Shown here one piece after another: positions 1 to 64,000 of a DNA stretch of 64,000 nucleotides (positions within the stretch are counted from its first letter, which is position 1; each line of letters starts with the position of its first letter). The stretch is from the NCBI GenBank assembly GCA_965277715.1, contig OZ255836.1, forward strand, positions 4,111,632-4,175,631. Reading direction: 5' to 3'. The translations under genes were made by a program, and so were the position numbers. Origin of the DNA: Gammaproteobacteria bacterium (GTDB lineage Bacteria; Pseudomonadota; Gammaproteobacteria; JBCCGL01). The notes below the pieces were generated by a model that was not told the DNA's origin, did no database searches, and worked only from the letters and a program-made list of their open reading frames with translations.

Positions 1-1665
1 GAAGCGCAAATACTGTATGGCTACGATAAGCAAAACGAGCAGAGCGACCGTGAATTTGACCCATTGGAACTGGACCGTTATTCGCGCCTTCAGGAACTGT
101 CGCGGGCCTTGCAGGAGAGTGTCTCAGACCTGGAAAACATTCAGGATACCTTAACCAACCTGACCCGTGATTCTGAAACCCTATTGATGCAGCAATCGCG
201 TGTTAGCACCGAGCTGCAAGAGGGGTTGATGCGCACCCGCATGGTGCGATTCGATGGTATCGAATCCAGGTTTTCACGCATCGTGCGGCAAACCGCACAG
301 TCCTTAAATAAAAAGGTTGCATTGGCTATCGCGGGCGGTGAAAACGAAATTGACCGTGGTGTTCAGGAACGCATGATTGCGCCGCTTGAGCACGTTTTGC
401 GAAACGCAGTGGCACACGGCATTGAAATGCCATCTGTGCGTGAGGCGGCAGACAAGCCGACTACAGGCAAGGTCATGATACGGCTGGCGCTGGACGGTGG
501 TGATATTTTGATCCGTGTAGTCGATGATGGTGCGGGGATCGACCTTGAATCTGTGCGCCGTGCGGCGATTGAACGCAATATGATTGACGAAAACGCACAG
601 CTTAACGAGCAAGAAGTACTGCACCTGTTGCTGGAACCAGGGTTCAGTACTGCCCGGGAAGTGACACAAATTGCCGGGCGTGGTGTTGGTCTCGATGTCG
701 TCGCCCGTGAGATAACACACCTGGGCGGATCGCTGTCGCTGGAAACAGAAGTGGGTGTTGGCACATTGTTCGTCATGCGTTTGCCGCAAACACTTGCCAT
801 CAGCCAGGCATTACTGGTGGAGGCAGCAGGTGAAACCTATGCGCTACCCATTAACAGTGTGCGCGGTGTTAGTCGAATCAGTTTCGCTGAGCTTGAGCAG
901 CATTATGCAAACCCCGAAAAGAAATACCTGTACGCAGATGAAGCTTATCAGCCGGTTCGGTTAACCAGCCTGCTAAATGCAGAGCCTGTTCGGATAAAGT
1001 CCGCTGCTGATGAGCAAATACCGTTACTGATGGTACGTTCTGGTGAGGTGCGGGTTGCGGTGCAGATTGATGATCTGATCGGTCGGCGTGAAATTGTTAT
1101 CAAGAGTGCCGGTCAGCAACTGAGTATGTTGCGTGGAATCGCTGGTGCCACCTTGTTAAGCGATGGCAAAGTGGCACTGGTGCTGGATATTGGTGGTTTA
1201 TTGCAAACGATGGAAGGCGGCAATGTGACGCGGGAACTGGCCAGCCTAGGCACCACCCCGGTAGCCGACGTCAATGCCTCTCCAACTGCCCTGACGATTA
1301 TGGTGGTGGATGATTCGGTCACCATCCGCAATGTGACTGCGCGCATGTTGGAGCGCTATAATTTAGAGGTGGTAACGGCTAAAGACGGTGTCGATGCGGT
1401 TTCACAGCTTCAGAAGCAAAAACCGGACCTGATATTGCTCGATATCGAAATGCCGCGGATGGATGGTTTTGAAGTGGCCGGTTTTGTGCGTGCTGATGCG
1501 CGCCTGAAAGATCTGCCCATTATTGTTATTAGCTCGCGGACAGGTGAAAAACACCGCCAGCGTGCATTTAACCTTGGTGTGAATGAATGCCTCGGTAAAC
1601 CTTATCAGGAAACAGGCTTAATCCACCTGATGTCCAAATTGCTCAACGTAGAACTGAAAGGTTGA
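1..1665 (+). CDS. CheA-family hybrid histidine kinase, C-terminal part (HATPase_c, CheW-like and C-terminal receiver domains). The reading frame is open from base 1, so the gene is 5'-partial. It is ChpA/PilL-like.
   Basis: Frame 1 is open from position 1. The translation shows a kinase ATP-binding G-box region (GRGVGLDVV), a CheW-like segment, and a CheY-like receiver (MVVDDS...LLDIEMPRMDG...K). CheA proteins with a C-terminal REC domain are typical of Chp/Pil, Frz and Che3-type systems. Confidence 0.6.
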   Translation, partial: EAQILYGYDKQNEQSDREFDPLELDRYSRLQELSRALQESVSDLENIQDTLTNLTRDSETLLMQQSRVSTELQEGLMRTRMVRFDGIESRFSRIVRQTAQSLNKKVALAIAGGENEIDRGVQERMIAPLEHVLRNAVAHGIEMPSVREAADKPTTGKVMIRLALDGGDILIRVVDDGAGIDLESVRRAAIERNMIDENAQLNEQEVLHLLLEPGFSTAREVTQIAGRGVGLDVVAREITHLGGSLSLETEVGVGTLFVMRLPQTLAISQALLVEAAGETYALPINSVRGVSRISFAELEQHYANPEKKYLYADEAYQPVRLTSLLNAEPVRIKSAADEQIPLLMVRSGEVRVAVQIDDLIGRREIVIKSAGQQLSMLRGIAGATLLSDGKVALVLDIGGLLQTMEGGNVTRELASLGTTPVADVNASPTALTIMVVDDSVTIRNVTARMLERYNLEVVTAKDGVDAVSQLQKQKPDLILLDIEMPRMDGFEVAGFVRADARLKDLPIIVISSRTGEKHRQRAFNLGVNECLGKPYQETGLIHLMSKLLNVELKG

Positions 1666-2123
1666 TAGGTTTGACTGAAGAAACACAGGTTAAATGTTTG
1701 TTATTGCCACTACACCAGCGGCTGCTTTTGGTGCCCAATGCAGTCGTTGCCGAAGTACTGAGTGATCAACTGCTCGCCCCGGCACCGGCAGGTGCGCCAG
1801 ACTGGCAGATGGGCCAAATAGGCTGGCGCAGTGAGCGTGAGCTGAAAGTTATTTCATTTGAGGGGGTTTGCGGTGAGATGCCATCAATACCTACAGAAGT
1901 TGCCAATGTGGTGGTAATGTACTCGATTGATGGTACCCGGAAAAACCGCTTTTACGGTCTTTATATTACCGGCACACCCAAATTTCAAATGATTGATGCA
2001 AACACACTGTCACTATCTTCAAATCAGCCGGGTAACGCCAATTGTATAGCGAGCCGTATCGTTATCAATGGCGCAGAAGGGTATATCCCCGAACTTGATG
2101 AAATTGCGCGTTTGATCGCTTGA
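1662..2123 (+). CDS. CheW-like coupling protein
   Basis: 153-aa ORF that overlaps the kinase stop by 4 nt (TTGA). CheW-like hydrophobic core pattern. Its position after a CheA-REC hybrid matches chpC/pilI-type adaptors. Confidence 0.5.
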   Translation: MIGLTEETQVKCLLLPLHQRLLLVPNAVVAEVLSDQLLAPAPAGAPDWQMGQIGWRSERELKVISFEGVCGEMPSIPTEVANVVVMYSIDGTRKNRFYGLYITGTPKFQMIDANTLSLSSNQPGNANCIASRIVINGAEGYIPELDEIARLIA

Positions 2124-2270
2124 TTGAGTTATGTTGCGACAGGCGCCTGGATAAAAATATCTATCTACTGAAAGTGGGGGAATCTGTCTGATTGTTTGCA
2201 TCGCCCTGGTTGCAGTAATTAATCCACGGCCTTTTTTGTGCTAGAAATAGAGGAAATGGGGGGAGTTAAA

Positions 2271-2960
2271 ATGACGTATTTAAAAACCTGTGGTTTAGCC
2301 ACTATCGGCGTAATGATGGCGACAGTGATTAATGTCGCTGATGCATCCTGCTCAGATAAGCGCGCACCGGGTGTTGATTGGTCAGGCTGCAAAAAATCCC
2401 GCAAGATGCTCGATGAGGAGGATTTCTCGGGGGCACGCTTTGATGGGGCCAATTTTAGCGCGAGTACAATGGATGGCAGTAATTTTTCCAAGGCCAGCCT
2501 GGTCAAGGCCGATTTAACCCGTGCCAGCCTGAGTAAAGCTAACTTTGAGCGGGCGAACCTCAGTAAGTCAGTAGGGTATCGTGCGCAGTTTGACCAAGCC
2601 AATTTTACTGAGGCCTTACTGCAAAAATCAGAGTTTTCGCGGGCGAACTTTCAGGGGGCAACATTCCTTAATGTCGACTGGTCCCGCGCAGAGTTGGGGC
2701 GTGCCAACTTTTCTACAGCAACACTGAACAGCGTAGTGTTTGAGTACACCAATATGGCGCGTGCAATATTCACGGATACCCGTTTAAATAAGGTCGACTT
2801 TGCTGGTGCCTATACATTTTTGACACGCTTTGAAGGCGTGGATTTACGCAACACCCAGCAGTTGACGCAGACGCAACTGGATATTGCCTGTGGCGATGAC
2901 GAAACGCTGTTGCCGGAAGGTTTATCCAGGCCTTTGAGTTGGCCGTGTGTCGAGGGGTGA
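2271..2960 (+). CDS. secreted pentapeptide-repeat protein
   Basis: An N-terminal signal peptide (MTYLKTCGLATIGVMMATVINVADA) is followed by more than 25 consecutive A(D/N)(L/F)xx pentapeptide repeats (ANFSA, ASLVK, ADLTR, ASLSK, ANFER, ANLSK ...). A GGGGGAG RBS lies 7 nt upstream of the ATG at 2271. The six-frame ORF starts earlier, at 2238. Confidence 0.6.
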   Translation: MTYLKTCGLATIGVMMATVINVADASCSDKRAPGVDWSGCKKSRKMLDEEDFSGARFDGANFSASTMDGSNFSKASLVKADLTRASLSKANFERANLSKSVGYRAQFDQANFTEALLQKSEFSRANFQGATFLNVDWSRAELGRANFSTATLNSVVFEYTNMARAIFTDTRLNKVDFAGAYTFLTRFEGVDLRNTQQLTQTQLDIACGDDETLLPEGLSRPLSWPCVEG

Positions 2961-3013
2961 AGGGGGAAGGGGGAAATATTAACTTTATCTTCGCCTTCCC
3001 CCTTTTTATTTTT
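2961..3013. terminator. bidirectional rho-independent terminator between convergent genes
   Basis: A GGGGGAAGGGGG ... CCTTCCCCC stem is followed by TTTTTATTTTT. It sits between the pentapeptide gene stop (2960) and the hppA stop (3012). Confidence 0.6.
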
Positions 3014-5033
3014 ACAACAGAGGGGCAATTACCAGGCTGACGATTGCCATTACGTTAATCAGGATATTCATTGAAGGCCCGGAGGTGTCTTTGAACGGGT
3101 CGCCAACGGTATCACCGACTACTACCGCTGCATGGGTTTCTGATCCCTTGCCACCAAGGTTGCCCTTTTCGACATATTTCTTGGCATTGTCCCAGGCACC
3201 ACCTGCGTTTGCCATCATTAACGCCAACAGAATACAACCGAGCAAACCACCCGCGAGCATACCGCCCAATGCCTCGGCACCAATAATAAAACCCACCAGT
3301 ACCGGTGCTGATACAGCAATAATGCCGGGAAGAATCATTTTCTTGAGCGCTGCCGTTGTGGCGATATCCACGCATTTGTTGTGGTCTGGGTCTGCATTGC
3401 CTTCTTTAAGGCCAGGAATTTCACGGAACTGACGGCGGATTTCCTCGATCATTTCCATCGCCGCATCACCAACAGCCGTCATGGTAATGGCTGCGATAAG
3501 AAAGGGCAGCAGGCCGCCAATAAACAACCCGACTAATACCAATGGATTGGCGAGTTCCAGCGAAAAATCGGGGTTTTTAACGGACATGGTTTCAACAAAA
3601 GCGGCAATGATTGCCAATGCGGCCAATGCGGCGGCACCAATGGCAAACCCTTTGCCGATAGCGGCGGTGGTGTTGCCCACTTCGTCCAGGCCGTCGGTGA
3701 TCTTGCGCGTATCTTCACCCAGCCCGGCCATCTCAGCGATACCGCCTGCGTTATCGGCTACCGGGCCGTAAGCATCCAATGCCATGGTCATGCCCACTGT
3801 GGCAAGCATGCCCACAGCGGCGATGCCGACACCGTATAACCCGGCCATCCAGGTAGAGACAAAAATAATTACACAGATAGTCAATACGGGGATGACCACC
3901 GATTCCATACCGACAGCCAGGCCCGTGATAATAACGGTGGCGCTACCGGTTTTGCCAGATTCGGCGATACGCCGGACTGGTTCGGCTGCTGTGTAGTACT
4001 CGGTAACCAAACCAATCACAATACCACCGGCGGTGCCGACCAGAATCGCCACCCACACCTGCCAGGAAACACCGAGCATTTTTACCAGCATAAAACCACC
4101 GACAATGAGTGCGAAAGCCGATATCTGATGGCCCATACGCAGGGCTTTTTCCGGTGCGCTGGATGAGCTGGATTTAACAATAAAGATACCGATAACCGAA
4201 CAGATCAGGCCGAGCGAAGACAGCGCCAGCGGCAGGAACATCAGTGCACCACGATCACCGTTTGCCAGGGCATCAACGCCGTTGCCAGTGCTCATGGCCA
4301 GTGTCGAGGCTATGGCCATAGTGGCAATCATCGAACCGCAGTAGGATTCAAAGATATCCGAACCCATACCGGCGACATCACCCACATTATCCCCCACGTT
4401 ATCGGCGATAACACCGGGGTTGCGGGGGTCGTCTTCGGGGATGCCCTCTTCAAGCTTGCCCACCAGGTCGGCGCCGACATCGGCGCTCTTGGTGTATATA
4501 CCACCACCAACGCGTGAGAATAGTGCCACCGAGGAAGCCCCCATACCAAAACCGTGAATAGCGTGGGCAGTGGCCGGGTCACCCCCGAAAAACCAATACA
4601 GAAAACCAAGGCCCAGCAGGCCCAGTGAAGCGACGCACAGGCCCATGATCGAACCGCCAAAAAAGGCGACGGTCAGCGCGCTTGCCTGGCCGCTGTCATG
4701 CGCGGCCACCGTTGTGCGCACATTCGCTTTGGTGGCTGAAAACATGCCGAGGTAGCCAGCGGCTGCAGAGGCGCTGGCGCCAACCAAAAACGATAGCGCC
4801 GTTTGCCAACCCAGCGGTGAGAGAAAAATAAGTACTAATAAAACCCCGGCAAATATACCCAGCATTTTGTATTCGCGATGCATGAATACCATTGCACCCT
4901 GGTGAATTGAATTGCCAATGTCGGCGATTTTGCCGTCACCGCCCGAATAGGCCAGCAGTGCTTTGTAAATTGCAAAGGCGACAATCAGGCCCGCCACGCC
5001 AAATAACGGTGGCAGGATTAAAAGGTCACTCAT
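3012..5033 (-). CDS. hppA: membrane-bound proton-translocating pyrophosphatase (H+-PPase)
   Basis: 673-aa polytopic membrane protein. It has the hallmark H+-PPase motifs ([33 protein letters not shown]) and a C-terminal [14 protein letters not shown]. Confidence 0.85.
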
Positions 5034-5312
5034 GTAAGTTTCTCCTCAGTGGTAGTCATGGTTTCTGAACGCCCGCAATAGGCCACCACAATATAATTAT
5101 ATTGCTCATGGTCGATCTCGGGACAAAACGCGAATGATAACCAACTCCGGCCCGGAAGTTTGATAAATTTGTGCGATAATCGTATGAATCTATCGAAACC
5201 GCCAGGCTATGCTGCAAATTTGGGTAACAACAGGCTTAATCGCAACGCTGTACGCGCACTGTCTGGTATTTTAGGTGATGCGTTATGCCTGTAACACAGT
5301 GATGCCCCTTTC

Positions 5313-7160
5313 ATGAGTCGGCGTGACCCCATTCGCAACCATGTGCTTGAAGGCGCGCTGTTTAGGCGGCGGGTCATTATTTCGCTGTTGTTTGGTCTGC
5401 TGCTGGTGGGCGTACTGCTGACACGCTTGGCGTATTTGCAGTTAGTCAGTTTTGACCACTATTCGACATTATCCACCAATAACCGTATGCGTTTGCAGGC
5501 TGTTGCCCCACCACGCGGTTTAATTTTTGACCGCAATGGTGTTGTGCTGGCTGAAAATCTGCCCACCTATCGACTGGAGATAACCCCTGAGGAAGTCGGT
5601 GATATGGATGAGACCCTGGAGGAACTTGCCGGGGTAGTCGATGTTTCCAAGCGTGAAGTGCAACGCTTTCGCAAAGCACTCAAGCGTGCGCGCCCGTTTG
5701 AAGATATTCCGCTGCTGTTTAATCTCAGCGATGAACAAGTGGCACGCATAGCGGCGGTGCGCCATCAGTTTCCCGGTGTTGAAATTAGTGCGCGTTTGAG
5801 CCGTCACTACCCCCAGAACGCTGTTGCCGGGCACACGATCGGTTATGTTGGGCGTATCGATGAGCGCGAGCTTAAGGCAGTCGATCAAACCAACTATGCG
5901 GCGACTAACCATATTGGTAAAGTTGGTATCGAAAAGTATTACGAGGAGCGTTTGCACGGCAAGGTTGGTTACCAGCGTGTTGAAGTGAACGTCGCGGGGC
6001 GCGTATTGCGGGTGCTTGAAGAGCAGGCGCCTATCGCCGGGCAAAACTTACACTTAACGCTGGATATTGCCCTGCAAAAAACAGCCGAGCAGGCAATGGG
6101 TGAACACAGCGGATCGGTGGTAGTGCTCGACCCTGAGAACGGCGATATATTAGCGATTGTCAGTCAGCCGACCTTTGATCCCAATTTGTTTGTCAATGGT
6201 ATTTCACACGAAAACTACGCGATACTGCGCAATGACAAAGCGCAGCCACTCTTTAACCGGGCATTGACCGGGCAGTACCCACCTGGCTCGACGATCAAGC
6301 CGATTATTGGCCTGGCCGGGTTAAGCAGCAAAGTGCAAAAACCCCGGCAGCGTATCTTTTGCCCTGGCCGCTATTCGCTACCTAACGATGAGCGCAAATA
6401 CCGGGACTGGAAAAAGACAGGGCATGGCTCTGTGAATCTCACTGACGCCATTACCCAATCCTGCGATGTATTGTTTTACGATATGGCGTTGCGGATGGGG
6501 ATCGACCGCATTTCGCCCGTACTGGAAATCTTTGGTTTGGGCACGGCAACCGGGGTCGATACCACGGGCGAGGCAGACGGTATACTGCCATCGCGGCAAT
6601 GGAAAAATGCCGTTAAAGGGCAGTCCTGGTTTCCTGGTGAAACCCTGATTACGGGCATTGGGCAGGGGTATATGCTGGTGACGCCTCTGCAACTGGCCAG
6701 CGCGACGGCTATGTTGGCAACACGGGGGGAACGGGTCAAGCCCCGCCTGTTGTACCGTGTACAGGCGTCTGCGGATGAATCGGTAGAGATGCAGGCTCCC
6801 ACTGCGCCGGTCAAGGTGGGGGTATTTGACGCGGCACATTGGGAGTATATTCACAAGGCGATGGTGGACGTTGCCCACACCCCCCGTGGAACGGCGTATC
6901 GTGCCAACCGTGGGACCACTTATCGCGTTGCGGCGAAAACGGGTACGGCGCAGGTATTTGGCATCGCCCAGGATGCAAAGTATGAAGCGGACAAACTCAG
7001 CAGAAAACTGCGTGATCACGCTGTGTATATTGCCTACGCCCCCGCCGATGCACCGCGTATTGCCATTGCGGTAATTGTTGAACACGGTGGTAGTGGTGGT
7101 AGCGTTGCCGGCCCGATAGCCCGTGAGGTAATGGATGCTTATCTGGTTGGCCAGCATTAG
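5313..7160 (+). CDS. mrdA: penicillin-binding protein 2 (elongasome transpeptidase)
   Basis: 615 aa, colinear with E. coli PBP2. It has an N-terminal TM helix and the SxxK (STIKP), SxN and KTG (KTGTAQV) motifs. It is followed by rodA. Confidence 0.9.
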   Translation: MSRRDPIRNHVLEGALFRRRVIISLLFGLLLVGVLLTRLAYLQLVSFDHYSTLSTNNRMRLQAVAPPRGLIFDRNGVVLAENLPTYRLEITPEEVGDMDETLEELAGVVDVSKREVQRFRKALKRARPFEDIPLLFNLSDEQVARIAAVRHQFPGVEISARLSRHYPQNAVAGHTIGYVGRIDERELKAVDQTNYAATNHIGKVGIEKYYEERLHGKVGYQRVEVNVAGRVLRVLEEQAPIAGQNLHLTLDIALQKTAEQAMGEHSGSVVVLDPENGDILAIVSQPTFDPNLFVNGISHENYAILRNDKAQPLFNRALTGQYPPGSTIKPIIGLAGLSSKVQKPRQRIFCPGRYSLPNDERKYRDWKKTGHGSVNLTDAITQSCDVLFYDMALRMGIDRISPVLEIFGLGTATGVDTTGEADGILPSRQWKNAVKGQSWFPGETLITGIGQGYMLVTPLQLASATAMLATRGERVKPRLLYRVQASADESVEMQAPTAPVKVGVFDAAHWEYIHKAMVDVAHTPRGTAYRANRGTTYRVAAKTGTAQVFGIAQDAKYEADKLSRKLRDHAVYIAYAPADAPRIAIAVIVEHGGSGGSVAGPIAREVMDAYLVGQH

Positions 7161-7300
7161 CGGGCCGGAATTAATTCAGTTGAACCATGGTGAGAACACT
7201 TTACCTTCAGTGTATTGACATCTAAATGTGTGAAGTAAACTCAACTTATTGGTTTAGCGTTAAATGACAATCTGTTTTTAGCACTGTGGGTGAATAACCT

Positions 7301-8431
7301 TTGTTTCGAAATGAACCATTAAACCAACGGCGTCATCCGGCGGCGGCCCGTATGTTAGGTGCTTTGCCCCGGCTGGACTATGTACTGTTATACAGTTTAC
7401 TGGCGCTGGCGTTGGTCGGCTTAACCGTGCTGTATAGCGCATCCGGGCATGATCTCGATCAGATAATGCGCCAGTGCATACGTCTGGGTATTGGTTTTGT
7501 GGTTATGCTGCTCATTGCGTACATCAACCCGGATACCCTGCGTTTTTGGTCTCCCTGGTGCTATTTGCTGGGTTTGTTGATGTTAGTTGCTGTGCTGTTT
7601 TTTGGTGAAGTGGGCAAGGGTGCACAACGCTGGCTGGATATTGGTGTGATGCGCTTTCAGCCTTCTGAATTGATGAAACTGGCGGTGCCGATGATGGTGG
7701 CTTGGTTTGTCAGCGAGCGCCCGTTACCCCCTAAATTTTTATGGTTGCTGGGGGCCTGCAGTCTGGTCGTGGTGCCCGCACTGCTCATCGCCCGGCAGCC
7801 GGATCTGGGCACTGCTTTACTGGTCGCCAGCGCCGGTTTTTTCGTGTTGTTTTTAGCGGGGATGCGCTGGCGGGTACTGCTTGGTGTCGTGGTTACGACA
7901 GCGGCAGGTATGCCTGTTCTGTGGCATTTTATGCACGACTACCAGCGCACTCGGGTGATGACACTACTGAACCCGGAATCCGATCCACTGGGGGCGGGTT
8001 ACCACATCATACAATCAAAAATTGCCGTGGGCAGTGGCGGTGTTTTTGGCAAGGGTTGGCTCAACGGCACGCAATCGCACCTGGATTTTTTACCCGAGCG
8101 ATCCACCGACTTTATTTTTGCTGTGTTTGGCGAAGAGTTTGGCTTTATCGGTGCAGTGGCGCTCATTGCGTTATACCTGTTTATTATTGCGCGTGGTCTG
8201 TATATTGCCTCTACCGCCCAGGGCAGTTATGCCCGTTTATTAGCGGGCAGCTTATCACTCACTTTTTTTATTTATTTACTGGTGAATATTGGTATGGTTA
8301 TCGGCCTGTTGCCCGTGGTGGGTGTGCCGTTACCCATGATCAGCTACGGCGGCACATCGGTAGTGACGTTGATGGCGGGTTTCGGTATTCTTATGTCGGC
8401 CCAGGCACACAAACGATTACTTTCTGAATAA
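7301..8431 (+). CDS. mrdB: rod shape-determining protein RodA (SEDS glycosyltransferase)
   Basis: Colinear with E. coli RodA (GAQRWLDIGVMRFQPSELMKLAVP, HDYQRTRVMTLLNPESDPLGAGYHIIQSKIAVGSGG). The ORF starts with TTG at 7301. An in-frame ATG at 7352 is an alternative start. Confidence 0.9.
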   Translation: MFRNEPLNQRRHPAAARMLGALPRLDYVLLYSLLALALVGLTVLYSASGHDLDQIMRQCIRLGIGFVVMLLIAYINPDTLRFWSPWCYLLGLLMLVAVLFFGEVGKGAQRWLDIGVMRFQPSELMKLAVPMMVAWFVSERPLPPKFLWLLGACSLVVVPALLIARQPDLGTALLVASAGFFVLFLAGMRWRVLLGVVVTTAAGMPVLWHFMHDYQRTRVMTLLNPESDPLGAGYHIIQSKIAVGSGGVFGKGWLNGTQSHLDFLPERSTDFIFAVFGEEFGFIGAVALIALYLFIIARGLYIASTAQGSYARLLAGSLSLTFFIYLLVNIGMVIGLLPVVGVPLPMISYGGTSVVTLMAGFGILMSAQAHKRLLSE

Positions 8432-8446
8432 ACGGTACAGCTTCTT

Positions 8447-9433
8447 ATGCGATCTACCTCATTGTTATTATGTTTATGTCTATGTTCTTGGATCACCGGG
8501 GCACATGCCGACTATTCCAATAACGATAAAGCACGGCAATTTATCACGGATATTACTGCCAGACACTCGCTCAATGCCGCCGAGCTTAGAGGGTTGTTTA
8601 AACAGATAGAACGACAGGACAGTGTTATCAAGGCTATTTCCCGGCCCGCTGAACGCGTGTTGAAATGGAAGGGCTACCGGCCTATTTTTATTACCGATAA
8701 ACGCATTGCGGCAGGTGTAAAATTTTGGCGTGAACACCGTGAACTGCTCGATAAAGTTGAGCGGGAATACGGTGTTCCCAGTGAAATTATTGTGGCCATT
8801 ATCGGTGTCGAAACCTTCTTTGGCCGTTATAAAGGCAAGTACTCTGCACTCGCCTCGCTGGCCACATTGGCATTTGACTACCCACCGCGCAGCAAATTTT
8901 TTCGCAGCGAACTGGAGCAGTTTTTACTGTTGGTAAAAGAGGAGTCACTCGATCCTCTGGCGGTCAAAGGCTCGTATGCCGCCGCGATGGGAATGCCGCA
9001 GTTTATATCCAGTAGCTACCGCGAGTATGCCGTCGATTTTGATGGCGATGGCCGCCGCGATCTGTGGAATAACATCGCCGATGTCACCGGGAGCGTGGCC
9101 AACTATTTTCGCCGTCACGGCTGGCAACGGGGGCAGCCGATTGCCGAAAAGGTCAGCCCGGACGGCGAACGCTATAAACCGTTGATTGCTAAAAAACTCA
9201 AACCCACTGTCAGTAATGCCCAGTTACAGGCGGCGGGCATCGAATTAAAACAACCATCAAAGGGCGATAAGTCGCTGTACCGTTTGATTGGCAGCAAAGG
9301 TGAGGAACTATGGGTTGGCCACAAAAATTTTTATGTCATCACCCGCTACAACCACAGCAAACTTTACGCGATGGCGGTATTTCAACTCAGTCAGCGTATC
9401 GCGGCGGCAATGGCCTCGCCATCAGCTAACTGA
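8447..9433 (+). CDS. mltB: lytic murein transglycosylase B family
   Basis: Signal peptide plus an SLT_2/MltB-like sequence (GVETFFGRY, GMPQFISSSYREYAVDFDGDG). Conserved position after rodA. Confidence 0.7.
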   Translation: MRSTSLLLCLCLCSWITGAHADYSNNDKARQFITDITARHSLNAAELRGLFKQIERQDSVIKAISRPAERVLKWKGYRPIFITDKRIAAGVKFWREHRELLDKVEREYGVPSEIIVAIIGVETFFGRYKGKYSALASLATLAFDYPPRSKFFRSELEQFLLLVKEESLDPLAVKGSYAAAMGMPQFISSSYREYAVDFDGDGRRDLWNNIADVTGSVANYFRRHGWQRGQPIAEKVSPDGERYKPLIAKKLKPTVSNAQLQAAGIELKQPSKGDKSLYRLIGSKGEELWVGHKNFYVITRYNHSKLYAMAVFQLSQRIAAAMASPSAN

Positions 9434-9451
9434 TCAAATAATAGTGAAACC

Positions 9452-10393
9452 GTGAAATCGCTTCTCTTACAAAAATGCCCGCTAAGCTGTAGAGCGTGTC
9501 TTAAAAGTGCCCCACCCTCAGAGCGAGGGGTTGGGGTGAGGAACTTTTCCGACATCCTCTGTGCGGGAGTGGCGGGGTTTCTGCTCGTTGCGGTACTGCT
9601 GTTGGGTGCCTGCTCGACTACCGATGTAGGTAATGTCGATGAAGATAAAGATGGGCCGGGTGGCCATGTTGATGCCGATGCAGTTGACGACGCTATAGCA
9701 CGGCGGGAACCGTTTAGCCGCTATGGTAACCCCCCTTCTTATGAAGTAAACGGTGTTCGCTATACCGTGCTGGACAGCAATAAGGGTTATGTGGAAAAGG
9801 GCAATGCCTCCTGGTATGGGAAGAAATTTCATGGCCGCAGAACCTCCAGTGGCGAGGTGTTTGATATGTACAAGGCGACGGCGGCACACCGCAGTTTGCC
9901 ATTGCCGACCTATGCGTATGTCACCAACCTCGACAATGGCAAGACACTGCTGGTTAAAATCAATGACCGTGGCCCTTTTCACAGTGACCGTATCATCGAC
10001 TTATCCTATGCAGCGGCGGTAAAACTTGGCTTTGCCAATGCCGGTATTGGTCATGTGGAGGTACGCGCTATTAATTTTGATCAGGCATCGGCAAAAGCCC
10101 CTCCGGCCACTGATGAAACACCCGGCACTGCCCGCGTACCACTCCCCGCAACGCCCCAACAGACGTACATACAGATAGGTGCTTTCAAATACCGGGTGAA
10201 TGCACAGGCAGCCGGTGAGCGTTTGCAAGCGGCTGGGTTTTCTGCGGTATCTGTTGACCAGGCGCAATCGCTAAACGGTGACCCACTCTACAAAGTGCGC
10301 ATGGGGCCTTATGACAGCCTGGCGGAAACGGACGCGGTTATCAGCCAGTTGCAGGCGGCGGGAATAACCGGCTTTAGCCTGCTGGATAATTAA
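9452..10393 (+). CDS. rlpA: septal ring lytic transglycosylase RlpA (DPBB domain plus C-terminal SPOR domain) lipoprotein
   Basis: Lipoprotein signal (LLLGAC|S). RlpA DPBB motifs (GNASWYG, HRSLPLPTYAYVTNLDNGK..VKINDRGPF). A C-terminal SPOR-like region (YIQIGAFKYRVNAQ...). A likely alternative GTG start at 9536 gives a cleaner signal peptide. Confidence 0.7.
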   Translation: MKSLLLQKCPLSCRACLKSAPPSERGVGVRNFSDILCAGVAGFLLVAVLLLGACSTTDVGNVDEDKDGPGGHVDADAVDDAIARREPFSRYGNPPSYEVNGVRYTVLDSNKGYVEKGNASWYGKKFHGRRTSSGEVFDMYKATAAHRSLPLPTYAYVTNLDNGKTLLVKINDRGPFHSDRIIDLSYAAAVKLGFANAGIGHVEVRAINFDQASAKAPPATDETPGTARVPLPATPQQTYIQIGAFKYRVNAQAAGERLQAAGFSAVSVDQAQSLNGDPLYKVRMGPYDSLAETDAVISQLQAAGITGFSLLDN

Positions 10394-11571
10394 TGAAATA
10401 CAAGAGGGTATTCAGTTTTACTATGTACTTTTTGACTCGACCATTTTATTTTCTTGTCGCACTTGGCGTCATATTTACGCCCTTATTTGCCGTTGCTGCG
10501 CTACCGGCACCGGCTGCCCCCAAGATCGCTGCCATCAGTTATCTGCTGTTGGATTTTAACAGCAGTGCAGTGATTGCCGGAGAGAACATCGATATCAAAG
10601 TAGAGCCTGCCAGCCTGACCAAAATGATGACGGCATATATCGTTTACAGCGAACTGGCGAGTGGCAGCTTATCCAAAAATGATGTGGTATTAATCAGTGA
10701 AAAAGCCTGGCGTATGGGTGGGTCACGCATGTTCATCGAAGTGGACAGCCAGGTGTCGATCAACAATTTGGTGCGTGGTCTCATTGTGCAATCGGGTAAC
10801 GATGCGAGTGTCGCGCTGGCTGAGGCTATCGCGGGTAGCGAGCAGCAGTTTGCAGTGTATATGAATGACTATGCCAAAAAACTGGGCATGAGCGGTTCAC
10901 ACTTTGTCAACAGCACCGGGCTACCGGATGAACAGCACTACACTACGGCGCGTGATATGGGGCTGCTGGCCCAGGCGTTGATTCGCGATTTTCCCGATGA
11001 ATATAAACTCTACGCCGAGCGTGAATTTACCTACAACAACATTCGCCAATACAACCGCAACAAATTGTTGTGGCGTGATAAAACGGTCGATGGCATTAAA
11101 ACCGGGCATACCCAGAGCGCGGGATACTGCCTGGTCGCCTCTGCACTGCGCAATGATATGCGCATTATCTCCATAGTGTTGGGCGCTAACAGCGATAAAT
11201 CCCGCAACAATGAAAGCCAGCGGTTGCTCGAATATGGCTTTCGTTTTTTCCAGACAAAACACCTTTACAGCAAAGACCAAATACTGGAATCACCGCGTAT
11301 CTGGAAAGGCGAAGTAGACGTATTACCGCTAGGGTTGGCAGAGGATTTATACATCACCCTGCCGAGCAGTCACAAGGGAGCGCTGAAGACATCATTGCAA
11401 TACGATAATGACATTATTGCACCGGTCGCGGCGGGGCAGATGGTAGGGGTATTACAGGTTACCTCTGGTGACGAGCTCATTGCCGAGCGGCCACTGGTCG
11501 CATTGACAGGGGTGGCAGAGGGTAGCTTTTTGGGGCGCATGGTGGATACCGTGTTGCGCTACTTCTACTGA
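10393..11571 (+). CDS. D-alanyl-D-alanine carboxypeptidase (PBP5/6 family, S11 peptidase)
   Basis: SxxK (SLTKMM), SGN (QSGNDAS) and KTG (KTGHT) motifs plus a C-terminal PBP5_C domain. The ATG overlaps the rlpA stop. Confidence 0.85.
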   Translation: MKYKRVFSFTMYFLTRPFYFLVALGVIFTPLFAVAALPAPAAPKIAAISYLLLDFNSSAVIAGENIDIKVEPASLTKMMTAYIVYSELASGSLSKNDVVLISEKAWRMGGSRMFIEVDSQVSINNLVRGLIVQSGNDASVALAEAIAGSEQQFAVYMNDYAKKLGMSGSHFVNSTGLPDEQHYTTARDMGLLAQALIRDFPDEYKLYAEREFTYNNIRQYNRNKLLWRDKTVDGIKTGHTQSAGYCLVASALRNDMRIISIVLGANSDKSRNNESQRLLEYGFRFFQTKHLYSKDQILESPRIWKGEVDVLPLGLAEDLYITLPSSHKGALKTSLQYDNDIIAPVAAGQMVGVLQVTSGDELIAERPLVALTGVAEGSFLGRMVDTVLRYFY

Positions 11572-11612
11572 AAAACACAGTGTTAATCGATTAAATGGCT
11601 GAGTGATATACC

Positions 11613-12476
11613 GTGACAACTGATTCCCCCGCGTACTTTAATGGTGCCTTTTTACCTTTATCCCAGGTGAGCATTTCACCGCTGGACCGTGGCTTTTTAT
11701 TTGGTGATGGCGTCTATGAAGTCATTCCCGCCTACGGTCGGCAGTGCCTCGCTCTCGATGCACACCTCGACCGGCTGGCAGACAGCCTGGCGGGTATTGC
11801 TTTAAACAATCCCCACACCCATGCGCAATGGCGCGGGATTCTGCAACGGCTGGTCGATGCAGAACCCGCCATCGACAAGAAACTCTACCTACAGGTGACA
11901 CGCGGTGTACAGGTGGTGCGCCACCACGATTTTAATGGCGATGAACAAGCCACCGTGTTTGCTATGTGCTCGCCGCAGGCAGCACCGACTGACGCCGTAT
12001 TGGAAACCGGCGTTAGCGTCTACACACAAGCGGAAATGCGCTGGGCGCACTGCAACCTGAAAGCCATTTCACTACTACCGAATATACTGCTTAAACACGC
12101 CTCTTCACAGCGCGGCGGCGCAGAGACCCTGGTACTCAAAGGTGACCGTGTGATTGAAGGCTCGTCCAGCAACGTATTCATCGTCACCGGTGGGGTAATA
12201 CACACCCCGACTATCGGTACTGAAATACTCCCCGGTGTTACCCGCACTTTATTGATTGATATGGCCGGAGCATTGGGTTTTCAGGTAATACAGGCTGACG
12301 TACTGCTCGCGGACCTGATGCGTGCAGATGAAGTGTGGGTCAGCAGCTCCACCCGGGGGGTTATCGCAGTCACGCGTGTCGATGACATCACCATCGGCGA
12401 CGGCAGGCCGGGGCCGGTGTGGAAACAACTGTACGATCGATACGCCCAACTGCTCGATAGCCTGCGCAATGGCTGA
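11613..12476 (+). CDS. dat: class IV (fold-type IV) aminotransferase, likely D-amino-acid aminotransferase
   Basis: 287 aa with RGFLFGDGVYEVIP and other class-IV aminotransferase signatures. GTG start. Confidence 0.6.
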   Translation: MTTDSPAYFNGAFLPLSQVSISPLDRGFLFGDGVYEVIPAYGRQCLALDAHLDRLADSLAGIALNNPHTHAQWRGILQRLVDAEPAIDKKLYLQVTRGVQVVRHHDFNGDEQATVFAMCSPQAAPTDAVLETGVSVYTQAEMRWAHCNLKAISLLPNILLKHASSQRGGAETLVLKGDRVIEGSSSNVFIVTGGVIHTPTIGTEILPGVTRTLLIDMAGALGFQVIQADVLLADLMRADEVWVSSSTRGVIAVTRVDDITIGDGRPGPVWKQLYDRYAQLLDSLRNG

Positions 12477-12735
12477 AGAAGAGACACTGCTCGAATTCCC
12501 CTGCCAGTTTTCAGTTAAAGCGATGGGCATCAACAGCCCCGATTTTAACCCGCTGATATATCAACTGGTTGCCAGCCATGTCAGCGGTTTGACAATGGGC
12601 GCACTGACCAGCAAGCCGAGCAGCAAGGGCAAATACACCTCGGTAACCGTCACCTTCACCGCCACCAGCAAAGCGCAGCTAGACACCATCTACCGGGCGC
12701 TAAGTGGCCATGAAAAGGTATTGATGGCACTCTAA
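12469..12735 (+). CDS. ybeD: YbeD/DUF493 family protein
   Basis: 89-aa ORF (MAEEETLLEFPCQFSVKAMG...) at the conserved position immediately upstream of lipB. It overlaps the dat stop by 8 nt. The longer six-frame ORF from 12322 is an upstream extension. Confidence 0.7.
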   Translation: MAEEETLLEFPCQFSVKAMGINSPDFNPLIYQLVASHVSGLTMGALTSKPSSKGKYTSVTVTFTATSKAQLDTIYRALSGHEKVLMAL

Positions 12736-13400
12736 TGCCTACACTTAACTGCCGTCGCCTGGCGTGCGTACCCTACAGCGAGGCATGGCGGGCGATGCAG
12801 GCATTCACCGATAACCGCCACCCTGAATCTGATGATGAATGCTGGCTGCTCGAACACCCACCGGTCTATACCCTTGGGCAGGCGGGGCGCCGCGAACATA
12901 TACACAACACAACCGGTATTCCGGTGGTGGAAAGTGATCGTGGTGGCCAGGTCACCTACCACGGCCCAGGCCAGCTTGTACTCTACACCCTCTTCGACCT
13001 GCGCAGGCTCGGTATTGGTGTGCGCAACCTGGTTATCCGCCTGGAAAACACCGTGATTCAACTACTGCAGCAGCAGGGCATTCACGCTGCAGGTCGGCGT
13101 GATGCGCCCGGTGTCTATGTCGATAAGGCAAAAATTGCCGCGCTCGGTTTACGTGTGCGCAAGGGGTGTTGTTACCACGGGCTGTCACTTAACGCACACA
13201 TGGACCTCACCCCGTTTGCCGGTATCAATCCCTGTGGTTACCCTGGCTTGCGCGTTACCCAATTGTGTGACCTGGGTGTCAACACCACACTGGATGACAT
13301 CGGTGGGCAACTCATCGACTGCCTGGCGGTCGAATTTGGCTACAATGTCGCCAGACCTTTTACTTCCCACTGGCCGTCCATCGCTCAGGAAACCCTATGA
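12735..13400 (+). CDS. lipB: octanoyl-ACP:protein N-octanoyltransferase
   Basis: Colinear with E. coli LipB ([38 protein letters not shown]). Its start overlaps the ybeD stop. Confidence 0.9.
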
Positions 13401-14368
13401 ACAGCTATACCGCTCCCTCACGCACAGACACAGACAAGCACCAGCGTGGCGCTGACAAGCTATCGCGTATACCAGTAAAAATAGCGCGCAGTGACGGCCC
13501 GCTGCTACGCAAACCCAACTGGATTCGCGCCAAAGCCCACACCCACCCGCGTGTTAAAGAAATCAAACGGATTATGCGGGAGCAAAAACTGCACTCAGTG
13601 TGCGAAGAGGCCAACTGCCCTAACCTGGGCGAATGTTTTAGCCACGGCACTGCAACCTTTATGATTATGGGGGACATCTGCACCCGGCGTTGCCCGTTCT
13701 GTGATGTATCGCATGGTCGCCCCGACCCGTTGGATGCAGACGAGCCGCGCAGGCTGGGGCAGACAATTGCGACGATGGGGCTCAGTTATGTCGTCATCAC
13801 CTCGGTTGACCGCGATGATCTGCGCGATGGTGGGGCGGCGCATTTTGCCGACTGTATTCGTGAAACGCGTGCGGCCAGCCCGGCTATCCAGATTGAAGTG
13901 CTGGTGCCGGATTTTCGGGGGCGGCTCGAAAAAGCGCTGGATGCATTGTCGGCAATGCCAGCGGACGTGTTCAATCACAACCTTGAAACCGTTCCACACT
14001 TATACCGTGCTGCGCGGCCAGGGTCTGATTACCAGTGGTCGTTAAATTTATTGAAGGCACACCGTGTGCGTTTTCCCCGTGTGCCGTGTAAATCCGGTTT
14101 GATGCTGGGTTTGGGAGAAACCCTTGATGAAGTGCGGGAGGTCATGCGTGACCTGCGTGCACATGGCGTGGAAATGCTGACCTTGGGGCAGTATTTGCAA
14201 CCATCGCGTGACCACCTGCCGGTTGCGCGTTTTGTCACGCCGGGTGAGTTTGACCAGCTTGCGGTGGAGGGGGAGGTGATGGGGTTTACCCATGTGGCGA
14301 GTGGGCCGATGGTGCGCTCTTCTTATCATGCCGATATTCAGGCGGCGGAGGTGTTGCGGGAGGCGTGA
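13397..14368 (+). CDS. lipA: lipoyl synthase (radical SAM)
   Basis: The [12 protein letters not shown] and CTRRCPFC cysteine clusters are colinear with E. coli LipA. Overlaps the lipB stop. Confidence 0.9.
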
Positions 14369-14400
14369 GTGGTGCTGGCGGTAGAATGTAGGGTTGCGGG

Positions 14401-16365
14401 CTAACCCTGCAAACCCGCAGTAAATGTTTCAAGGTCATGCCGAATGTCGTCAATAAACTGTTCGACAATGGGCAGTTGTTGATTAGTGTACTGTGTTGCC
14501 TGGTCGACATTTTCGTAAGTATTACTGTGTGCATAAATATATAACAGAGCATTTTTTATAACAGCACCGAGAATAATTTGCGTCGCAAACAGGTTATTGC
14601 TGTTGTGTACACAAAAATAAATCGCATCCAATGTGTCAATAATATCAGCTCTGTCTACACAGGGTGTTTGGGTCTGCCGCTGGATAGCGCGCTGAACCGA
14701 TTTAATCTCTGTACACATTTTCCCCATGCCATCAGTAAAGTGCTTCAGCGAGTAAGACGAACGTGAAAAACAGGACGCGATAGCGTTGCGGACACGCGCA
14801 CGGGGAACCGAAGCAGTGGGTAGCAGCAGTGCATTTGCCGCGAGGCTATGCGTACCACTGATGTAGGCACCATCACTGCAGTTATAGACCTTTTGTGTAG
14901 GAAATACCGCCGTTGCCTGCGACAAGGTTTTTATACCCCAAGTGTAGAGGTCATTGCACAAAACAGCGCCGCCAAAATTCCCCGCCACTTCACTGTCGGT
15001 AATGGGTTTATAGGCCGCCATAGTGGCGTCTTTTTCTGTCATTTCGTAGATCGTGCCATCGGCATGGTGCTTGCCGGCTGATTTCATGCCCATATCCACG
15101 CCAAACAGGTAGATCGATTTAAACCCTAATGTGAGTGCCAATACGCTGCCAAAATTGGCCGCTACCGGGTGCGTATAAGATAAGCGCGGTAGTGCAACGG
15201 GAAACAGGCTGCTGCCGCTGTCATCGTTCTTCAATGCCAGAGAGCAGGAGGCAAAATGGCGGCTGACTTCAGGGCAGACGACGTTGAGTGCAATCAGGTG
15301 GATTTGTTTGAGTTTTTCTGTCTGCGCCAATAGGGTCAGTGCGCGGTCAACATAGGGTAGGCGCTCCTGCTCAATATGGATATCCGGCACGATGTTGTGG
15401 TGTAGCAGGGCGCCAATAGCAGTACCGCAGGAGATGAGTATAACCTGCTCGCGGTGTTTGCGAAGGGTGGCTATCCGGGTATCGAGTGATGGCCCCGCCG
15501 CGACGATGAATACAGGAAAATTCCGGTATTTTTTTAATGCGCTATTGAGTAGTGGGTGCCGGTTGCGCAGGTTTTGTGCGGTGTGTTGTAGGCCTTGCTT
15601 TTCATCGTCATAAAAGCCAAAACCGCGTGCCGCCAAGGGTAGTATTTTTTTTAATTGCAAGCGTAGTTCTGTGTAGTAGTCACCGGCGATGTGATGAAAA
15701 AATAAATACTGCGTGGCGAATATCGGGCTGTGCTTACGTACACTGGTGAGTGTTTGCTCACAGGCGTGTTCGATATTGTCACCGAGGATAATATCGAGCT
15801 GATGGTGTGGCTTGATAAAGTGAGCAAATACCTGGCGCCAGTCGATGCAATAAAGCGAGGCCAATAAAAATTCGACATTCGCTTCATACAGTACCAGGTG
15901 GCGCAATTTTAATTTTTTACTGAGATGTTCCAGGTGGTAGCCGGTGCCAATACCAAAACAAATTAATAATGGGGTGTTGTGCCGGTCGTATTGATAGGCA
16001 GTAATCGCCTGCGGTATGTTTTTCTGCATAGGAATAATGTTTCGCAGAAAAGTATTTTGACAATTGGAGTCTGCTGAAGGTGCCAGTGGGTACAGCGCAA
16101 AAGAGTCCGGGTTTACCAGAAAATCATTAACCTGCTGTCGGCTGACGTGCCAGGGATCATCCGGGTACACCGAGTGCCCGTGGGTTAATAAACGCATACC
16201 GTGTTCGCTTAGGTCGACCTGGGTATGCTGGAGGGTACGTTGCGCGATATGTGCATGTAGCGCGGGTTGGTGTAGCGAGAACTGCTGTAGGTTATCGATA
16301 TAACGGCGTTGCATTTGCCCGGCCATTTGTTGCAGTTCATCGAGTGTCTGAGCGGTTGCAGCCAT
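14401..16365 (-). CDS. DUF115 / MptE-like motility-accessory-factor (Maf) family protein, a putative flagellin glycosyltransferase
   Basis: 654 aa. The central region has the DUF115/Maf signature (FIVAAGPSLD ... ILISCGTAIGALLHHNIVPD). It is encoded divergently, immediately upstream of fliC, as Maf genes are in other flagellin-glycosylating bacteria. Confidence 0.5.
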   Translation of the reverse strand: MAATAQTLDELQQMAGQMQRRYIDNLQQFSLHQPALHAHIAQRTLQHTQVDLSEHGMRLLTHGHSVYPDDPWHVSRQQVNDFLVNPDSFALYPLAPSADSNCQNTFLRNIIPMQKNIPQAITAYQYDRHNTPLLICFGIGTGYHLEHLSKKLKLRHLVLYEANVEFLLASLYCIDWRQVFAHFIKPHHQLDIILGDNIEHACEQTLTSVRKHSPIFATQYLFFHHIAGDYYTELRLQLKKILPLAARGFGFYDDEKQGLQHTAQNLRNRHPLLNSALKKYRNFPVFIVAAGPSLDTRIATLRKHREQVILISCGTAIGALLHHNIVPDIHIEQERLPYVDRALTLLAQTEKLKQIHLIALNVVCPEVSRHFASCSLALKNDDSGSSLFPVALPRLSYTHPVAANFGSVLALTLGFKSIYLFGVDMGMKSAGKHHADGTIYEMTEKDATMAAYKPITDSEVAGNFGGAVLCNDLYTWGIKTLSQATAVFPTQKVYNCSDGAYISGTHSLAANALLLPTASVPRARVRNAIASCFSRSSYSLKHFTDGMGKMCTEIKSVQRAIQRQTQTPCVDRADIIDTLDAIYFCVHNSNNLFATQIILGAVIKNALLYIYAHSNTYENVDQATQYTNQQLPIVEQFIDDIRHDLETFTAGLQG

Positions 16366-16632
16366 TGTTTTCAGCCTTTTTTTACAGCGTGGGCTGTATG
16401 TTTTGGGTGCCGGTATGTTGTTGCAGGGCGTGGCGGATTATGTCCCCTCTCTGGCCGAAACCTGCCGCCTGGAAATACAACTCCTCTCTATTTTTAGCGT
16501 TGAAGTTATCGGTGTTGACGCCGTTATCTATCGCTGTGTTGGCTGTCGCCATATCGTTATCTGCCTGATGAGGTTAACAACGTAAAGCAATTAGGTTGCC
16601 AGCCGTTCAATTGATCCGGGTCTTGATTGAGT

Positions 16633-16659
16633 TAAAGGTTTTTTACAGTGTGTCGATAC
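16633..16659 (+). promoter_or_regulatory. sigma28 (FliA)-type promoter upstream of fliC
   Basis: TAAAGGTT-N11-GTCGATAC, against the consensus TAAAGTTT-N11-GCCGATAA. It lies about 105 nt upstream of the fliC start. Confidence 0.55.
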
Positions 16660-16764
16660 CCCCCACAGAGTGACAACAAACTGCGGGATAAGGCCGCTAC
16701 CTGTGTACTCCCTGGGGCCCGATGGGGCTGCCAATAAACTAAACAGTGATTTTGGAGAAAGACA

Positions 16765-18231
16765 ATGGCATTAACGATTAATACAAATGTCGCCAGCCTG
16801 AATGCGCAGCGGAACCTGACGGGGACTCAGCGCGATTTGGGTACGGCGTTACAACGGTTGTCGTCTGGTTTGCGCGTTAACAGCGCAAAAGATGATGCAG
16901 CGGGCCTCGCTATTGCCGCCCGGTTTACCGCACAAATCCGGGGTTCAGATCAGGCAGCGAGAAATGCTAATGACGGTATTTCTGTGTTACAGATTGCTGA
17001 AGGTGCCTTGAATGAAGTGTCTTCTAACTTACAGCGTATTCGCGAGCTGGCCGTGCAATCGGCCAATGCCAGTAACTCCAGCAGCGACCGTGCGAAGCTG
17101 AATAACGAGTCCGCACAGTTAATTGCTGAAATAGACCGCGTTGCAAGCAACACGAATTTTAACGGGTTAAATTTGCTGGATGGCACTTTTACCGGCCAGC
17201 GGTTACAGGTGGGCGCCGATTCGAACGCATCTAACCAGATTAGCATAACGCAAATTGCCAGTGCACGTTCTGGCGCGTTAGGGGTGGGTGGCCAATCGTC
17301 TTATTCTACGACCGTTACCGGCGGGGCGGTAACCGCTGCGACTGCCCTGGTTTCAGGTGGTATTACTATCAACGGTTTTCAGGTCGGTGCCAGTATTGCC
17401 GATGGGGTGTCATTCAATAATTCCACCGGTAGTGGTATTGCCAAAGCGGCGGCGATTAACGCGATCTCTACCAATACTAATGTTGTTGCCACTACATCGG
17501 CGACAACACTGACTGGAACGGTTAATACCGCAGCAACAACAGACAGCGATGGCGCTACCCTCAATGGTGTGGCACTGGGCACGGTTGTCGCTGTAGGTGC
17601 GGCCAACCTCGATCAGAAGGTGACTAACTTCACCGCCGCTGTTAACGCCATTAGCAGCCAGACGGGTGTAACGGCAACGATTACCAATGTCACGGCAGGT
17701 ACGTATACGCTGACTGCAGCAGATGGCCGGAATATCGATTATGTTGCTGACACAACCACCAATGGTTCTGTCGGTGGCGCGGCCGATGCCTCAGCTACCA
17801 GTAATATTGTACTGACCTCGACAAGCTCTACCGGCATCACCATCGGTGGTACTGCGGCGCAAATTGCCGCCGCAGGCCTGACCGGTGGCGCCAATGCTGC
17901 CACAGTGACCGTTAGTGCAGGTGTCTCCGCGCTGGATTTATCGACGGTGACAGGTTCTACCTCGGCACTGGGGGTCATTGATGCGGCGATAGAGAACATC
18001 GCCAACAGCCGGGCATCGCTGGGTGCATTCCAGAACCGCTTGGAATCGACCATATCCAATCTGCAGATTCAATCTGAAAACCTCAGTGCGTCACGCGGTC
18101 GGATTCAGGACGCGGATTTTGCCGCTGAGACGGCGAGCCTGTCGCGTTCACAGATTCTGCAACAGGCGGGTACGGCCATTCTGGCACAGGCTAACGCCCT
18201 GCCACAAAGCGTCTTGTCACTGCTACAGTAA
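16765..18231 (+). CDS. fliC: flagellin
   Basis: Canonical N-terminus (MALTINTNVASLNAQRNL..LSSGLRVNSAKDDAAGLAIA) and C-terminus (SRGRIQDADFAAETASLSRSQILQQAGTAILAQANALPQSVLSLLQ). It has a long, low-complexity central domain rich in T/S/A/G. Confidence 0.9.
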   Translation: MALTINTNVASLNAQRNLTGTQRDLGTALQRLSSGLRVNSAKDDAAGLAIAARFTAQIRGSDQAARNANDGISVLQIAEGALNEVSSNLQRIRELAVQSANASNSSSDRAKLNNESAQLIAEIDRVASNTNFNGLNLLDGTFTGQRLQVGADSNASNQISITQIASARSGALGVGGQSSYSTTVTGGAVTAATALVSGGITINGFQVGASIADGVSFNNSTGSGIAKAAAINAISTNTNVVATTSATTLTGTVNTAATTDSDGATLNGVALGTVVAVGAANLDQKVTNFTAAVNAISSQTGVTATITNVTAGTYTLTAADGRNIDYVADTTTNGSVGGAADASATSNIVLTSTSSTGITIGGTAAQIAAAGLTGGANAATVTVSAGVSALDLSTVTGSTSALGVIDAAIENIANSRASLGAFQNRLESTISNLQIQSENLSASRGRIQDADFAAETASLSRSQILQQAGTAILAQANALPQSVLSLLQ

Positions 18232-18249
18232 CAAACGTTTCCGCATGAG

Positions 18250-18286
18250 GCGGGGTGAGGTATCAGCCTGATACCTCACCGCCGCT
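18250..18286 (+). terminator. strong near-perfect palindromic stem-loop 3' of fliC (attenuator or stabiliser; no U-tract)
   Basis: GGCGGGGTGAGGTATCAG-C-CTGATACCTCACCGCCGC is a 15-17 bp stem with a 3-nt loop. It starts 19 nt after the fliC stop. It is not followed by a T-run. Confidence 0.4.
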
Positions 18287-18308
18287 GAAACGCAAGAGAG
18301 TCAAAGCC

Positions 18309-18725
18309 ATGAGAATTGAAACACAAAATGCAGTTGCCCGGGATTCAGCTACACAGGCACAAAGTGGCCCTGCTGTGCTTGCACCGGTAATCCGGCTCGA
18401 TCCCACAGCGCGGCAATCACCTGCAGGTACTGAACAGGCCTTGCCGGGAAATGCCGCTTTGGATAGCTCTGGGGCAGAAACTGAGCAGCTAAACGCCGCC
18501 GTGCGCAACATTAACGATTACGTACAGCGCTTGCAGCGCACCCTGCAGTTTTCTGTTGATGATGATACGGGCACCACGGTTGTCAAAGTGCTCAATGCGG
18601 AGACTGATGAGCTTATTCGTCAGTTTCCCCCGGAAGAAGCGCTGGCATTGGCCCGCCATTTGCAGTCGTCTCAGGAAACGCAGGCGCTTGACAATAGTGG
18701 TCTGATCTTACGTGCCCGTGCCTGA
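18309..18725 (+). CDS. flaG: flagellar protein FlaG
   Basis: 139-aa protein between fliC and fliD, with the FlaG-family C-terminal pattern (LQFSVDDDTGTTVVKVLNAETDELIRQFPPEEALALARHL). I place the start at the ATG at 18309, because the upstream extension of the six-frame ORF (from 18255) overlaps the fliC 3' stem-loop. Confidence 0.6.
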   Translation: MRIETQNAVARDSATQAQSGPAVLAPVIRLDPTARQSPAGTEQALPGNAALDSSGAETEQLNAAVRNINDYVQRLQRTLQFSVDDDTGTTVVKVLNAETDELIRQFPPEEALALARHLQSSQETQALDNSGLILRARA

Positions 18726-18847
18726 TGGGGTGTTTGAAATGGGGTTTTATAACGCACGCCAATGGGGTAAACCGTCGTGTTTACCCCGTTTAGAATGGTT
18801 CAGGTGTTAATGACCCAGGTGTTAATGGCCCAGGTGTACTAATGATC

Positions 18848-18863
18848 TGGGCGTACTTTTGCA
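18848..18863 (+). promoter_or_regulatory. sigma54-type -24/-12 promoter upstream of fliD
   Basis: TGGGCG-N5-TTGCA matches GG-N10-GC against the consensus TGGCAC-N5-TTGCW. It lies about 100 nt upstream of fliD. A FleQ-type enhancer-binding protein is encoded in the same cluster. Confidence 0.45.
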
Positions 18864-18961
18864 TCAGCGGGCTGAGACGCCAACAAACCTTTTGCAACAC
18901 ACCTGGCGGATTCGTATAGGTCTCACCGAACAATCAACGTGTGCGCGGTATTTGACGCACA

Positions 18962-20380
18962 TTGGATTTAACCATGATCACATCGGCTGGTATAGGCTCC
19001 GGGCTTGATATTGAAAATATAATAACGCAGCTGGTAACCGCTGAAGGTCAGCCTGCTGCGCAGAGATTGGATCGACGTGAAGCGGGATACCAGGCTGAAT
19101 TGTCTGGCTTGGGGCAAGTGAATTCAGCGCTCTCGCAATTTCGAACAAGTGTCACCACACTGCAAAATTTTGGCACTTCACAGCCGCGTGTGGCAACGGT
19201 GAGTGACAGCACTGTATTCACTGCATCAGCGACTGGCAGCGCGGTTTCTGCAAGTTACCAGATCCAGGTTAATGCGATTGCCGAAGCGCACCGTGTGAGC
19301 ACAGCAGGCGTCGCGACATCCAGTACCGCAACAGGCACTGGCACGCTGACAATCACCACCAACAGCAAATCGTTTAATGTGGTGGTCAATACCACTAATA
19401 ACACACTGGCCGGCATTCGCAGTGCCATTAATAGTGCTCAGGACAACACGGGTGTGAGTGCAACGATCGTCAATGTCGACAATGGTACGGGTGGTACGGA
19501 GAGTCGGCTGGTGTTAAGTGCGACTAACACGGGCACCCTGCACAACATCACCGTCTCAGCGGATGACGACGACAACAATGATACCGATACCTCGGGCTTA
19601 TCAATTATTTCCACGGCCAATTTGAGCGTGCTGAATGCGGCAGTCAATGCCAGTATTAGCATTGACGGGCAAACGGTTACCCGCGCTTCAAATACCATTA
19701 GTGATGCCATCGACGGGGTTTCATTGACGCTGCAAAAAGCCGATGTCGGCGTCAATAAAACCTTGACTGTCGGGCTTGATAAAGCGGCGGTCCGCACGGC
19801 TGTATCCACATTTGTCTCCACCTACAATTCGTTGCAGGGGACGTTAAACCAATTGACATTTTACAACGCCACCAATAACACCTCTGGGGCGTTGCTGGGG
19901 GATGCCACATTGCGTAATGTGAGGAACCAGATATCACAACAACTGAGCCAGACGGTGGCCGCTGTCAGCGGTACATTTAATAGCCTGCCCAGTATTGGCA
20001 TTGTTTCTGATGCCAGCGGCAACTTTCAACTGAATAACACCGTGTTCAACGCCGCGCTGGACAGCAACTTTAATGACATCAATACATTGTTTGCCGACGG
20101 CACAAATGGGATTGCCGTCAAACTGAGAACACTGCTCGATTCCTATCTTGGCAGCAGTGGCATCTTGCGAACACGCACCGATGGGTTACAAACCAGCATT
20201 AGCTCGATCAGCGATTCACGCCAACAACTGAGTGATCGATTGATACGTATTGAAGCGCGCTTTCGCACGGAGTTTACCGCGCTGGATACGCTGGTGGCCA
20301 ATTTCCAATCAACCGCAAATTTTCTTACGCAACAACTGGCGAACCTACCAGGGTTTACCCGTGCCCGTAATAACAGTTAA
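18962..20380 (+). CDS. fliD: flagellar filament cap protein FliD
   Basis: 472 aa with FliD N- and C-terminal coiled-coil regions and a central variable domain. Gene order is fliC-flaG-fliD-fliS. Confidence 0.8.
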   Translation: MDLTMITSAGIGSGLDIENIITQLVTAEGQPAAQRLDRREAGYQAELSGLGQVNSALSQFRTSVTTLQNFGTSQPRVATVSDSTVFTASATGSAVSASYQIQVNAIAEAHRVSTAGVATSSTATGTGTLTITTNSKSFNVVVNTTNNTLAGIRSAINSAQDNTGVSATIVNVDNGTGGTESRLVLSATNTGTLHNITVSADDDDNNDTDTSGLSIISTANLSVLNAAVNASISIDGQTVTRASNTISDAIDGVSLTLQKADVGVNKTLTVGLDKAAVRTAVSTFVSTYNSLQGTLNQLTFYNATNNTSGALLGDATLRNVRNQISQQLSQTVAAVSGTFNSLPSIGIVSDASGNFQLNNTVFNAALDSNFNDINTLFADGTNGIAVKLRTLLDSYLGSSGILRTRTDGLQTSISSISDSRQQLSDRLIRIEARFRTEFTALDTLVANFQSTANFLTQQLANLPGFTRARNNS

Positions 20381-20459
20381 GTGTCGGTTATGTCTTGCAG
20401 GTGATGACTGAAAACAACCGGTGTTACGCCAACCAAAATAAACGATTAAGAGGACTATT

Positions 20460-20888
20460 ATGAGTGTTACAAACCCAGGTGCGCTGCACGAATATCAACA
20501 GGTGGGGGTTTTTTCTGGCGCGGCCTACGCCGATCCGCACTATTTGATTACCATGCTGATGGAAGGTGCGCTGGAACGCATTGCATTGACCAAAGGAGCG
20601 ATAGCCAAAGGGGATGTGGTGGAAAAAAGTCGATTGATTGGTAATGCCATTACCATTGTGGAAGGGTTAAAGGGGTGCCTGGATTTATCCGTTGGCGGCG
20701 AATTGGCGCAAAACCTGGCAGACCTATACGATTACATGACGCGCCGCTTACTCAATGCCAACCTGAACAACGATATACAGATGCTCGATGAAGTAGCCAG
20801 TTTGTTGCACGAAATAAAAGTCGCCTGGCAGCAGATTCCGCAAGTGCACGAAAAACCCAAAAACCTGGAACGTATGGCGGTGAGATAG
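20460..20888 (+). CDS. fliS: flagellin-specific chaperone FliS
   Basis: 142 aa with FliS-family helices (LLMEGALERI...AIKIVEGLK-like). Position after fliD. Confidence 0.8.
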   Translation: MSVTNPGALHEYQQVGVFSGAAYADPHYLITMLMEGALERIALTKGAIAKGDVVEKSRLIGNAITIVEGLKGCLDLSVGGELAQNLADLYDYMTRRLLNANLNNDIQMLDEVASLLHEIKVAWQQIPQVHEKPKNLERMAVR

Positions 20889-20899
20889 CGTGAAAACAT

Positions 20900-21265
20900 G
20901 TGTTCGATTTACATTTGTTCGATTCAACGGGGGCTTTTAGCTTGAACTACAACGCATTGATCCAGGATATCGTTGACCTAAGCCAACAGATAGAGGATTT
21001 AGCGCAGAGCGACGACTGGCTGTCGATGCAAAACCTCGCCGACCGGCGTATGCGCGGTCTGCACACACTATTCGCCGCATTAGCATTGGATCAGCCTGTA
21101 CAACTGTCGGTGCTGGATTGTAAAAAACTAAACCATGTCCTCGATGCCAACCAACGCATTTTGGCCCATACCCGCCGTCGGCGCGATGCGGTAGTAATGG
21201 CGGTTGCTACACAGCGCGCCGCTACCGCTGCGCAGCGGGCATACACGGCCTGTCCTCAATACTAA
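20900..21265 (+). CDS. hypothetical small flagellar-locus protein at the FliT/FleP position
   Basis: 121-aa helical ORF at the conserved slot between fliS and fleQ. No diagnostic motif. Confidence 0.3.
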   Translation: MFDLHLFDSTGAFSLNYNALIQDIVDLSQQIEDLAQSDDWLSMQNLADRRMRGLHTLFAALALDQPVQLSVLDCKKLNHVLDANQRILAHTRRRRDAVVMAVATQRAATAAQRAYTACPQY

Positions 21266-21539
21266 CAAGCCAAATCTGGTCCTTCCAACGGGTAACAGGG
21301 ATAAATTTGGTGAGAAATATGCGCTAAATTTTTGTAATACTGTTTATTTTGTCTAATATTATAATGAGTTACAAAAAACCTTATATTAGCAATGCCTTGA
21401 ATTCACTGTGCAGCCAGCCCAACGCAGTCTGCATTCGCTTCAGCCGCGTTCGGTAGGCTATCTCCGCCATCCAAGTATGACCGGAAGACCTTCAGAATGT
21501 GAAATTCCAATCGGTAGACCGGTGATACGACACAAATAA

Positions 21540-22997
21540 ATGACCAAAAAAACACTAAAGAAAGTACTTGTAGTTGATATCGATACGGAGCGAACACGAT
21601 CACTGGCCACCTTGCTGAATTTTCTGGACTACAATGCCCAGGTACTCAGTAGCCCCGCACTCTTGCGCGAATTGACAGACCTGGCGGATTACGGCGCCCT
21701 GTTTCTCTATGAATCAAAGCAGGCACTGGCAATTGCTGCAGAGCTTGCCGAGAAATTGAGCCAGTGCCCGCCGTTGGTGCTGGTCGGTGATCACTTTGCC
21801 AATGAGCCGAGTGAAGGGGCACTGCCACCGGGGTTTATCGCCGCCATGAAAACGGACATCAAATACCCCGAGTTGAGCAATTTACTGCACCGTACTGAAC
21901 TCACCGCAAAACAACACAACAAAGACCTGCCACAATCGCTGGAGTTATTCCGCAGCCTGGTGGGCAACAGCCGCACTATCCGTCGTGTGCGCAAAATGAT
22001 CGAACAGGTTGCCAGTACTGAAGCCACTGTCTTGATTTTGGGTGAATCCGGCACGGGTAAAGAAGTGGTTGCGCGCAACATCCACTACTACTCAACACGC
22101 AGAAACAAACCGTTTGTACCCATCAACTGTGGCGCTATTCCCGGTGATCTGCTGGAAAGCGAACTGTTTGGCCATGAAAAGGGAGCGTTTACCGGCGCCT
22201 TGAGTGCCCGTCAGGGGCGTTTTGAACTGGCTGAAGGTGGCACTATCTTTCTCGATGAAATCGGGGATATGCCGTTGAACATGCAAGTCAAATTGTTACG
22301 GGTGATTCAGGAGCGCTCATTTGAGCGCGTTGGCAGCAACCGCAGCATCAAAACCAACGTGCGCATTATCGCGGCAACCCACCGTGACCTGGATGTATTG
22401 ATCGAGCAGGGACAATTCCGTGAAGATTTGTATTATCGACTCAATGTCTTCCCAATCGAAATGCCGGCAATGCGTGATCGACTCGAAGATCTGCCCTTGC
22501 TGGTCAACGAATTAATCACCCGGCTCGAACACGAAAAAAGTGGCTCGGTACGCCTGACGCCCGCCGCAATCGCCACCTTGTGCAACTACCGCTGGCCGGG
22601 CAATGTACGTGAGCTGGCCAACCTGATTGAACGGTTGGCGATTCTCTTCCCCTACGGTGTGGCGGATGTCAAAGACCTGCCCGCCAAAATAGTGCCAACG
22701 CAAACCAGTGGAGAACTTATCCCGCATGATGCAGTGGCGCTTGAGTATCCCGTCACTATGAGCTCAGGGGGCATGGCTAACCTGGAAATCCTCAGTAGTG
22801 AGCCACGCCTGCCGCGTGAGGGCATTGATCTAAAACAACACCTTACCGATATTGAAGTGAGCTTGATTAAGCAAGCCCTCGACGACACCGATTGGGTTGT
22901 CGCGCACTCGGCAAAGCGCCTGCGTATCCGGCGCACCACCCTGGTGGAAAAAATGCGCAAATACAATATCGTGCGGACTGAAGAGCTGTTGTTATAA
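21540..22997 (+). CDS. fleQ: sigma54-dependent flagellar master regulator (FleQ/FlrA-type enhancer-binding protein)
   Basis: It has an N-terminal FleQ/REC-like domain, an AAA+ sigma54-activation domain ([29 protein letters not shown]) and a C-terminal Fis-type HTH. It sits downstream of fliS-fliT, as fleQ does in Pseudomonas. Confidence 0.8.
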
Positions 22998-23030
22998 CAT
23001 CTGCGTATTGCCTACGCGATTATTCAGGTT

Positions 23031-23406
23031 CTGCGTTGCTCTACCTCCTGTGTCCCTACAGTCGTCGGCAACTGCTCCTGCGTTGCTCTACCTCCTGTGT
23101 CCCTACAGTCGTCGGCAACTGCTCCTGCGTTGCTCTATCTCCTGTGTCCCTACAGTCGTCGGCAACTGCTCCTGCGTTGCTCTATCTCCTGTGTCCCTAC
23201 AGTCGTCGGCAACTGCTCCTGCGTTGCTCTATCTCCTGTGTCCCTACAGTCGTCGGCAACTGCTCCTGCGTTGCTCTATCTCCTGTGTCCCTACAGTCGT
23301 CGGCAACTGCTCCTGCGTTGCTCTATCTCCTGTGTCCCTACAGTCGTCGGCAACTGCTCCTGCGTTGCTCTAGCTCCTGTGTCCCTACAGTCGTCGGTAA
23401 CTGTTT
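23031..23406. repeat. tandem array of a 47-bp direct repeat, about 8 copies (7 near-identical plus 1 degenerate)
   Basis: Unit CTGCGTTGCTCT(A/T)(C/T)CTCCTGTGTCCCTACAGTCGTCGGCAACTGCTC. Copies start at 23031, 23078, 23125, 23172, 23219, 23266, 23313 and 23360. They abut each other with no spacers. All three forward frames are open across the array only because the unit lacks stop codons. Confidence 0.9.
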
Positions 23407-23639
23407 CTGTGGAAAACAGGCTGGTGATGGTTACTGATGGTGTGAGATTGTGCTCTGATGTATTGCCTGCCGGAGACAACATTCAGTGTTTGATAGAGCT
23501 GAAAACATATCGCACACCTGCAAGATATGAGCGTGCTATGTATCGTCACGTATGCTACGTTTATTTGGTTACATCTACATTTGTAGAGTGTCTTCAGGTC
23601 TTTGTTGCACATTATTAGGAGGTTCGTTACCCGCTTTTG

Positions 23640-23672
23640 GGTGGCGGAGGAGGCGGAGGCGGAGGAGGCCGT
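23640..23672. repeat. (GGN)n simple-sequence tract
   Basis: GGTGGCGGAGGAGGCGGAGGCGGAGGAGGCC. Confidence 0.8.
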
Positions 23673-23768
23673 TGCGCTGTTGAGGGTGGGTTAATACCTC
23701 TGGCGAAATTATTTTCCTGTCTTCGTGGCGGTGGCGGGTTTGACGCTTTTTTAGACATAGTCAATTCA

Positions 23769-24359
23769 TCACTTTTTCATAAATTCAACAAACACTACAG
23801 CCGAGCCGTTGATAAGAATGCTTTCAACGTCGGATAAGGGTATTTCCGTATTTTCGCTATCAAGCCAGCTCGCCTCCCTGAGTAGAAAATGGCCGCTATG
23901 CGGTTCAGTTGGCCATTCTGAAGGCCAGCCGTATATTCTTCTACCATCATCCAGGTGCAATACAACATAGGTTATATTGTCGGCAAAGGCGCTAAACCAC
24001 TCGGACGCATAAGATGTTTCGCGGGTGATAGCGAGTTTTCTCATCAGCGCGTGAAACTTATCATTGTTTGCAAAATAAGCAAACACTAGACCCAATAGCA
24101 ATGATGTTATTAAGGCGCTGAGTAATTCGGTATTGGTATTCCATTCTATCCATCCGGGGTGTAGGCCCGTTACATTGGCCAGTGCTTTAAACAGAAACCC
24201 TAAACCCTGGATAATAATAGTAAATATGAGTGCTTGAACAACCCGTTCAAAATGGGATTGCTTGGGGTAGGAGGTAAAGGCATAAAAAATCCACGCGGTG
24301 ACGAAGCCGGGCAGCAGATATTGCAATAGTGATATAACACCGGTGTTGATTAAATCCAT
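23769..24359 (-). CDS. hypothetical membrane protein with about 3 N-terminal TM helices and a C-terminal soluble domain
   Basis: 196-aa ORF with hydrophobic helices (LLQYLLPGFVTAWIFYAF, VVQALIFTIIIQGLGFLF, LLSALITSLLLGLVFAYF). It lies in an AT-rich context, divergent from the CHAT gene. No recognisable motif. Confidence 0.4.
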   Translation of the reverse strand: MDLINTGVISLLQYLLPGFVTAWIFYAFTSYPKQSHFERVVQALIFTIIIQGLGFLFKALANVTGLHPGWIEWNTNTELLSALITSLLLGLVFAYFANNDKFHALMRKLAITRETSYASEWFSAFADNITYVVLHLDDGRRIYGWPSEWPTEPHSGHFLLREASWLDSENTEIPLSDVESILINGSAVVFVEFMKK

Positions 24360-24492
24360 AATGATACGCCATTAAGTGCCCTTCACTTATTAAAGCAGTT
24401 TTCTTATCCGCAGAAAATACTAAACTCAGTACATAAAATCCAAAATATATACTTCTATAAAAAAATCATAACGCTACACGAGTAATACACCA

Positions 24493-25962
24493 ATGGAACA
24501 GCACAATATTTTGATACTCGGCGCCAGCCCCTGGAATCTTCACCGGGTTAGCCATGATGTAGAAATTCGTAATATACAAAAAGCCATAAAAAAAAGTAGT
24601 GGCGCAGATGCATTCTCTATCGAAACCAACTCCGCCGCGCAGTATCAGGATTTAGGCGAGGCGGTTTTGGCGCAGCAACCGCATATCCTGCATTTCTGTG
24701 GGCATGGCGGGGGTGATGTGGGGTTGGTTTTTGTGGATGAAGATAACAACGCCCAGCTCGCGGATAACACGGCTATGGAAAAACTCATCCGTATGCTGGG
24801 CAATCATGTGCGCTGTGTGTTTCTCAATGCCTGTTACAGTGAGGTGCAGGCAAAGTTACTAATTCCTCATGTCGACTATGTTATTGGCGTGCAGGGCACA
24901 GTGGGTGATGCCGACGCTCAGGCGTTTAGCACGGCATTTTATGAAAAACTGGGGGCTGGTTACCCGCTTACCTATGCTTTTGAGTTGGCCTACAACGACC
25001 ACTACCACGCCGAGCACTGTCGGCCAGTGTTGCTCAGCCGCAGTGAGCACCGCCTCTACCACAGTGATCTCGATACCCTCAATGAAATAAGCCAACGGTT
25101 GCAAACCGTCACCCCTGGTATTGCCCTCCTGGGCCAGGCGGGCCGTATCAGTGCTGCTTTGCCTCCAGCACTGCGAGCACGGATGCAGGGAACCTTTGGC
25201 CCTGAACGGGTATTAACACTTAGCCCCGTCAGTGACGACAAACAACAAGGTGCATTTTTTGCCCATCTCGCCGAGCAGGCGCAGTCTGATCAGGTCGACT
25301 TTAGCGGGTTAGCAACCGTCTTACAGCACCGGGTGGAAGACGGTAGCCTGCGCTGCCTGTTGCTAGGCCATTTGCAGCGCGGTAGCGCTGAAGAGTCCCG
25401 GCAACTGGCCGAGTTGTTGCGCAATTTATGTGAAGGGGGGCGGTTAAAGGTGGTGATTTACGGTGAGCGAAGACTGCGCGATTTAATGGTGCTTAACGGT
25501 GCGCTATCACCGCTGAATATGTTGGATTCACTCTACCTTGCCGAGTTGGGTGTAGAGGATGTTCTCAAGCTTGAGCCAGAGTTGAAGAGAGAAGAAGCCG
25601 AGGATTTGTTGGCGCTGTCTGGCGGGCACCCACGGCTGTTGCGTGAAGCGCTGTTTTGCTATCGCCAACAACCCAATCTGAATAAGGTAGCCGAGCAGTT
25701 GCAAACTGCGGTCGATGATATTGTCGATCAATGTCTTTGTGATTTTCGGGGGCAGGAGGATAGTATGGTGTTGTTAGCGGATTGCTTGCGTGAAGAACGG
25801 GCGGGTTACCGAGCAGACTTGATAGGTGATGAAGTGTTGGCGGCTTTATATTGGCATAACTTGCTGCGGCAGCAGGGGCATCAGTTGTACTGGCGTTGTA
25901 GTTTATTGCGTGAGACGGTGGAAGCAGTAGCGGCCAGCCTGGCCCGGCGGGCGGGGGTGTGA
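24493..25962 (+). CDS. CHAT-domain (caspase-like, clan CD) peptidase with a C-terminal alpha-helical domain of unknown function
   Basis: The N-terminal ~130 aa carry the CHAT/caspase His-Gly and Cys catalytic dyad in the canonical context (PHILHFCGHGGGD ... VRCVFLNACYSE). The remaining ~330 aa are Leu/Arg-rich and helical. There is no signal peptide. The stop at 25960-62 lies 1 nt before the next gene's GTG start. Confidence 0.7.
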   Translation: MEQHNILILGASPWNLHRVSHDVEIRNIQKAIKKSSGADAFSIETNSAAQYQDLGEAVLAQQPHILHFCGHGGGDVGLVFVDEDNNAQLADNTAMEKLIRMLGNHVRCVFLNACYSEVQAKLLIPHVDYVIGVQGTVGDADAQAFSTAFYEKLGAGYPLTYAFELAYNDHYHAEHCRPVLLSRSEHRLYHSDLDTLNEISQRLQTVTPGIALLGQAGRISAALPPALRARMQGTFGPERVLTLSPVSDDKQQGAFFAHLAEQAQSDQVDFSGLATVLQHRVEDGSLRCLLLGHLQRGSAEESRQLAELLRNLCEGGRLKVVIYGERRLRDLMVLNGALSPLNMLDSLYLAELGVEDVLKLEPELKREEAEDLLALSGGHPRLLREALFCYRQQPNLNKVAEQLQTAVDDIVDQCLCDFRGQEDSMVLLADCLREERAGYRADLIGDEVLAALYWHNLLRQQGHQLYWRCSLLRETVEAVAASLARRAGV

Positions 25963-25963
25963 T

Positions 25964-28900
25964 GTGCAGTTGAGACTTAGCGTGGCGTTACGCTACGGCT
26001 TACTATTGGGTTTGTGTGTGGGGTGGCTGCCGTTGGGGGTAGTGGCGGATGCTGTGCGACCGGCTTTGGTGCCTGCGGGTGAGCAGTTGGCTAGTGGTGA
26101 AGGGGCGTTGGATAGTTTGGCTCGGCGTTTGAATACACGCTTGGGCACTGTCCATCACGCGGCCTTCAGCCCGCAGGGAGATCGCATCGTTACGGCATCG
26201 AGTGATAACACTGCGCGGCTGTGGAATGCAGACAATGGCGAACTGATTGTGGTGCTTGAGGGGCATACGGATTGGGTTAATCACGCGGCTTTCAGCCCGC
26301 AGGGAGATCGAATCGTTACGGCATCGGATGATAATACTGCGCGGTTATGGAACGCAGACAATGGCGAACTGATTGCGGTGCTTGAGGGGCATACGGGCAG
26401 AGTTTATCACGCGGCCTTCAGCCCGCAGGGAGATCGCATCGTTACGGCATCGGGTGATGATACTGCGCGGCTGTGGAACGCAGACGATGGTGAACTGATC
26501 GATGTGCTTAAGGGGCATACGGATTGGGTTAATCACGCGGCTTTCAGTCCACAGGGAGATCGAATCGTTACGGCATCGGATGATAATACTGCGCGGTTAT
26601 GGAACGCAGACAATGGCGAACTGATTGCGGTGCTTGAGGGGCATACGGGCAGAGTTTATCACGCGGCCTTCAGCCCGCAGGGAGATCGCATCGTTACGGC
26701 ATCGGGTGATGATACTGCGCGGCTGTGGAACGCAGACGATGGTGAACTGATCGATGTGCTTAAGGGGCATACGGATTGGGTTAATCACGCGGCTTTCAGT
26801 CCACAGGGAGATCGAATCGTTACGGCATCGGATGATAATACTGCGCGGTTATGGAACGCAGACAATGGCGAACTGATTGCGGTGCTTGAGGGGCATACGG
26901 GCAGAGTTTATCACGCGGCCTTCAGCCCGCAGGGAGATCGCATCGTTACGGCATCGGGTGATGATACTGCGCGGCTGTGGAACGCAGACGATGGTGAACT
27001 GATCGATGTGCTTAAGGGGCATACGGATTGGGTTAATCACGCGGCTTTCAGTCCACAGGGAGATCGAATCGTTACGGCATCGGATGATAATACTGCGCGG
27101 TTATGGAACGCAGACAATGGCGAACTGATTGCGGTGCTTGAGGGGCATACGGGCAGAGTTTATCACGCGGCCTTCAGCCCGCAGGGAGATCGCATCGTTA
27201 CGGCGTCGAGAGATAACACTGCGCGGCTGTGGAACGCGGGCGATGGCGAACTGATCGCGGTGCTTGAGGGGCATACGGGCAGAGTTTATCACGCGGCTTT
27301 CAGCCCGCAGGGAGATCGCATCGTTACGGCATCGAGAGATAACACTGCGCGGCTGTGGAATGCAGACAATGGCGAACTGATTGTGGTGCTTGAGGGGCAT
27401 ACGAGTTGGGTTTATCACGCGGCCTTCAGCCCGCAGGGAGATCGCATCGTTACGGCATCGAGAGATAACACTGCGCGGCTGTGGAATGCAGACAATGGCG
27501 AACTGATTGTGGTGCTTGAGGGGCATAGGAATAGGTTTTATCACGCGGCCTTCAGCCCGCAGGGAGATCGCATCGTTACGGTATCGGGTGATGATACTGC
27601 GCGGCTGTGGAATGCAGACGATGGTGAACTGATCGATGTGCTTAAGGGGCATACGGATTGGGTTAATCACGCGGCTTTCAGTCCACAGGGAGATCGAATC
27701 GTTACGGCATCGGGAGATAACACTGCGCGGCTGTGGAATGCAGACAATGGCGAACTGATTGTGGTGCTTGAGGGGCATAGGAATAGGGTTTCTCACGCGG
27801 CCTTCAGCCCGCAGGGAGATCGCATCGTTACGGCATCGGGTGATGATACTGCGCGGCTGTGGAATGCAGACAATGGCGAACTGATTGCGGTGCTTGAGGG
27901 GCATAGGAATAGGGTTTCTCACGCGGCCTTCAGCCCGCAGGGAGATCGTATCGTTACGGCATCTAGGGGTAAGACTGTGCGGCTGTGGAGCGCAGACGAT
28001 GGCGAACTGATCGCGGTGTTTGAGGGGCATACGGATCGGGTTACTCACGCAGCCTTCAGCCCGCAGGGTAATCGCATTGTCACCGCCTCATTCGATGGCA
28101 GTATAAGACTATGGGACACAGATACAGCTAAACCGCTACGGCTTATGGTGGCCACCAGCAACGGCCAATGGCTAAACTGCCAGGCGAACGGCCATTGCTT
28201 ACGCCACGACGATGGCACATTGTTTTGGCCGCCTCTACCTCCCCAGGCCACAGGCGGTAAACTGAGCCTGGAAAATCTGCCCGAGGCGACAATCGACACC
28301 TGTATGTCGCTGCCTTGCGAGCCACGCGACTTTGTTGTCGGGATTCGCAATACCGGCACCGCGCCACTCTATTGGCTACAAGTGGTCTCGGCAGAAAGCG
28401 GCCCTGTCTCACTGTCATTACCCCCACCGCCGTTACCGCCATTGCACCCCGATGATCATGTTGAGCTAAGCATACGCCTGGCCAGCGTAGCACCCACACA
28501 GCAACCCCAGCGCCAAAACACCAGTATAAAATTGGCTATTCGCCACGCCCATGGCGAATTACCAATAGACCTGCCAGTAACCGTGCGCACCCCAGAGATT
28601 ACTCTGCTGGAAGCCAGCCTGACAGAAAACCGCGAAACCATCGCAGTGCAGGTGAGTAACCACGGCGGGGTTTCACTATCCCAGGCGGTTGCAGAGGCCG
28701 CCATCAATGGCCAGGCGATACCCGGTAGCCTTAACCTTCCAGTGCTTCCGGGCAATATGTCGAAACCACAACAATTGGCTTTTACGGCGCCCGCAGATTT
28801 TAACTACCCGGACGACACTGAGTTCACTTTGCAGTTGCGCAACGCCAACTACCCCCATTATCAGTGGACACTCAAACACCCGCTCACCCTGCCCTGGCAA

Positions 28901-30586
28901 CTCTATACCTTGCTGGCAGCACTGATTCTGGTGCTTGGCGGGCTGGCCTGGTTTGTCGGTGTGCGCTGGCATCCACTGGTGCGGCTGGCGGTTAATCAAG
29001 GCCCCACCGCGCTGGCACTGCCCCAGCTGGGCCAGGCGCGCCGCTGGCTGCAACGCGCCCGCCTGTGGCGGGATACCGTGCAGGCGCAAGGGCTGGCAGC
29101 GCGCTGGCAAAGCGCCGAGGCGTTTTTGGCCTGCCCTGACCCGGTGCAGCAAATCGAACAACTGGCCGGGCGTTTACAGGCCGAGGTGTTGCCCGCGAAT
29201 GAGGCTACCCCCACCTGGCTGGCCACCTTGCGTCTTAACGAAGGCTTTATCCTGCGCTTACCACAGTGCACGGTGGCGCTGCCCGGCGCCGATCATTCTA
29301 TCGACCAGATCACCACTCAGCTACGCCGTTGCGAAGGTGTATGCCTGCTAATCACCACAGACCCGGATCAACAGGCCGCGCTGCGCGCCGACCGCCAGGC
29401 CACCTGGGTGATACCGGACAACCAGGCTTTGGTGCGCCTATGGCTGGCAGCGGCGGATAAGGTTAACGATCAACTGGCCTCTATTATCGCCGAGCAGGTC
29501 GATACCCGTAGCCTTTCGCCCTGGCGCACTGGTCACGGTATGGAGGATATGACGATGTTTTTTGGCCGCGACCAGTTACTGCGCGATATCCTCGAACGAC
29601 CACCGCGTAACTACCTGCTGGTTGGGGCGCGGCAGCTGGGTAAAACCAGTCTGCTGCAAAAACTGCAACATCTCTGCGATCAGCGCGATACATTGCGTGG
29701 CTTTAAAATCTCGCTGGGCTCCGGCCATTTTGCCATCGATTTGCAACGCATCGCTGGGCAGTTGGCGTTGGCGCGCAACGCCTCTTTGCCAGACATTCTC
29801 ACTGCGTTGGCGCACCCGCCCGCCGGGATCCATCACTGGTTGTTAGTCGACGAGGCCGACGAGCTGGCGGGCAACCACACCCCGGAAAATGCAGCGGTTT
29901 TAGATCAAATGCGCAACCTGAGCGCCGAGGGCCGCTGTCATTTTATCCTCGCCGGGTTTTGGGGCCTGTACCGTGAGGCGATACTGGAGTACCAATCAAA
30001 ACTGAAAAACTTTGGTGACCTGCTGCTGTTGGATGCTCTGGAAGACAAGGCCAGCCGGGCGCTACTCACCCGGCCTATGCACGCCTTGCAGATTCACTAC
30101 CAGGATGACACCCTGGTAACGCGGATTCTGCACGAGACCGGCGGGCGCACTAATTTGCTGGCTATTGTCGCCGATGACCTGGTGCGCCGACTTGGCAATC
30201 AACGCCGGGTGATTACCGATGAAGATATCAGCGAAGTGCTAAACGATGCGGTGTTTCAGGATCGCCTGCTCGACTGGAAAACACTATCAGGGAATATACT
30301 AGATCAAATACTGGTATACGCTAGTATCGACCTCAACCCACTAGAGCAGGGTTTTACCGAGGCTGAATTATGGCAACGGTTGGATGAATTGGGAGACGAA
30401 GTATCCGATGATGCCGTACAAAATTCGCTGATTCGTTTACGGCTGGGATTTATCATCAAACGCGTTGGTGGACGTTACTACTATCGCGTGCCCGTGCAAG
30501 TACAGCAAATCCTCGACAGCGAACCGGAGCGTGCCTTGCGTAGATTGCTCAATTCTTTAGTCGGTGATATATCGAAACAATGTTGA
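25964..30586 (+). CDS. giant multidomain protein: signal peptide or anchor, then about 16 WD40 repeats, beta-rich linker domains, a single TM helix, then a cytoplasmic STAND/AAA_16-like P-loop NTPase with a C-terminal winged-helix
   Basis: N-terminal hydrophobic leader (LRYGLLLGLCVGWLPLGVVA). 16 units of a 42-aa WD40-like blade (HAAFSPQGDRIVTASxDNTARLWNADxGELIAVLEGHTxxV). A TM helix (LYTLLAALILVLGGLAWFVGVRW, nt ~28897-28970). Then FFGRDQLLRDILERPPRNYLLVGARQLGKTSLL, which is the FxGR-x(n)-GxxxxGKT/S pattern typical of STAND/AAA_16 ATPases. Walker B HHWLLVDEADEL. C-terminal wH-like RLRLGFIIKRVGGRYYYRVP. GTG start coupled to the CHAT gene. Confidence 0.75.
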   Translation: MQLRLSVALRYGLLLGLCVGWLPLGVVADAVRPALVPAGEQLASGEGALDSLARRLNTRLGTVHHAAFSPQGDRIVTASSDNTARLWNADNGELIVVLEGHTDWVNHAAFSPQGDRIVTASDDNTARLWNADNGELIAVLEGHTGRVYHAAFSPQGDRIVTASGDDTARLWNADDGELIDVLKGHTDWVNHAAFSPQGDRIVTASDDNTARLWNADNGELIAVLEGHTGRVYHAAFSPQGDRIVTASGDDTARLWNADDGELIDVLKGHTDWVNHAAFSPQGDRIVTASDDNTARLWNADNGELIAVLEGHTGRVYHAAFSPQGDRIVTASGDDTARLWNADDGELIDVLKGHTDWVNHAAFSPQGDRIVTASDDNTARLWNADNGELIAVLEGHTGRVYHAAFSPQGDRIVTASRDNTARLWNAGDGELIAVLEGHTGRVYHAAFSPQGDRIVTASRDNTARLWNADNGELIVVLEGHTSWVYHAAFSPQGDRIVTASRDNTARLWNADNGELIVVLEGHRNRFYHAAFSPQGDRIVTVSGDDTARLWNADDGELIDVLKGHTDWVNHAAFSPQGDRIVTASGDNTARLWNADNGELIVVLEGHRNRVSHAAFSPQGDRIVTASGDDTARLWNADNGELIAVLEGHRNRVSHAAFSPQGDRIVTASRGKTVRLWSADDGELIAVFEGHTDRVTHAAFSPQGNRIVTASFDGSIRLWDTDTAKPLRLMVATSNGQWLNCQANGHCLRHDDGTLFWPPLPPQATGGKLSLENLPEATIDTCMSLPCEPRDFVVGIRNTGTAPLYWLQVVSAESGPVSLSLPPPPLPPLHPDDHVELSIRLASVAPTQQPQRQNTSIKLAIRHAHGELPIDLPVTVRTPEITLLEASLTENRETIAVQVSNHGGVSLSQAVAEAAINGQAIPGSLNLPVLPGNMSKPQQLAFTAPADFNYPDDTEFTLQLRNANYPHYQWTLKHPLTLPWQLYTLLAALILVLGGLAWFVGVRWHPLVRLAVNQGPTALALPQLGQARRWLQRARLWRDTVQAQGLAARWQSAEAFLACPDPVQQIEQLAGRLQAEVLPANEATPTWLATLRLNEGFILRLPQCTVALPGADHSIDQITTQLRRCEGVCLLITTDPDQQAALRADRQATWVIPDNQALVRLWLAAADKVNDQLASIIAEQVDTRSLSPWRTGHGMEDMTMFFGRDQLLRDILERPPRNYLLVGARQLGKTSLLQKLQHLCDQRDTLRGFKISLGSGHFAIDLQRIAGQLALARNASLPDILTALAHPPAGIHHWLLVDEADELAGNHTPENAAVLDQMRNLSAEGRCHFILAGFWGLYREAILEYQSKLKNFGDLLLLDALEDKASRALLTRPMHALQIHYQDDTLVTRILHETGGRTNLLAIVADDLVRRLGNQRRVITDEDISEVLNDAVFQDRLLDWKTLSGNILDQILVYASIDLNPLEQGFTEAELWQRLDELGDEVSDDAVQNSLIRLRLGFIIKRVGGRYYYRVPVQVQQILDSEPERALRRLLNSLVGDISKQC
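26140..28120 (+). repeat. intragenic tandem DNA repeats (126-bp WD40 unit; 252-bp super-unit) with near-100% nucleotide identity
   Basis: At least three perfect 252-bp copies lie between about 26280 and 27100. The minus-strand ORFs 26345-26536, 26597-26788 and 26849-27040 have identical translations at exact 252-bp spacing. About 10 further, slightly diverged 126-bp units follow. Confidence 0.9.
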
Positions 30587-30708
30587 GGAGCGCATAACGG
30601 TAGACTGTAAGCGCCCTTAAATCAGCCTCTATTCCAAGGTAATGTCCAAAACGACATTCCAAGGTAGCAAGGCCTCTATCTTTTCAAGGAAAAAAAAAGA
30701 AAAAAAAA

Positions 30709-30806
30709 GGGGTCAAGGCAGTTATTTCCTATATTTCTTGCTGGAAATCACTGTTTTTATCCGTATTAGTCGTTGTATGGTGAATAATAAGCCTGACCCC
30801 CTTGCT
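30709..30806. mobile_element. MITE-like ~95-bp repeat element, copy 1 (short GGGGTCA terminal inverted repeats)
   Basis: AAAAAGGGGTCAAGGCAGTTATTTCCTATATTTCTTGCTGGAAA(T/C)CACTGTTTTTATCCGTATTAGTCGTTGTATGGTGAATAATAAGCCTGACCCCCTTGCTTTT. It recurs almost identically at 34784 and 37611. Its ends are inverted (GGGGTCAAG ... CCTGACCCC). Confidence 0.55.
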
Positions 30807-31187
30807 TTTAGGCTACGCAAAATTAGCCACAGCAGAAATACAATACCAGCGAGCTGGATGGTTATACCGAGAACAGCATTCATAAGGGGTTTCTCCAGAT
30901 TACGCCGGGGGAACCTCCTTCCCTGCCGGGAAGAAAAACCCCGGCAGGGTGGTTAAAACAAAATAAAAACAAAAAATAATGGGCTGCTTCTTTTGAGAGA
31001 CCAGCTATCTCTTAGGGCATACCTATCGGCAACGCCCTGACACTGACCGGGGTCAGCAATAAGTAGAAACCAAGATAGCGTGTCCTGCTAGAACGGGCAG
31101 TGAAGAAGATGGCAGTTTTTAACACCTATCGCACCGCCACAAAAATACACTGGTACTACCCTGATATTTTTATCTGGTGGCAATGTT

Positions 31188-31772
31188 ATGGCATCTAAAA
31201 CCCCCTATTCTCGTCCAACCTTTGAACAATCTTTTACGCTGCACAGCCTTCAGGCCCAGCGGGTGGTGCAACGGGTGCTGAGGCGTACCGTACACGCCTT
31301 ATACGGCATTGAAGTAATTTTACGGATTATTGGGGATGAAAAAGCCATTGACGAAGTGGACGGCATTATCCGGGACGCGGTAACTCATGCCGCCAGCGAA
31401 CTGGAGCAGGAACAAAGCCGACTGAATCTTTTAATGGAAGAAAACGGCATTGATGAGACGCCAAACTATACCCACCCGTACACCTTTACGGCCAAAATCA
31501 GTTCGCCGCAAATCGGTCAGTTTATAGGACTGATACGCAAACTGGATGCCGTGATGATTGCCCGTGATACGCTTTGGTTAACCGGGGTTATCAGCAATCA
31601 ACAGAGGGCAGATGGGAATTTTGATGGGCAGCAAAAACTTACCCTGCTGGCACGGCATATTATTGATATTGAAACGCGAGCAAGGCAATCGGCGAATAGC
31701 CAAGGTAAGCAGGAAGAAGTGGAGGCGGTGGTGCCGGTGATGGAGGAAGTACTGGAAGCTGAAGAAGATTGA
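31188..31772 (+). CDS. hypothetical protein (island-encoded)
   Basis: 194-aa ORF in the AT-rich island. It has an acidic C-terminus (EEVEAVVPVMEEVLEAEED). No motif I can name with confidence. Confidence 0.35.
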   Translation: MASKTPYSRPTFEQSFTLHSLQAQRVVQRVLRRTVHALYGIEVILRIIGDEKAIDEVDGIIRDAVTHAASELEQEQSRLNLLMEENGIDETPNYTHPYTFTAKISSPQIGQFIGLIRKLDAVMIARDTLWLTGVISNQQRADGNFDGQQKLTLLARHIIDIETRARQSANSQGKQEEVEAVVPVMEEVLEAEED

Positions 31773-31937
31773 GAAGATTAAATAACCACCAACTAAAGTC
31801 GGTAAGTCCAATATTGGCTAAGCCGCCATCAGACTTCACATGTCCAATTAACTATCCAGTGGTTGACCTGCATTACCGGAAGGGACTCTCATCTATTGGA
31901 GATTTTGACTTGATTGCATACCCATTTATTTGATCGA

Positions 31938-33122
31938 TTATTCAGCGGTACAGCTAATCGTTTTGTTAGTCCACGGAGCACCATTCCAAGAATCTTCGAC
32001 TCCTGGAGAAACTCGGCTTAATAGTTCATCAGATACTTCGCCGTCTCCACCACATTGCTCAAAACTAGTCTGCACACCATGTACGAATAGGCTTGCAGAA
32101 TCTCCACAAAGCACTGGCTTATCAATTGATGTCAGCACTGAGCTAGAGAGAAGTACTAACCTGTACACAGGGTTCAGATAGGCATCGAAACCTGGAATGA
32201 TATACTGTCCAGCTGGCAATTGAGCAAAGCGTCGAAAACCGGTAAGGGTTTGAAACGCTATCATGTCAGAAGCAGCCCGCTGTGCAAATGTTTCTAATAC
32301 ACCGTCATCCTCCCAATCTGTAATTGGGTTTGAATGAAGCGCTTCGACTTGACGGGCAGCACATCTGTCCGCATTGATTTCATTCGGGTTTGGATTGGAT
32401 GCACAAAACAAATCGTTCGAGGTTTGGAGAGCCAGGATGTGTTGAAACAAGCCAGACGTTTCCATACGCGACTTTGTGCTTACGGGGCACTTTTCGTTGT
32501 TAATGTGATACGTCTCATGACCCACCAGTGAGGCCAGATTGAACGCCATTATGCGATTTTGAATAACTGCTATTCTGCGTAGATTAGCTGAAACATTGTT
32601 CTGCTCAATGCCTTGAAATTGATTGTCAATGAACGTGCGAAGTGGCTCTTGCATCGCCGCAACGTTATCTGCATGAACGGTCTCGTCTGCATATCCGAAC
32701 GCCAGTTTGACAGGACGGTCAAACGCAATTCGAAATGACTCATAGTCTGGGTAAGCGCCTTGAACAAATTGTATTGCATACCAGCTTGCTACCATGTTCA
32801 TTCGCTGGAAGGCTGATTGGCGACAGAACATCTTCCCAGGTATTGCTGCGCAAACTGTATCAGGCATGCTGTCATTGCAAACTGCTCTTCGGATTTTCAA
32901 ATCCAGTTTTTCACTACCACCTTTTAGAATCGAAGTTAATTGAATCATACTTATGTGTTGCCAATTCGACCCGCCAAATGTTTCCTCGTGACAGATTGAA
33001 AGTTCAATCTCTGCATTTACCCGTTGAACTGACAATATTTGCACAATCGCAACAAAAAGCAGAATTGCTCTTGAGCTAATCATTTCAGTGCACCAATTAA
33101 TGTGTCGAGTACCCCCTCGCAA
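31938..33122 (-). CDS. hypothetical secreted protein with an HExxH zinc-metallopeptidase-like motif
   Basis: 394 aa. N-terminal signal peptide (ILLFVAIVQILSVQRVNA). HETYH motif (LASLVGHETYHINNEKC). Low GC. Confidence 0.35.
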   Translation of the reverse strand: MRGGTRHINWCTEMISSRAILLFVAIVQILSVQRVNAEIELSICHEETFGGSNWQHISMIQLTSILKGGSEKLDLKIRRAVCNDSMPDTVCAAIPGKMFCRQSAFQRMNMVASWYAIQFVQGAYPDYESFRIAFDRPVKLAFGYADETVHADNVAAMQEPLRTFIDNQFQGIEQNNVSANLRRIAVIQNRIMAFNLASLVGHETYHINNEKCPVSTKSRMETSGLFQHILALQTSNDLFCASNPNPNEINADRCAARQVEALHSNPITDWEDDGVLETFAQRAASDMIAFQTLTGFRRFAQLPAGQYIIPGFDAYLNPVYRLVLLSSSVLTSIDKPVLCGDSASLFVHGVQTSFEQCGGDGEVSDELLSRVSPGVEDSWNGAPWTNKTISCTAE

Positions 33123-33451
33123 TTACCAACATGTATCTGGACGGCGCTTGTCAGCCCCTGTAAGTCTTGATTTGGCAATTGGCTTAAGCTTTTTGTTCGT
33201 TTTAAGCTGGTCAGACAGTTTTCAACCGGGCCGACTTGTAAGCTTGCCAATTTGCTTACTCTTTCTCCACCTGGAGGAAATGCAACAGCAAGAGTCACCC
33301 CAGCAGTTAAAAACGCCGATAGAATTGTCCATACATAGGTTCGCTTCTTCCACTTGTCCTCAAGGGCCAGCTTCAGTTTCTCCAACTCAAATTTGGCATT
33401 TTCTAAGTCAGGTTGATTGTCCATCAGCTTAAGGTTCTTAGGTCTGACCAC
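33080..33451 (-). CDS. hypothetical small membrane-anchored protein
   Basis: 123 aa with an N-terminal coiled/charged region and then one TM helix (VWTILSAFLTAGVTLAVAF). It overlaps the neighbouring genes in an operon-like arrangement. Confidence 0.3.
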   Translation of the reverse strand: MVRPKNLKLMDNQPDLENAKFELEKLKLALEDKWKKRTYVWTILSAFLTAGVTLAVAFPPGGERVSKLASLQVGPVENCLTSLKRTKSLSQLPNQDLQGLTSAVQIHVGNCEGVLDTLIGALK

Positions 33452-33983
33452 ATTTTAGTGCCGCATCCAGGTTATCCTGCAAACCTGCTATATCCCAGGT
33501 TTCCAGCAAATCTCTAATAAGAGTAGGATCAAGCTCTGTGCCATCTTTTTTTAGGTAATACACCGACGTACGAGCACGTTCACGATTGATATCCACCTTA
33601 TAAGTTAATTCAAAAACTCCTTCGATATTATCACCGGTTGCGTGAAAAAAAATACTGCCAAGGGTTTTCTCGCGCCTCGGCAAAACCAAACCCTTCAAAT
33701 TCGTCCAGGCCACAAAAACGCTTTCTATTTTGTCTGTACAGTCAGCCAACTTTGGGATAAAACGGTTTTGAAAATAGGATGTCTGATCAAAGCCACCGCC
33801 GATACCTGGATCTTCAGGATCAGGTGCTGCGTCCAGTGATGAGACCGCCCCGATACTTGTCAACGCAGTTTTTGAGGTATTATCAGCAAGTGCAAGACCT
33901 ACATTGGCAAGTAAGCTGATAGTCAACACGACCAGAAGACAAGGAATGTTCAACATAGATATTTTTTCAATTCGTTTGAACAA
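33438..33983 (-). CDS. hypothetical secreted protein
   Basis: 181 aa with a signal peptide (MLNIPCLLVVLTISLLANVGLALA). First gene of a three-gene minus-strand cluster. Confidence 0.35.
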   Translation of the reverse strand: MFKRIEKISMLNIPCLLVVLTISLLANVGLALADNTSKTALTSIGAVSSLDAAPDPEDPGIGGGFDQTSYFQNRFIPKLADCTDKIESVFVAWTNLKGLVLPRREKTLGSIFFHATGDNIEGVFELTYKVDINRERARTSVYYLKKDGTELDPTLIRDLLETWDIAGLQDNLDAALKCGQT

Positions 33984-34369
33984 CTAATTATAACTTAACT
34001 ATTTTGTTTCTGTAGGCCCAAATTATTAACATGTGTTGTAAAAACCAAAGTTCGGTAGACGGTAAGTATACAGTTGTATTTAACCCTAATTCTTAGATAG
34101 GAACGTTTAAAGGTTATTGGGAAATGCTTTAATGGCCTGTGACGATTTGGTTTGCTATATTGTGTATAAATATACTTTTAGCTTTGCTATACCATCAAAA
34201 TTAAATTGTTTACTCAACAATATGGTTCCCGATGTGCTCGTACTTCAGGTGTGGCTGACCAAGCATGGAAAAATAAATATGCAAAGAGTTTACAGCAACA
34301 AGTGATTGTTTTCATTCAATTACGAGGCGAGCCATATGTTAATCATTTGCGTTTTGAAGGCTGAAAGTT

Positions 34370-35105
34370 GTGACTGATTTCTTGTTTAAGCACAGCACCA
34401 CGGTTGGCCAGCCCGGCTATTTTTTGCATGGTTTGTTATTAGACGGAAACCCCACATTCAGTGAAGGCGTGTACAGGCTTAACCATTGGGCCGTGCGCTT
34501 AGGCCGCGATGCGCATTCAGATGAAGCCCGCATGGCTTCTTTGCACGAAATGTATCATGCGACATTGAACGACAGTACTGCATACGGAACGTTAATGCAT
34601 GTGGTGGGATTATTTTGCCGCACCTATCCAGAAGAGAACCAATGGCCGAATCTTTTGCAGGCGCTTATCGACTCAGCGTTGCGCTGCCATGAAACCTATG
34701 CAACCTACGCGTCTGTATTTGTTGTTGGTAAAGGCTCGCCGAACAGAGCTGTGCTCGAACAGTATCCTGAAAGTCATTAAAAGGGGTCAAGACAGTTATT
34801 TCCTATATTTCTTGCTGGAAACCACTGTTTTTATCCGTATTAGTCGTTGTATGGTGAATAATAAGCCTGACCCCCTTGCTTTTCAAATTATGCGGGCGCA
34901 TGCGAATCTCACTGGTGCAGATGCTGATGGTTGGCTGACATCTCGTCAGGTTGCTGGATATCATCATGACGTATTTGCAACATATGGATTACCTGCCAGG
35001 ACTTTTGGTGGAACGCCAATAACAAGCGCTTTGTGGGAGTCAAACATTAATTTTGGAGGTTTTTTGGGCTACCGATATTGGTGTGATGGATGTGCTTCTC
35101 AATGA
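34370..35105 (+). pseudogene. hypothetical HExxH-motif gene disrupted by a MITE insertion
   Basis: The ORF 34370-34780 (contains LHEMYHATLND) stops exactly at the MITE border. The reading frame resumes after the element in a different frame (34884-35105: QIMRAHANLTGADADGW...). A ~97-bp insertion accounts for the +1 frame change. Confidence 0.45.
34784..34878. mobile_element. MITE-like ~95-bp repeat element, copy 2 (inserted in a coding sequence)
   Basis: Near-identical to copies 1 and 3 (GGGGTCAAGACAGTTATTTCC ... AAGCCTGACCCCCTTGC). Confidence 0.55.
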
Positions 35106-35806
35106 ATGGGCGTAGTTTACTGATTAGTTGTTTTTTTGTATTGCTTACAGCTATTTCGGTTGGCACGTATGCTTTTGACGTAGAAGAAATGAAACTGACA
35201 CTTGGTGAGCACCAATTAAGTATTCCAAAAAGCAATATTATTGATCCCAATGTACCGTTCTGGCTGCGTTTAATTCCGGGTTTAGCTCCCAGCACTGGAG
35301 AGATTCTGCTCTTGATAGATGCAGAAGATATTGCTAATCAGGTCGAGGGGTATCAAGCGTATGATGGCGAGTTAAAAAACAATATACATTTGCGTATATC
35401 AGTGCTTGATGTGAACGCGTTAAATCAAATTTTAGACCCTCAAATGCATGTCTATAGCGATGCTTGGTATGGGCGGGGATTATTGGAAGGTCGTACTATA
35501 GAGCTGCATGAGAAGTCTAGATTTTATAAGCTGTACAGAGGAGATGACACATTTTGGACAGCTGTAAAAATTTCACCTGATGCTTCTCAGCCTATACCTG
35601 ACGATCCTTTTGCTTTTTGGGTTGCAAGTTGTCATAAAGGAGAAGCTCCATTGACGAAATCAGGCTTTATAACAAGTTGTCTCACCAAGATGGTATATGA
35701 CAATCTTCTTTTGGATTTTAGTTTAAATGGAATAAATTTAGGTGTAGTAGATGGTGTGAAGACTATGCTGTCTCGCCAGCTTTTATTATGGAAAAATCAG
35801 AAATAA
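35090..35806 (+). CDS. hypothetical secreted protein
   Basis: 238-aa ORF with an N-terminal signal sequence (LLISCFFVLLTAISVGTYA). AT-rich codon usage. No known motif. Confidence 0.35.
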   Translation: MCFSMNGRSLLISCFFVLLTAISVGTYAFDVEEMKLTLGEHQLSIPKSNIIDPNVPFWLRLIPGLAPSTGEILLLIDAEDIANQVEGYQAYDGELKNNIHLRISVLDVNALNQILDPQMHVYSDAWYGRGLLEGRTIELHEKSRFYKLYRGDDTFWTAVKISPDASQPIPDDPFAFWVASCHKGEAPLTKSGFITSCLTKMVYDNLLLDFSLNGINLGVVDGVKTMLSRQLLLWKNQK

Positions 35807-36042
35807 AAATAAACATTTAGTTGAATGTCAAAACTGAGTTCAAAATCCCTAGCGGCTTGCTAGGGCTTTTTTGCTTTTACTCTTCGCTAGTCAACACCAA
35901 ACACCCGTCCATCACTCTGACCTTCACTGGCGAATCAATCTCAAATCCCGCTTTGATTAACCAATGGCCTTTGAGGTGAATCTCGCCAATGGGTGTGCGC
36001 TGTCGGCAGTTCTGGCTGAAATAAAAGGAAAAGGGGTCAGGC

Positions 36043-37611
36043 TAGAATGGCACTTCCTTAAGCTCTAAGTACATGAAAAATATGGAAGTACTTTCATTGT
36101 AAATGACCTATTTCTGTTTTTTGGGATGGCCATATTTTTTAACAACACTTCTGGCCACGTCCCTTGGCTGCATCAATAAAGGATACGGTTTGGGTCTTCG
36201 TTTAACCACTCTTGGTTCAATACGCCCCGGTCGATTACCCACACAGTTTTCTGCAATCAACGCACATAGCGCCAACACCTTATCACTACCCAGAGGGCTA
36301 CCGCCTTTCTGATAACGATACGTTACCCAAATTTGTAACGTATGCTTAAAACTTATCTGTCGAGGCAGTATGTCCACTAGTAAGGCAGATTGCGCCATTA
36401 ATAAGCGAATAAGGTTGTAAGCTAATATGTGTACCCACATTTCCTTCTCAACCATTTCTGGCGTCTTACAACGGAAAGTGTGCATCTTCATTGTCGTTTT
36501 TATATGGCGTAAATCAAGTTCGACATGCCAGCGTTCTTTGTAGAGCTGTTTAAGCGCCTCTTTAGACGCCGATTTAACTGATAACAACGTTGTCACCAAC
36601 AGTTTTTTACCCACTTTCAGTTCACGTATAACCACTTCATCAGCAGCCGCTTCATAGGCTTCTTCGCTCATCCACTCTGGTCTCTTCTTGGGCTTTGTAT
36701 AACAAATCAGATGATCCTTCGATCCAAGCCTTTTGCCTTCTCGAAAATCTGTGGATTTACGCCGCGCACCATGCGGCTCAAATACACCGTCTACTCCTTG
36801 CTCTATAAGGTTTGCTAGAAAAAAATAACCCGCAAAATAGGCATCACCCACCACAATATCACCCGGTTTAAGCGCATTTTGTATTTTTCTCAATAACGTT
36901 TGCTCATCCGCTCCCTTACCTTTAAAAGGACCCATTGCCGCATCGAGAACACCACCACTGGCTAAACAAATAATTCCTACCCAGCGACAAAGAGGAAAAC
37001 CGATCCCCACTTGCTGGCCTGACTGTTGCGGATAAACTACCTGATTTTCAGGCGTATCGGGCATTGTCACAGTGGTGCCGTCAACCAATTTAACTGAACG
37101 CCCTTGCCAGTGCCAGTGACTGGCCGCTTCATTCGCCACACACTCGCCTGTACAACGGGCAAGCCCTGAGACGAGGGGGGTTGGCAGCCTTTGTCGCGCT
37201 TTACAATAACTCCCTGTATACGTATTACTCACTGATAAACCTTCACTTAATCGCTGTACAGCGAGTGTGTTGACAGCTTGTTGGCAGGACTGATCTGCAC
37301 TCATTGTTTGGTATAAAAACAGCGATAAGGTATCTAGAGGAGGATAGCGACGCGCTCGAAAATCCGGTTGTAATTCTTCCAGTTTCGTAAGTAACTGAGA
37401 GGATGTCAGCAAGTGATAAAAACTCAATGCATCCGAGGATTGAGCTCGGCTTTTGATGCGACGTTGAAGAATGTTGACTTTTACATTACTCTGCATGATG
37501 GCTGGTTCCTGTGGGATAAAGGGTATTTGTGTTGGCAACAAATAACCTACCATAGAACCAGCTTTTTTTGTAATTACTTCAAATACTTACAGCTTAAGGA
37601 AGTGCCATTCG
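36043..37611 (-). mobile_element. IS4-family insertion sequence (~1.57 kb) with ~20-bp terminal inverted repeats
   Basis: Left end GAATGGCACTTCCTTAAGCTCT (36043-) and right end AGCTTAAGGAAGTGCCATTC (-37611) are reverse complements of each other. The element encloses a single transposase gene. Confidence 0.7.
36108..37553 (-). CDS. IS4-family DDE transposase
   Basis: 481 aa colinear with IS4-type transposases (…DGTTVTMPDTPEN…, …LLRKIQNALKPGDIVVGDAYFAGY…, …YKERWHVELDLRHIKTTMKMH…LIRLLM…). Confidence 0.85.
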   Translation of the reverse strand: MVGYLLPTQIPFIPQEPAIMQSNVKVNILQRRIKSRAQSSDALSFYHLLTSSQLLTKLEELQPDFRARRYPPLDTLSLFLYQTMSADQSCQQAVNTLAVQRLSEGLSVSNTYTGSYCKARQRLPTPLVSGLARCTGECVANEAASHWHWQGRSVKLVDGTTVTMPDTPENQVVYPQQSGQQVGIGFPLCRWVGIICLASGGVLDAAMGPFKGKGADEQTLLRKIQNALKPGDIVVGDAYFAGYFFLANLIEQGVDGVFEPHGARRKSTDFREGKRLGSKDHLICYTKPKKRPEWMSEEAYEAAADEVVIRELKVGKKLLVTTLLSVKSASKEALKQLYKERWHVELDLRHIKTTMKMHTFRCKTPEMVEKEMWVHILAYNLIRLLMAQSALLVDILPRQISFKHTLQIWVTYRYQKGGSPLGSDKVLALCALIAENCVGNRPGRIEPRVVKRRPKPYPLLMQPRDVARSVVKKYGHPKKQK

Positions 37612-37706
37612 GGTCAAGGCAGTTATTTCCTATATTTCTTGCTGGAAACCACTGTTTTTATCCGTATTAGTCGTTGTATGGTGAATAATAAGCCTGACCC
37701 TCTTGC
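37611..37706. mobile_element. MITE-like ~95-bp repeat element, copy 3, abutting the IS4 right end
   Basis: GGGTCAAGGCAGTTATTTCCTATATTTCTTGCTGGAAACCACTG ... AAGCCTGACCCTCTTGC. It is followed by the short CCTCCCTTG x3 repeat. Confidence 0.55.
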
Positions 37707-37782
37707 CTCCCTTGCCTCCCTTGCTTTCTAATAGTAATCTCCAAAGTGCACACGGTGATAATCGGACTACACGCAGAGGAGG

Positions 37783-38310
37783 TTGTTTTGTTTATTGGGG
37801 AGGGCCGAGATGTTGAATTTATGTAGAACACTTCAATCTTTATTTCTATTTTTTGGGGCAAGTTATATATCCGTGTGTGATGCTGAACTGAACAAAAAAT
37901 ATGAAAAAGTCATCGATAAAAATATTCTTGGGCAAGAAATAGCCACTCTCTACGATAAATTTGGTTACCTTAAACTTGAAGTTGACAATGAATATGCCGA
38001 TCTAGATAGGTTAGAAAGATATTGGTTGGCTATAGACTCACATTATGAGTTTCTAACCTTGCGTACAATAAATGATCTTGTTGTAGAAGTAATCATTCGA
38101 AACCCGGACATAAAGACTGAGCGCGGAATAACAGTTGGAAAAAAACTGGATGAGTTTATCAAGTCTTATCCAGATGCAAATAAGCTTAACACGTACACAA
38201 GTGGTATAAAGAGGCAGTTAATCGCTTATTGTGTTGAGAGTGAGAAACTAGAGGTAGAGTTTTACGAAGGTAAGATATTCGTTTTGAAAATTCTCGATGA
38301 ATGTCATTGA
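37783..38310 (+). CDS. hypothetical secreted protein
   Basis: 175-aa ORF with a signal-like N-terminus (LQSLFLFFGASYISVCDA). AT-rich. Confidence 0.3.
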   Translation: MFCLLGRAEMLNLCRTLQSLFLFFGASYISVCDAELNKKYEKVIDKNILGQEIATLYDKFGYLKLEVDNEYADLDRLERYWLAIDSHYEFLTLRTINDLVVEVIIRNPDIKTERGITVGKKLDEFIKSYPDANKLNTYTSGIKRQLIAYCVESEKLEVEFYEGKIFVLKILDECH

Positions 38311-38582
38311 TATAACCTAAAAGGAAAATGTAGCGTACCGCTTTCTGATCGTATAAATTCCCAAATTATCGATCATAATATTTTTCAGTTTTTCGACGTT
38401 TTTGCCACACTCTGATCATAACAAAAAATATTTTTACCCTATTAAAATCTGACATTTTACCTATCTATATCATACCGGTACGATAACGTCGGCTGGCAAC
38501 GATACTCTCGTAGGCTGCTCTTTATGATGTCATGGGTTAATTTGTAACAGGGAGCACATAGCCTGACACAGGGGGTCAGGCT

Positions 38583-38864
38583 TTGTCTTATAACGCAAAA
38601 CTACCCCATGGTTGGGTAGATGTTGCGACATTTGCCCGCCTAAATCCTAAAATTAAAGGCGTGGGTACTAGTTTGTTTCAAGCCACTACGGACTTTGCAC
38701 GAGGTAAGGACTTTGAATATATCAATGCAACCATAAGAGCGGATAATACAGCAGGGCTTCATACTATTCCAAAATGGGGTTTGTCGATTATTCGGTCGCT
38801 AAAGATGTCCCTTTGCAGGACGGCACACCGGTTGATCGTATCTCTAAAAAATATAATTTGCTGA
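38583..38864 (+). pseudogene. possible C-terminal fragment of a GNAT-family acetyltransferase
   Basis: 93-aa ORF whose sequence resembles only the acetyl-CoA-binding distal half of GNAT enzymes (GVGTSLF ... YINATIRADN). There is no N-terminal half, and it sits in island context. Confidence 0.25.
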
Positions 38865-38894
38865 CCTAATCGTGTTGTAATTAACAGTTTTTGA

Positions 38895-39356
38895 CTACTG
38901 CGAAAACTCACTTCGCTGCCTCACTGCTTTACGTAAATTTTTTAGTTTAGTTGAATTATGTTCTCTATACATAATCTCTGAACCATGCTCAAGCTCTTCA
39001 TAGATTGGCAGTAGTTCGGTTACACCTTCAAAAATCCATTGCACGGGAATTCCTTCAGACCCACCCTTGTATGGTTCTGTTTGATATTTAGCTTCTTCAG
39101 TAATTTTATCGTAAGCATCTTCTAAATTTTCTGCTTGGATGATTATTGTATTTTCCCAAGCCGTAAATCTTTTTTCTGGATCTTCGTTTCCCTGTTCTTC
39201 TAACGCTACAAAGCGAATTATGTAGGAAGCAACATACCATCCAACTGGGGAAATATTCTTATCACTCATGCTTATACCTAACGCTCGCGATTGTAATATC
39301 ACACCAAGGTTGGTCGCTGCAATATTATTGTCAGTTATATAGGGGGCAAGTATCAT
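38895..39356 (-). CDS. hypothetical protein
   Basis: 153-aa ORF at the edge of the AT-rich island. No assignable motif. Confidence 0.3.
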   Translation of the reverse strand: MILAPYITDNNIAATNLGVILQSRALGISMSDKNISPVGWYVASYIIRFVALEEQGNEDPEKRFTAWENTIIIQAENLEDAYDKITEEAKYQTEPYKGGSEGIPVQWIFEGVTELLPIYEELEHGSEIMYREHNSTKLKNLRKAVRQRSEFSQ

Positions 39357-39542
39357 ATTGAACGCTATAGATTAAATCACGTAAAATCGAAATAAAAGAG
39401 CTCGAATATATTTAATTTTTTAAAAAATATTTTCAGTAGAAATTTGTGTTACCACATTATCGTTATAACGCAGTGATGCTACTATGATCATAATATGGTT
39501 GAAAAACGCTGGTTTGTACAACAGTCGTTTGGTAAGTAACAT

Positions 39543-40703
39543 TTATTTATAAGGATCAGCCGCATCTCGCAAACCATCACCAAAAAAGTTAAACGCTAAA
39601 ATAATCAACACGACAGGCACTACGGGAAACATTAACCACGGGTACAGTGCGACTACATTGATATTTTGCGCTTCGTTGAGCAGCACGCCCCAACTGGTGA
39701 TCGGTGGTCGCAGGCCGAGGCCAAGGAAGCTCAAGGCGGTTTCACCGAGTATCATCGCCGGAATAGAGAGTGTCGCCGAGGCGATCAGGTGGCTCATAAA
39801 GCCGGGTAATAAATGGCGTCCAATAATCCGCCCCGGTTTTGCGCCCATCAGTTCAGCCGCTGTGCAGTAATCCTCCTCGCGCAATGCCAGTAGTTTGGAG
39901 CGAACGGCGCGTGCCAGCCCAGTCCAGTCGAGCATGGCGAGGATGACGGTGATGCCAAAGAAAATGAGAATCGGGCTCCAGTTGACGGGCAGTACCGCCG
40001 AGAGTGCCATCCACAGAGGCAGTTCAGGGAATGAGCGGATAATTTCTATACAGCGCTGCACACTCGCATCAACCCAGCCACCGTAGTAACCCGCCAACCC
40101 GCCAATCAGTATGCCGAAGGCAAAACTGATGAAGATGCCAACCAGGCCAATCGTCAATGAAATACGCGCACCATAGGTGATGCGGGAAAACATATCGCGC
40201 CCCAAACGGTCGGTACCCAGCAGAAAGAAGGTGCCGTTCTCTGGGGGACAGACGATATGGAAACTACCTTCAAACAGACCCCAGAACTGGTAGCTGTCGC
40301 CGCTGCAAAAAAACCGCAGAGGTTGCACGTCATTAGGCCTTTCTGGGTAGTTGCGTTTGAGAATTTCCATATCCAGTACGTAGTCACGCCCATAAACAAA
40401 GGGGCCGATAAATTCGCCATTGTGGAACAGGTGCACGCTTTGTGGCGGCGAGTAGATATAGTCGGTATTGCGTGTATGCAGGTTATATGGTGCGATAATT
40501 TCGCTAAATAATACCGAGCCGTAGTTGAGCGCGAGGATAATGCCGCAGATAACCGCCAGGCGGTGGCGTTTGAGTTTCCACCACATCAGCATCCATTGCG
40601 AGGCGAGGTAGTATTTTTCCTGTGCCGGTGTTAGCGATTCGATTGACTGCGGGTCAAAGGTCGCGCTGGACACATAGTGTTCTATACGGTCTTGTCGGCT
40701 CAT
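39543..40703 (-). CDS. peptide ABC transporter permease (YejE/OppC-like, BPD_transp_1)
   Basis: 386 aa, polytopic, with the permease EAA-like loop region (…ALREEDYCTAAELMGAKPGRIIGRHLLPG…). Last gene of a 4-gene minus-strand transporter operon. Confidence 0.7.
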   Translation of the reverse strand: MSRQDRIEHYVSSATFDPQSIESLTPAQEKYYLASQWMLMWWKLKRHRLAVICGIILALNYGSVLFSEIIAPYNLHTRNTDYIYSPPQSVHLFHNGEFIGPFVYGRDYVLDMEILKRNYPERPNDVQPLRFFCSGDSYQFWGLFEGSFHIVCPPENGTFFLLGTDRLGRDMFSRITYGARISLTIGLVGIFISFAFGILIGGLAGYYGGWVDASVQRCIEIIRSFPELPLWMALSAVLPVNWSPILIFFGITVILAMLDWTGLARAVRSKLLALREEDYCTAAELMGAKPGRIIGRHLLPGFMSHLIASATLSIPAMILGETALSFLGLGLRPPITSWGVLLNEAQNINVVALYPWLMFPVVPVVLIILAFNFFGDGLRDAADPYK

Positions 40704-41698
40704 TTCGCCAGGTCTCCCTGTAAACGGATGCGCGGATCAAGCAGGGCCAGCGCTATATCGGAAACCAGTACACCGAATACGGTGAGTACAGCGAGAAACA
40801 TCAGGAAGGAGCCCGCCAGGTACATATCCTGGCTTTGCAGCGCTGCCAATAGAATCGGCCCGGTGGTGGGAAGCGACATGACCACTGCGACGATCTCAGC
40901 ACCTGAGATTACAGTGGGCAGTAAATTGCCAATGTCGGCAATAAAGAAATTCAGCGATACCCGCAAAGGGTATTTCCTCAGTAGTTTACCCGGTGGCAGG
41001 CCTTTCGCCCGGCCCGTCACTACGTATTGTTTTTGCAGTTCGTCGAGCAGGTTGGCACGCAACCGGCGGATCATACCGGCGGTTCCCGAGGTGCCGATAA
41101 CAACGACTGGTATCCACAGGTGTTCCAGCACCGAGATTAGTTTGTCGACGCTCCACGGTGCATCGATGTACTCGGCTGCCATCAGGCCGCCAATCGAGGT
41201 GCCAAAATACACATTGGCAAAGTACAACATCACCAGTGCCAACAGAAAATTGGGTGTGGCCAGGCCGAGAAAACCCAATAGTGATAAACCGTAATCGCCC
41301 CAGCTATATTGGTGTGTCGCCGAGTAGATGCCAATCGGGAAAGCCACCGCCCAGGTGAATAGGATCGTGACGGCAGAAATCAGCACGGTGAGAAACAAGC
41401 GGTCACCGACGACATCGGTAACGGGCAGGTTGTATTCAAATGAGTAGCCAAAATCACCTTGCAGCATACCGGTGACCCAGAAAAAATATTGTTTGTAGAG
41501 TGGTTGATCCAGTCGGTATTGCTCGCGGAGAAAGGCGATTTTTTGTTCGTCGACAGACTCACCCTGGCTTTGCAGCTCGGCCATATAGCTTTCCAGGTAG
41601 TCACCCGGTGGCAATTGAATGATGACAAACACCAGTATGCTGATGACCAACAGCGTGGGGATCATCGTCAACAGACGACGAATAATATAGGTGGCCAT
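40700..41698 (-). CDS. peptide ABC transporter permease (YejB/OppB-like)
   Basis: Typical N-terminus ([34 protein letters not shown]) and permease motif (…TGRAKGLPPGKLLRKYPLR…). I place the start at the internal ATG (41698), which overlaps the SBP stop by 1 nt. The six-frame ORF extends to 41722. Confidence 0.7.
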   Translation of the reverse strand: MATYIIRRLLTMIPTLLVISILVFVIIQLPPGDYLESYMAELQSQGESVDEQKIAFLREQYRLDQPLYKQYFFWVTGMLQGDFGYSFEYNLPVTDVVGDRLFLTVLISAVTILFTWAVAFPIGIYSATHQYSWGDYGLSLLGFLGLATPNFLLALVMLYFANVYFGTSIGGLMAAEYIDAPWSVDKLISVLEHLWIPVVVIGTSGTAGMIRRLRANLLDELQKQYVVTGRAKGLPPGKLLRKYPLRVSLNFFIADIGNLLPTVISGAEIVAVVMSLPTTGPILLAALQSQDMYLAGSFLMFLAVLTVFGVLVSDIALALLDPRIRLQGDLAK

Positions 41699-43611
41699 TA
41701 GCGTCGTGCCTCGTCGAACCAAAAAGTATCGGGTTTATAAATACCAAAATAAGCGCCGGGTTCGATGTCGTAAAAACCCTGTTTTGGCACGTTGTGCAGG
41801 TGGTTATTCACCACCACCGGGTGTTGTACACCGGTGATGATGCCAATGCTGAATAATTGATCCCGGTGTATCGCCAGCATACGGTGCCATATGCGTTCAC
41901 GCTCCGCTACGGTGGCCGCCTGTCGCCATGCTTTGTTTAAACTCACCAGCTCTATAGCACCTGGCAGGTTGGGTGGTTCGCCACTTGCGCCGCTGCTCTC
42001 GTAGTATTGTCCCCATTTGGGCCACTGGTATTGGTATTTAGAGGTGGGTGCCAGATCCGCCGGACTGGAGTTGGGGGTTGGCAGGGCGTTAGCCAGGCCA
42101 GACCAGATCGACATAACCGCGTCGCCGGAAAAGATACGGTTGCGAAATACTTCGCGGGTTGAGGGGATGCTGTAGAGCTTGATACCGACCTTTAGCCAAC
42201 TGTCGTGGATCAATTCGAGTACATCGGTTTGCTCGGTGCTCTCGCCAGCGGTTTGAATCAGAATTTCCAATGGGCGACCATCTGGCATCAGGCGCACACC
42301 GCGATCATCGCGTTCGGTGAGACCGAGTTCGTCGAGTAGGGCGTTGGCTTGTGCCAGGTCGTATTCGATCCAGGATTTTTGGTATTCCGGTTTAAACATT
42401 GGGCATTCAGGTAATACTGTGTTGTTGCTTTCCATCACCAGGCGAAAATAGACTACCTGATTGATTTCGTAGCGGTGAATGGCCAGGGATAGCGCCCGCC
42501 TGAAACGCACATCGCGTAGCAGGGTGCGGATGACTTCATCGTTGGTGTTCAGGTTGGGAAACAGTGCAATGTGCGAGCCTTTGGCCGTTTTCCACAGGCG
42601 CACATCAAAGTTGTTGCGCTTGGCCGATTGCTTAAGAAAGGTGTAGTTGTCCATGCGCAGATAGCGGGCCTGTAGGTCTGCCTCACCTGCACCGGCTTTG
42701 GCTGGTACCAGTTTACTGGAGGCAATGTTGATGGCGATGCTGTCGATATACGGCAATTGACGGCCATTACTGTCGATGCGGTGGTAGTAGGGGTTGCGCT
42801 TGAAGATAAACCGTTCTGATGGTGGATAGGTGGTATTCACCCAGGGTTGCAGTGTGGGTAAGTCCGGGTTGGTGGCTTTGTAGGGACGGTCATGGTTGAC
42901 GTGTACCCCCATCCAGTTGCGCGCTTTGTACTGCTCAATCAGTTCGGCTATGCGGGCCTCACTTTGGTAGCGTTTGTGAAATTGGCGCAGGTAGTGGGCG
43001 GGCTTGTAAATGTATAACGGGCGGGGGGCTGCCAATGCCGGTAGAAAAAACGGGTTTGGTTGCGACCAGCTATAGCGCACTGTGTATGCGTCGATAAATT
43101 CGACTGTGGGTGCTTCACCGTCGATTAATAATTGTTTGGGTGGCCCGCCTTTGGCAAGCTCCGGGTCGTTGGCGATGTCTTCCCAGTAGTAGCGAAAATC
43201 ATCGCTGGTGAATGGGTGTCCGTCTGACCAGCGGTGGCCTTTGCGCAGGTGCAGAGTAAAAATGCGCTCCTGCTCAATGTCGATGCTTTCCAGAATATCG
43301 GCTTGCAAGGTCAAGTCAGGGGTGTAACCCACCAGGCGTGCGTAGCCATAAATCACAATTTGGCGGATGTCTTTCTGTTTGCCCATCAGTAAGCGCATTT
43401 GCCCACCGTGCTTACCGGGTTTGAATTCACCTTCGAAGGTCACTAGCTGCGCCTGCTTGGGGATGCGTTCACCGACCGGTGGCAACTCACCACTGTCCAC
43501 CTGTTGTTGCAGTGATGGGGTTTCGATGAGTGTCGCAGCGCCTGCCGGTTTATACACGGTGCCAGGCAATACGGTACTGGCGACGATCAGGGTAATAGCT
43601 AGGTACTTCAC
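41698..43611 (-). CDS. extracellular solute-binding protein, family 5 (YejA/MbnE-like oligopeptide-binding protein)
   Basis: ~637 aa with a signal peptide ([19 protein letters not shown]…) and the large size typical of SBP_bac_5. A likely GTG start at 43611 overlaps the ATPase stop (GTGA). The six-frame ORF extends to 43635. Confidence 0.65.
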
Positions 43612-45506
43612 GCGGCCAGCTCCGAGGGGTTGCAATGGGCGGCGACACGTACAAAGTGCCCGTCACCCAATGGCAGAAAGGTCATAGGCGAATTGCCATC
43701 AATGGTAAAAGGGGGGTGCCATAGCGAAGGGTCAGAGGCGGCACCGTCGGTAATGGCCGTAAAATCGAGCGGTTGGTTCAACTCGGGGTGCGGTACGGCG
43801 GAGAGTAAGGCCTGTGTATAAGGGTGTACTGGGTTGGCGAACAATACCTCGCGGGGGGCCATTTCCACCAGCCGACCACGGCACATTACGGCAATGCGGT
43901 CGGCGATATAGTTGATGACGGCCAGGTTGTGTGAGATAAAAATATAGGTTAACCCCAGTTCTTGTTGCAGGTCTTTGAGTAAATTCAGCACCTGTGCCTG
44001 AATCGATACATCGAGCGCCGATACCGGCTCATCACAGATCAATAAATCGGGTTGTAGTGACAGTGCGCGGGCGATACCGATGCGCTGTCGCTGGCCGCCG
44101 GAGAAGCTGTGTGGGTAACGGTTTAAGAAGCGTGGGTCCATACCCACTAAGCGCATCAGCTCGGTGGTGGTGTCGCGCTGTGAAGCGTGATCCCCCATTT
44201 TATGCACGACCAGAGGTTCACGTAAAATATCAAAAATAGTCATTCTGGGGCTAAGCGCGCTGAAAGGGTCCTGGAAAATAAACTGCATTTTGCGACGGAA
44301 AGCCGATAAGGCATCACCTTTGAGAGCACGCACATCGATCAGTTGCCCGCGATCATTGTATTCGATTTTACCTGTATCGGGTGTAATGGCGCGCATGATG
44401 ATTTTGCTCAATGTGGTCTTGCCACAACCGCTTTCACCCACCAACCCAAAGCACTCGCCCTGCTTTACATCGAAAGATACATCGTCGACCGCCAGCAGTT
44501 TTGAGGCCTGATTGCCGAACCAGCTGCCACTGTGCAGCGTATAGGCTTTGCTGATGCCCTGAATGCGCAGGTGCGGTGTATCGGCACTGTTTTCCGGCCA
44601 GGGCGTTTTATTTTTACCGATAGAGCCAATTTCATATTTGATTTCCCGCACGGGCACCAGGCGCTCCCCCTCGTCCATATCAAAGCGCGGCACCGCGTGC
44701 ATCAGGGCATTCAGGTAAGGGTGCTCAGGTTTGCTGAACAAGGTATCCAGCGGGCCGCTCTCCATGATCTTACCGTGGTACATCACAACAACCTGATCGG
44801 CCATATTGGCGACTACCCCGAGGTCGTGGGTAATCAGTAGCAGGGCCATGCCCAGTTCGTTTTGCAGTTCTTTAATCAGCTTGAGAATACGCGCCTGAAT
44901 GGTGACATCCAGTGCAGTGGTGGGTTCATCGGCAATCAGCAGCGTGGGGCGGCAGATCATCGCCATCGCAATCATGGCGCGTTGGCGCAGCCCGCCGGAC
45001 AGTTCAAAGGGATACATGCGCAATGCACGGCGGGGGTTGGGGAAACCGACCTGACCGAGCATCGCCTCGGTAAGTTTTAAGCCCTCCTGGGGGCTGGCAT
45101 CGCGGTGTAGAAACAGGGCCTCGCTAATCTGGTCGCCAATGGTATGTACGGGGGACAGCGAGGTCATGGGCTCCTGGAAAATAATGGAGACGCGGCCACC
45201 GCGAATCTGGCGCATGGCGGCACTTTCCGGGTCGAGTGCTGCGATATCGGTAAACGCATCGCTGTTATCACCCTGATGATTGTTGGCGAGGTCATTATTC
45301 GCCAGTAGAATATGACCGGCAGTAATGCGTGCGGCACGCGGCAAAATGCCCATTATCGCCTGCGAAGTGACCGATTTGCCAGAGCCGGATTCCCCTACCA
45401 GCGCGACCGTTTCACCGGGGTTTATGCCAAACGATACGTCGCTGACCGCAGCAATTGGGTTGCCGTGTAGATTGAAATCGACGGCTAAATTTTCTACTGA
45501 CAACAA
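43608..45506 (-). CDS. ABC transporter ATP-binding protein with two fused ATPase domains (YejF-like)
   Basis: Two Walker A motifs ([16 protein letters not shown]), two ABC signatures ([16 protein letters not shown]) and two Walker B motifs, in 632 aa. Confidence 0.8.
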
Positions 45507-45785
45507 GGCGGATTGTTTTGTTGTGTTGTTAATAAATCGCTCCTCATTTGGCCTGGCGGTTGGCTATCTTGCTTGTTTGGCACATTTAGATACCCGGTTG
45601 TTATATCACCATAAAGCCGCTTATTTTACCGTGCTGATGCCATTTACACAGCCACGGTATTTTTAGTGTGATCCTTTATAACGGATTTTTGGTTTTGGTT
45701 CGACTTAATATTGATTTTTTACGCTAGACGCCATGTATTTACTTGGTATTTGCTTGTGTACAAGTTAATACATGGGGTCTAGATC

Positions 45786-46874
45786 TTAGGTATTGAGTAG
45801 CTTTACACCTAACCCCGACGCCCGGGTCGTGCGCATATACCCCTCTTCTATTTTAAAGCCGCCACTGACAATATCACGCGCCAGATCAAGGCTGCCATCC
45901 AGGTCGATATAGCGCGTTGCCGGTGATGAAAATGCGGCGTGCAAGGCGGCACTGATACTGACAATGCTCTCGTCCATGCACCCCCACATCAATTTAATAC
46001 CGGCGATATCGGCAATATCGGCGATGCGTCTGGCGCTGTATATGCCACCGCATTTCATTAGCTTGATCACAAAAATGCCACAGGCCCCCACCATTTCGTT
46101 ATCGTGCCGGTTGGCCAGCCGCAATGCATCGGACTCATTGAGCAGGCTCTCATCGGCGGCGATCTGCTGACGTCTGGCAGTGGGTAGCCGCCACAGTTTT
46201 TCATCGTATTTTGTCGACATGGGCTGTTCGATAAATTCGAGGTTGAGCGCCCGTGTTTCACGGCTAAAACGCACCAGATCCTCGGGCGAATAGCCCTGAT
46301 TGGGATCGACCCGGATCGCCACCGTCTTTTTGTAGCGCTCGCGGAGTTTGTGCAGGCGCTCGATATCATCTTCAACCGCGTGGCCGAGTTTGACTTTCAG
46401 TGCGCGAAACCCCCGGCCAACATACTCTTCGGCTTCGGTGAGTGTTTCCCGCAATGGTTTGATACCGATGGTGATGGATGTGGGCAGGGTATCGTGTGAC
46501 CGACCGAGTACCTCGACCAGTGGCCGTTGCAAATACTGGCCCAGCAGGTCGTGCAGGGCAATATCAATGGCGGCGCGTGCCGCAGGTGTTTTCGGCATAA
46601 GCCGGGCCAGTTCTCGACTGATTGCATGGATGCTGCGTATATCCCGGCCAATCAGCCAGGCCAATGGGTCGGGCGCGAGCGCTTCGCTACAGGCGCTGGG
46701 TGTCTCGCCAGTGACGTGAGGCTCAGGGCTGGCGGTGCCGATGCCAATAAGACCAAGATTGGTGTCGATTTCAACAACATTATTTTGCACAGCCTCCACC
46801 TTACGAAAGGCAATTTCATAGGGGCGGGTCAGTTTGAATTGCTCAACACGGCTGCGAATGGCAGTGATTTTCAT
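45786..46874 (-). CDS. enolase-superfamily dipeptide epimerase (L-Ala-D/L-Glu epimerase-like, MR/MLE family)
   Basis: 362 aa with an MR_MLE N-terminal capping domain and a barrel with metal ligands (KVKLG..., VDPNQGY, …FIEQP…). It overlaps the upstream DUF1611 gene by 4 nt. Confidence 0.65.
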   Translation of the reverse strand: MKITAIRSRVEQFKLTRPYEIAFRKVEAVQNNVVEIDTNLGLIGIGTASPEPHVTGETPSACSEALAPDPLAWLIGRDIRSIHAISRELARLMPKTPAARAAIDIALHDLLGQYLQRPLVEVLGRSHDTLPTSITIGIKPLRETLTEAEEYVGRGFRALKVKLGHAVEDDIERLHKLRERYKKTVAIRVDPNQGYSPEDLVRFSRETRALNLEFIEQPMSTKYDEKLWRLPTARRQQIAADESLLNESDALRLANRHDNEMVGACGIFVIKLMKCGGIYSARRIADIADIAGIKLMWGCMDESIVSISAALHAAFSSPATRYIDLDGSLDLARDIVSGGFKIEEGYMRTTRASGLGVKLLNT

Positions 46875-47944
46875 GGTTTTGCTTCCTGTATATAGGCTTG
46901 TATCGGTGCTATCAGTGCATCGATATTATCAAACAATGGGCAAACTATCGGGATATTATGATCAGCCTGCAGGCGCTGCTGGTTATCGCGCAGCTCCTCG
47001 TCAGACAGGTTTTCACCATTGAGGGTAATGGCCAATACTCTGGCGCGGTAATAGCTGATCAAGGCGATTTCGCTCTCCAGCGAGGGGATAGCAAAACCTT
47101 CCTGTTCATAGCCTTCAAAGTGCTTACGCCCTGGCGCGTGTTGTAATATCACAGCGTGCGCCTGGGCCGATAGCAGTAGCTCAGACCCGCAGGGGCCGCT
47201 GGGGTTGCGCAGGGAGGATTGTCCTTCTACCAGCATTACATCGGGGTGGGTTTCCCTATCACAACAGACCACAGCGTGCTCCAGCTCACCGCTGACAAAA
47301 TCGTTGGGTGTTGCGTCCAGTACAAAACCGTAACGGCTGCCCTGCATCCAGCCCGTTTGGCCTGTGTAGATCATCTCTGCACAAATGCCATGTTGTTGCA
47401 GCCGATCAGTGAGCATACGCGTCGTCGTGCGCTTACCGAGCGCGCAATCGGTGCCGATAACGGCGATGCGCGGCGCTTTCACATGGCGGATGTCGCCATT
47501 CCAAAAATGCAGTTGTTGTATTGGGCGGGGTTTGCGCAGGTCGATAATCTCGCCCCCGTTGGCTTCACATGCCGAGCGGATCGCAGCGTCTTCTGAAGCG
47601 GGATCGTGCAGACCGTTGACAATGCTCATCCCTCGTTCAGCGGCATCCAGTAGCATTCCACGCAGTACTTGGGTAAGTCTGCCACCGTGGGTTGCAATGC
47701 CGATAATGCACCATTTGGGTCTCTGTGGGAGCGCGGCCAGTGCGGTATCCAGCGATGCGAAAACGGGTATATCACGGTGTTGGCCGTCGAGTAATTCACC
47801 GGCATCGTGGCCTGCGTTATCGGGATCGATGATACCGCGAATCGCAAATCGGTCGCTGCGCCGCAATAGCCCGTGGGTTACTTTGGCCTGTGGGGTCTGT
47901 AGTTCCCCAGGCGCCAGTACAATGGCATCTTCCCGTTTATTCAT
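46871..47944 (-). CDS. DUF1611-family protein (P-loop-like; usually partnered with dipeptide epimerases)
   Basis: 357 aa with a central VIGTDCALGKRTTT motif. It shares an operon with the epimerase. Confidence 0.45.
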   Translation of the reverse strand: MNKREDAIVLAPGELQTPQAKVTHGLLRRSDRFAIRGIIDPDNAGHDAGELLDGQHRDIPVFASLDTALAALPQRPKWCIIGIATHGGRLTQVLRGMLLDAAERGMSIVNGLHDPASEDAAIRSACEANGGEIIDLRKPRPIQQLHFWNGDIRHVKAPRIAVIGTDCALGKRTTTRMLTDRLQQHGICAEMIYTGQTGWMQGSRYGFVLDATPNDFVSGELEHAVVCCDRETHPDVMLVEGQSSLRNPSGPCGSELLLSAQAHAVILQHAPGRKHFEGYEQEGFAIPSLESEIALISYYRARVLAITLNGENLSDEELRDNQQRLQADHNIPIVCPLFDNIDALIAPIQAYIQEAKP

Positions 47945-48146
47945 AGTGTTGGATTTTTATCGTGTGTTGACAGCAAAGTGCGCAGTATCCTGTTTGTATT
48001 AACGCCATGCAAGTCATGGTGTGATAAGTGCCAGATCGTACAACTGGTTGTAACGCAACAGAGAAAAGCCTGGTGAGGCTATATCTTGTTGATAAAAGAA
48101 AATAAGGAGTAACGTATAATTCTCAGCTTTGGCTTAAAGATTTAAA

Positions 48147-48728
48147 GTGGAAAACTCCCCTCGTTATCGGCGCTCTGGCACAGAGTGTTTGCAGTGGCAT
48201 ACCTTGAATGGCCATTCGGCACGGCGCCTTCCGGAAAATATCCGCTGCTGGCTGGGTGATCGGGATTCGCTGACCCGGCAGGTAAAGCGCGCCTGTGATG
48301 GCGACTTTCGCGTTCAGGTGTTGCAGCAGTGTTGGACGCGGGCGCACCGTGATGAAGCGCGGGTGCTGGGCATCAGTGCATACCAAAGGGTGATTTCACG
48401 TGAAGTGCATCTGCTTTGTGGCGGTGTGCCGTGGGTGTATGCACGTAGCCTGATACCGCGTGTGACGTTGACGGGGCACTATGCAGTGCTCGGCCAAATG
48501 GAAGACAGGCCGTTGGGTGAAAAACTGTTTGCCGATCCTATTATGAAACGCGGTGATGTCACATTTTCCTGGCTTGTGCGTGGTTCGCATGACTACTCTA
48601 TCGCCTTGACTGGTCTGCATAGTCGGCCATCACGTATCTATGGTCGGCGCTCATTATTCAGTGGCTCGCGGGCGCCGGTAATGGTGATGGAGTTTTTTTT
48701 GCCAGGTATTGGGGTATTTCCAGGCTGA
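48147..48728 (+). CDS. ubiC: chorismate pyruvate-lyase
   Basis: Colinear with UbiC (WLGDRDSLTRQV ~ LLEDSMTKRF; REVHLLCGGVPWVYARSLIP ~ [20 protein letters not shown]; C-terminal …EFFLPG). The start is uncertain. Confidence 0.55.
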   Translation: MENSPRYRRSGTECLQWHTLNGHSARRLPENIRCWLGDRDSLTRQVKRACDGDFRVQVLQQCWTRAHRDEARVLGISAYQRVISREVHLLCGGVPWVYARSLIPRVTLTGHYAVLGQMEDRPLGEKLFADPIMKRGDVTFSWLVRGSHDYSIALTGLHSRPSRIYGRRSLFSGSRAPVMVMEFFLPGIGVFPG

Positions 48729-48823
48729 GCTTACCTATTATTGCTATTTGTTCCATCAATTATGCTTTATAGCCCCATACGTTTGTTGCTTCACCCATCG
48801 TTCTGCCGTGCTATTATTCGCCG

Positions 48824-49717
48824 ATGAAATTCGTCGACCCACGCAATGATATCGCCTTTAAAAGGATCTTTGGTAACCAGCAACATAAAGAAGTGCTGAT
48901 TCATTTTGTCAATGCGGCGCTGGATTTCCCTGAAGGCGCAAAGGTGGTGGATGTCTCCTTCGATAATCCCTACCAGTTACCCCGGATCGAAGAGCTCAAA
49001 GAGACTGTGCTGGATGTGATGGCCACCGATCAGCAGCAGCGTCGGTTTGTTATCGAAATGCAGGTGCAGCCGAGTCGCTATTTTGCCAAGCGCAGCCTTT
49101 ACTACACTGCTAAATCCTATGTTAATCAACTGGATGTAGGGGTGGCATACGATCAGCTAAAGAAGGTACATTTTATTGGCATCCTGGATTTTGACTTTAG
49201 CCCGGATGATGGTCAATACCTGTCCAACCACCTGATTCTCGATACCCGCACGCATAAAAACCACCTGGATGACTTTGCTTTTTGTTTTATCGAGCTTGGC
49301 AAGTTTCATAAAACGCTGGAGCAACTGGACAACATGGTCGATAAGTGGATTTATTTTATCAAGCATGCGGGGCGCATGGAGGAAGTTCCTACAACCTACC
49401 AGCAGGACCCTGTGTTTAAAACCGCTTTTGCAATAGCGCAACAACATGCCTGGAGTAAAAAGGAGATGCAGGTATATGACTACATCAATAAAAAACGCAT
49501 GGATGAACGTGATGTGATCGAAACTGCGCAGGTAATGGGTAGGCGCATTGGGCGTGAGGAAGGACGTGAGGAAGGACGTGAAGAAAATGCCTATAACACC
49601 GCTAAACAGTTGATCCCGATGGGTTTGTCAGACCAACAGATTTCCTCGGCAACAAGCCTAACGGTTGAGCAGGTGGTGACAGTAAGAATGCAAATAGACA
49701 ATGGCAAGGATAATTAA
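48824..49717 (+). CDS. Rpn-family recombination-promoting nuclease / PD-(D/E)XK putative transposase (YhgA-like)
   Basis: N-terminal MKFVDPRNDIAFKRIF…, a PD-(D/E)XK core (…VIEMQVQ…) and a C-terminal DUF4351-like tail (…AKQLIPMGLSDQQISSATSLTVEQV…). Confidence 0.6.
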   Translation: MKFVDPRNDIAFKRIFGNQQHKEVLIHFVNAALDFPEGAKVVDVSFDNPYQLPRIEELKETVLDVMATDQQQRRFVIEMQVQPSRYFAKRSLYYTAKSYVNQLDVGVAYDQLKKVHFIGILDFDFSPDDGQYLSNHLILDTRTHKNHLDDFAFCFIELGKFHKTLEQLDNMVDKWIYFIKHAGRMEEVPTTYQQDPVFKTAFAIAQQHAWSKKEMQVYDYINKKRMDERDVIETAQVMGRRIGREEGREEGREENAYNTAKQLIPMGLSDQQISSATSLTVEQVVTVRMQIDNGKDN

Positions 49718-49988
49718 CTGATAGAGTACGGTATTACCTGGAAACGCCTTTATGTCTTTAAGTCGTCTGCTTGTCAGGCAAAAGATACGGTAGGTTAGGC
49801 AATGACATCGCCGGGTGAAAACCCATCGCCACCAACTCATCGACAACGGGCACAAGCAGTGCCTGATCATCGACTTTCTGGTTGAACACACCACCGAAGC
49901 GCCAGGTTGTTGCTATTGTGAACAAAGGGAATTACATCGCCTGAGCCAGAAAGTGGGCTAGTAAGTAGTACCAGGGCGCTTAATGCGG

Positions 49989-50300
49989 TTATCGAATCAG
50001 GGTACTTGCCTCGCCGTTGTTTCCTTGGTTGTCCAGCCATTCCACTTTCACTGTATCGCCTTTCTCCCCACCTTTGAAACGGAAAGCGAAAAAAGGGTTT
50101 TCTGACATGGCGCCGCTCCACTGGGCCGTTATTACCGTTTCACCGTTATGGGTTGCCATTATGTCAGTAATAAAATGGCATGGCTTGCGCTGGTCAGTGC
50201 TGTTTGTTGTCAGCAAACCTGATGTCATTGGGTGATTGATTAGTGCGATAGCCTGGGTAACGTCAGCGTGGCGTTTTGCGCGTAGTTTGGTGGTAGACAT
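49989..50300 (-). CDS. SoxZ-like sulfur-carrier family protein
   Basis: 103 aa with the SoxZ-type N-terminal pattern (KLRAKRHADVTQAIALINHPMTSGL). It pairs with the upstream Tat-exported SoxY-like gene. Confidence 0.45.
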   Translation of the reverse strand: MSTTKLRAKRHADVTQAIALINHPMTSGLLTTNSTDQRKPCHFITDIMATHNGETVITAQWSGAMSENPFFAFRFKGGEKGDTVKVEWLDNQGNNGEASTLIR

Positions 50301-50353
50301 GGTTATTGAGTGGATTGTCAGTTGATAAGATTGTGTTATTTAGAGGGGGGCAG

Positions 50354-50851
50354 CTATTCCCCGGGTGGCGCAGTATCGAGTGTTTTGCGTGTTGATTTAG
50401 GTGTTTCTGTCACAATAATCTGGCGGTAGTTGGAAAATAGTTGTTCGCCAGATTTGACGACAGCGATGATTTCACTCGTTTGATGGATGTCCAGCCGGGT
50501 GGTGATAAAAGGTGCTGTGTTTTCGGGCAATGTATAGAGTGCAACCAGTGGTAGAGGGTGCTCAGGGATAAGAATAGCGATGGCGTTGATATCCGCCATT
50601 TTGGTCGAGACTGTTATTTCGACAATTGAAGGTTTTTTAATGTAACCGGGCGCGTCGATAATCACCTCGCTACTCGGTGTACCTATGTCGTTGCCCAGTA
50701 CTATTTGCACGGCTTCTGCTATATCAGGTGTTGTAAATGCTTTACGTGAGCCATTGGTCATGGCGGTAACCGGTAATAAAAAGCTACCCAGTGTAGCCAG
50801 TGAGGCGCACTGTAGAGAGGTTTTTAGTATTGATCGGCGTTGGGTGTGCAT
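50354..50851 (-). CDS. Tat-exported SoxY-like protein (lacks the canonical C-terminal GGCGG)
   Basis: Twin-arginine signal (QRRSILKTSLQCASLATLG…). Ig-like, SoxY-sized. Gene order SoxY-like then SoxZ-like. Confidence 0.3.
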   Translation of the reverse strand: MHTQRRSILKTSLQCASLATLGSFLLPVTAMTNGSRKAFTTPDIAEAVQIVLGNDIGTPSSEVIIDAPGYIKKPSIVEITVSTKMADINAIAILIPEHPLPLVALYTLPENTAPFITTRLDIHQTSEIIAVVKSGEQLFSNYRQIIVTETPKSTRKTLDTAPPGE

Positions 50852-51151
50852 TGCCTGATAAGTTGGCGAGTTGATTGATAGTTTATGTATCGGCTCGTCA
50901 GGTAAAAAATTAATAGTGAGAATGGAAAATAGTGCGCTGCCTACATGAAAACAGAAATACAGTAAACTTTAAGGCACATACACGAAATAAACGTCAGGGT
51001 GCGTAAATGGATTGATTTACCTTATAGCTGAGTTGGCTTGAGGGTGTTATTAACAAATAGCTCATTGTTTAAATAATATTATAAAAACGGAAATTATTTC
51101 GTGCGCTTTCCTTAGGGCTTTTTATTAGGGGTTTCTGGGTATCTGCCATTA

Positions 51152-51943
51152 CTAATTGCATTGCGTGGCGTCAATCACTTGCCCATTGGGCTTGTCTATT
51201 GTGGGGTCGAGTAAATACACATAACTGCTGAGATAGTTATCCGCAGGTGGGATCGACTGTGCATTTTCACCGGGAAAAGCTGTGCGCCGGATGTGTGTTT
51301 GCATAGGGCCGGGTACTACCGCATTGACACTGAGTATGCGCTCACCCGCCACATTTTTTCTGCTTTCGACTTCATCGGCCAAAATGCATACAGCACTTTC
51401 AATACCGGCTTTACAAATACCATAAGCCCCCCAGTAGGCATGGGGCTTTCGGTCTACGGTGAAAATAACAGACGCTGTGTCGGCTTGTGTCAGTAAAGGC
51501 AGGCAGGCCTGCGTTAAAAACATCGGCCCGGTCAAATTAACCTGCACTGTTTTTTGCCAGTCACCTGCGGAATAGTGGCTCAATGGTGTCATTGTGCCAA
51601 GGTTGGCGGCGCAGTGAACAATGCCATCTAAACGGCCAAACTCAGCGCTGATCGATGCGGCCATTTGCTGATAGTGTTCCGTTGAGGCACCACTGAGATC
51701 GAGTGGGTAGATGGCGGCCAGGGGGTAGCCACTGGTCTCGATTTCATCGTAAACCACCTCTAACTTTTTTATGGTTTTACCCAGCAGAATAACGGTGGCG
51801 CCCAATGCCGCCAATTTTATCGATAAGGGTTTACCCAGCCCACCCCCGGCGCCTGTTATCAGCACAACCCTATTTTTCAGGGCATCAGTGTTTGGAACAT
51901 AATGAGTCGGCAGAGTAAATGATGGCATTGATTGGCTTAGCAC
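51152..51943 (-). CDS. SDR-family oxidoreductase (YciK-like)
   Basis: Glycine-rich NAD(P)-binding motif (ITGAGGGLGKPL) and a catalytic Y-x3-K (YGICK). Confidence 0.7.
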   Translation of the reverse strand: MLSQSMPSFTLPTHYVPNTDALKNRVVLITGAGGGLGKPLSIKLAALGATVILLGKTIKKLEVVYDEIETSGYPLAAIYPLDLSGASTEHYQQMAASISAEFGRLDGIVHCAANLGTMTPLSHYSAGDWQKTVQVNLTGPMFLTQACLPLLTQADTASVIFTVDRKPHAYWGAYGICKAGIESAVCILADEVESRKNVAGERILSVNAVVPGPMQTHIRRTAFPGENAQSIPPADNYLSSYVYLLDPTIDKPNGQVIDATQCN

Positions 51944-52000
51944 AATAGGCAGTGAAGGTTGAACTGAAATTGAACGGGTGGGGAAGCACCTGCCCAGTTT

Positions 52001-52798
52001 TTATGAGGGCGTTATGAGTATCAGCATCCCGACTTTTGGGTGGTCGATATAGTGCAGCTCGCGGCTGCGCATACGCCGGTGGGATTTCACGATAAACGAT
52101 TGCATATCAGCGGGGGCCAAGGTTTTGGTTAAGGCCAAATCAGTGTAAACGTGTAAATAACGACTGACTGCCACAGTAATGGTGCCATCCAATGGGTAGG
52201 CGAGTGTTTGTGTGTATGAGCCGGTGAGATTGCCGTCGGGGGTGACGAATGCAGGTTGGAAGTTTTCTACGGGCCTGATAAATCTATCGGGCGGGCGCTG
52301 GTTTTGCAATCCCCTGGCTTTGACAACACCGGCTTCGACGACCTCGACAACCTGGTTATCCACAGTTAACAGATCAACCCCGGAAGACGGTGCATTGTCG
52401 TTGGTGCTACCGCCAGTCTCGACAAATACGGGTACGGGCTCGCCTTGTTGAATGCGCACGGGGATCGCTTTCTTTTTGGACTGTGTCGCCTGCCGCCATA
52501 CCTGGTGGGTCAATAATTTGTACCGGCTCGATTTTTTGATAGCCGCCGCTGCATTGGCGAGGCGGCGGGATTTTGATGTTAATGGCTGCACGCCACGCCC
52601 ACTCTTTGGCGTATTGGCGTCCTTTAATAAGGGTATATACGTTTGATGATCCCATAGGGTATTCGCAGCGTGGGGTACATCAATATTCTCAAAAATAACT
52701 ACTTCAATATCGTAAGAACGGGTTTCGGCGCAGGTTATAGCCGTCGTTGTCAGCAATACCAGGCCAATGAGGCAGCGAAACAATGCAGTATTGAACAT
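52001..52798 (-). CDS. hypothetical periplasmic protein (CsiV-like position next to mfd)
   Basis: 265 aa with a signal peptide (LIGLVLLTTTAITCA). Its start overlaps the mfd stop. The family assignment rests on position only. Confidence 0.3.
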   Translation of the reverse strand: MFNTALFRCLIGLVLLTTTAITCAETRSYDIEVVIFENIDVPHAANTLWDHQTYIPLLKDANTPKSGRGVQPLTSKSRRLANAAAAIKKSSRYKLLTHQVWRQATQSKKKAIPVRIQQGEPVPVFVETGGSTNDNAPSSGVDLLTVDNQVVEVVEAGVVKARGLQNQRPPDRFIRPVENFQPAFVTPDGNLTGSYTQTLAYPLDGTITVAVSRYLHVYTDLALTKTLAPADMQSFIVKSHRRMRSRELHYIDHPKVGMLILITPS

Positions 52799-55700
52799 CA
52801 GGCGACCATGGGCAGGTTTAAGGTATTGAGAAGCTTATCAATAAATTCGATGCGTGTGTCGATATTGTGCAGCTCAGCCTGAAAGCGCACGGCGTGTTTG
52901 CCATCAAAACGGTAAACGCTGGGGGTGGTTTGTACGAGTTTAATCAATGACATAGGATCGATATTGGGCTGTTCAGAAAAATGCAGCCTGCCGCCAGTGG
53001 CGTTGGTGTCACAGCGGGTGATGCCGAGCGTTTCACAGCGCAGTTTTATTTCGGTTGCGCTGAACAGCGTTTTTGTTTGTTCTGGCAGCAGGCCAAAACG
53101 GTCGATTAACTCAACTTTCAGTTCGCGCAGCGCTTCGTTATCCCGGGCGCTGGCAATACGTTTGTAGAGAATAAGCCGGTTGTGTACATCGGGCACATAA
53201 TCGCCTGGCAGCAGTGCAGGTGAGTGCAGGTCAATTTCAACAGATTTGGCCAGTGGTGATTCGGTATCGGGGATTTTGCCCGCTTTTAGTGCCTTGACGG
53301 CCCGCTCCAGCAGTTCATTGTAGAGAGTAAACCCGATCTCCTGGATTTGTCCGCTTTGCCCCTCGCCCAGTAACTCGCCAGCGCCACGAATTTCCATGTC
53401 GTGGGTCGCCAGGGTAAACCCAACGCCAAGGTCTTCCAATGACTCAATCGCGCTAAGGCGCTTTTCTGCGTCACTGCTGAGTACCCCTTTGGGCGGTGTG
53501 ATCAGGTAGGCATAGGCGCGGTGATGCGAGCGACCGACCCGGCCACGCAACTGGTGGAGTTGTGCCAGGCCCAGTTTGTCTGCGCGGTTGATAATAATAG
53601 TATTGGCGCTGGGAATATCGATACCGCTTTCGATAATGGTTGTACACACCAGCACATTGCAGCGCTGATGGTAAAAATCCAGCATGGCTTCCTCCAGCTC
53701 GCGCTCACGCATCTGGCCGTGCGCAACCCGCGCTTTGGCCTCGGGGGCAATTTCTTCAATGGTGCGGGCAATGCGTTCAATACTGCTGACTTCATTGTGT
53801 AGAAAATACACCTGCCCGCCGCGTGCCAGCTCGCGTTGCAGCGCCTCGCGAATCAAGGCGTCGTTCCACTCATTGACAAAGGTTTTGATCGCCAGGCGTT
53901 CAGCGGGTGGGGTGGCGATAATCGATAGGCCGCGCATACCGGACATGCTCATATTGAGTGTGCGTGGAATCGGTGTCGCGGTCATGGTGAGAATGTCCAC
54001 CTCGGCGCGTAGCGCCTTCATGTGTTCCTTATGGCGCACACCAAAGCGGTGTTCCTCGTCGATAATGACCAGGCCAAGGTTGGCGAAATCGATGCCTTTT
54101 TGTAATAGCTTATGGGTGCCGATAACGATGTCCACCTTGCCGTTGTTAAGGCCCTGTAACACACTGTCCTGTTCTTTTTTACTGCGAAAGCGTGATAGCG
54201 ACTCGATCACTACGGGCCAATCGGCAAAGCGGTCAGAAAAATTCTGAAAGTGTTGCTGTGCCAACAGCGTTGTCGGCACCAGCACGACCACCTGCTTGCC
54301 CCCATCGACGGCGGTGAACGAGGCGCGCATCGCCACTTCGGTTTTGCCAAACCCCACATCGCCACAGACAATCCGATCCATTGGGGTTTCAGCGCGCATA
54401 TCGGCAATCACTTCCTCAATAGCACGCGCCTGATCAGGCGTTTCCTCAAAGGGGAAGGCCGTGGCAAAACGGCGGTAGTTTTCCTCATCGAAATGAAACG
54501 AATACCCCTTGCGCGCTTCACGGCGTGCATAAATCTCCAACAGCTCAGCCGCCACATCGCGGGCTTTTTCAGCGGCCCGGCGCTTAACTTTCTGCCACTG
54601 CTCGCCACCCAATTTGTGCAGTGGTGCCGTCTCCGGCCCGGCACCCGTGTAACGGCTAATCAAATGCAGGGAGGCGACGGGCACGTAGAGTTTATCGTTG
54701 CCCGCATAACTAAGCGTTAGGTACTCGGTGTTCATCCCGCCCACATCGAGCGTGGTTAAGCCCTGGTATCGGCCCACACCGTGATCGATATGCACTACGG
54801 GGGCGTCGATATGCAGGTCATTGAGGTTTGAGATAATTGCATCGGCATCGCGGGTAGGTGCCCGCCTGCTACGGGCCTGACGGGTGCGCTCACCCAACAG
54901 TTGTGACTCACAGATAATGGTAATGCCCGCCTGTGTGAGTAGCATGCCTTCGTTCAGGGGTGAGGCAATAACCGCCAGTGTTTGCTTATCACCCGCCGGT
55001 TCTATATCGATAAATGCCTGCCATCTATCGACCTGGGTTGGGTAAATGCGGTTACCGTGGAGTAAATCCAGCAGGCTCTCACGACGACCGGCAGACTCCG
55101 CGCTAAACAATACGCGGCCTGTGAATTGTTGCAAAAATTGCTGCAGGGCCGCCAGGGGGTGTTCGGCACGGGCGTTAGCCGGGAAAACCCCGGGGTTACT
55201 ACTGGCAAAATTCCACGCATGGGTAGAGCGGGCATCACATTCAAAGCGCTGGCAGTCGATACCATTAAATGCAGACAACCACGCGGTAATCTCATCGATG
55301 CTATTAAACAACTGGTCTGGCGGCAGCAGCGGCCTTTCAACATCGTGACCATACTGGTCGAAGCGATAATCGATCTGTTGCCAGTATTCAGTGACCGCCT
55401 GATCCCAGCCGCGCAGGTGAATCAGAGTACTGTCGGTGGGTAAATAATCGGCCAGCGTGGCCATCTGTTGAAAAAAGAGCGGCATATAGTATTCAATGCC
55501 AGACGGCGCCAGGCCATTACTGACATCGCGATAGATCGGGCTGGTTTTAGCTGAGCCATCAAACGCCTCCCGGAAATTTTGCCGAAAGCGGGTGATACCT
55601 GCTTCGGTCAATGGAAATTCGTGTGCGGGCAGCAGCTCAATGGATGCCAGGGTCTCATCGCTGCGCTGCGACTCCGGATCAAAACGGCGGATCGTATCGA

Positions 55701-56268
55701 TCTCCTCATCGAAGAAATCGATACGAATAGGGGATTCGCTACTCATTGGGAATAAATCCAACAACGAGCCGCGCACGGCAAACTCACCGTGCTCCATCAC
55801 CTGGTCGACGGCGCGATAACCGGCTGCAACCAGGCTTTCACGCAGTGCTTTTGGCGCCATCTGCTGGCCGGTTTTCAGCACCAGTGCATTACCTTGCAGA
55901 AAGTCTACCGGTGGCAGTTTCTGTACCAGCGTTTGTGCGGGCACCAATAAAATACCGCGTGTCGTTTTGGGCAGCAGATGAAGAGTCTTCAACCGCTGTG
56001 AGACAATATCCTGGTGGGGGGAAAAGTGATCGTAAGGCAGGGTTTCCCAGTCTGGAATGCTAAAGACACGGGCATGCCCACCCGTAAAGAACGACAGATC
56101 TTCCTCAAGTTGCAGTAACTCGGCCAGGGTTGGCACCACCACCACGACCAGACCCGCCTGTGCACGTGCGAACTCAGCGATAGCCAGTGGCAATGCACTG
56201 CCGTATAGCTGCCCCCAGTGTTTCTTATCGGGCGTGGGGAGGGGGATGAGGGCGGTTGTTGCGTTCAA
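52798..56268 (-). CDS. mfd: transcription-repair coupling factor
   Basis: The UvrB-homology region, RNAP-interacting region, superfamily-2 helicase motifs (GDVGFGKTEVA, DEEHRFGV, QLRGRVGR) and TRG/C-terminal domain are colinear with E. coli Mfd. The open frame continues to 56634. Similarity to Mfd begins near a TTG at 56268 (about 1157 aa). An AAGGAG-N7-ATT at 56313 is an alternative start. Confidence 0.9.
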   Translation of the reverse strand: MNATTALIPLPTPDKKHWGQLYGSALPLAIAEFARAQAGLVVVVVPTLAELLQLEEDLSFFTGGHARVFSIPDWETLPYDHFSPHQDIVSQRLKTLHLLPKTTRGILLVPAQTLVQKLPPVDFLQGNALVLKTGQQMAPKALRESLVAAGYRAVDQVMEHGEFAVRGSLLDLFPMSSESPIRIDFFDEEIDTIRRFDPESQRSDETLASIELLPAHEFPLTEAGITRFRQNFREAFDGSAKTSPIYRDVSNGLAPSGIEYYMPLFFQQMATLADYLPTDSTLIHLRGWDQAVTEYWQQIDYRFDQYGHDVERPLLPPDQLFNSIDEITAWLSAFNGIDCQRFECDARSTHAWNFASSNPGVFPANARAEHPLAALQQFLQQFTGRVLFSAESAGRRESLLDLLHGNRIYPTQVDRWQAFIDIEPAGDKQTLAVIASPLNEGMLLTQAGITIICESQLLGERTRQARSRRAPTRDADAIISNLNDLHIDAPVVHIDHGVGRYQGLTTLDVGGMNTEYLTLSYAGNDKLYVPVASLHLISRYTGAGPETAPLHKLGGEQWQKVKRRAAEKARDVAAELLEIYARREARKGYSFHFDEENYRRFATAFPFEETPDQARAIEEVIADMRAETPMDRIVCGDVGFGKTEVAMRASFTAVDGGKQVVVLVPTTLLAQQHFQNFSDRFADWPVVIESLSRFRSKKEQDSVLQGLNNGKVDIVIGTHKLLQKGIDFANLGLVIIDEEHRFGVRHKEHMKALRAEVDILTMTATPIPRTLNMSMSGMRGLSIIATPPAERLAIKTFVNEWNDALIREALQRELARGGQVYFLHNEVSSIERIARTIEEIAPEAKARVAHGQMRERELEEAMLDFYHQRCNVLVCTTIIESGIDIPSANTIIINRADKLGLAQLHQLRGRVGRSHHRAYAYLITPPKGVLSSDAEKRLSAIESLEDLGVGFTLATHDMEIRGAGELLGEGQSGQIQEIGFTLYNELLERAVKALKAGKIPDTESPLAKSVEIDLHSPALLPGDYVPDVHNRLILYKRIASARDNEALRELKVELIDRFGLLPEQTKTLFSATEIKLRCETLGITRCDTNATGGRLHFSEQPNIDPMSLIKLVQTTPSVYRFDGKHAVRFQAELHNIDTRIEFIDKLLNTLNLPMVA

Positions 56269-56581
56269 GGCGGTATATTGGGTAAAAAAACGGGGGCGTA
56301 TTCTCTCACAAATTTTTAAGCTCCTTGAGGTTTCGCCCGAATATTTCACAACAGCCACTGACAGCCCGCAATCCATTGGTTTCACAAAGAAATGCCCAAA
56401 GGCGTGGTATACCGGTGATTGCTTCGACTGAGGGCATACGCCGTGTGGCATTAAAATGGTCAGCGGGACAAGGCTTATTGTGAAATACGCGGGCTGTAAT
56501 AACAGCTTGCCCACGCTGCCCAAGCATCCTAGAATGGGCGGCTTATTTTGATATTGTCTGAATAGACATTGGGAGTGCAAT

Positions 56582-57736
56582 ATGGCCTGGAATGAACCGG
56601 GTGGTGGCAATAAAGATCCGTGGGGTAAGAACAATCAGGATGGCCCACCCGATCTGGACGAAGTGTTCAAAAACGTTCAATCCAAAGTCAGCGATATTTT
56701 TGGCAAAGGCAAACCCAATGGCGGTTCCCCGTCTGGCTCTGGCATACCTGGCCGGTTTGGTGCGCTGGGTGGTTCGCTGCTTTTTATCGTACTGGTTATT
56801 GCCTGGTTAGCGACAGGCGTTTACATCATCCAGCCAGCGGAGCGGGGTGTCATTACGCAATTTGGCCGATACGCCAGCACCTCACTGGCAGGCCCTCACT
56901 GGCATATTCCCTGGCCAATACAGGAGCTGGAGCGCGTCAACGTTGACCAGAATCGCTCAATACGTATGCGCGGGCAAACCATCCTGACACGCGATGAAAA
57001 CATCGTCGAAATCGATATGGCGGTGCAATACAACGTCAATAGTGCCGAGGATTTTCTATTTAAAGTGCGCGATCCCGATGCGACGCTTCAGGATATTGCT
57101 GAAAGTGCCGTGCGCGAGGTGATTGGCAAAAATGACATGGATTTCATTATTACCCAGGGGCGCGACGCGATTGCCGGTTCGACCAAAGACAATATGCAAA
57201 GGTTGTTGGATGAATACAAAACGGGCCTGCAAGTCACCACGGTGAACCTGGAGTCGGCACAGCCACCGGAGGCGGTGCAAGCGGCGTTTTCTGATGCAAT
57301 TAAAGCACGCGAAGACGAACAGCGCTTTATCAATGAAGCGGAAGCCTACTCAAACGGCATCATCCCACGTGCACGGGGTAATGCCAGGCAGTTACTGGAG
57401 GAGGCCAAAGGCTATCGCACACGGGTTGTTAAAGCCGCAGAAGGTGAAACCAAACGCTTTTTAGCCTTGTTGAAAGAGTATGAAAAAGCACCCAAGGTCA
57501 CTCGTGACCGGCTCTACATTGATGCGGTGGAAGGTGTTCTGAACAATACCAACAAAGTGGTTATCGATGTGGAGGGCGGTAATAATCTGATGTACCTGCC
57601 ATTGGATAAACTGATCAATCAAAACAATACGCCCCGCAGTGAGGTTGACACACAAGATGGCGAAAACCAATTTGCGTTGCCAACCCAAAGCACTCAACCG
57701 AACAAGATTAATCGCCGTACACGGGGGAGCAACTAA
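56582..57736 (+). CDS. hflK: FtsH protease modulator HflK
   Basis: MAWNEPGGGNKDPWG… N-terminus, a Gly/Ser-rich linker, a TM helix and an SPFH domain. Colinear with E. coli HflK. Confidence 0.9.
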   Translation: MAWNEPGGGNKDPWGKNNQDGPPDLDEVFKNVQSKVSDIFGKGKPNGGSPSGSGIPGRFGALGGSLLFIVLVIAWLATGVYIIQPAERGVITQFGRYASTSLAGPHWHIPWPIQELERVNVDQNRSIRMRGQTILTRDENIVEIDMAVQYNVNSAEDFLFKVRDPDATLQDIAESAVREVIGKNDMDFIITQGRDAIAGSTKDNMQRLLDEYKTGLQVTTVNLESAQPPEAVQAAFSDAIKAREDEQRFINEAEAYSNGIIPRARGNARQLLEEAKGYRTRVVKAAEGETKRFLALLKEYEKAPKVTRDRLYIDAVEGVLNNTNKVVIDVEGGNNLMYLPLDKLINQNNTPRSEVDTQDGENQFALPTQSTQPNKINRRTRGSN

Positions 57737-58614
57737 TGAACCGATTGTTATTTATTGTTATTCTCGCCGGTTTGTCCGCGTTAGTGATCAATTCAGCTAC
57801 TTTTACCGTGCATGAAAAAGAGCGGGCAATAAAGCTGGCGCTGGGGGAAATTGTCGAAACCGAATTTACACCGGGTCTCTACTTCAAACTGCCTTTCTAT
57901 AACTCGATACGAAAATACGACGGTAGGATTCTCACTCTGGATGCCCGCCCTGAGCGGGTGTTAACCAGCGAGAAGAAAAACGTTATTGTCGATTCGTTTA
58001 TGAAATGGAAAATCGGTGAAGTTGGCCGTTATTTTCGCGCCACAGGAGGGGATGAAAGGCGTGCATTGGCACTGTTGTCACAATTTGTCCGCAAGAGTGT
58101 GCTCGATTCCTTTGGTCGACGCACTGTGCAGGAGGTTATCTCCGGCGAGCGGGCCGAACTGATGGCAGAAGTGCAGACCGAAGTGCAACAACAGGCGACA
58201 GATCTCGGTATCGAAATTATCGATGTGCGGGTGAAAAAAGTGGAATTGCCCGAGGATGTCAGTGATTCGGTGTTCAGCCGTATGGAAAAAGAGCGTGCAA
58301 CGGTTGCCAAGGCATTTCGTTCACGCGGTGAAGAGCAGGCCAAAGGCATTCGTGCCGACGCCGAGCGTCAACGCGAAGAAATTCTCGCAGAAGCCTACAG
58401 CGAATCTCAGCAGATTCGTGGTGAAGGTGATGCGACTGCCACCGAAATCTATGCCCGGGCGTATAACCGTGACGCAGAATTTTACCGCTTTTCCAGAAGC
58501 CTGAACGCCTATCGGAATACGATTGGGGGAAATGGCGATATGCTGGTGATAAAGCCTGATTCAGAGTTCTTTCGTTACTTTAATGACTCGAATGGAAGCT
58601 TACCATCGCAGTAA
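57736..58614 (+). CDS. hflC: FtsH protease modulator HflC
   Basis: N-terminal TM helix plus SPFH domain. C-terminal …DSEFFRYF… as in HflC. The ATG overlaps the hflK stop. Confidence 0.9.
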   Translation: MNRLLFIVILAGLSALVINSATFTVHEKERAIKLALGEIVETEFTPGLYFKLPFYNSIRKYDGRILTLDARPERVLTSEKKNVIVDSFMKWKIGEVGRYFRATGGDERRALALLSQFVRKSVLDSFGRRTVQEVISGERAELMAEVQTEVQQQATDLGIEIIDVRVKKVELPEDVSDSVFSRMEKERATVAKAFRSRGEEQAKGIRADAERQREEILAEAYSESQQIRGEGDATATEIYARAYNRDAEFYRFSRSLNAYRNTIGGNGDMLVIKPDSEFFRYFNDSNGSLPSQ

Positions 58615-58722
58615 CTGTTCCTCTTTTATGTCACCAGGAGCCTGTCGGGTTTAGGCGCTTGTAGCGAGGGCCAAATCGGCTTTTCCGCAGTAGAGCAGTT
58701 CTGAATCTGACAGGCTCCTGGT

Positions 58723-58757
58723 AGGGCGCGGGGGCGTGTTCTCCCGCGCCTTTTTTG
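58723..58757 (+). terminator. rho-independent terminator after hflC
   Basis: GGCGCGGGGGCGTGTTCTCCCGCGCC followed by TTTTTT. Confidence 0.7.
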
Positions 58758-58781
58758 CGGCCCTTACATTAGTCAATACCT

Positions 58782-58967
58782 ATGTGGACGGATATTCTCA
58801 CAGCAGTGTCACTGCTTTTCGTGTTTGAAGGCCTATTGCCGTTTATCAATCCGCACGCCTACCGGCGTAGCGTTGCCCAGATGTTGCGGCTGCATGTTAC
58901 CCACCTGAGGTTGTTCGGTTTGGGCAGTATGTTATTCGGTGTTGTACTGTTATATTTTGTCAGGTAA
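58782..58967 (+). CDS. DUF2065-type small membrane protein
   Basis: 61 aa with two TM helices. It occupies the conserved slot between hflC and hisZ. Confidence 0.4.
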   Translation: MWTDILTAVSLLFVFEGLLPFINPHAYRRSVAQMLRLHVTHLRLFGLGSMLFGVVLLYFVR

Positions 58968-58982
58968 ACCCTCATTGACACT

Positions 58983-60125
58983 GTGAACAATAATACTATC
59001 TGGATGTTGCCTGAGGGCATTGATGAACTTTTGCCGCCACAGGCCTGGGCTTTGGAGCTGTTGCGCCGCAAAATACTCGATCACTACTGGCGCTGTGGTT
59101 ACGATCTGGTGCAACCGCCCCATATTGAATACATTGAGTCATTGCTGGTAGGCACTGGGCACGAATTTGACTTGCAGACCTTTAAATTAATCGATCAACT
59201 CAATGGGCGCACACTGGGTGTGCGTGCCGATATGACGCCACAGGTGGCGCGTATCGATGCGCATCGTCTAAACCAGGAGGGTGCGGTGCGCCTGTGCTAT
59301 CTGGGCACAGTATTGCGCACCCGACCGGATGGCTTTGCCGGTGGCCGCAGCCCGCTACAGCTCGGGGCGGAAATTTACGGCCATAAAGGCGTTGAGAGCG
59401 ATGCGGAAGTGCTGTGTTTGATGCTGGAGACATTACAGCTTGCCGGGCTGGAGAATATTTACCTGGATATTGGCCATGTGGGTATTTTTCGTGGGCTTGC
59501 CGACCAGGCAAAACTCAATGCACAACAAACACACACCTTATTTGAGATGTTGCAGCGTAAGTCCAGAGCTGAAATTGATGACTTTGTTGATAGTAGTGAG
59601 TGCCCACCGGATGTAGCCGGGCAGCTCAAGGCATTAATCGATTTGAACGGTGATCAATCAGTACTCACGAAGGCCGACACACTATTTGCCAATGCCAATA
59701 CACAGGTGCGTGATGCTGTCCAGTATTTGTGCAGACTGTCGGCATTAGTGACCAGTCGATTTGAGGACACCCCACTCAATTTTGATTTGGCCGAGCTGCG
59801 CGGTTATCACTATCACACCGGGGTCGTATTTGCCGCGTATCAGCATGGGCAGGGGCAGGAAATAGCACGCGGTGGTCGCTACGATGATATAGGCGAAGCG
59901 TTTGGTCGTGCCCGCCCCGCCACGGGTTTTAGCACTGACCTGAAGTCATTGGCAGTCAAGGGCCGGGCCGGGCAGGATACCGCGCAGTCGGCGGCGGAAA
60001 CTTTTGCGCCATTTCCTATGCACAATGCTGCATGGCAAAACGTGCAGGCCCTGCGTGCACAGGGGCGCCGGGTCGTCTGTGAATTATCTGCACAGCAAAC
60101 GGGGCAATCAGGTTGTGCGAAATAA
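58983..60125 (+). CDS. hisZ: ATP phosphoribosyltransferase regulatory subunit
   Basis: 380 aa with a class-II aaRS-like (HisRS paralogue) pattern. The conserved hflKC-hisZ-purA synteny supports the call. Confidence 0.8.
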   Translation: MNNNTIWMLPEGIDELLPPQAWALELLRRKILDHYWRCGYDLVQPPHIEYIESLLVGTGHEFDLQTFKLIDQLNGRTLGVRADMTPQVARIDAHRLNQEGAVRLCYLGTVLRTRPDGFAGGRSPLQLGAEIYGHKGVESDAEVLCLMLETLQLAGLENIYLDIGHVGIFRGLADQAKLNAQQTHTLFEMLQRKSRAEIDDFVDSSECPPDVAGQLKALIDLNGDQSVLTKADTLFANANTQVRDAVQYLCRLSALVTSRFEDTPLNFDLAELRGYHYHTGVVFAAYQHGQGQEIARGGRYDDIGEAFGRARPATGFSTDLKSLAVKGRAGQDTAQSAAETFAPFPMHNAAWQNVQALRAQGRRVVCELSAQQTGQSGCAK

Positions 60126-60157
60126 TGGGTGGCCCCTCGAAATTAAAGCGAAGTTAA

Positions 60158-61483
<1,326 letters not shown>

Positions 61484-61523
61484 TGGGTATTTTAATCGGT
61501 AGTCGATAGTACCGCCCGTCTAT

Positions 61524-62414
61524 ATGCAACACCGTCCGCTTCTTTACGGCGTGCTGTTCGCTATGGCCTCGGCATTTGCCTACGGCATGAACACCCCCTT
61601 CGCACCGGCTGTATTTGCCGGGGGCGGTACAGCCATTCTGGTGATACTGCTGCGGGCGTTGGGCGCTGTAATACTGTCTGCGCTGTGCCTGCCATTCTTT
61701 AATAAAACAGATTACCGGCACACGCGGACTCTGCCTGTCTGCGCATTGCTCGCCGTTTTTCTGTTTGCCCAGGGTTGGTTGTACGTCAGTTCGGTAGCCT
61801 TTATCCCTGTGAGCCTGGCGGCATTGTTATTTTTTACCTGGCCTGTACTGGTGGGCACAGTGGCCATTTGCCGTAAACAGAGTGGCATCCCCTTATCGCA
61901 GTTGCTTTATTTTGTTGTGGCACTGGGTGGGCTGGGGCTTGCTCTTGGTGCGGATTTTCACACGCTGGATGCGAGAGGCATTGCATTTGCCTGCTGTGGG
62001 GCCGTGTGTATGGCGATTTATGTACTCGCCACCTCACGCTGCCTGCCCGCTGAAGCTAACCCGGTACTACTCAACATGCAAATCAATGCGGTGATTGTCG
62101 TTATCGCTTTGATTGTCATGCTGTTGTTGGAGGACTTTTCACTGCCAACGGGCGCCGATGCGCTGCGTAGCCTGACGATTATGATTGTTTTTTACGCCTT
62201 CGCCACCTGCGCACAAATTATCGCCATTCGCCATGCGGGCGCCCCTTTGGCGGCATTGTTTTTCAACCTGGAGCCGGTGGTGTCGATTCTGCTGGCGGCG
62301 CTGCTGTTAGCTGAAACCCTGTCTTACCAACAGTATATCGGTGGCAGCATAGTTATAATTGCATTAATCCTCTACAGTGCGCACCGCTGTTTCCGGCCAG
62401 CGGTTATCAAATAG
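61524..62414 (+). CDS. DMT-superfamily (EamA-like) transporter
   Basis: 296 aa with about 10 TM helices in two EamA-like halves. Confidence 0.6.
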   Translation: MQHRPLLYGVLFAMASAFAYGMNTPFAPAVFAGGGTAILVILLRALGAVILSALCLPFFNKTDYRHTRTLPVCALLAVFLFAQGWLYVSSVAFIPVSLAALLFFTWPVLVGTVAICRKQSGIPLSQLLYFVVALGGLGLALGADFHTLDARGIAFACCGAVCMAIYVLATSRCLPAEANPVLLNMQINAVIVVIALIVMLLLEDFSLPTGADALRSLTIMIVFYAFATCAQIIAIRHAGAPLAALFFNLEPVVSILLAALLLAETLSYQQYIGGSIVIIALILYSAHRCFRPAVIK

Positions 62415-62651
62415 CGCCCTAAACGATTGCCGATAGACAGGGAAACACGCTGTGCTTGAATTCTGCTTTTCAAGCCGGTATGGTTCCCGCGTCGACACAT
62501 AAGTAATTGTCGTGTGTGGCGCAATACCGTTATTTTGCCTGGCAATGTTGAGTGTGATGGCCACGCAGAGTGACATTCTGTTTGACTTGATCGACGGAAA
62601 AATAATCGGGCACTGGCCCAATAATTAACCTTATTAAGTGAGGAAATAAGC

Positions 62652-63614
62652 ATGAGTAAAACCACTCGATACACTGCGGTTTGTGCAGCATTGTTATCGG
62701 CAAGCGTTAGCACTACGGCTGTCCAGGCGGCGGATATCGTGATCGGTGTACCGAACTGGCCTTCGGTTGCAGTGACTGCTGATATTTTAAAAGTTGTTCT
62801 GGAAGATAACTTTGGCTTGGAAGTTGAGCTGCAAAACGCCACCAATCCCGTTGTTTTTGAAGCGATGGATTCCGGTAGCATGCACGTCCATCCTGAAGTC
62901 TGGTTACCTAACCAAACCAACCTACACAACACCTTTGTAAAAGATAAAGGCACGGTTAGCATGAACCCTAACGGCGTTCCCGCGTTTCAGGGCATGTGTG
63001 TTACCAAAGGCACCGCAGACCGTACGGGTATCAAATCACTGTCTGATTTGTCTGACCCGGATATGGCTAAAAACTTCGATGCCAACGGCGATGGCATGGG
63101 TGAGGTATGGGTAGGTGCATCTGGCTGGGCATCAACCAGTGTCGAAAAAATTCGCGCCAAAAGCTATGGTTATGACGAAACCATGGAACTGCTCGAAATG
63201 GACGAAACTCTGGCTATGGCACAGGTCGATGCAGCCGTTGCTAAAGATTCCAATCACGTCTTCTTCTGCTACACCCCAAACCACGTATTTGCACTACATG
63301 ACCTCGTTGTACTGGAAGAGCCTGCGTACGATGGCGCCAAATGGAAGGTTATCCAACCAACCGATGATCCGGATTGGCTGGAAAAATCCGATGCCCCCGT
63401 TGCATGGGATCTGGCTTACCTGCACATCCACTATGCAAGCTCGCTTAAAGAGTCTCACCCTGAAGCGGCCGCTATGCTGGCTAACGTAAAAATGGATACC
63501 GACCTGGTATCGGGCATGACCTATGCGCTGGTAGTGGATAAAGTCGATCCTGCGGAATACGCCAAACAGTGGGTTCAGGACAATGCAGAACTGGTGGAAA
63601 GCTGGTTGAAGTAA
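62652..63614 (+). CDS. glycine betaine/choline ABC transporter substrate-binding protein (OpuAC/ProX-like)
   Basis: Signal peptide plus OpuAC-type binding-domain sequence. It is immediately followed by a proV-type ATPase gene. Confidence 0.7.
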   Translation: MSKTTRYTAVCAALLSASVSTTAVQAADIVIGVPNWPSVAVTADILKVVLEDNFGLEVELQNATNPVVFEAMDSGSMHVHPEVWLPNQTNLHNTFVKDKGTVSMNPNGVPAFQGMCVTKGTADRTGIKSLSDLSDPDMAKNFDANGDGMGEVWVGASGWASTSVEKIRAKSYGYDETMELLEMDETLAMAQVDAAVAKDSNHVFFCYTPNHVFALHDLVVLEEPAYDGAKWKVIQPTDDPDWLEKSDAPVAWDLAYLHIHYASSLKESHPEAAAMLANVKMDTDLVSGMTYALVVDKVDPAEYAKQWVQDNAELVESWLK

Positions 63615-63656
63615 ATCGTTACTAATGTCACTTAATGTGCATTATTAACGGGTAAT

Positions 63657-63692
63657 AAACGGGCGGTGCAGTCTTGTACCGCCCGTTTTTTT
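63657..63692 (+). terminator. rho-independent terminator after the betaine-binding protein gene
   Basis: AAACGGGCGGTGCAGTCTTGTACCGCCCGTTTTTTTT. Confidence 0.75.
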
Positions 63693-63758
63693 TAAAGCTG
63701 CTTTCTTATTGACAGTGATAGTTAGCGGTTATAGAAAGATAATAATAGGGGGTACCCA

Positions 63759-64000
63759 CTTGAACGAGCAAGTTATTAAGCTTGAAGGTGTCTGGAAGAT
63801 TTTCGGTACACGCGCAGAAGAGGCGATGCAGGCGGTTGTCCAGGAGGGGCTGAGTAAACCGCAGGTATTGGAAAAATATGGATGCGTTGTCGGTATCGCC
63901 GATTGTTCTTTTGAAGTGTCGCGTGGGGAAATTTTCTGTGTAATGGGGCTGTCCGGTTCCGGTAAATCCACGATGGTTCGCCACCTCAACCGCCTTATTG
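63759..64000 (+). CDS. proV: glycine betaine/proline ABC transporter ATP-binding protein, 5' part (runs off the window)
   Basis: TTG start with a GGGGG RBS. MNEQVIKLEGVWKIFG…EKYGCVVGIADCSFEVSRGEIFCVMGLSGSGKSTMVRHLNRL is colinear with the ProV N-terminus, including Walker A. Confidence 0.8.

Follow-up and report, generated by a model that had tools for sequence, protein, structure and literature searches.

What is the array of 47-nt units that lies directly behind the flagellar regulator gene fleQ in this gammaproteobacterial genome, and by what route did it arise? An original prediction, made from the sequence, had described eight nearly identical head-to-tail copies and read them as a recent expansion or copy-number variation. 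Here, we report an analysis of the array within its window, that is, the whole 64,000-nt stretch of DNA that was analysed, together with related sequences in metagenomes, viral contigs and reference genomes. We consider it probable that the array is a local, minisatellite-like amplification of one non-autonomous, two-hairpin element of about 47 nt, which belongs to a family found in distant environmental bacteria. The family is more interesting than the array alone, and the array by itself is modest.

The array and its flanks

The array is real and begins 33 nt past the fleQ stop codon. Tandem Repeats Finder places it at 23031-23403, with a period of 47, 7.9 copies (eight being the copy number in one assembly), 99% matches, no indels and a score of 718, and it is the one outstanding tandem array in the window. 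The units abut at the 47-nt period with no spacers, so that, as previously held, this is not a CRISPR array. In the register of the original prediction, unit position 14 reads C, C, T, T, T, T, T, G across the eight copies. Copy 8 combines this G with C>T changes in its tail; apart from these tail changes and position 14, the copies do not differ. At most one mismatch to the consensus is found in seven of them, against an expectation of zero in shuffled sequences. The features of the region are as follows, in the register of the element family, with H1 and H2 denoting the two hairpins of the unit and R1 the covariance model of the family.

21540-22997, + strand: fleQ, encoding the sigma-54 flagellar master regulator (Pfam FleQ, Sigma54_activat, AAA_lid_14, HTH_8)
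22998-23030, + strand: spacer of 33 nt from the fleQ stop codon to the array, read from the sequence
23031-23064, + strand: truncated first unit with the 3' half of H1 (CTGCGTTGCTCTA) and the whole of H2, placed by the family consensus and covariance-model alignment
23065-23393, + strand: seven complete units of 47 nt, from R1 and predicted periodic hairpins
23394-23435, + strand: degenerate terminal H1 copy, mainly a sequence reading, with a weak covariance-model score (2.8 bits, E = 0.19)
23436-23768, no strand assigned: non-coding right flank, holding a (GGN)n tract
23769-24359, - strand: DUF6338 membrane-protein gene (Pfam), convergent to fleQ

Each complete unit reads TCGGCAACTGCTCCTGCGTTGCTCTA-YCTC-CTGTG-TCCC-TACAG-TCG, in which H1 is GGCAAC-T-GC-TCCT-GC-GTTGCT and H2 is CTGTG-TCCC-TACAG. 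Two dyads had been noted in the unit; GCAAC-N9-GTTGC corresponds to H1, whereas CAGT-N8-ACTG arises only at the joins between units and is not a feature of the family, H2 being the true second hairpin. R1 scores alternate units at 69-72 bits and the intervening ones, as clipped matches, at 44 bits. The first unit lacks the 5' arm of H1 (the missing 5' half is ...TCGGCAACTGCTCC), and the left junction of the array, ...AGGTTC^TGCG, falls within the H1 loop. At the right edge, the sequence at 23394-23435 retains the H1 stem through compensatory changes (GGTAAC...GTTACT), with 18 additional nt in the loop region. It looks like an older copy of the element and is also present in four contigs of other strains.

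The + strand of the array is predicted to fold into periodic hairpins with a minimum free energy of -145.5 kcal/mol (z = -3.19), a stability reached by none of 100 shuffled sequences. Two other readings of the unit were rejected. All three + frames are open since the unit contains no stop codons, and a hypothetical translation would yield a Cys/Leu-rich repeat of 47 aa, but the period of 47 nt and the missing start context speak against a protein-coding array. Relatedness or complementarity of the unit to rRNA was dismissed, the match being no better than that of shuffled sequences.

Sequences from other samples show the same arrangement. Three contigs, one of them labelled as sponge metagenome, encode a FleQ 99% identical to that of the window (P0121), with DNA identity of 99.3-99.4% over up to 11.5 kb, and the 33-nt spacer is identical in three other strains. 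All three contigs stop 63-97 nt past the fleQ stop codon, within unit 1 or unit 2. On the other side, four contigs of the same samples, located through a nearly identical DUF6338 protein (P0243), start 43-64 nt inside the last unit and run into the right flank and the DUF6338 and CHAT genes. These left-hand and right-hand contigs indicate that the repeat is shared across the species together with its two flanks; the combination is kept in at least four strains. Short-read assemblies break in the array, and the sequence of the other strains is readable in the edge units, where they differ at three sites: one is position 14 of the last unit (G, C or T), and the other two lie in unit 1.

These contigs also bear on the concern, raised with the original prediction, that a single unit had been inflated by mis-assembly. 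The copy number does come from one assembly, and short-read assemblies fail to cross the array. However, in the three other samples, DRR248315, DRR255135 and DRR066339, seven contigs run into the repeat, some from the left flank and some from the right, and all are interrupted within it, as is possible only with two or more units; the array contains ordered internal variants, and equivalent arrays occur in unrelated contigs. An assembly artefact thus has next to no probability. In the source genome, the array serves as a hypervariable marker where the conserved flagellar cluster meets a strain-level island, and short-read assemblies can be expected to break at it.

In the window, conservation of the flagellar cluster ends with fleQ, which follows maf, fliC, flaG, fliD, fliS and a fliT-like gene. 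The closest relatives retrieved, whose FleQ is 78-79% identical, carry fleS-fleR-fliEFGHIJ immediately behind fleQ, across a gap of about 110 nt that carries the sigma-54 promoter TGGCAT-N5-CTGCA; a FleQ search of reference genomes returned distant relatives alone, with no more than 56% identity. Neither fleS, fleR and fliE-fliJ nor remnants of these genes were found within the window, including the 41 kb after fleQ, and similarity to the relatives at both the DNA and protein levels ends at the 3' end of fleQ. The array therefore lies exactly at a break of synteny, in agreement with the proposal that it marks an interruption of the flagellar regulon. The missing genes must be elsewhere in the genome or lost. 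The flagellar cluster (16765-22997) was compared with two other loci (L081, L087); an Opp-type ABC transporter comes after the island. Two explanations tied to this position were discarded: derivation of the unit from the ancestral fleQ-fleS intergenic region or the fleS leader, where the resemblances (GTCCC, GTCGTCGG) had no BLAST support, and tRNA-linked integration, with zero tRNA genes in the window.

The spacer contains a hairpin, GCGTA-TTGCC-TACGC (23003-23017), that lacks a U-run, and no terminator was called anywhere in the spacer. On the other side, the right flank (23436-23768) yielded no Rfam match, no element copy and no strong promoter or terminator. The (GGN)n tract reported earlier is present in this flank, at 23643-23668 (Tandem Repeats Finder). 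Between the array and DUF6338 (23552-23837), two short ORFs on the + strand overlap this tract. One (23552-23683) would encode a hydrophobic putative peptide of 43 aa with an Arg8 tail; the other (23637-23837), preceded by AGGAGG, would encode a Gly-rich putative product of 66 aa.

The DUF6338 gene is the first of a compositionally atypical island of about 16 kb (about 23.4-39.5 kb), where GC content is 0.37-0.61 compared with a window mean of 0.51. The island contains a CHAT protease, a 1540-aa WD40 protein, unknowns and an IS4-like element with IS inverted repeats. The gene for the CHAT-domain protease is directly followed by that for the 1540-aa protein, with about 16 WD40 blades (24493-30586). 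The blades stem from a tandem repeat of 126 nt in the coding sequence (26154-28077, 15.3 copies, 87% identity); PADLOC 'chat' matches to this region are weak. The WD40 gene is immediately followed by a run of 19 A with one interruption (30690-30708), and this run leads straight into the first copy of a 114-nt dispersed repeat, which occurs three times in the low-GC part of the island (30696-30809, 34770-34883 and 37597-37710; 86-95% identity). One of these copies adjoins the right 33-nt inverted repeat of the IS4-like element (36045-37610; DDE_Tnp_1 transposase, 36108-37553), and the 114-nt repeats could represent solo IS ends or a MITE.

A dispersed family of two-hairpin elements

By implication, the original prediction took the unit to be specific to this locus, which turned out to be incorrect. 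Exact matches of the 26-mer TCGGCAACTGCTCCTGCGTTGCTCTA, which spans the junction of adjoining units, number more than 120 in metagenome contigs and five in viral contigs, with none in the phage collection. Near-identical copies were found by BLAST in seven Pseudoalteromonas chromids, at one to five places per chromid of ~0.8 Mb. R1, which was built from 48 copies, detected 133 copies in 100 metagenome loci, inverted pairs included. It had no match in 1.2 Mb covering loci of FleQ relatives, and in the 64-kb window it matched nothing beyond the array. The possibility that the unit is a common dispersed REP-like element, which had been named as a potential refutation, is thus borne out for the family, but the element is not dispersed within these 64 kb.

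The GC content of the host contigs is 0.34-0.67 among the matches listed. The ProC proteins of four element contigs (L094, L097, L154 and L201) are just 43-54% identical to one another, indicating that very distant hosts have the identical core in common. In these four contigs, the element is close to a conserved proC-yggT pair, a vicinity that may be a hotspot or a product of chance.

The family consensus of ~47 nt is (C)TCGGCAACTGCTCCTGCGTTGCTCTA-CCTC-CTGCA-TCCN-TGCAG-TCG. Most copies are solo; H1 is preceded by CCTC in solo copies and by CGTC in arrays. The ends of the element, TCGG... and ...GTCG, are not inverted repeats. H1 (GGCAAC-T-GC-TCCT-GC-GTTGCT) is invariant in the 26-mer match set, which is a product of selecting by the exact 26-mer, and it shows compensatory changes from C-G to T-A in Pseudoalteromonas, in two metagenome loci (L175, L098) and at 23394-23435 of the window. 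H2 keeps CA...TG around its TCCN loop, whereas the stem is free (CTGCA, CCTACA, GGTACA, GCGCCA, GGGCA and others). Five of the six H2 pairs are changed on both sides, over 30 cells. Across both helices, 92.9% of cells pair, compared with 24-48% with slid partners, and the observed covariation was reached in none of 500 shuffles. The wobble pairs of H2 (12 G-T versus 5 A-C), along with the invariant basal G-T pair of H1, mildly favor folding of the strand that is + in the window. The minus strand reads GTAG-A-GCAAC..., with GTAG one base off the H1 stem.

Rfam 15 gave no match on the element at E <= 1 in the window region and 20 element loci, and none at E <= 0.1 in 10 further element loci. Within a limited search of the literature, we found no matching element sequence, no earlier description of the element and nothing specific on Pseudoalteromonas REPs or the sample accessions.

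Several copies record how the element enters new sites. Exact deletion of 47 nt restores four unrelated ORFs (IS21-type rve, IS3-type rve, IS91 Y2_Tnp and DUF222), with Pfam domains spanning the junctions in all four; these copies are seamless insertions with no target duplication. Another copy lies in reverse orientation within an IS66-type transposase gene. A 48-nt in-frame derivative with one extra base is present in an intact pglX (BREX-1 methyltransferase) gene, which BLAST found in Salmonella and Moellerella plasmids and two E. coli chromosomes. The copy identified in the Salmonella plasmid NZ_CP133280.1 (L213, 4001-4042) recurs in Moellerella NZ_CP093250.1 and E. coli ZF31/ZF34; the derivative encodes ...DDCMDAGGRATQDAKA..., and the same peptide motif is found in the IS66 transposase ORF with the reverse-oriented copy (L181). 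Residence in IS elements and plasmid genes is an obvious vehicle for horizontal spread.

Many solo copies sit in a host hairpin loop, xxxCA-TCC^TGxxx, the flank consensus being roughly T-Y-C^T-G-C. The orientations of neighboring ORFs (++ in 15 cases, -- in 14, convergent in 12 and divergent in 3) show that divergent regions are avoided and convergent or co-directional ones preferred, a bias typical of REPs; the window copy and the Pseudoalteromonas copy are each located between convergent genes. A search for a mobilizing gene revealed no recurrent protein family beside the element and no Y1_Tnp domain among 150 neighboring ORFs.

Other very small modules are nested in or beside the element (L123 133-200, L098 8680-8990 and L162 6267-6400, and likewise at L104, L144, L157 and L187). 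These include a module, CGCCTAARGCGCCTACTNTTGG, within the 3' arm of H1 and a reversed CCCACA-GGGA-TGTGGG hairpin in the H2 loop, and further xxCA-TCC(N)-TGxx hairpins are present in many element flanks, which suggests a wider set of loop-targeting mini-elements. A 44-kb IMG/VR contig classed as viral (L208) carries three copies within 650 nt (4293-4943), two direct and one inverted, adjoining a DNA methyltransferase-like ORF.

Origin of the array and its possible functions

The H2 variant CTGTG-TCCC-TACAG is private to the array and present in all of its units; a 24-mer over it had no matches in 185,579 reference genomes and none in viral contigs. Together with the arrangement of the variable site in blocks, this uniformity indicates that the array was amplified in place from one founder rather than assembled by repeated insertion, in line with the recent expansion already suggested. 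Head-to-tail arrays with a period of 47 or 48 nt have arisen independently at no fewer than six other loci, including L162 (five perfect units and one hybrid), L095, L120/L163/L202 and L175.

The most probable course of events would start with a founder copy in the 3'-3' intergenic space behind fleQ, brought there by insertion or left over from a rearrangement. The founder would then have multiplied by replication slippage or by unequal exchange between perfect, hairpin-forming units. The array would have no dedicated function and would probably be neutral, any effect being a by-product: the fleQ transcript could gain a structured 3' end, for example, or the island junction could become prone to recombination. 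As the mover of the element, a putative trans-acting single-strand-DNA transposase of the HUH/Y1 type, as proposed for REPs, is the most plausible candidate.

Several observations count against this explanation. No mobilizing gene was found near the element copies, and copy number is low where it can be counted, whereas REPs are usually abundant. Typical REP/RAYT systems are inherited vertically, unlike an element whose 26-nt core is identical in very divergent hosts. Truncation of the first unit inside H1 means that a history of simple clean insertion followed by slippage is incomplete, and retention of the repeat between its two flanks across strains counts against neutrality.

A bolder reading, which we regard as tentative and rather doubtful, is that the family represents a new class of ultra-small mobile DNA. 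Such a two-hairpin module with an invariant 26-nt core would spread horizontally, partly by riding on IS and plasmid genes, insert seamlessly at Y^T, preferably in the TCC loops of hairpins, and form arrays by its own single-strand transposition and not by slippage alone. A further and less likely layer would be that its NGGA-loop hairpins serve as a portable CsrA/RsmA-binding module. If the family is genuinely mobile, it would be among the smallest known and unusual among REP-like repeats in crossing lineages, and its defined, conserved substrate would make REP-type copying testable.

The fleQ transcript probably runs into the array, given that there is no intrinsic terminator between the stop codon and the first unit. 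Sixteen stable hairpins could then form a structured 3' end, as a by-product or as a function, that would block 3'-5' exonucleases or insulate the two convergent genes. The periodic fold of the + strand and the wobble pairs, which favor the same strand, are consistent with this possibility. There is also a precedent, as REP/BIME elements are established stabilizers of mRNA in enterobacteria. In the REP literature, mRNA stabilization is summarized as a hypothesized role (PMC3733652). We nevertheless consider such a role improbable: the orientation of the family relative to genes is symmetric (++ 15, -- 14), which argues against selection for the sense orientation, and one or two hairpins would suffice, so that eight units are unneeded.

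The minus strand has features of a different kind. Each unit would present hairpins with NGGA tetraloops (GC-AGGA-GC and CUGUA-GGGA-CACAG) and a GGAG between them, and an antisense or read-through transcript could act as a CsrB/RsmZ-like sponge that titrates CsrA/RsmA, a regulator of motility. The 373 nt of the array contain 23 GGA on the - strand and none on the + strand. Stretches of 373 nt in the window average 2.9, the maximum elsewhere being 14, on the other strand. The GGAs of the array fall within the predicted hairpin loops. The family H2 core, CA-NGGA-UG, resembles the SELEX consensus for CsrA, which Dubey et al. in 2005 reportedly determined as RUACARGGAUGU. The GGA count, however, amounts to unit composition (the probability of at least three TCC is 0.30) multiplied by eight. 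No sigma-70-like promoter, GacA/UvrY box or terminator for a minus-strand RNA was detected, matches to the GacA/UvrY box in the window being at chance level with none near the array, and Rfam contained no Csr/Rsm match even at E <= 1. The wobble pairs favor the opposite strand, the family is randomly oriented relative to genes, and its ORF-internal copies argue for selfish insertion. A sponge RNA is accordingly very unlikely.

At the DNA level, direct repeats at the edge of an island that appears horizontally acquired could be read as a protein-binding array, that is, iterons, a centromere-like site or operators, serving the island or fleQ. Yet solo copies of the unit occur inside unrelated genes and hairpins of unrelated hosts, no rep, par or integrase gene is adjacent, and the site lies between two convergent 3' ends and not at a promoter. 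Moreover, the 47-bp period is out of helical phase, and no sigma-54 motif is present near the array (matches in the window are at chance level). We regard this reading as highly implausible. The original prediction had suggested looking for a small RNA or for regulator binding; neither a small RNA gene nor a regulator-binding array gained support, with no Rfam match, promoter, terminator, GacA box or sigma-54 motif found.

Comparison with known systems

REP/BIME sequences are GTAG-tagged repetitive extragenic palindromes that are thought to be mobilized by RAYT Y1 transposases. The element resembles them in its short hairpin units, with a covarying H2 and compensatory changes in H1, and in its extragenic location, mostly between convergent or co-directional and rarely between divergent genes. 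The occasional copies in ORFs and other palindromes, and the clusters and ordered tandem arrays are likewise REP-like, and the GTAG beside H1 on the minus strand recalls the REP tag. Tandem arrays, ORF-internal copies, insertion in palindromes and the same intergenic bias have all been described for REPs (PMC3733652, PMC3116915). Unlike REPs, which have one hairpin in 20-40 nt, the element packs two into 47 nt, and its core is identical across distant hosts, whereas REPs are lineage-specific and mostly vertically inherited. Its GTAG is on the strand disfavored by the wobble pairs, the high copy number of REPs is lacking (one to five copies per Pseudoalteromonas chromid and none beyond the array in 64 kb), and no link to a RAYT was found among the 150 neighboring ORFs.

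The CGTC that precedes H1 in arrays is reminiscent of CGTC-tagged REPs, and the 48-nt derivative in frame in intact pglX recalls the RPEs in Rickettsia genes; we know of no dedicated transposase for the CGTC-tagged REP/RPE class. RPEs, however, are 100-150 bp long and occur in Rickettsia alone, whereas the element is about 47 nt and usually breaks the reading frame. In cyanobacteria, Elhai et al. reportedly described, in 2008, small dispersed repeats (SDRs) that are ultra-small (<50 nt) and apparently mobile. Seamless insertion and the nesting of modules in one another and in hairpins (here at L123, L104, L144 and L187) are shared with SDRs; their sequences, their length of 21-27 nt and their host group are different, and tandem arrays are no hallmark of theirs.

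The array has its closest likeness in minisatellites, such as mycobacterial MIRU-VNTR loci and the boxB units of pneumococcal BOX elements, which form head-to-tail intergenic arrays of 40-100-bp units (45 nt for boxB). Copy number and unit sequence of these loci differ between strains, as does the unit sequence here. In contrast to the element, each is confined to one genus and has no known seamless solo insertions in genes, and MIRUs are not composed of hairpins. The similarity to CsrB/RsmY/RsmZ lies in the many GGA motifs in hairpin loops of one strand. The array differs from these RNAs in its perfect tandem units and the random orientation of family copies, and it lacks the marks of a discrete transcription unit, with no promoter, upstream activating sequence, terminator or covariance-model match. 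The absence of terminal inverted repeats and target-site duplications separates the element from MITEs, and the 47-bp period, with no rep or par gene in the flanks, separates the array from iterons, which are usually 17-22 bp and in helical phase. Overall, the element acts like a REP or a small dispersed repeat and the array like a minisatellite; the distinctive traits are the 47-nt two-hairpin build, seamless insertion, a tendency towards exact head-to-tail arrays and a 26-nt core that is identical in very divergent hosts.

Follow-up and report, generated by a model that had tools for sequence, protein, structure and literature searches.

A tandem gene pair of CHAT protease and predicted transmembrane STAND ATPase, apparently a so far undescribed surface-sensing relative of bacterial systems for cell death and immunity

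Among the closest described systems to the locus reported here are the counter-invader systems built around nSTAND1 (Kaur, Iyer, Burroughs & Aravind 2021, eLife; PMC8195603; Pfam PF20703). These are described as single cytoplasmic polypeptides or EAD-coupled pairs, with the effector or EAD at the N terminus, the NTPase in the centre and a repeat or lectin-type sensor at the C terminus. A cytoplasmic nSTAND2 two-gene system has also been proposed, in which an active STAND protein is accompanied by an inactive one with variable effectors (GT4/HEPN) and the two are predicted to form a hetero-multimer (PMC8195603). Avs and related bacterial NLR-like proteins (Avs4, 8dgf) join a STAND NTPase, a repeat sensor and a toxic effector in a single soluble polypeptide chain; they detect phage proteins within the cytoplasm. 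In SAVED-CHAT proteins, associated with CBASS or type III CRISPR, the CHAT domain is activated by a SAVED cyclic-oligonucleotide sensor, and activation by oligomerisation is an established mechanism. The Apaf-1/CED-4 apoptosome acting on caspase-9/CED-3 combines a NOD ATPase (NBD-HD-WHD), a WD40 sensor and a caspase-fold protease recruited by CARD-CARD contacts. In fungi, NLRs whose WD40 repeats are highly conserved within the array make up the HET-E/D/R, hnwd family (PMC1805685, PMC2873952, PMC4986451); they are cytoplasmic, with an N-terminal HET effector and the WD40 repeats C-terminal to the NACHT domain. The only prior mention of transmembrane STAND ATPases in protease-based defence modules that we found in the literature was in a 2025 preprint (bioRxiv 10.1101/2025.11.14.688446), which refers to them in a single passing line, with no architecture in the text, as sensors fused to proteases that are paired with the pore-former Pepco.

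We compared with these systems a gene pair located in the window, i.e. the whole stretch of 64,000 nucleotides that was analysed. Both open reading frames were found on the + strand as the sequence-only reading had described them, with the TGA stop of gene 1 followed by 1 nt and the GTG start of gene 2. A G-rich stretch lies 6-10 nt 5' of this GTG. The features, in window positions, are as follows.

24493..25962, + strand: gene 1, CHAT head and putatively inactive STAND-like adaptor (ORF, 489 aa, ATG start)
24493..25032, + strand: CHAT (caspase-like) domain, aa 1-180 (Pfam PF12770, 36.4 bits, cutoff 24)
24703-24705, + strand: CHAT catalytic His71, GHG context, invariant in alignment A1
24832-24834, + strand: CHAT catalytic Cys114, NACYS context, invariant in alignment A1
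25060..25959, + strand: adaptor with STAND-fold NBD, helical and winged-helix parts, aa ~190-489 (alignment, AF2, Foldseek)
25964..30586, + strand: gene 2, predicted membrane-spanning STAND receptor (ORF, 1540 aa, GTG start)
25964..26053, + strand: signal-peptide-like N terminus, aa 1-30, ending VVADA-V (hydropathy peak aa 9-31)
26060..26086, + strand: PALVPAGEQ, a family motif that follows the signal peptide (consensus in the family PPLVPEGE)
26132..28168, + strand: 16 WD40 blades with a 42-aa period, predicted periplasmic (16 Pfam WD40 stretches)
26408..27163, + strand: 252-bp unit of two blades repeated three times in tandem without a mismatch, blades 3-8 (DNA identity matrix)
28169..28888, + strand: Cys motif (WLNCQANGHCLRHDDG) and two Ig-like domains (weak CARDB match, E 0.028)
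28901..28963, + strand: predicted single TM helix, aa 980-1000 (hydropathy peak 2.38)
28964..29533, + strand: juxtamembrane module, a helical segment and a small alpha/beta domain, aa 1001-1190 (AF2)
29570..30085, + strand: nSTAND1 NTPase domain (PF20703, 38.6 bits, cutoff 27.1)
29624-29650, + strand: Walker A, GARQLGKTS, lysine K1227
29840-29860, + strand: Walker B, LLVDEAD
30086..30583, + strand: helical domain and winged helix completing the NOD (model elements H408-481, E524-533/H536-544)

Three findings had been named beforehand as speaking against the sequence-only reading: a poor CHAT score, absence of co-conservation and grouping of the ATPase with a housekeeping family. The CHAT domain scored above the Pfam curated cutoff, the two genes were strongly linked elsewhere (see below), and the P-loop domain of protein 2 did not group with any housekeeping ATPase. 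The intact His/Cys dyad was also borne out, H71 and C114 being invariant among homologues. The best Foldseek match of the CHAT domain, and its closest solved structure, was the SAVED-CHAT filament 8tl0 (E 6e-10, 25% identity, rmsd 3.2). The AF2 model of protein 1 had a pLDDT of 81.4.

The description of protein 1 as a stand-alone CHAT protease had to be given up, as its C-terminal 300 aa are a STAND-fold module without Walker motifs. This adaptor aligned with the AAA_35 module of CHAT-AAA_35 fusions, with the GKT and DE(V/A)D motifs absent, and had no Pfam family above cutoff. Its AF2 model was confident and combined a helical bundle and a winged helix with a beta-alpha-beta core (NBD-HD-WHD topology). 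Foldseek matched it to STAND and initiator-clade ATPases (among them 2qen, 2fna, ORC/Cdc6, CED-4, Avs4 and MalT). Judged by its motifs and fold, the adaptor is an inactive STAND module in which both Walker motifs have been lost, and protein 1 reads as a CHAT protease fused to a pseudo-NTPase. The two best structural neighbours of the adaptor, 2qen and 2fna, were also those of the NOD of protein 2, and CED-4 and the Dark apoptosome were neighbours of both modules. The two modules were collinear over 248 columns in hhalign (E 0.002, probability 14%) and gave no significant match by BLASTP; the indications of their homology at the sequence level are weak.

In protein 2 the expected order of signal-like segment, 16 WD40 repeats, TM helix and P-loop NTPase was recovered with Pfam, hydropathy and TRF. 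The signal-like segment ends in A-D-A, an A-x-A cleavage motif, and an N-terminal hydrophobic segment was present in 51 of 58 full-length relatives. The PPLVPEGE-type motif was also found in P0022, L005, L007, L010 and many representatives. TRF described the WD40 array as 15.3 copies of period 126 with 87% match. Blades 3, 5 and 7 were 100% identical in pairwise DNA comparison, as were blades 4, 6 and 8; this perfect threefold repeat could partly be an assembly effect. The differences between blades gather in ~9 of the 42 columns, internal conservation being otherwise high, and codon differences were 645 nonsynonymous against 483 synonymous.

The membrane helix noted between sensor and NTPase was recovered as a hydrophobic segment, but the earlier outline had omitted the Cys motif, the Ig-like domains and a ~190-aa domain around it. 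The Cys motif residues are C739/C745, plus C780/C785, and the Ig-like sequence (weak CARDB) occupies ~240 aa between the WD40 array and the TM helix. This region was conserved in P0022, P0023 and the genome loci, and the Cys pair covaried across relatives (both in 47, neither in 27, a single one in 4). The TM segment was a long isolated helix in the structure model, and its flanks in 109 relatives had a positive-inside bias (K+R 2.4 on the C-side vs 1.2 on the N-side). Based on hydropathy and sequence rules, which underlie the signal-peptide and topology calls, protein 2 is predicted to span the membrane with its WD40 sensor in the periplasm. The ATPase must remain in the cytoplasm, and therefore the inter-TM region would lie outside; this layout was consistent across the family. 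The WD40 array would bind a ligand in the periplasm.

On the cytoplasmic side, the ~190-aa juxtamembrane module (AF2 pLDDT 86, elements H30-97 and E112-H204) had no match in Pfam and belongs to no known family, and it was conserved family-wide, including in relatives with a short sensor. The STAND-type assignment of the NTPase was upheld by its nSTAND1 score, and the winged helix was seen at its C-terminal end in the structure model. The catalytic motifs were intact and conserved across 121 relatives, by which the domain reads as a catalytically intact nSTAND1. Its Foldseek matches were 2qen (1e-10), 2fna, ORC, CED-4 and Avs4.

The arrangement is not a one-off: protein 2 belongs to a family of 659 representative clusters (E<=1e-30). 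An adaptor gene was found directly upstream of the NTPase gene and on the same strand in 55 of 80 NTPase-anchored metagenome loci, drawn from many sample types. Nearly all the remaining loci were contig-edge cases; the informative negatives were only L017 (a PDDEXK_2-like gene inserted), L024 and L066 (degraded). The adaptor was also directly upstream in L005, L007, L010, L001 and L004, and the pair was present in Thiomargarita, Thiotrichales and Thermoanaerobaculia genomes. Gene junctions were 4-nt overlaps or 1-4 nt gaps. The adaptor gene lies immediately 5' of the NTPase gene across phyla.

CHAT turned out to be a rare head rather than the conserved partner it had been thought to be. The C-terminal adaptor was present in all 60 partner proteins and is the constant part, while the N-terminal head is interchangeable: HTH-like in 35, TIR in 14, 2-TM in 3, CHAT in 2, trypsin-like in 2, SIR2 in 1 and phosphoesterase in 1. 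WD40-type sensors went with enzymatic or membrane heads (TIR, SIR2, trypsin-like, phosphoesterase, CHAT, 2-TM), and HTH-like heads with a short-sensor class that has TM - ~130 aa - TM on the same chassis. As HTH-like heads are the commonest, this points to transcriptional signalling rather than suicide in much of the wider family.

Neither protein matched a PADLOC system model, generic CHAT aside, nor the PADLOC Avs models, and the neighbours of the pair gave no PADLOC matches. Viral contigs yielded no relatives, which was counted as neutral. No gene beside the pair codes for a candidate protease substrate (Pepco, EACC1, MBL-like), and no third gene recurred in the WD40-class loci. The locus adjoins flagellar regulatory genes in the window, an adjacency not kept in other loci.

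With the nSTAND1 systems the pair shares the NTPase type, a repeat sensor and an effector repertoire of caspase-like/CHAT, trypsin and TIR domains. Unlike them, it has the sensor N-terminal and predicted to be extracytoplasmic, a TM helix and a novel juxtamembrane domain before the NTPase, and its effector in trans on a pseudo-STAND adaptor instead of via an EAD/Death-like domain. The nSTAND2 system is similar in its adjacent active and eroded STAND genes, the eroded one bearing interchangeable effectors, but here the NTPase is nSTAND1/AAA_22-like, the effector set differs and the active partner spans the membrane with a predicted periplasmic WD40/Ig sensor. Avs4 is a structural neighbour and has the same kinds of parts, in contrast within one soluble chain. 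In place of the SAVED sensor, the CHAT domain here has a pseudo-STAND adaptor and a membrane NTPase. The pair resembles the fungal proteins in near-identical 42-aa WD40 repeats that vary in few columns and are unstable in number, and in the link of such repeats to a STAND NTPase and, presumably, to cell death; its predicted compartment and its domain order differ. Unlike in the preprint, there is no adjacent Pepco-like gene in the window and a separate adaptor protein carries the protease. The arrangement had been considered undescribed, and the sole earlier trace of it that we found is that passing phrase; the logic of an active and an inactive STAND had, however, already been proposed (PMC8195603). 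Taken together, these features suggest a relative of the known bacterial systems for cell death and immunity that senses at the cell surface and has apparently not been described before.

We consider the pair to be a two-gene, membrane-spanning, NLR-like STAND module for conflict or signalling, with a probability of about 0.6. The WD40 propellers would bind a ligand in the periplasm, and the signal would pass via the TM helix and juxtamembrane domain to the nSTAND1 module, licensing its nucleotide-dependent oligomerisation at the inner face of the membrane. The coupling of the two proteins is most likely through the pseudo-NOD of protein 1, which would dock on or intercalate into the oligomer in a heterotypic NOD-NOD assembly. 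Clustering may then switch on the CHAT domains through proximity, in the way that SAVED-CHAT filaments work or that caspase-9 is activated on the apoptosome, and they would go on to cut targets in the cell. The outcome would most likely be growth arrest or cell death, serving as a response against invaders or in conflict; a role in immunity or in an apoptosis-like process is plausible.

The analogy with Apaf-1 and caspase-9 stood as far as the modules go, CHAT, WD40 and STAND all being there and the protease presumably activated by induced proximity, but no CARD or Death-fold recruitment device was detected with Pfam profiles or Foldseek. A literal split apoptosome, with CHAT itself as the conserved partner activated directly by protein 2 and the rest of protein 1 irrelevant, is very improbable: CED-4 and Dark are among the structural neighbours, but the head census contradicts it, the WD40 array is N-terminal to the NOD and predicted to lie across the membrane, the protease is joined to an inactive NOD of its own, and the ligand would be extracytoplasmic. 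Equally improbable is that the hydrophobic segments do not span the membrane and protein 2 is a soluble or peripheral cytoplasmic STAND protein with N-terminal WD40 repeats. Eukaryote-type WD40 repeats of bacterial STAND proteins are usually cytoplasmic, but the two hydrophobic segments are well placed and conserved family-wide, and the cleavage motif, covarying Cys pairs, charge bias and short-class layout also speak against this reading, as does the ATPase, whose need to stay in the cytoplasm puts the inter-TM region outside.

It is unlikely, though worth weighing, that the module is a non-immune transmembrane signalling device, in which an envelope, environmental or cell-cell cue regulates physiology through transcription (HTH heads) or, here, a regulatory and non-lethal CHAT, e.g. 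one cleaving a regulator. Transcription regulation by STAND NTPases that have HTH outputs is well established, MalT is a structural neighbour of the adaptor, HTH-like heads are the majority in the sample, and the missing PADLOC matches and nearby flagellar genes fit as well. However, the flagellar adjacency is absent from other loci, and the WD40 class, to which the window's pair belongs, goes with heads that are classic toxic effectors of conflict systems (PMC7159879, PMC8195603); an exchange of heads while the chassis stays the same, and WD40 repeats of high internal conservation, are typical of such systems. Rather doubtful, too, is that the pair serves allorecognition, kin discrimination or developmental cell death in filamentous, multicellular bacteria, as a functional analogue of fungal HET-E/D NLRs. 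An exposed, rapidly diversifying WD40 array would then detect neighbours that are non-self or damaged, within a periplasm or sheath that the cells share, and set off cell death locally. Most genome matches belong to sulfur bacteria of large or filamentous form (Thiomargarita, Parabeggiatoa, Thiotrichales), the sensor is predicted to be extracytoplasmic, and identical blades with few variable columns recall the hnwd/HET genes (PMC2873952, PMC1805685). This taxonomic signal comes from six genome loci only, including Desulfococcaceae and Thermoanaerobaculia, and the mechanism overlaps that of the NLR-like conflict module, differing only in the nature of the ligand.

Toll-like receptors offer a functional analogy only: they are not homologous, are LRR-based, lack the NTPase and have their TIR domain within the receptor. 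The TIR-headed relatives of the pair nevertheless share with them a repeat sensor, here predicted to lie outside the cytoplasm, one TM helix and a cytoplasmic assembly that would recruit a TIR-domain protein.

Both open reading frames proposed as a pair in the sequence-only reading were found, with a gap of 1 nt between them. Gene 1 ends with a TGA stop, and after one base the GTG of gene 2 follows, with a G-rich stretch 6-10 nt 5' of it. A consensus scan for promoters and terminators between the two genes gave no signal above chance, which is consistent with one operon. A search of the window against Rfam gave no matches.

The gene pair and its surroundings (window positions)
Upstream: flagellar cluster with flagellin, FliD-like and FliS-like genes and a FleQ-type sigma-54 activator
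23031-23403: 47-bp tandem repeat, 7.9 copies with 99% identity, intergenic, with the FleQ-like activator gene on one side and the DUF6338 gene on the other
23769-24359, minus strand: DUF6338 gene (Pfam match), divergent from the pair
24493-25962, plus strand: gene 1, 489 aa, ATG start
25964-30586, plus strand: gene 2, 1540 aa, GTG start
36108-37553, minus strand: IS4-type DDE transposase gene, within a low-GC island
38895-39356, minus strand: DUF4288 gene, without conservation with the pair and without a PADLOC match

The DUF6338 gene was considered as a partner and ruled out, as it is not kept with the pair in related loci; it had no PADLOC match.

Residues 15-176 of protein 1 matched Pfam CHAT (PF12770) with 36.4 bits when the whole protein was scored and 39.5 bits when only the head was, against a gathering threshold of 24. 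H71 (GHG) and C114 (NACYS) were invariant in an alignment with five homologues, and Foldseek placed the head in the caspase-hemoglobinase fold, with SAVED-CHAT 8tl0 chains as top matches (E 6e-10, rmsd 3.2 Å, ~192 columns). The proposed His/Cys dyad is thus intact in the CHAT domain. Protein 1 had also been taken for a stand-alone CHAT protease, and this had to be given up, since residues ~190-489 form a STAND-fold module that had been overlooked.

This module was found to align with its AAA_35 STAND counterpart in cyanobacterial CHAT-AAA_35 fusions, from the sensor-1 strand past a GGHP motif to the C-terminal winged helix. It has neither the Walker A loop (GKT) nor Walker B (DE(V/A)D): 'LLGQAGRIS' stands in place of the G..GKT loop and 'LLLGHLQ' in place of hhhDE. 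In the AlphaFold2 model of protein 1 (pLDDT 81.4), the module folds as a beta-alpha-beta NTPase core with a helical bundle and a winged helix. Foldseek against the PDB split the protein, the N-terminus going to 8tl0 and the C-terminus to STAND/initiator-type ATPases, with matches to the STAND-like archaeal ATPases 2qen and 2fna, ORC/Cdc6, CED-4, Avs4, MalT and the Dark apoptosome. The C-terminus of protein 1 is an inactive-STAND adaptor, with a STAND fold and eroded NTP-binding motifs. A Pfam scan of the module gave no family at threshold; AAA_35 (PF14516) reached 17.9 bits, below its gathering threshold of 27, and this sub-threshold match was seen in only two of five adaptor sequences. A solved-structure sequence search with the adaptor profile gave no matches. 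By gene context, the adaptor is not part of the MoxR-vWA ternary systems of the iSTAND and iSTAND2 families: MoxR or vWA genes were neither adjacent in the window nor recurrent in related loci.

Protein 2 is the longer of the two, and its parts upstream of the NTPase are as follows.

Parts of protein 2, from the N-terminus
N-terminus: signal-like, ending A-D-A, then the family motif PALVPAGEQ
WD40 array: 16 blades with an exact 42-aa period
Cys motif WLNCQANGHCLRHDDG: between the WD40 array and the Ig-like stretch
Ig-like stretch: about 240 aa, weak CARDB match
TM helix: aa 980-1000, single and strongly hydrophobic
Cytoplasmic juxtamembrane part: ~190 aa, belonging to no known family

A lipoprotein signal was ruled out, with Leu preceding Cys18 and no lipobox. 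The NTPase matched nSTAND1 (PF20703) with 38.6 bits (gathering threshold 27.1), and eight of 11 family members match this profile too. Both Walker motifs are intact, A as GARQLGKTS and B as LLVDEAD, and across 121 relatives their G, K, D and E vary hardly or not at all. In the AlphaFold2 model of aa 975-1540 (pLDDT 86, pTM 0.77), a long TM helix leads into a helical juxtamembrane segment and a small alpha/beta domain, after which come the NBD, the helical domain and the winged helix. By this model, protein 2 is predicted to have the STAND-class layout, an NBD followed by helical domain and winged helix (together the NOD). The best PDB neighbours of the NOD in Foldseek were 2qen and 2fna, then ORC/Cdc6, CED-4 and Avs4; a solved-structure sequence search with the cytoplasmic part gave no matches. 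The above-threshold PF20703 score, the intact Walker motifs and the NOD model bear out the earlier assignment of the P-loop domain to the STAND type.

The sensor of protein 2 is predicted to lie outside the cytoplasm and the NTPase inside. The WD40/Ig region is placed there because the ATPase must be cytoplasmic and the hydrophobic N-terminus is followed by one later TM helix. An N-terminal hydrophobic segment was present in 51 of 58 full-length relatives, and family-wide the K+R count across the TM helix was 2.4 on the C-terminal side vs 1.2 on the N-terminal side. Both motif cysteines were found in 47 relatives, neither in 27 and a single one in four, a co-occurrence as expected for a disulfide. 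A related receptor class carries a ~130-aa Cys-containing domain between two TM helices on the same cytoplasmic chassis.

Pfam recognised 16 WD40 stretches (E 1e-172), a number that suffices for two closed propellers. Blades 1-15 are 81-100% identical in pairs, and at the DNA level blades 3, 5 and 7 are 100% identical, as are blades 4, 6 and 8, in line with the following repeat.

Repeat within the WD40 array
26408-27163: 252-bp two-blade unit, three perfect tandem copies

This perfect threefold repeat is due either to amplification or gene conversion in the very recent past or to an artefact of the assembly. Amino-acid differences among the blades concentrate in about nine of the 42 columns (16, 18, 27, 32, 35, 38-40 and 42), and codon differences among blades 1-15 were 645 nonsynonymous and 483 synonymous. 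The variable columns lie beside the GH and S-x-D-x-T motifs, and we take them to be on the propeller top, the ligand-binding face. A like pattern of internal conservation with few variable columns is known from the WD40 arrays of fungal NLRs (PMC1805685, PMC2873952, PMC4986451). The pattern suggests that the array may be a fast-evolving ligand-binding surface.

Word-indexed searches gave 21 matches for protein 1 and three for protein 2, and the near-orphan status that these implied was overturned by HMMER. Based on an exhaustive HMMER profile search with the Cys-Ig-TM-linker-NTPase region of protein 2, the family counts 659 clusters at E<=1e-30, and a looser cutoff of E<=1e-3 brings in 5,513 representative proteins. 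Dozens of relatives of ~1,400-1,500 aa keep the layout of signal peptide, PPLVPEGE, WD40, Ig, TM and nSTAND1. Among reference genomes, relatives occur in Thiomargarita, Parabeggiatoa, Thiotrichales, Desulfococcaceae and Thermoanaerobaculia. A scan of viral contigs with both profiles gave no relatives.

The gene pair was found to be co-conserved. In three loci with relatives (L005, L007 and L010) the gene immediately 5' of the receptor has the protein 1 adaptor, with a TIR domain or two TM helices as head. With the NTPase as anchor, a metagenome scan yielded 80 loci; in 55 of these an adaptor gene is directly upstream on the same strand, and in nearly all the others the contig stops inside or just before the receptor gene. 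The junctions between adaptor and receptor genes are usually overlaps or gaps of a few bases. Three loci are informative negatives: L017, where a PDDEXK_2-like gene is inserted, L066, with a degraded pseudogene, and L024, which appears to be a true orphan receptor. There was just one full-length CHAT homologue, P0002 (30% identity); downstream of it come a small ORF and then a signal-peptide protein cut by the contig end. What is conserved beside the receptor is therefore the adaptor-bearing gene 1, and not CHAT itself, which was seen in just two of the 60 adaptor proteins sorted by head type.

Head types of 60 adaptor proteins
HTH-like: 35
TIR: 14
Two-TM: 3
CHAT: 2 (the window and locus L001)
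Trypsin-like: 2
SIR2: 1
Calcineurin-like phosphoesterase: 1
Not classed: 2 (L090, a head without an assigned type; L004, a frameshifted remnant)

WD40-type receptors go with enzymatic or membrane heads, and short two-TM receptors with HTH heads. Based on this pairing and on the swapping of heads, the window pair is one of the CHAT-headed versions of a two-gene module whose outputs are plug-in domains. No third gene family, protease substrates included, recurs beside WD40-class pairs; the recurrent neighbours trace to one syntenic group of HTH-class loci. As to a latent effector gene beside the protease (of Pepco, EACC1, MBL or alpha-beta hydrolase type), the only Pfam match among the neighbours was to DUF6338.

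The short receptors form a sister class (L011 9001-12422; L013 1125-4009; many of L044-L087), the most frequent one in the metagenome sample. It combines an HTH-like head on the shared adaptor with a ~725-aa receptor, the genes overlapping by 4 nt, and the Cys-containing domain with its flanking TM helices replaces WD40/Ig. At L031 (6932-9499) a single NTPase gene is preceded by two adaptor genes in tandem, each with an HTH-like head. PDDEXK_2 (Rpn/transposase-like) genes at L003 2-151, L017 110-1168 and L004 8137-9084 are directly upstream of, or overlap, the expected position of the adaptor gene, which suggests that the pair is repeatedly disrupted by a PDDEXK_2 element. In the Thiomargarita locus L005 (5946-6879), two genes, one per strand, lie between the adaptor and receptor genes; judged by their translations alone, the products resemble a YhcG/DUF1016-like protein and a HigA-like antitoxin.

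Described nSTAND1 proteins are cytoplasmic, with an N-terminal effector or EAD, a central NTPase and a C-terminal sensor. In protein 2, in contrast, the sensor is N-terminal, a TM helix parts it from the NTPase, and the chain carries neither an effector nor an EAD; by profile the NTPase is an nSTAND1 member, but it falls outside the described architectures. The pair resembles the two-gene nSTAND2 system, in which an active STAND gene likewise neighbours an inactive one that bears variable effectors, and that system (PMC8195603) offers a conceptual precedent. However, the Pfam matches of the protein 2 module and its relatives are nSTAND1, AAA_22, AAA_16, AAA_14, TniB and AAA_35, with no nSTAND2. 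The likeness to the apoptosome that had been proposed would hold for the NLR/apoptosome-type switch, but does not hold for recruitment or for the place of the sensor. Pfam and fold searches of both proteins found no CARD or Death-like domain, unlike Apaf-1/CED-4 and caspase with their CARD-CARD (Death-fold) recruitment. The WD40 domains of the apoptosome are cytosolic and C-terminal to the NOD, whereas those of protein 2 are N-terminal and predicted extracytoplasmic. Overall, the original observation was confirmed and its interpretation supported in part and substantially refined. The layout of the TIR-headed relatives resembles Toll-like signalling.

Searches of the literature in full text found no description of this arrangement; the sole related mention is one line in a 2025 preprint (10.1101/2025.11.14.688446) on 'transmembrane STAND ATPases' that are fused to proteases associated with Pepco. 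What is unusual is the predicted combination of an extracytoplasmic WD40 sensor, a membrane-spanning STAND protein and an inactive-STAND adaptor with swappable effectors; STAND-based conflict or signalling systems are of a kind already known.

The most economical model, we infer, has four steps. A periplasmic ligand would be bound by the WD40/Ig ectodomain, and the signal would pass via the TM helix and juxtamembrane domain to free the nSTAND1 NOD for its predicted nucleotide-dependent oligomerisation. The pseudo-NOD adaptor would then enter the NOD assembly, and proximity would activate the clustered heads. Three things support the pairing of adaptor and NOD: their genes are strictly linked, the two modules share a fold and have identical best structural neighbours, and their profiles align collinearly. 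This alignment (hhalign) was weak, with E 0.002 and probability 14%, and a BLASTP comparison of the C-terminus of protein 1 with the protein 2 NTPase was not significant, so the homology of the two NODs rests on fold and not on sequence. Activation of CHAT by oligomerisation is established for SAVED-CHAT, the closest structure to the CHAT of protein 1.

The heads of the WD40 class match the effector repertoire of conflict systems (PMC7159879, PMC8195603), and a counter-invader or cell-suicide role is favoured by this analogy. A role in signalling or allorecognition is possible, since the HTH outputs are plentiful in the wider family, no candidate substrate gene was recognised beside the pair and PADLOC gave no match to a system: protein 1 had only generic chat and SAVED_CHAT matches and no system-specific profile (Avs and known anti-phage systems included), matches of protein 2 were WD40-driven or by chance, the neighbours had no PADLOC match, and PADLOC and NCBIfam together gave no system-level or named-family match. 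We give a probability of roughly 0.4 to the reading that the window pair is the type example of widespread, undescribed surface NLR-like receptors, made of hypervariable periplasmic WD40, TM, STAND and plug-in-effector adaptors. Their ligand would be a cue such as a phage particle, competitor or neighbour, and the effectors would be CHAT, TIR, SIR2, trypsin, pore-like TM or HTH.

To our knowledge, all characterised STAND/NLR immune receptors of bacteria, fungi, plants and animals sense inside the cell. If the reading is true, sensing outside the cytoplasm would be shown for the first time in a STAND/NLR receptor family, one that combines TLR-like topology with NLR-like switching, and the sensor beyond the membrane would give the class a new input compartment. 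As a natural and genetically simple two-gene system it could serve as a model for driving a STAND switch across a membrane. The inactive-STAND adaptor with swappable heads would be a new effector-recruitment device beside CARD/Death-like and EAD domains, and the perfectly repeated blades with few variable columns suggest a fast-evolving ligand specificity, which could lend itself to mining or re-engineering. If immune, the pair would be a defence system absent from current catalogues.

Directly after gene 2 starts the low-GC (41-47%) stretch with the IS4-type transposase. It contains a 114-nt direct repeat at 30696-30809, 34770-34883 (95% to the first copy) and 37597-37710 (86% to the first). 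The third copy adjoins the 5' end of the transposase gene, and the repeat may represent a MITE or the end of an IS.

Follow-up and report, generated by a model that had tools for sequence, protein, structure and literature searches.

To our knowledge, the characterised bacterial defences of the STAND/NLR-like type, namely Avs and bNACHT, are single cytosolic proteins with active NTPases that sense phage proteins after entry. Apoptosomes recruit their protease through CARD-type adaptors, and activation by induced proximity suits caspase-fold proteases as well as TIR domains, for which the apoptosome and TIR provide the precedents. In SAVED-CHAT of type III CRISPR signalling (8tl0), the CHAT domain is positioned at the C-terminus behind the SAVED sensor of cyclic oligonucleotides, and 8tl0 represents, by its title, an activated CHAT filament. 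Also known are the CHAT/TIR-AAA_35 proteins (PF14516, “AAA-like domain”; P0003, P0005, P0012, P0015, and P0017 from cyanobacteria), in which a compact N-terminal CHAT domain is combined with a STAND module retaining both Walker motifs (A, RQMGKTS; B, LGLDEVD).

Inactive STAND modules have been described as well. According to Kaur et al. (2020, PMC7159879; 2021, PMC8195603), the vWA-MoxR ternary systems, which are predicted to act in conflict, are enriched in multicellular/filamentous bacteria, contain eroded STAND modules (iSTAND and iSTAND2) linked to effector or signalling domains (TIR, trypsin, caspase, and EADs), and are defined by the pair of MoxR AAA+ and vWA. Furthermore, Kaur et al. 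2021 (PMC8195603, section 15) present a two-gene operon of an active STAND and an inactive STAND-GT4/HEPN protein, where the eroded STAND carries variable effectors and a hetero-multimer is predicted; the STAND clade is near CR-ATPases and S29/Dap3, and no membrane or extracytoplasmic sensor is described there. WD40 sensors are mentioned in a survey of defence STANDs from 2026, in which a targeted term search returned no transmembrane or two-protein arrangement of the kind reported here.

We have analyzed a window of 64,000 nucleotides from a gammaproteobacterium (contig OZ255836.1, positions 4,111,632 to 4,175,631), in which a gene for an N-terminal CHAT domain fused to a STAND module without catalytic motifs (hereafter pseudo-STAND) is followed by a gene for an intact STAND NTPase that is predicted to span the membrane. 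The CHAT domain thus precedes a pseudo-STAND here, while it follows a sensor in SAVED-CHAT. As compared with the CHAT/TIR-AAA_35 proteins, the compact N-terminal CHAT domain is the same (35–40% identity), and so is the type of STAND, including GGHP[FY]L and SPFNVG/LSLLN, but Walker A and Walker B are both absent in the family of our protein; moreover, none of the CHAT/TIR-AAA_35 proteins was seen paired with a TM-nSTAND1 partner, and one locus (L005) has a pair of TIR-AAA_35 and AAA_35-FGE-sulfatase. Erosion of an effector-linked STAND is shared with iSTAND/iSTAND2, whereas the genes for MoxR AAA+ and vWA were found neither among the ORFs at 14401–37553 of the window nor in the homologous loci L003–L012, and the partner is instead an active, membrane-anchored STAND. 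The logic of the GT4/HEPN pair is likewise the same, but here an AAA_35-like inactive copy goes with an nSTAND1-like, membrane-spanning active copy, and TIR, CHAT, SEFIR, or HTH-like domains serve as outputs. Avs, bNACHT, and the apoptosomes (CED-4/CED-3 and Apaf-1/caspase-9) would share the principle that we propose, namely that a STAND oligomer serves as a platform on which proximity activates a TIR domain or a caspase-fold protease; in our case, however, the sensor/NTPase and the effector are on two proteins, the STAND of the effector is dead, and an extracytoplasmic location is predicted for the sensor. No description of this pairing was found in the literature, including PMC7159879, PMC8195603, PMC13581612, and PMC10907252, a coverage that lacks most subscription journals. 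While inactive STANDs and active/inactive STAND pairs are already known, this two-gene system is widespread and apparently undescribed.

Results and Discussion

The N-terminal CHAT domain

The CHAT-pseudo-STAND gene is located at 24493..25962 on the forward strand, as are all of the features for which coordinates are given below, and the ORF list and its translation give a protein of 489 aa with an ATG start and a single stop. Many stops occur on the opposite strand, an identical protein (P0001) is present in public collections, and the N-terminus aligns with that of homologues. A first-pass annotation of this DNA had assigned a CHAT domain with an intact His/Cys dyad to the N-terminus, and the assignment holds: Pfam PF12770 (clan CD) matches aa 15–176 with an E value of 5.2e-9 and a score of 36.4 bits, which is above the curated threshold (24). 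The domain is nonetheless longer than the first ~130 aa proposed there, since the AlphaFold2 (AF2) model extends it to approximately aa 1–182 (24493..25038), and it has the caspase-hemoglobinase fold, with 185 residues aligning to 8tl0. The predicted catalytic His71 (codon 24703..24705) lies in HFCGHG (aa 67–72) and Cys114 (codon 24832..24834) in LNACYS (NACYS, aa 112–116); both are invariant in the CHAT alignment and stand opposite HFIGHG and LNAC, respectively, of SAVED-CHAT in 8tl0. The CHAT protease is probably active.

The N-terminal position had also been regarded as unusual. This is correct for CHAT domains in general, but not for the clade to which this one belongs; indeed, all of the 20 non-identical sequence relatives have CHAT at the N-terminus ahead of other modules, which are AAA_35, FGE-sulfatase, TIR, SAVED, SIR2_2, pentapeptide, or EAD-type. 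The CHAT-pseudo-STAND protein had no match in NCBIfam. In PADLOC-DB v2, system-specific models were not matched: the protein hit only the generic “chat” and “SAVED_CHAT” models, its partner hit a repeat model, and neither Avs nor NACHT was matched.

A STAND module without nucleotide-binding motifs

The remaining ~330 aa had been considered as helical and as a possible docking domain for the partner NTPase. The AF2 model of the 489-aa protein alone is confident (pLDDT 90.7 and pTM 0.79 with a 30-row alignment). In place of a helical arm, however, the C-terminal ~300 aa constitute a complete STAND-type arrangement of a nucleotide-binding domain (NBD), a helical domain (HD), and a winged-helix-like domain (WHD), from which the nucleotide-binding motifs are missing. 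The pseudo-NBD (aa 204–352, 25102..25548) corresponds to the alpha/beta core of STAND/AAA+ NTPases without the catalytic motifs and is five-stranded (strands 209–213, 240–243, 288–292, 319–324, and 345–348). The HD (aa 353–433, 25549..25791) is a helical bundle at 354–432 in the model, in which GGHP (aa 377–380, 25621..25632) is placed between two helices. The winged-helix-like unit at aa 436–486 (25792..25959) comprises strands 436–439, 458–461, and 464–467 and helices 447–454 and 470–486, with W454 and W467-R468-C469 being invariant in the conservation counts. In structural comparison, 257–277 residues of this tripartite module align to 2qen, 2fna, WRR4A, and the NB-ARC resistosome, and CED-4, Avs3, Avs4, Avs5, and plant NLRs are also among its neighbours. 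The C-terminal fold is not unrelated to that of the partner, which belongs to the same class.

The C-terminal domain was then used as the query of an exhaustive HMMER search, whose counts refer to representatives of 50% identity clusters. The pseudo-STAND family includes 310 cluster representatives at E ≤ 1e-3, of which 90 also pass a cut-off of E ≤ 1e-30; when these ~310 clusters bear a name at all, it is “TIR domain-containing” or “hypothetical”. The pseudo-STAND domain is always C-terminal and is preceded by regions of ~0 to 550 residues. Among 91 members searched with Pfam, TIR_2 was detected in 52, CHAT in 7, and SEFIR in 6, with EAD2, trypsin, caspase, and others as single cases. The CHAT-bearing version is a rare sub-variant, about 4–8% of the family members; most of the CHAT-bearing members retain the HFxGHG and LNAC motifs, and the closest CHAT-bearing relatives are from Thiothrix and Thiolinea. 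A family of the iSTAND type in Pfam was not matched by the CHAT-pseudo-STAND protein, its partner, or the 91 members.

The best-conserved feature of the family is the GxP motif (G377 in 91/91, G378 in 74/91, H379 in 81/91, and P380 in 80/91 members). The previous remark that the segment LALSGGHPRLL recalls this STAND motif proved right, because GGHP stands opposite GGHP[FY]L of the intact AAA_35 NTPases. In contrast to the GxP motif, the catalytic motifs have been lost. Walker A (GxxxxGK[ST]) is absent from the 489-aa protein, which has a decayed P-loop (GQAGRIS, 25132..25152) at that position without GK[ST], and is kept at the column by only one of the 91 members (P0106), where GQADSGKT seems to be left over from the P-loop of the ancestor. 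Walker B (hhhhD[DE]) is also absent, and the corresponding strand (CLLLGHLQ, 25354..25377; family consensus LFLLVSGFE from the family alignment and column counts) has no DD/DE. Furthermore, the hhGRExE-type motif upstream of the P-loop, which is reportedly a STAND feature noted by Leipe et al. in 2004, is absent from the CHAT-pseudo-STAND protein, while the partner has FFGRDQLL (aa 1199–1206).

With Pfam AAA_35 (PF14516), the protein gave a match over the GGHP region (aa 334–407) at 16.8 and 18.0 bits, which is below the gathering cut-off of 27. When the 91-sequence domain profile was compared with intact AAA_35 modules by hhalign, the probability was 95.4% with an E value of 1.9e-8 over 258 columns, where the family column LLLAQxxR was opposite the P-loop APRQMGKTS and LFLLVSGFE was opposite the Walker B LVLGLDEVD. 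Across the family, neither the catalytic Lys/Ser-Thr nor the acidic pair is present, except for the P-loop of P0106. The pseudo-STAND is hence descended from AAA_35-type NTPases, keeping the fold and the GxP motif; having lost Walker A and B, however, it cannot function as a P-loop NTPase of the canonical type. The 489-aa protein itself, as judged from its sequence, is a divergent member of the family; it departs from near-invariant positions (E295Q, G325E, P350A, and G476V; 83–91% of the family) and could therefore be a decaying copy.

The partner: a predicted membrane-spanning STAND receptor

The partner gene (25964..30586, 1540 aa) begins with GTG 1 nt past the stop of the CHAT gene, as seen in the ORF list and the sequence. 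In the first-pass annotation, the partner was called an NTPase. This is true of its C-terminal P-loop module, but the protein is more than an NTPase, being a predicted membrane-spanning receptor with extracytoplasmic WD40 repeats. A hydropathy scan reveals a signal-peptide-like N-terminus (25964..26053) with a charged start, a hydrophobic core, and ...VVADA, and a similar N-terminus is found by hydropathy in the partners from L005, L008, L009, and L011. Sixteen WD40 blades of exactly 42 aa each then follow (26126..28168; Pfam WD40, E 1e-172), which at the DNA level appear as a 126-bp tandem repeat of 15.3 copies with 87% matches. A proline-rich region without a Pfam match (28169..28897) leads from the propellers to the membrane, where hydropathy indicates a single TM helix (aa 979–1002, 28898..28969); it is followed by a conserved basic motif, RWHPLV (YRHPLV in homologues). 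Next are juxtamembrane helices and a small alpha/beta domain (28970..29503), seen in the AF2 model, conserved in homologues, and predicted to be cytoplasmic.

The C-terminal part is an intact STAND NTPase (29504..30583) according to Pfam and the AF2 model (aa 1003–1540; pLDDT 83.8): it contains FFGRD, TGGRTNL, and a winged helix, with Walker A (GARQLGKTS, 29624–29650) and Walker B (LLVDEADE, 29840–29863) both intact, and matches nSTAND1 (PF20703) with E 3.4e-9 and 37.2 bits against the cut-off of 27.1. Foldseek with this model retrieved 2qen (2.4e-10) and 2fna (9.5e-10), and, ranking after them, Orc1/Cdc6 and Sr35, a plant NLR; the two top structural neighbours are the same as those of the pseudo-STAND. 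The mutual alignment of the two STAND modules by hhalign is nevertheless weak (65%, E 6e-5), which makes them at best distantly related paralogues and argues against a recent duplication. Given the N-terminal signal/anchor and a single TM helix that is followed by positive charges, the WD40 propellers would be outside the cytoplasm and the ATPase inside; on hydropathy and charge alone, the partner is thus predicted to be a type-I-like membrane protein with the WD40 array extracytoplasmic and nSTAND1 cytoplasmic.

The amino-acid differences among the 16 blades concentrate at about eight positions. In per-codon counts, blade positions 3, 6, 22, and 38 showed 0–8 synonymous versus 87–93 nonsynonymous differences, whereas the framework positions showed synonymous differences only. 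Because nonsynonymous changes are focused on a few positions in a framework with synonymous ones, the variation matches the expectation for a diversifying binding surface.

These features bear on an idea that the pseudo-STAND itself is the sensor, for a nucleic acid or a small ligand, and that the membrane NTPase only anchors, chaperones, or resets it. Polar residues at positions homologous to the nucleotide-binding motifs are indeed conserved in the family (Q215 in 85/91, E295 in 83/91, S339 in 88/91, N342 in 74/91, and H379 in 81/91), fitting retained ligand binding, and Kaur et al. (PMC8195603) predict that inactive STANDs such as iSTAND are invader-sensing and nucleic-acid-binding. The obvious variable, repeat-based sensor, however, is on the partner; the AF2 model has no repeat or other sensor domain past the winged helix, and E295 is lost in the 489-aa protein. 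We thus regard a sensory pseudo-STAND as improbable.

Conserved pairing of the two genes

A homologue of the partner is directly downstream of the family member in loci L001, L003, L005, L006, L007, L008, L009, and L011, which come from metagenomic and genomic contexts. In L001, whose contig is cut, the partner was recognised by the signal-peptide N-terminus matching that of L003a; L003 and L011 are from Candidatus Thiothrix and form a near-duplicate pair; and in L008 a scaffold gap falls within the WD40 region, while the two genes are separated by a PIN toxin-antitoxin pair. L010 is the only exception (1/8 effector loci without a partner); L014 (P0203), truncated by the contig start, was uninformative.

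Species-representative genomes were scanned in reverse with the alignment of the partner, and at least 239 NTPase relatives were found, including those in Pseudomonas, Stenotrophomonas, and Xanthomonas; 80 of the 239 were examined. When at least 5 kb of upstream DNA was available, a pseudo-STAND gene was upstream on the same strand in 52/56 partner loci and missing in 4/56. The count was 54/58 with at least 3.5 kb and 0/16 with less than 2 kb, the latter being expected because those contigs are truncated. The pairing spans proteobacterial classes and other phyla with 1-nt or overlapping junctions, and it persists despite replacement of both the sensor and the output. Namely, WD40 arrays, an NHL propeller, and a domain of ~120 aa flanked by two TM helices all occur as sensors; the last is found in Stenotrophomonas and probably also in the Pseudomonas loci with equal spacing of ~540 nt. 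Among 51 full-length output proteins, 28 are HTH-like, 19 have TIR, 2 have CHAT (Thiothrix sp. STA_22 and Thiolinea disciformis), and 1 has SEFIR. Toxic-type outputs accompany long WD40 arrays with nonsynonymous-focused variation.

Pairwise distances of the two constant modules in eight loci are correlated (r = 0.978, Mantel p about 2e-4), with some help from the near-duplicates L003/L011. The correlation shows that the two modules diversify as a unit, to which co-inheritance in an operon alone could also lead. By same-strand adjacency together with co-diversification, a functional link between the CHAT-pseudo-STAND protein and its partner is strongly supported. One may suppose instead that only chance has placed the two genes side by side, or that the CHAT protein is an autonomous protease autoinhibited by its C-terminal domain; L010 and the 4/56 partner loci without the other gene would be in line with this, and the pTM value of the model suggests a defined packing of CHAT against the pseudo-STAND. 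Such independence is hard to reconcile with the adjacency across so many lineages, the tight junctions, and a pairing that outlives changes of sensor and output, and is strongly disfavoured, with hardly any probability left to it.

Genomic surroundings and the nature of the output

In the window, the two-gene cassette is preceded by a flagellar cluster, which encodes Maf glycosyltransferase, flagellin, FlaG, FliD, FliS, and a FleQ-type sigma-54 activator, and a divergently oriented gene for a DUF6338 membrane protein is located just upstream. ORFs without a family match and a gene for an IS4 transposase lie after the cassette. With a GC content of about 0.56, the cassette is richer in GC than its flanks (0.44–0.49), which would be consistent with, while not proving, horizontal acquisition. 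A tRNA as a mark of integration was not found near the cassette, and scans for promoters (8 versus 7.0 expected) and terminators (10 versus 7.7 expected) stayed at the chance level and give no indication of the operon boundaries.

Is the system immune or regulatory? The same two-gene architecture could serve general outside-in signal transduction, in which CHAT would be a site-specific processing protease, for example of a regulator, without cell killing or immunity. The abundance of HTH-like outputs speaks for such a role. On the other hand, no candidate substrate gene is conserved beside the pair, toxin-antitoxin pairs and restriction-modification genes flank several of the homologous loci, and the GC content of the cassette is unlike its flanks with the IS4 transposase nearby. 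Also, the toxic-type outputs go with the long, diversifying WD40 arrays, and TIR, SEFIR, and CHAT are typical effectors of conflict systems (PMC7159879, PMC8195603). A purely regulatory function is accordingly considered unlikely.

Proposed mechanism

We favour, as moderately probable, that the CHAT-pseudo-STAND protein and a membrane STAND receptor constitute a two-gene signalling/immune module, in which the former is the output subunit and is activated by co-assembly. The two genes would be co-transcribed, and a ligand would bind the WD40 propellers outside the cytoplasm. The signal might then be relayed via the TM helix and the juxtamembrane region, by which the active NTPase of the partner would oligomerise in a nucleotide-dependent manner. 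The pseudo-STAND would co-assemble with, or dock onto, the NTPase oligomer via STAND-STAND contacts, so that the CHAT domains may be brought together and activated by induced proximity, as caspases are at the apoptosome. In sister systems, the same pseudo-STAND would deliver TIR, SEFIR, or HTH-like outputs. Alternatively, the action of the partner on the effector could be enzymatic, in place of co-assembly.

More tentatively, and with some doubt on our side, the co-assembling pair may be extended to an outside-in pathway of innate immunity or allorecognition: diversifying WD40 propellers at the surface or in the periplasm would recognise non-self, for example phage particles or ejection proteins, or else adjacent cells, the signal would pass through the membrane, the STAND oligomer would template dead-STAND adaptors with TIR or caspase-like domains, and in the HTH-bearing relatives this pathway would be connected to transcription. 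Immunity is not assured, because most outputs in the species-representative genomes are HTH-like and not toxic. If the outside-in reading is true, signalling from TLR to TIR adaptors and caspase activation by the apoptosome would be functional parallels, built here on a split pair of active and inactive STANDs.

Conclusion

In the pair described here, the job would be split between a membrane-spanning ATPase receptor with a diversifying extracytoplasmic propeller and a separate effector coupled by a dead STAND. If confirmed, the system would be a tractable bacterial model for pseudo-NTPase subunits as adaptors in STAND assemblies and an example of envelope-side sensing that feeds TIR or caspase-like effectors, and a function would thereby be provided for ~310 unannotated protein clusters and, among species-representative genomes, for at least 239 loci of the partner.

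Genomic context of the cassette

The two-gene cassette, composed of the CHAT–pseudo-STAND gene and its partner gene, differs in base composition from its surroundings: the GC content is approximately 0.56 in window 24800-30200 versus 0.44-0.49 in both flanks, and the GC skew is strongly positive in the WD40 repeats of the partner. Marked by this departure in GC and by the skew, the cassette may be a horizontally acquired islet. Immediately 5' of it lies a flagellar gene cluster (window 14401-22997) with a Maf-type flagellin glycosyltransferase (minus strand), flagellin, FlaG, FliD, FliS, an ORF of 121 aa that matched nothing, and a sigma-54 activator of the FleQ type. Close upstream of, and divergent to, the CHAT gene, we also noticed a DUF6338 membrane protein (23769-24359, minus strand), which is not kept beside the cassette in other loci. 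On the 3' side, six ORFs (30642-35806; 104, 194, 394, 181, 168, and 238 aa) gave no match in Pfam, NCBIfam, or PADLOC, and an IS4-family DDE transposase (36108-37553, minus strand) is located beyond them.

In the loci found elsewhere, PIN-type toxin–antitoxin pairs adjoin the cassette in L008 (8475-9394), L009 (6315-6963), and L003 (12688-13345 and 16092-16806); the pair in L008 indeed sits inside the cassette and separates its two genes. Type I restriction-modification genes were furthermore found near the cassette in L003 and L011, both from Candidatus Thiothrix.

Related architectures

Two loci are unusual in architecture. In L035 (Chromatiaceae; 5381-9064), the pseudo-STAND domain forms the C-terminus of a stop-to-stop reading frame of ~1228 aa, which abuts the partner module. 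The partner that follows the CHAT–pseudo-STAND gene in L092 (Thiolinea disciformis; 6588-10194) seems to have neither the sensor nor the TM parts. CHAT, TIR, and a STAND module combine into a triple architecture in P0003 and P0012, both of which are active AAA_35 proteins, and P0174 of the pseudo-STAND family has the same order; P0034 (689 aa), another family member with an inserted region, may have it too. An additional gene pair with intact AAA_35 modules (702-7047) was found in L005, 1 kb upstream of the TIR-pseudo-STAND/WD40 pair on the same contig, in the order of TIR_2+AAA_35 (501 aa), AAA_35+FGE-sulfatase (725 aa), and a further FGE-sulfatase protein. This pair could represent an "all-active" cousin of the pseudo-STAND/partner system.

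Sequence divergence within the cassette

The WD40 region of the partner is a tandem DNA repeat (26154-28077) of a 126-bp unit in 15.3 copies with 87% matches and no indels, and the encoded array has a two-blade super-period of 84 aa, in which DWVN and GRVY alternate. Because a few positions differ among the blades almost only nonsynonymously and the remaining ones only synonymously, this comparison suggests concerted evolution with diversifying selection on the blades. The window protein, for its part, carries four unique substitutions, E295Q (codon at 25375-25377), G325E (25465-25467), P350A (25540-25542), and G476V (25918-25920), at sites that are 83-91% conserved across the pseudo-STAND family; these may reflect functional drift of the protein or its adaptation to its own partner.

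Follow-up and report, generated by a model that had tools for sequence, protein, structure and literature searches.

The window (the whole stretch of DNA analysed, 64 000 nt) carries two adjacent forward-strand genes between positions 24493 and 30586. The larger, at 25964–30586 (+), is one intact ORF encoding 1540 aa from a GTG start at 25964. The public gene call places the start at the GTG at 25982 (1534 aa), and its product (P0152) is 100 % identical; a second word-indexed homologue search, made with the alignment, gained little beyond this public gene call of the window itself. The product consists, in order, of a leader, 16 WD40 units, a Cys-pair hairpin, two Ig-like domains, a transmembrane (TM) helix, a restriction-endonuclease-fold domain, an nSTAND1-type NTPase and a winged helix. 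Very probably it is a receptor that spans the membrane, its sixteen WD40 blades being periplasmic and its STAND-type ATPase cytoplasmic, and it is a candidate sensor of threats outside the cytoplasm. An NCBIfam scan gave no meaningful match, and a promoter and terminator scan performed equal to or below its level on shuffled sequence. Two downstream ORFs (30642–30956 and 31188–31772) were rejected as further components, having no Pfam or PADLOC match and no counterparts in related loci.

Domain anatomy of the receptor and its partner

The WD40 array occupies 26138–28153 (+; residues 59–730) and consists of 16 units of exactly 42 aa each. A 16-blade array had been proposed in the initial annotation of this DNA, and this count is borne out by Pfam (16 WD40 stretches), by TRF (126 bp period, 15.3 copies) and by direct inspection of the units. 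Units 3, 5 and 7 are 100 % identical to one another at the DNA level, as are units 4, 6 and 8, giving three identical 252 bp blocks; an assembly error in blocks of this kind is possible and could alter the blade count. Among solved structures, 2ymu is the nearest in sequence (E 1.5e-155), and the WD40 domain of Apaf-1 is among the best PDB matches. Variation between repeats is concentrated at unit codons 2, 3, 4, 6, 22, 24, 33, 38 and 41, with nonsynonymous changes confined to codons 2, 3, 6, 33, 38 and 41. From general WD40 structure, most of these positions map to the D–A and B–C loops on the top face of the propeller.

The array is followed at 28154–28888 (+) by a Cys-clamped beta-hairpin (WLNCQANGHCLRHDDG, 28169–28216, +; motif W..C..C.R.DDG), a second Cys pair (28301–28318, +) and two Ig-like beta-sandwich domains. 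The mature ectodomain contains exactly four Cys residues, which form these two local pairs, and the W..C..C.R.DDG hairpin recurs in 42 representatives of the family. An AF2 model (m62404553fabd; mean pLDDT 91.5) has strands over model residues 1–243, for which Foldseek returned Ig-like sandwiches. This region had been described as a beta-rich, Pro-rich linker of some 250 aa; it is instead modelled as a folded module of hairpin and two Ig-like sandwiches, with block-mean pLDDT values of 73–94.

C-terminal to the TM helix, a juxtamembrane module at 28970–29503 (+) comprises a helical bundle (residues 1003–1072) and an alpha/beta domain of restriction-endonuclease fold (residues ~1073–1180). The conserved catalytic D...(D/E)xK residues of PD-(D/E)xK nucleases are absent from this domain, and it was therefore rejected as an intrinsic nuclease effector. 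The P-loop NTPase core lies at 29540–30043 (+), with Walker A GARQLGKTS at 29624–29650 (+; residues 1221–1229, K1227) and Walker B WLLVDEAD at 29837–29860 (+; residues 1292–1299). Its GxRxxGK, DExD and R residues are invariant across 61 sequences, and the NTPase is likely to be active, judging from these residues and the modelled fold. The label AAA_16, given to this domain in the initial annotation, is better replaced by nSTAND1: the Pfam model PF20703 scores 37.3 bits against a gathering cut-off of 27.1 (E 3.3e-9), a match that covers only profile positions 10–233 of 379, and the AAA_22 and AAA_16 matches are weaker. One relative (P0094) also exceeds the nSTAND1 threshold, at 27.6 bits; the other non-WD40 relatives scanned match AAA_22/AAA_14-type models only, which marks this as a divergent subfamily.

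The receptor is completed at 30044–30583 (+) by helical domains and, at its C-terminus, a winged helix (GFIIKRVGGRYYYRVPV, 30446–30496, +), as delimited by AF2 secondary structure and by Foldseek alignments co-linear with 2qen and 2fna. These two archaeal Walker-type ATPases are the top Foldseek matches for the NTPase, followed by Orc1/Cdc6 (target-normalised TM-scores 0.62–0.64). The module thus has the sequence and fold features by which STAND proteins, as defined by Leipe et al. (2004), are recognised: a Walker A, an acidic Walker B, helical and winged-helix domains, and a fold of the STAND/ORC branch. That definition also includes oligomerisation dependent on ligand and NTP, which is proposed for the receptor below. 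Sequence searches of the PDB with the C-terminal part of the receptor gave no matches; in a profile search of the PDB with the receptor alignment (A3), WD40 matches dominated.

The smaller gene, at 24493–25962 (+), was left out of the initial annotation and is added here from ORF, Pfam and PADLOC evidence. It encodes 489 aa, and its stop codon (25960–25962) ends one base before the receptor GTG at 25964. The N-terminal part is a CHAT (caspase-fold) domain at 24535–25020 (+; residues 15–176), which exceeds the Pfam threshold (36.4 bits against a cut-off of 24; E 5.2e-9) and matches the PADLOC ‘chat’ model (E 8.5e-8). Inspection assigns a candidate catalytic His motif, FCGHGG (24694–24711, +), and a candidate catalytic Cys motif, LNACYS (24823–24840, +; Cys114), which would together supply the His–Cys dyad of such a protease.

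The remainder, at 25063–25959 (+; residues ~191–489), is an adaptor domain that appears to be a paralogue of the NTPase, helical and winged-helix module of the receptor. The position of the P-loop is taken by ALLGQAGRIS here and by LLLAQA in the family consensus. The adaptor alignment (A5) matched the receptor alignment with an hhalign probability of 92 % (E 6.7e-7, 254 columns), and a separate run against the receptor NTPase module gave 94 % (E 1.2e-7), so that homology is very probable at the level of profile comparison; a shallow alignment of four sequences gave just 26 %. Pfam returned one weak AAA_35 match for the adaptor domain, and a PDB sequence search with the adaptor gave none.

Membrane topology

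Topology was assessed by hydropathy and comparative evidence. Only two segments of the whole receptor exceed 1.2 in a 19-residue Kyte–Doolittle scan, residues 1–30 (peak 2.03) and 972–1006 (peak 2.38), in agreement with the hydrophobic leader and single later TM helix recognised at the outset. The leader (25964–26050, +; residues 1–29) resembles a Sec-type signal peptide on inspection, with two Arg in the n-region, a 17 aa h-region (YGLLLGLCVGWLPLGVV) and A-D-A ahead of the predicted cleavage site at V30. If it is cleaved the receptor is a type I membrane protein; as an uncleaved anchor it would give the same topology. Among relatives that start with Met and whose ectodomain measures 150 aa or more, a signal-like N-terminal h-region was found heuristically in 71 of 98. 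Most of the negative ones begin within a WD40 or Ig unit and are therefore taken to be truncated gene calls. Two family members carry lipoboxes. The leader is followed by a conserved motif, PALVPAGEQ (26060–26086, +; family consensus PP[LI]VPEGE), which lies within the first 90 residues in 28 representatives.

The TM helix is located at 28895–28966 (+; residues 978–1001, WQLYTLLAALILVLGGLAWFVGVR) and is followed by a conserved (R)HPLV motif. The interval originally assigned to the extracytoplasmic part, 25964–28920, does contain all of it, yet also takes in the first third of this helix and ends inside it. In the AF2 model an isolated helix of 24 residues (model residues 248–271) lies between the beta and alpha/beta modules. 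All 60 aligned relatives, about 30 % identical, have a hydrophobic segment at the position of the helix; across these, columns 982–998 contain no charged residue, aromatic belts are present at both ends, and Arg occurs at 999 and 1002, on the NTPase side, in about 65 % of sequences. Lys plus Arg in the 15-residue flanks average 1.2 before and 2.3 after the helix across relatives.

At the position of the WD40 array, other family members carry NHL, TPR or, in one case, Reg_prop+Y_Y_Y domains, the last of which is the periplasmic sensor module of hybrid two-component systems. Because the NTPase needs cytoplasmic NTP and there is a single internal TM helix, the N-terminal part should lie outside the cytoplasm. 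The conserved TM helix, the leaders, the swapped ectodomains and the Cys pairs all point the same way, and the original prediction of periplasmic propellers and a cytoplasmic NTPase is strongly supported at the sequence level.

Family, gene pairing and alternative readings

The receptor belongs to a large family. With a limit of E<1e-3 an exhaustive profile search yielded 6602 representatives, and with E<1e-30 it yielded 872 clusters, the 150 best matches all scoring below E 1e-126; a hydrophobic segment lies 180–330 aa N-terminal to Walker A in 124 of 151 representatives. This overturned a reading of the family as rare, which had come from three proteins found in a word-indexed search with the C-terminal 591 aa. 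The 25 genome loci are in diderm bacteria throughout, with sulfur bacteria in the majority, and no relatives were found in plasmid collections or viral contigs. As to literature on the architecture, no description was found, and passing mentions concern only ‘transmembrane STAND ATPases’ and extracellular WD40 in orthocaspases.

The gene pair is conserved, and its effector domain is exchanged between loci. Apart from the window, HMM matches place an adaptor upstream of the receptor in 16 of the 18 testable genome loci; in only two is it absent within 10 kb. Conversely, a receptor lies directly downstream in 69 of 80 metagenome loci found via the adaptor. The adaptor N-terminal domain is interchangeable across loci, being CHAT, TIR, Trypsin_2, TM or HTH. 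An XRE-type HTH occupies this position in 74 of the 80 metagenome loci, a sample biased towards that type by its five HTH-type seed sequences, and HTH-type adaptors occur in five genome loci. An upstream fragment at one locus (L001) was rejected as an adaptor. Gaps of 1.5–2 kb between adaptor and receptor in some loci were considered as sites of a third component and rejected, as they hold unrelated inserted genes or frameshifts.

With a probability of about 0.6, the two proteins encoded at 24493–30586 form a system for signalling and conflict that acts across the envelope. The receptor would be a bitopic inner-membrane protein, its 16-blade array standing in the periplasm atop two Ig-like stalk domains. 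A ligand in the periplasm or at the cell surface may bind the propellers on their variable top face and so cluster the receptors, and clustering together with ATP would cause the cytoplasmic NTPase modules to oligomerise. The inactive paralogue, acting as adaptor, might then co-assemble with these NTPases, gathering the CHAT domains and switching on proteolysis, probably with growth arrest or death as the outcome. Sensing of phage or of envelope damage across the envelope, as first suggested for this protein, is plausible. A defence role is put forward as a proposal only, given that PADLOC (PADLOC-DB v2) returned no defence model for the receptor (the sole match, local to the P-loop, was PDC-S01 at E 0.019; the partner matched generic ‘chat’ models) and that relatives are absent from the phage and plasmid collections.

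The broader reading, somewhat short of an even chance, is that the receptor would be the first example of a widespread class of trans-envelope pattern-recognition receptors combining an NLR/STAND engine with a topology like that of TLRs or sensor kinases. Periplasmic ligands such as phage ejection or tail proteins, predators or an envelope breach would be sensed ahead of events in the cytoplasm or without regard to them. ‘Decoy’ adaptors with an inactive STAND would then co-assemble in a templated manner and deliver swappable outputs, among them a caspase-like protease, TIR, trypsin, a pore/TM domain or a transcription factor.

The same topology may also serve a transducer of envelope or environmental signals outside immunity, built on the plan of a sensor kinase with a STAND NTPase in place of the kinase. 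Its input might be envelope state, cell–cell contact within filaments or a nutrient polymer, and its output would be delivered by the adaptor, which in most members is a transcription factor and in this case a protease. Classical STANDs, MalT among them, regulate transcription, and the predominance of HTH adaptors suggests that the family overall may serve signalling in general rather than immunity, with the reservation that the metagenome sample was HTH-seeded. Receptors paired with HTH adaptors have, in 56 of 64 cases, a TM1, a loop of ~130–145 aa and a TM2, like classical sensors; the Reg_prop+Y_Y_Y ectodomain of one member and the null results for PADLOC, phages and plasmids fit this reading as well. 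However, a CHAT protease is the partner in the window, TIR or TM domains, both typical of effectors of death or conflict, accompany other receptors whose ectodomain is of WD40 type, and the recently duplicated WD40 units focus their nonsynonymous variation on the surface, as is typical of arms-race receptors. We consider a non-immune role for the window pair unlikely.

Hypervariable propellers could alternatively detect non-self surface proteins on conspecific cells and set off death through the CHAT protease, in the manner of fungal HET-E/NWD WD40 NLRs. Fungal HET-E-type repeats are highly conserved internally and vary at few positions, a pattern shared by the 42 aa units here, and an extracytoplasmic sensor in a family concentrated in filamentous or aggregate-forming sulfur bacteria suits contact sensing. 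In a diderm, however, the sensor sits beneath the outer membrane, where contact with the surface of another cell is hard to envisage, and no polymorphic partner gene is evident beside the system, the downstream ORFs being unconserved in other loci; such allorecognition or kin discrimination is highly improbable. Least probable is that the hydrophobic segments are not membrane-inserted, leaving a soluble STAND of permuted order with cytoplasmic propellers, or that the array is an assembly artefact or pseudogene: the three identical 252 bp blocks could reflect mis-assembly, but the textbook TM features in 60/60 relatives, leaders in 71/98, Reg_prop+Y_Y_Y at the WD40 position elsewhere in the family, the isolated 24-residue helix of the AF2 model, and an ORF intact over 4.6 kb in exact 42 aa register and called identically in the public 4.29 Mb assembly all argue against it.

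Comparison with known systems

The triggers of those bacterial STAND/NLR-like immune sensors that have been studied are, to our knowledge, detected within the cytoplasm. If a periplasmic sensor is indeed coupled to a cytoplasmic NTPase here, the STAND engine has also been adapted to trans-membrane sensing, in a hybrid of NLR and TLR logic, and the receptor offers a concrete candidate for the question of whether bacteria recognise attackers at the envelope. An effector carried on an inactive copy of the receptor NTPase suggests a testable principle of recruitment, in which paralogues co-assemble and outputs are modular. With 16 near-identical WD40 units, whose variation is focused on the surface, and a CHAT protease, the pair in the window lends itself, as a compact set of two genes, to heterologous reconstitution.

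KAP NTPases have TM helices inserted within the NTPase domain. In the receptor about 220 aa separate the TM helix from the Walker A motif that follows it, and no helix interrupts the NTPase core, which sets it apart from that family. Association with the membrane, a P-loop NTPase and a link to conflict systems are common to both (PMC8195603 cites KAP). Canonical STAND/NLR proteins with WD40 repeats (Apaf-1, Avs, bNACHT and the nSTAND1 conflict systems; Kaur et al. 2021, PMC8195603) share with the receptor a P-loop NTPase, helical and winged-helix domains and a WD40 propeller sensor, and have in common with the system an association with caspase-like, TIR or trypsin effectors. In contrast to their C-terminal repeats, those of the receptor (residues 59–730) precede the NOD (residue 1193 onward), as had been pointed out, and the TM helix at 978–1001 parts the predicted periplasmic repeats from it. 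The effector resides on a separate inactive paralogue rather than being fused to the active NTPase. The tripartite NLR/Apaf-1 arrangement of a soluble protein with effector, NOD and C-terminal repeats is thus not that of the receptor.

The upstream protein, with an N-terminal effector and an inactive STAND-like domain, has the make-up of an iSTAND component as described for the MoxR–vWA ternary systems (Kaur et al. 2020, PMC7159879), in whose iSTAND proteins a STAND-like module without catalytic activity likewise follows an effector of caspase-like, TIR or trypsin type. The constant partner here, in contrast, is a membrane-bound active STAND; no MoxR or vWA domain was found among the scanned neighbouring ORFs, and the locus is not a MoxR–vWA ternary system. 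Cyanobacterial orthocaspases of p20-(AAA_16/NACHT)-TM-WD40 architecture (reviewed in PMC7475262) are alike in architecture, uniting a caspase-fold protease with a STAND-type NTPase, a TM segment and WD40 repeats predicted to be extracellular. There, protease, NTPase, TM and C-terminal WD40 follow one another in a single polypeptide, whereas the WD40 array described here comes first, after a signal-peptide-like leader, and a second protein, the adaptor, carries the protease.

In overall plan the receptor agrees with sensor histidine kinases, hybrid two-component systems and PknD-type kinases, in which a leader or TM1, a periplasmic sensor and a TM helix precede a cytoplasmic engine. Reg_prop+Y_Y_Y sensors occur in the hybrid two-component systems (HTCS) of Bacteroides, and NHL propellers in PknD of M. 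tuberculosis. In the receptor a STAND NTPase takes the place of the kinase as engine, and the output would pass through a paralogous adaptor rather than by phosphotransfer. By analogy, the system also resembles Toll-like receptors and plant receptor-like proteins, in which an extracytoplasmic repeat sensor and a single TM helix are joined to an oligomerisation-driven module that recruits adaptor-effectors, which in some members of the present family include TIR; the sensors and engines are non-homologous, and the likeness appears to be one of function.

Domain anatomy of the receptor

The receptor is encoded by a single intact ORF on the + strand (25964–30586, 1540 aa), the GTG start of which lies one base past the stop codon of the upstream ORF (24493–25962). 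In a public assembly (4.29 Mb contig) the same protein starts at GTG 25982 and has 1534 aa; the hydrophobic leader is kept with either start. A WD40 array, leader, later hydrophobic segment and NTPase had been placed within this ORF by the initial annotation, and all are borne out. Pfam finds 16 WD40 stretches, TRF reports a 126 bp period, and direct dissection resolves the array into 16 units, each exactly 42 residues long (residues 59–730), a blade count that holds only if the perfect repeats are correctly assembled. In a 19-residue hydropathy scan of all 1540 residues, just two segments are hydrophobic, 1–30 (peak 2.03) and approximately 972–1006 (peak 2.38). The C-terminal 810 residues match nSTAND1 (37.3 bits, Pfam threshold 27.1) and, more weakly, AAA_22 and AAA_16; the Walker A and B motifs are GARQLGKTS and LLVDEAD.

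An AlphaFold2 model of residues 731–1540, built from a 61-sequence alignment, is confident (mean pLDDT 91.5, pTM 0.71). The region between the array and the TM helix is beta-rich, as had been proposed, yet is not the mere linker it was taken for: a beta-hairpin is followed by two Ig-like beta-sandwiches, then an isolated 24-residue helix (978–1001) and a C-terminal cytoplasmic module. For the beta part, Foldseek returns generic Ig-like sandwiches; for the NTPase together with the helical and winged-helix domains, it returns archaeal Walker-type ATPases (2qen, 2fna) and Orc1/Cdc6. Directly after the predicted signal peptide, 28 family representatives carry a PP[LI]VPEGE motif, the window version being PALVPAGEQ (26060–26086, residues 33–41); it might serve in propeller closure or docking onto the stalk.

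Within the array, WD40 units 3, 5 and 7 share 100 % DNA identity, as do units 4, 6 and 8, and a 252 bp two-unit block is present three times in tandem (approximately 26390–27145); units 2 and 4 share 98 % identity. Either the array expanded very recently or the triple block may be an assembly error. Differences between units are clustered in codons 2, 3, 4, 6, 22, 24, 33, 38 and 41, with exclusively nonsynonymous changes in codons 2, 3, 6, 33, 38 and 41. In the WD40 fold, most of these positions fall in the D–A and B–C loops of the ligand-binding top face. The repeats of fungal HET-E-type NLRs show the same pattern of variation. The nearest solved sequence is 2ymu, a highly repetitive Nostoc WD40 protein, and PkwA and Apaf-1 likewise rank high among such matches.

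Topology of the receptor

An exhaustive profile search retrieved 6602 cluster representatives with E<1e-3, of which 872 fall below 1e-30; the 150 top-scoring ones are all below E 1e-126 and typically align all the way from the linker to the C-terminus. In 124 of 151 representatives, Walker A is preceded by a hydrophobic segment at a distance of 180–330 residues. In the 61-sequence alignment, TM columns 982–998 combine low residue identity with uniform hydrophobicity and hold no charged residues, aromatics occupy both ends (W978/Y981 and Y996/Y997), and ~65 % of sequences then have Arg at 999 and 1002. TM hydropathy exceeds the 1.6 threshold in 60/60 sequences, and mean K+R rises from 1.2 in the 15 residues preceding the helix to 2.3 after it, in keeping with the positive-inside rule. 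Of the relatives that begin with Met and have an ectodomain of ≥150 aa, 71/98 show a signal-like h-region; the failures point to truncated gene calls, because most start inside a WD40 or Ig unit. Two family members carry lipoboxes.

In other members NHL propellers, TPRs or Reg_prop+Y_Y_Y replace the WD40 array at the same position; hybrid two-component systems use Reg_prop+Y_Y_Y as their periplasmic sensor. In the window receptor, the mature ectodomain contains exactly four Cys, which form two local pairs, while the 16 blades are free of Cys, and a W..C..C.R.DDG hairpin is found in 42 representatives; the Cys pattern and recurrent hairpin fit an oxidising compartment. All genome hits of the family are in diderm bacteria. 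As the NTPase has to face the cytoplasm, the N-terminal 950 residues are therefore very probably periplasmic. The earlier prediction of extracytoplasmic propellers and a cytoplasmic NTPase is strongly supported by the TM helix, leaders, K+R bias, Cys pairs and hosts, and the topology is the same whether the leader is cleaved or uncleaved.

The CHAT-adaptor and a proposed signalling role

The upstream ORF encodes an adaptor whose N-terminal CHAT domain exceeds the Pfam threshold (His in FCGHGG, Cys in LNACYS) and whose ~300 C-terminal residues match AAA_35 weakly. Of the 18 related genome loci having upstream sequence, 16 encode this C-terminal domain right before the receptor gene, with an N-terminal domain that differs among loci (CHAT, TIR, Trypsin_2, a TM segment or an XRE-type HTH). 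Reciprocally, starting from adaptor homologues, the receptor NTPase gene is directly downstream in 69/80 metagenome loci; 7 of the other 11 have <1.6 kb of downstream sequence. Profile–profile comparison aligns the adaptor domain with the receptor NTPase module over 254 co-linear columns (probability 92 %, E 6.7e-7; 94 % in a second run), the probability being only 26 % with a shallow 4-sequence alignment. Judged from these profiles, the conserved domain is a predicted paralogue of the NTPase, helical and winged-helix module, with an LLLAQA-type sequence in place of the P-loop.

In the metagenome sample, which the search seed biased towards HTH-type adaptors, 56/64 receptors consist of TM1, a loop of ~130–145 residues and TM2; in general plan the family therefore resembles a sensor kinase in which a STAND NTPase serves as the engine. 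These contigs (L027–L106) hold a large sub-family pairing an XRE-type HTH-adaptor with a receptor of this short periplasmic loop, which suggests a transcriptional-output variant of the same system.

Binding of a periplasmic ligand to the variable propeller face would cluster receptors, and clustering with ATP would oligomerise the cytoplasmic NTPase modules. Co-assembly of the P-loop-less paralogue may then bring CHAT domains into proximity and activate proteolysis. In small numbers, WD40 ectodomains are paired with CHAT, TIR or TM effectors, and NHL and short-loop types with HTH; the former pairing speaks for a conflict or immune role in the case of the window system. Taken as a whole, the family could serve trans-envelope signalling more generally. 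PADLOC does not recognise the receptor, and no relatives were found in plasmid or viral collections.

Genomic setting and known systems

The locus is chromosomal. Upstream is a flagellar cluster (14401–22997) encoding a Maf-type flagellin glycosyltransferase, flagellin, FliD and a FleQ-like sigma-54 activator; that locus L009 likewise has a FleQ-like homologue (tblastn, 37 % identity) close to its related system is probably a coincidence. A divergent DUF6338 membrane protein gene (23769–24359, minus strand) just upstream of the adaptor gene was not found beside the system in other loci. Downstream of the receptor, two small + strand ORFs (30642–30956 and 31188–31772) have no Pfam or PADLOC match and no counterpart in related loci, and are probably outside the system. 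A stretch of 41–44 % GC (32000–40000), versus ~52 % elsewhere, is probably an acquired island adjoining the system; it contains an IS4-type DDE transposase (36108–37553, minus), a DUF4288 protein (38895–39356, minus) and several ORFs without a Pfam match, and beyond it lie Opp transporter genes and mfd. Elsewhere, the WD40 ectodomain and TM–NTPase part are in different frames in Lamprocystis purpurea (L004, 7907–10070) and the receptor is split in a Desulfobacterales MAG (L022, 9484–10046); both are frameshifts, pseudogenes or repeat-assembly errors.

Our literature search did not find a description of this architecture, namely signal peptide, WD40, Ig-like, TM, restriction-endonuclease-like domain and nSTAND1 (defined by Kaur et al. 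2021, PMC8195603), paired with an effector-iSTAND adaptor (iSTAND defined by Kaur et al. 2020, PMC7159879). Extracellular WD40 repeats are predicted for cyanobacterial orthocaspases of the order p20, AAA_16/NACHT, TM, WD40 (2020 review, PMC7475262), and some STAND targets of diversity-generating retroelements are predicted to have periplasmic C-type-lectin sensors (Doré et al.). A 2025 preprint names 'transmembrane STAND ATPases' among sensors, with no further detail. Unlike in the iSTAND systems of Kaur et al. (2020), no MoxR–vWA partner was found among the neighbouring ORFs scanned around the window system; its adaptor shares the 'grammar' of the iSTAND proteins described there.
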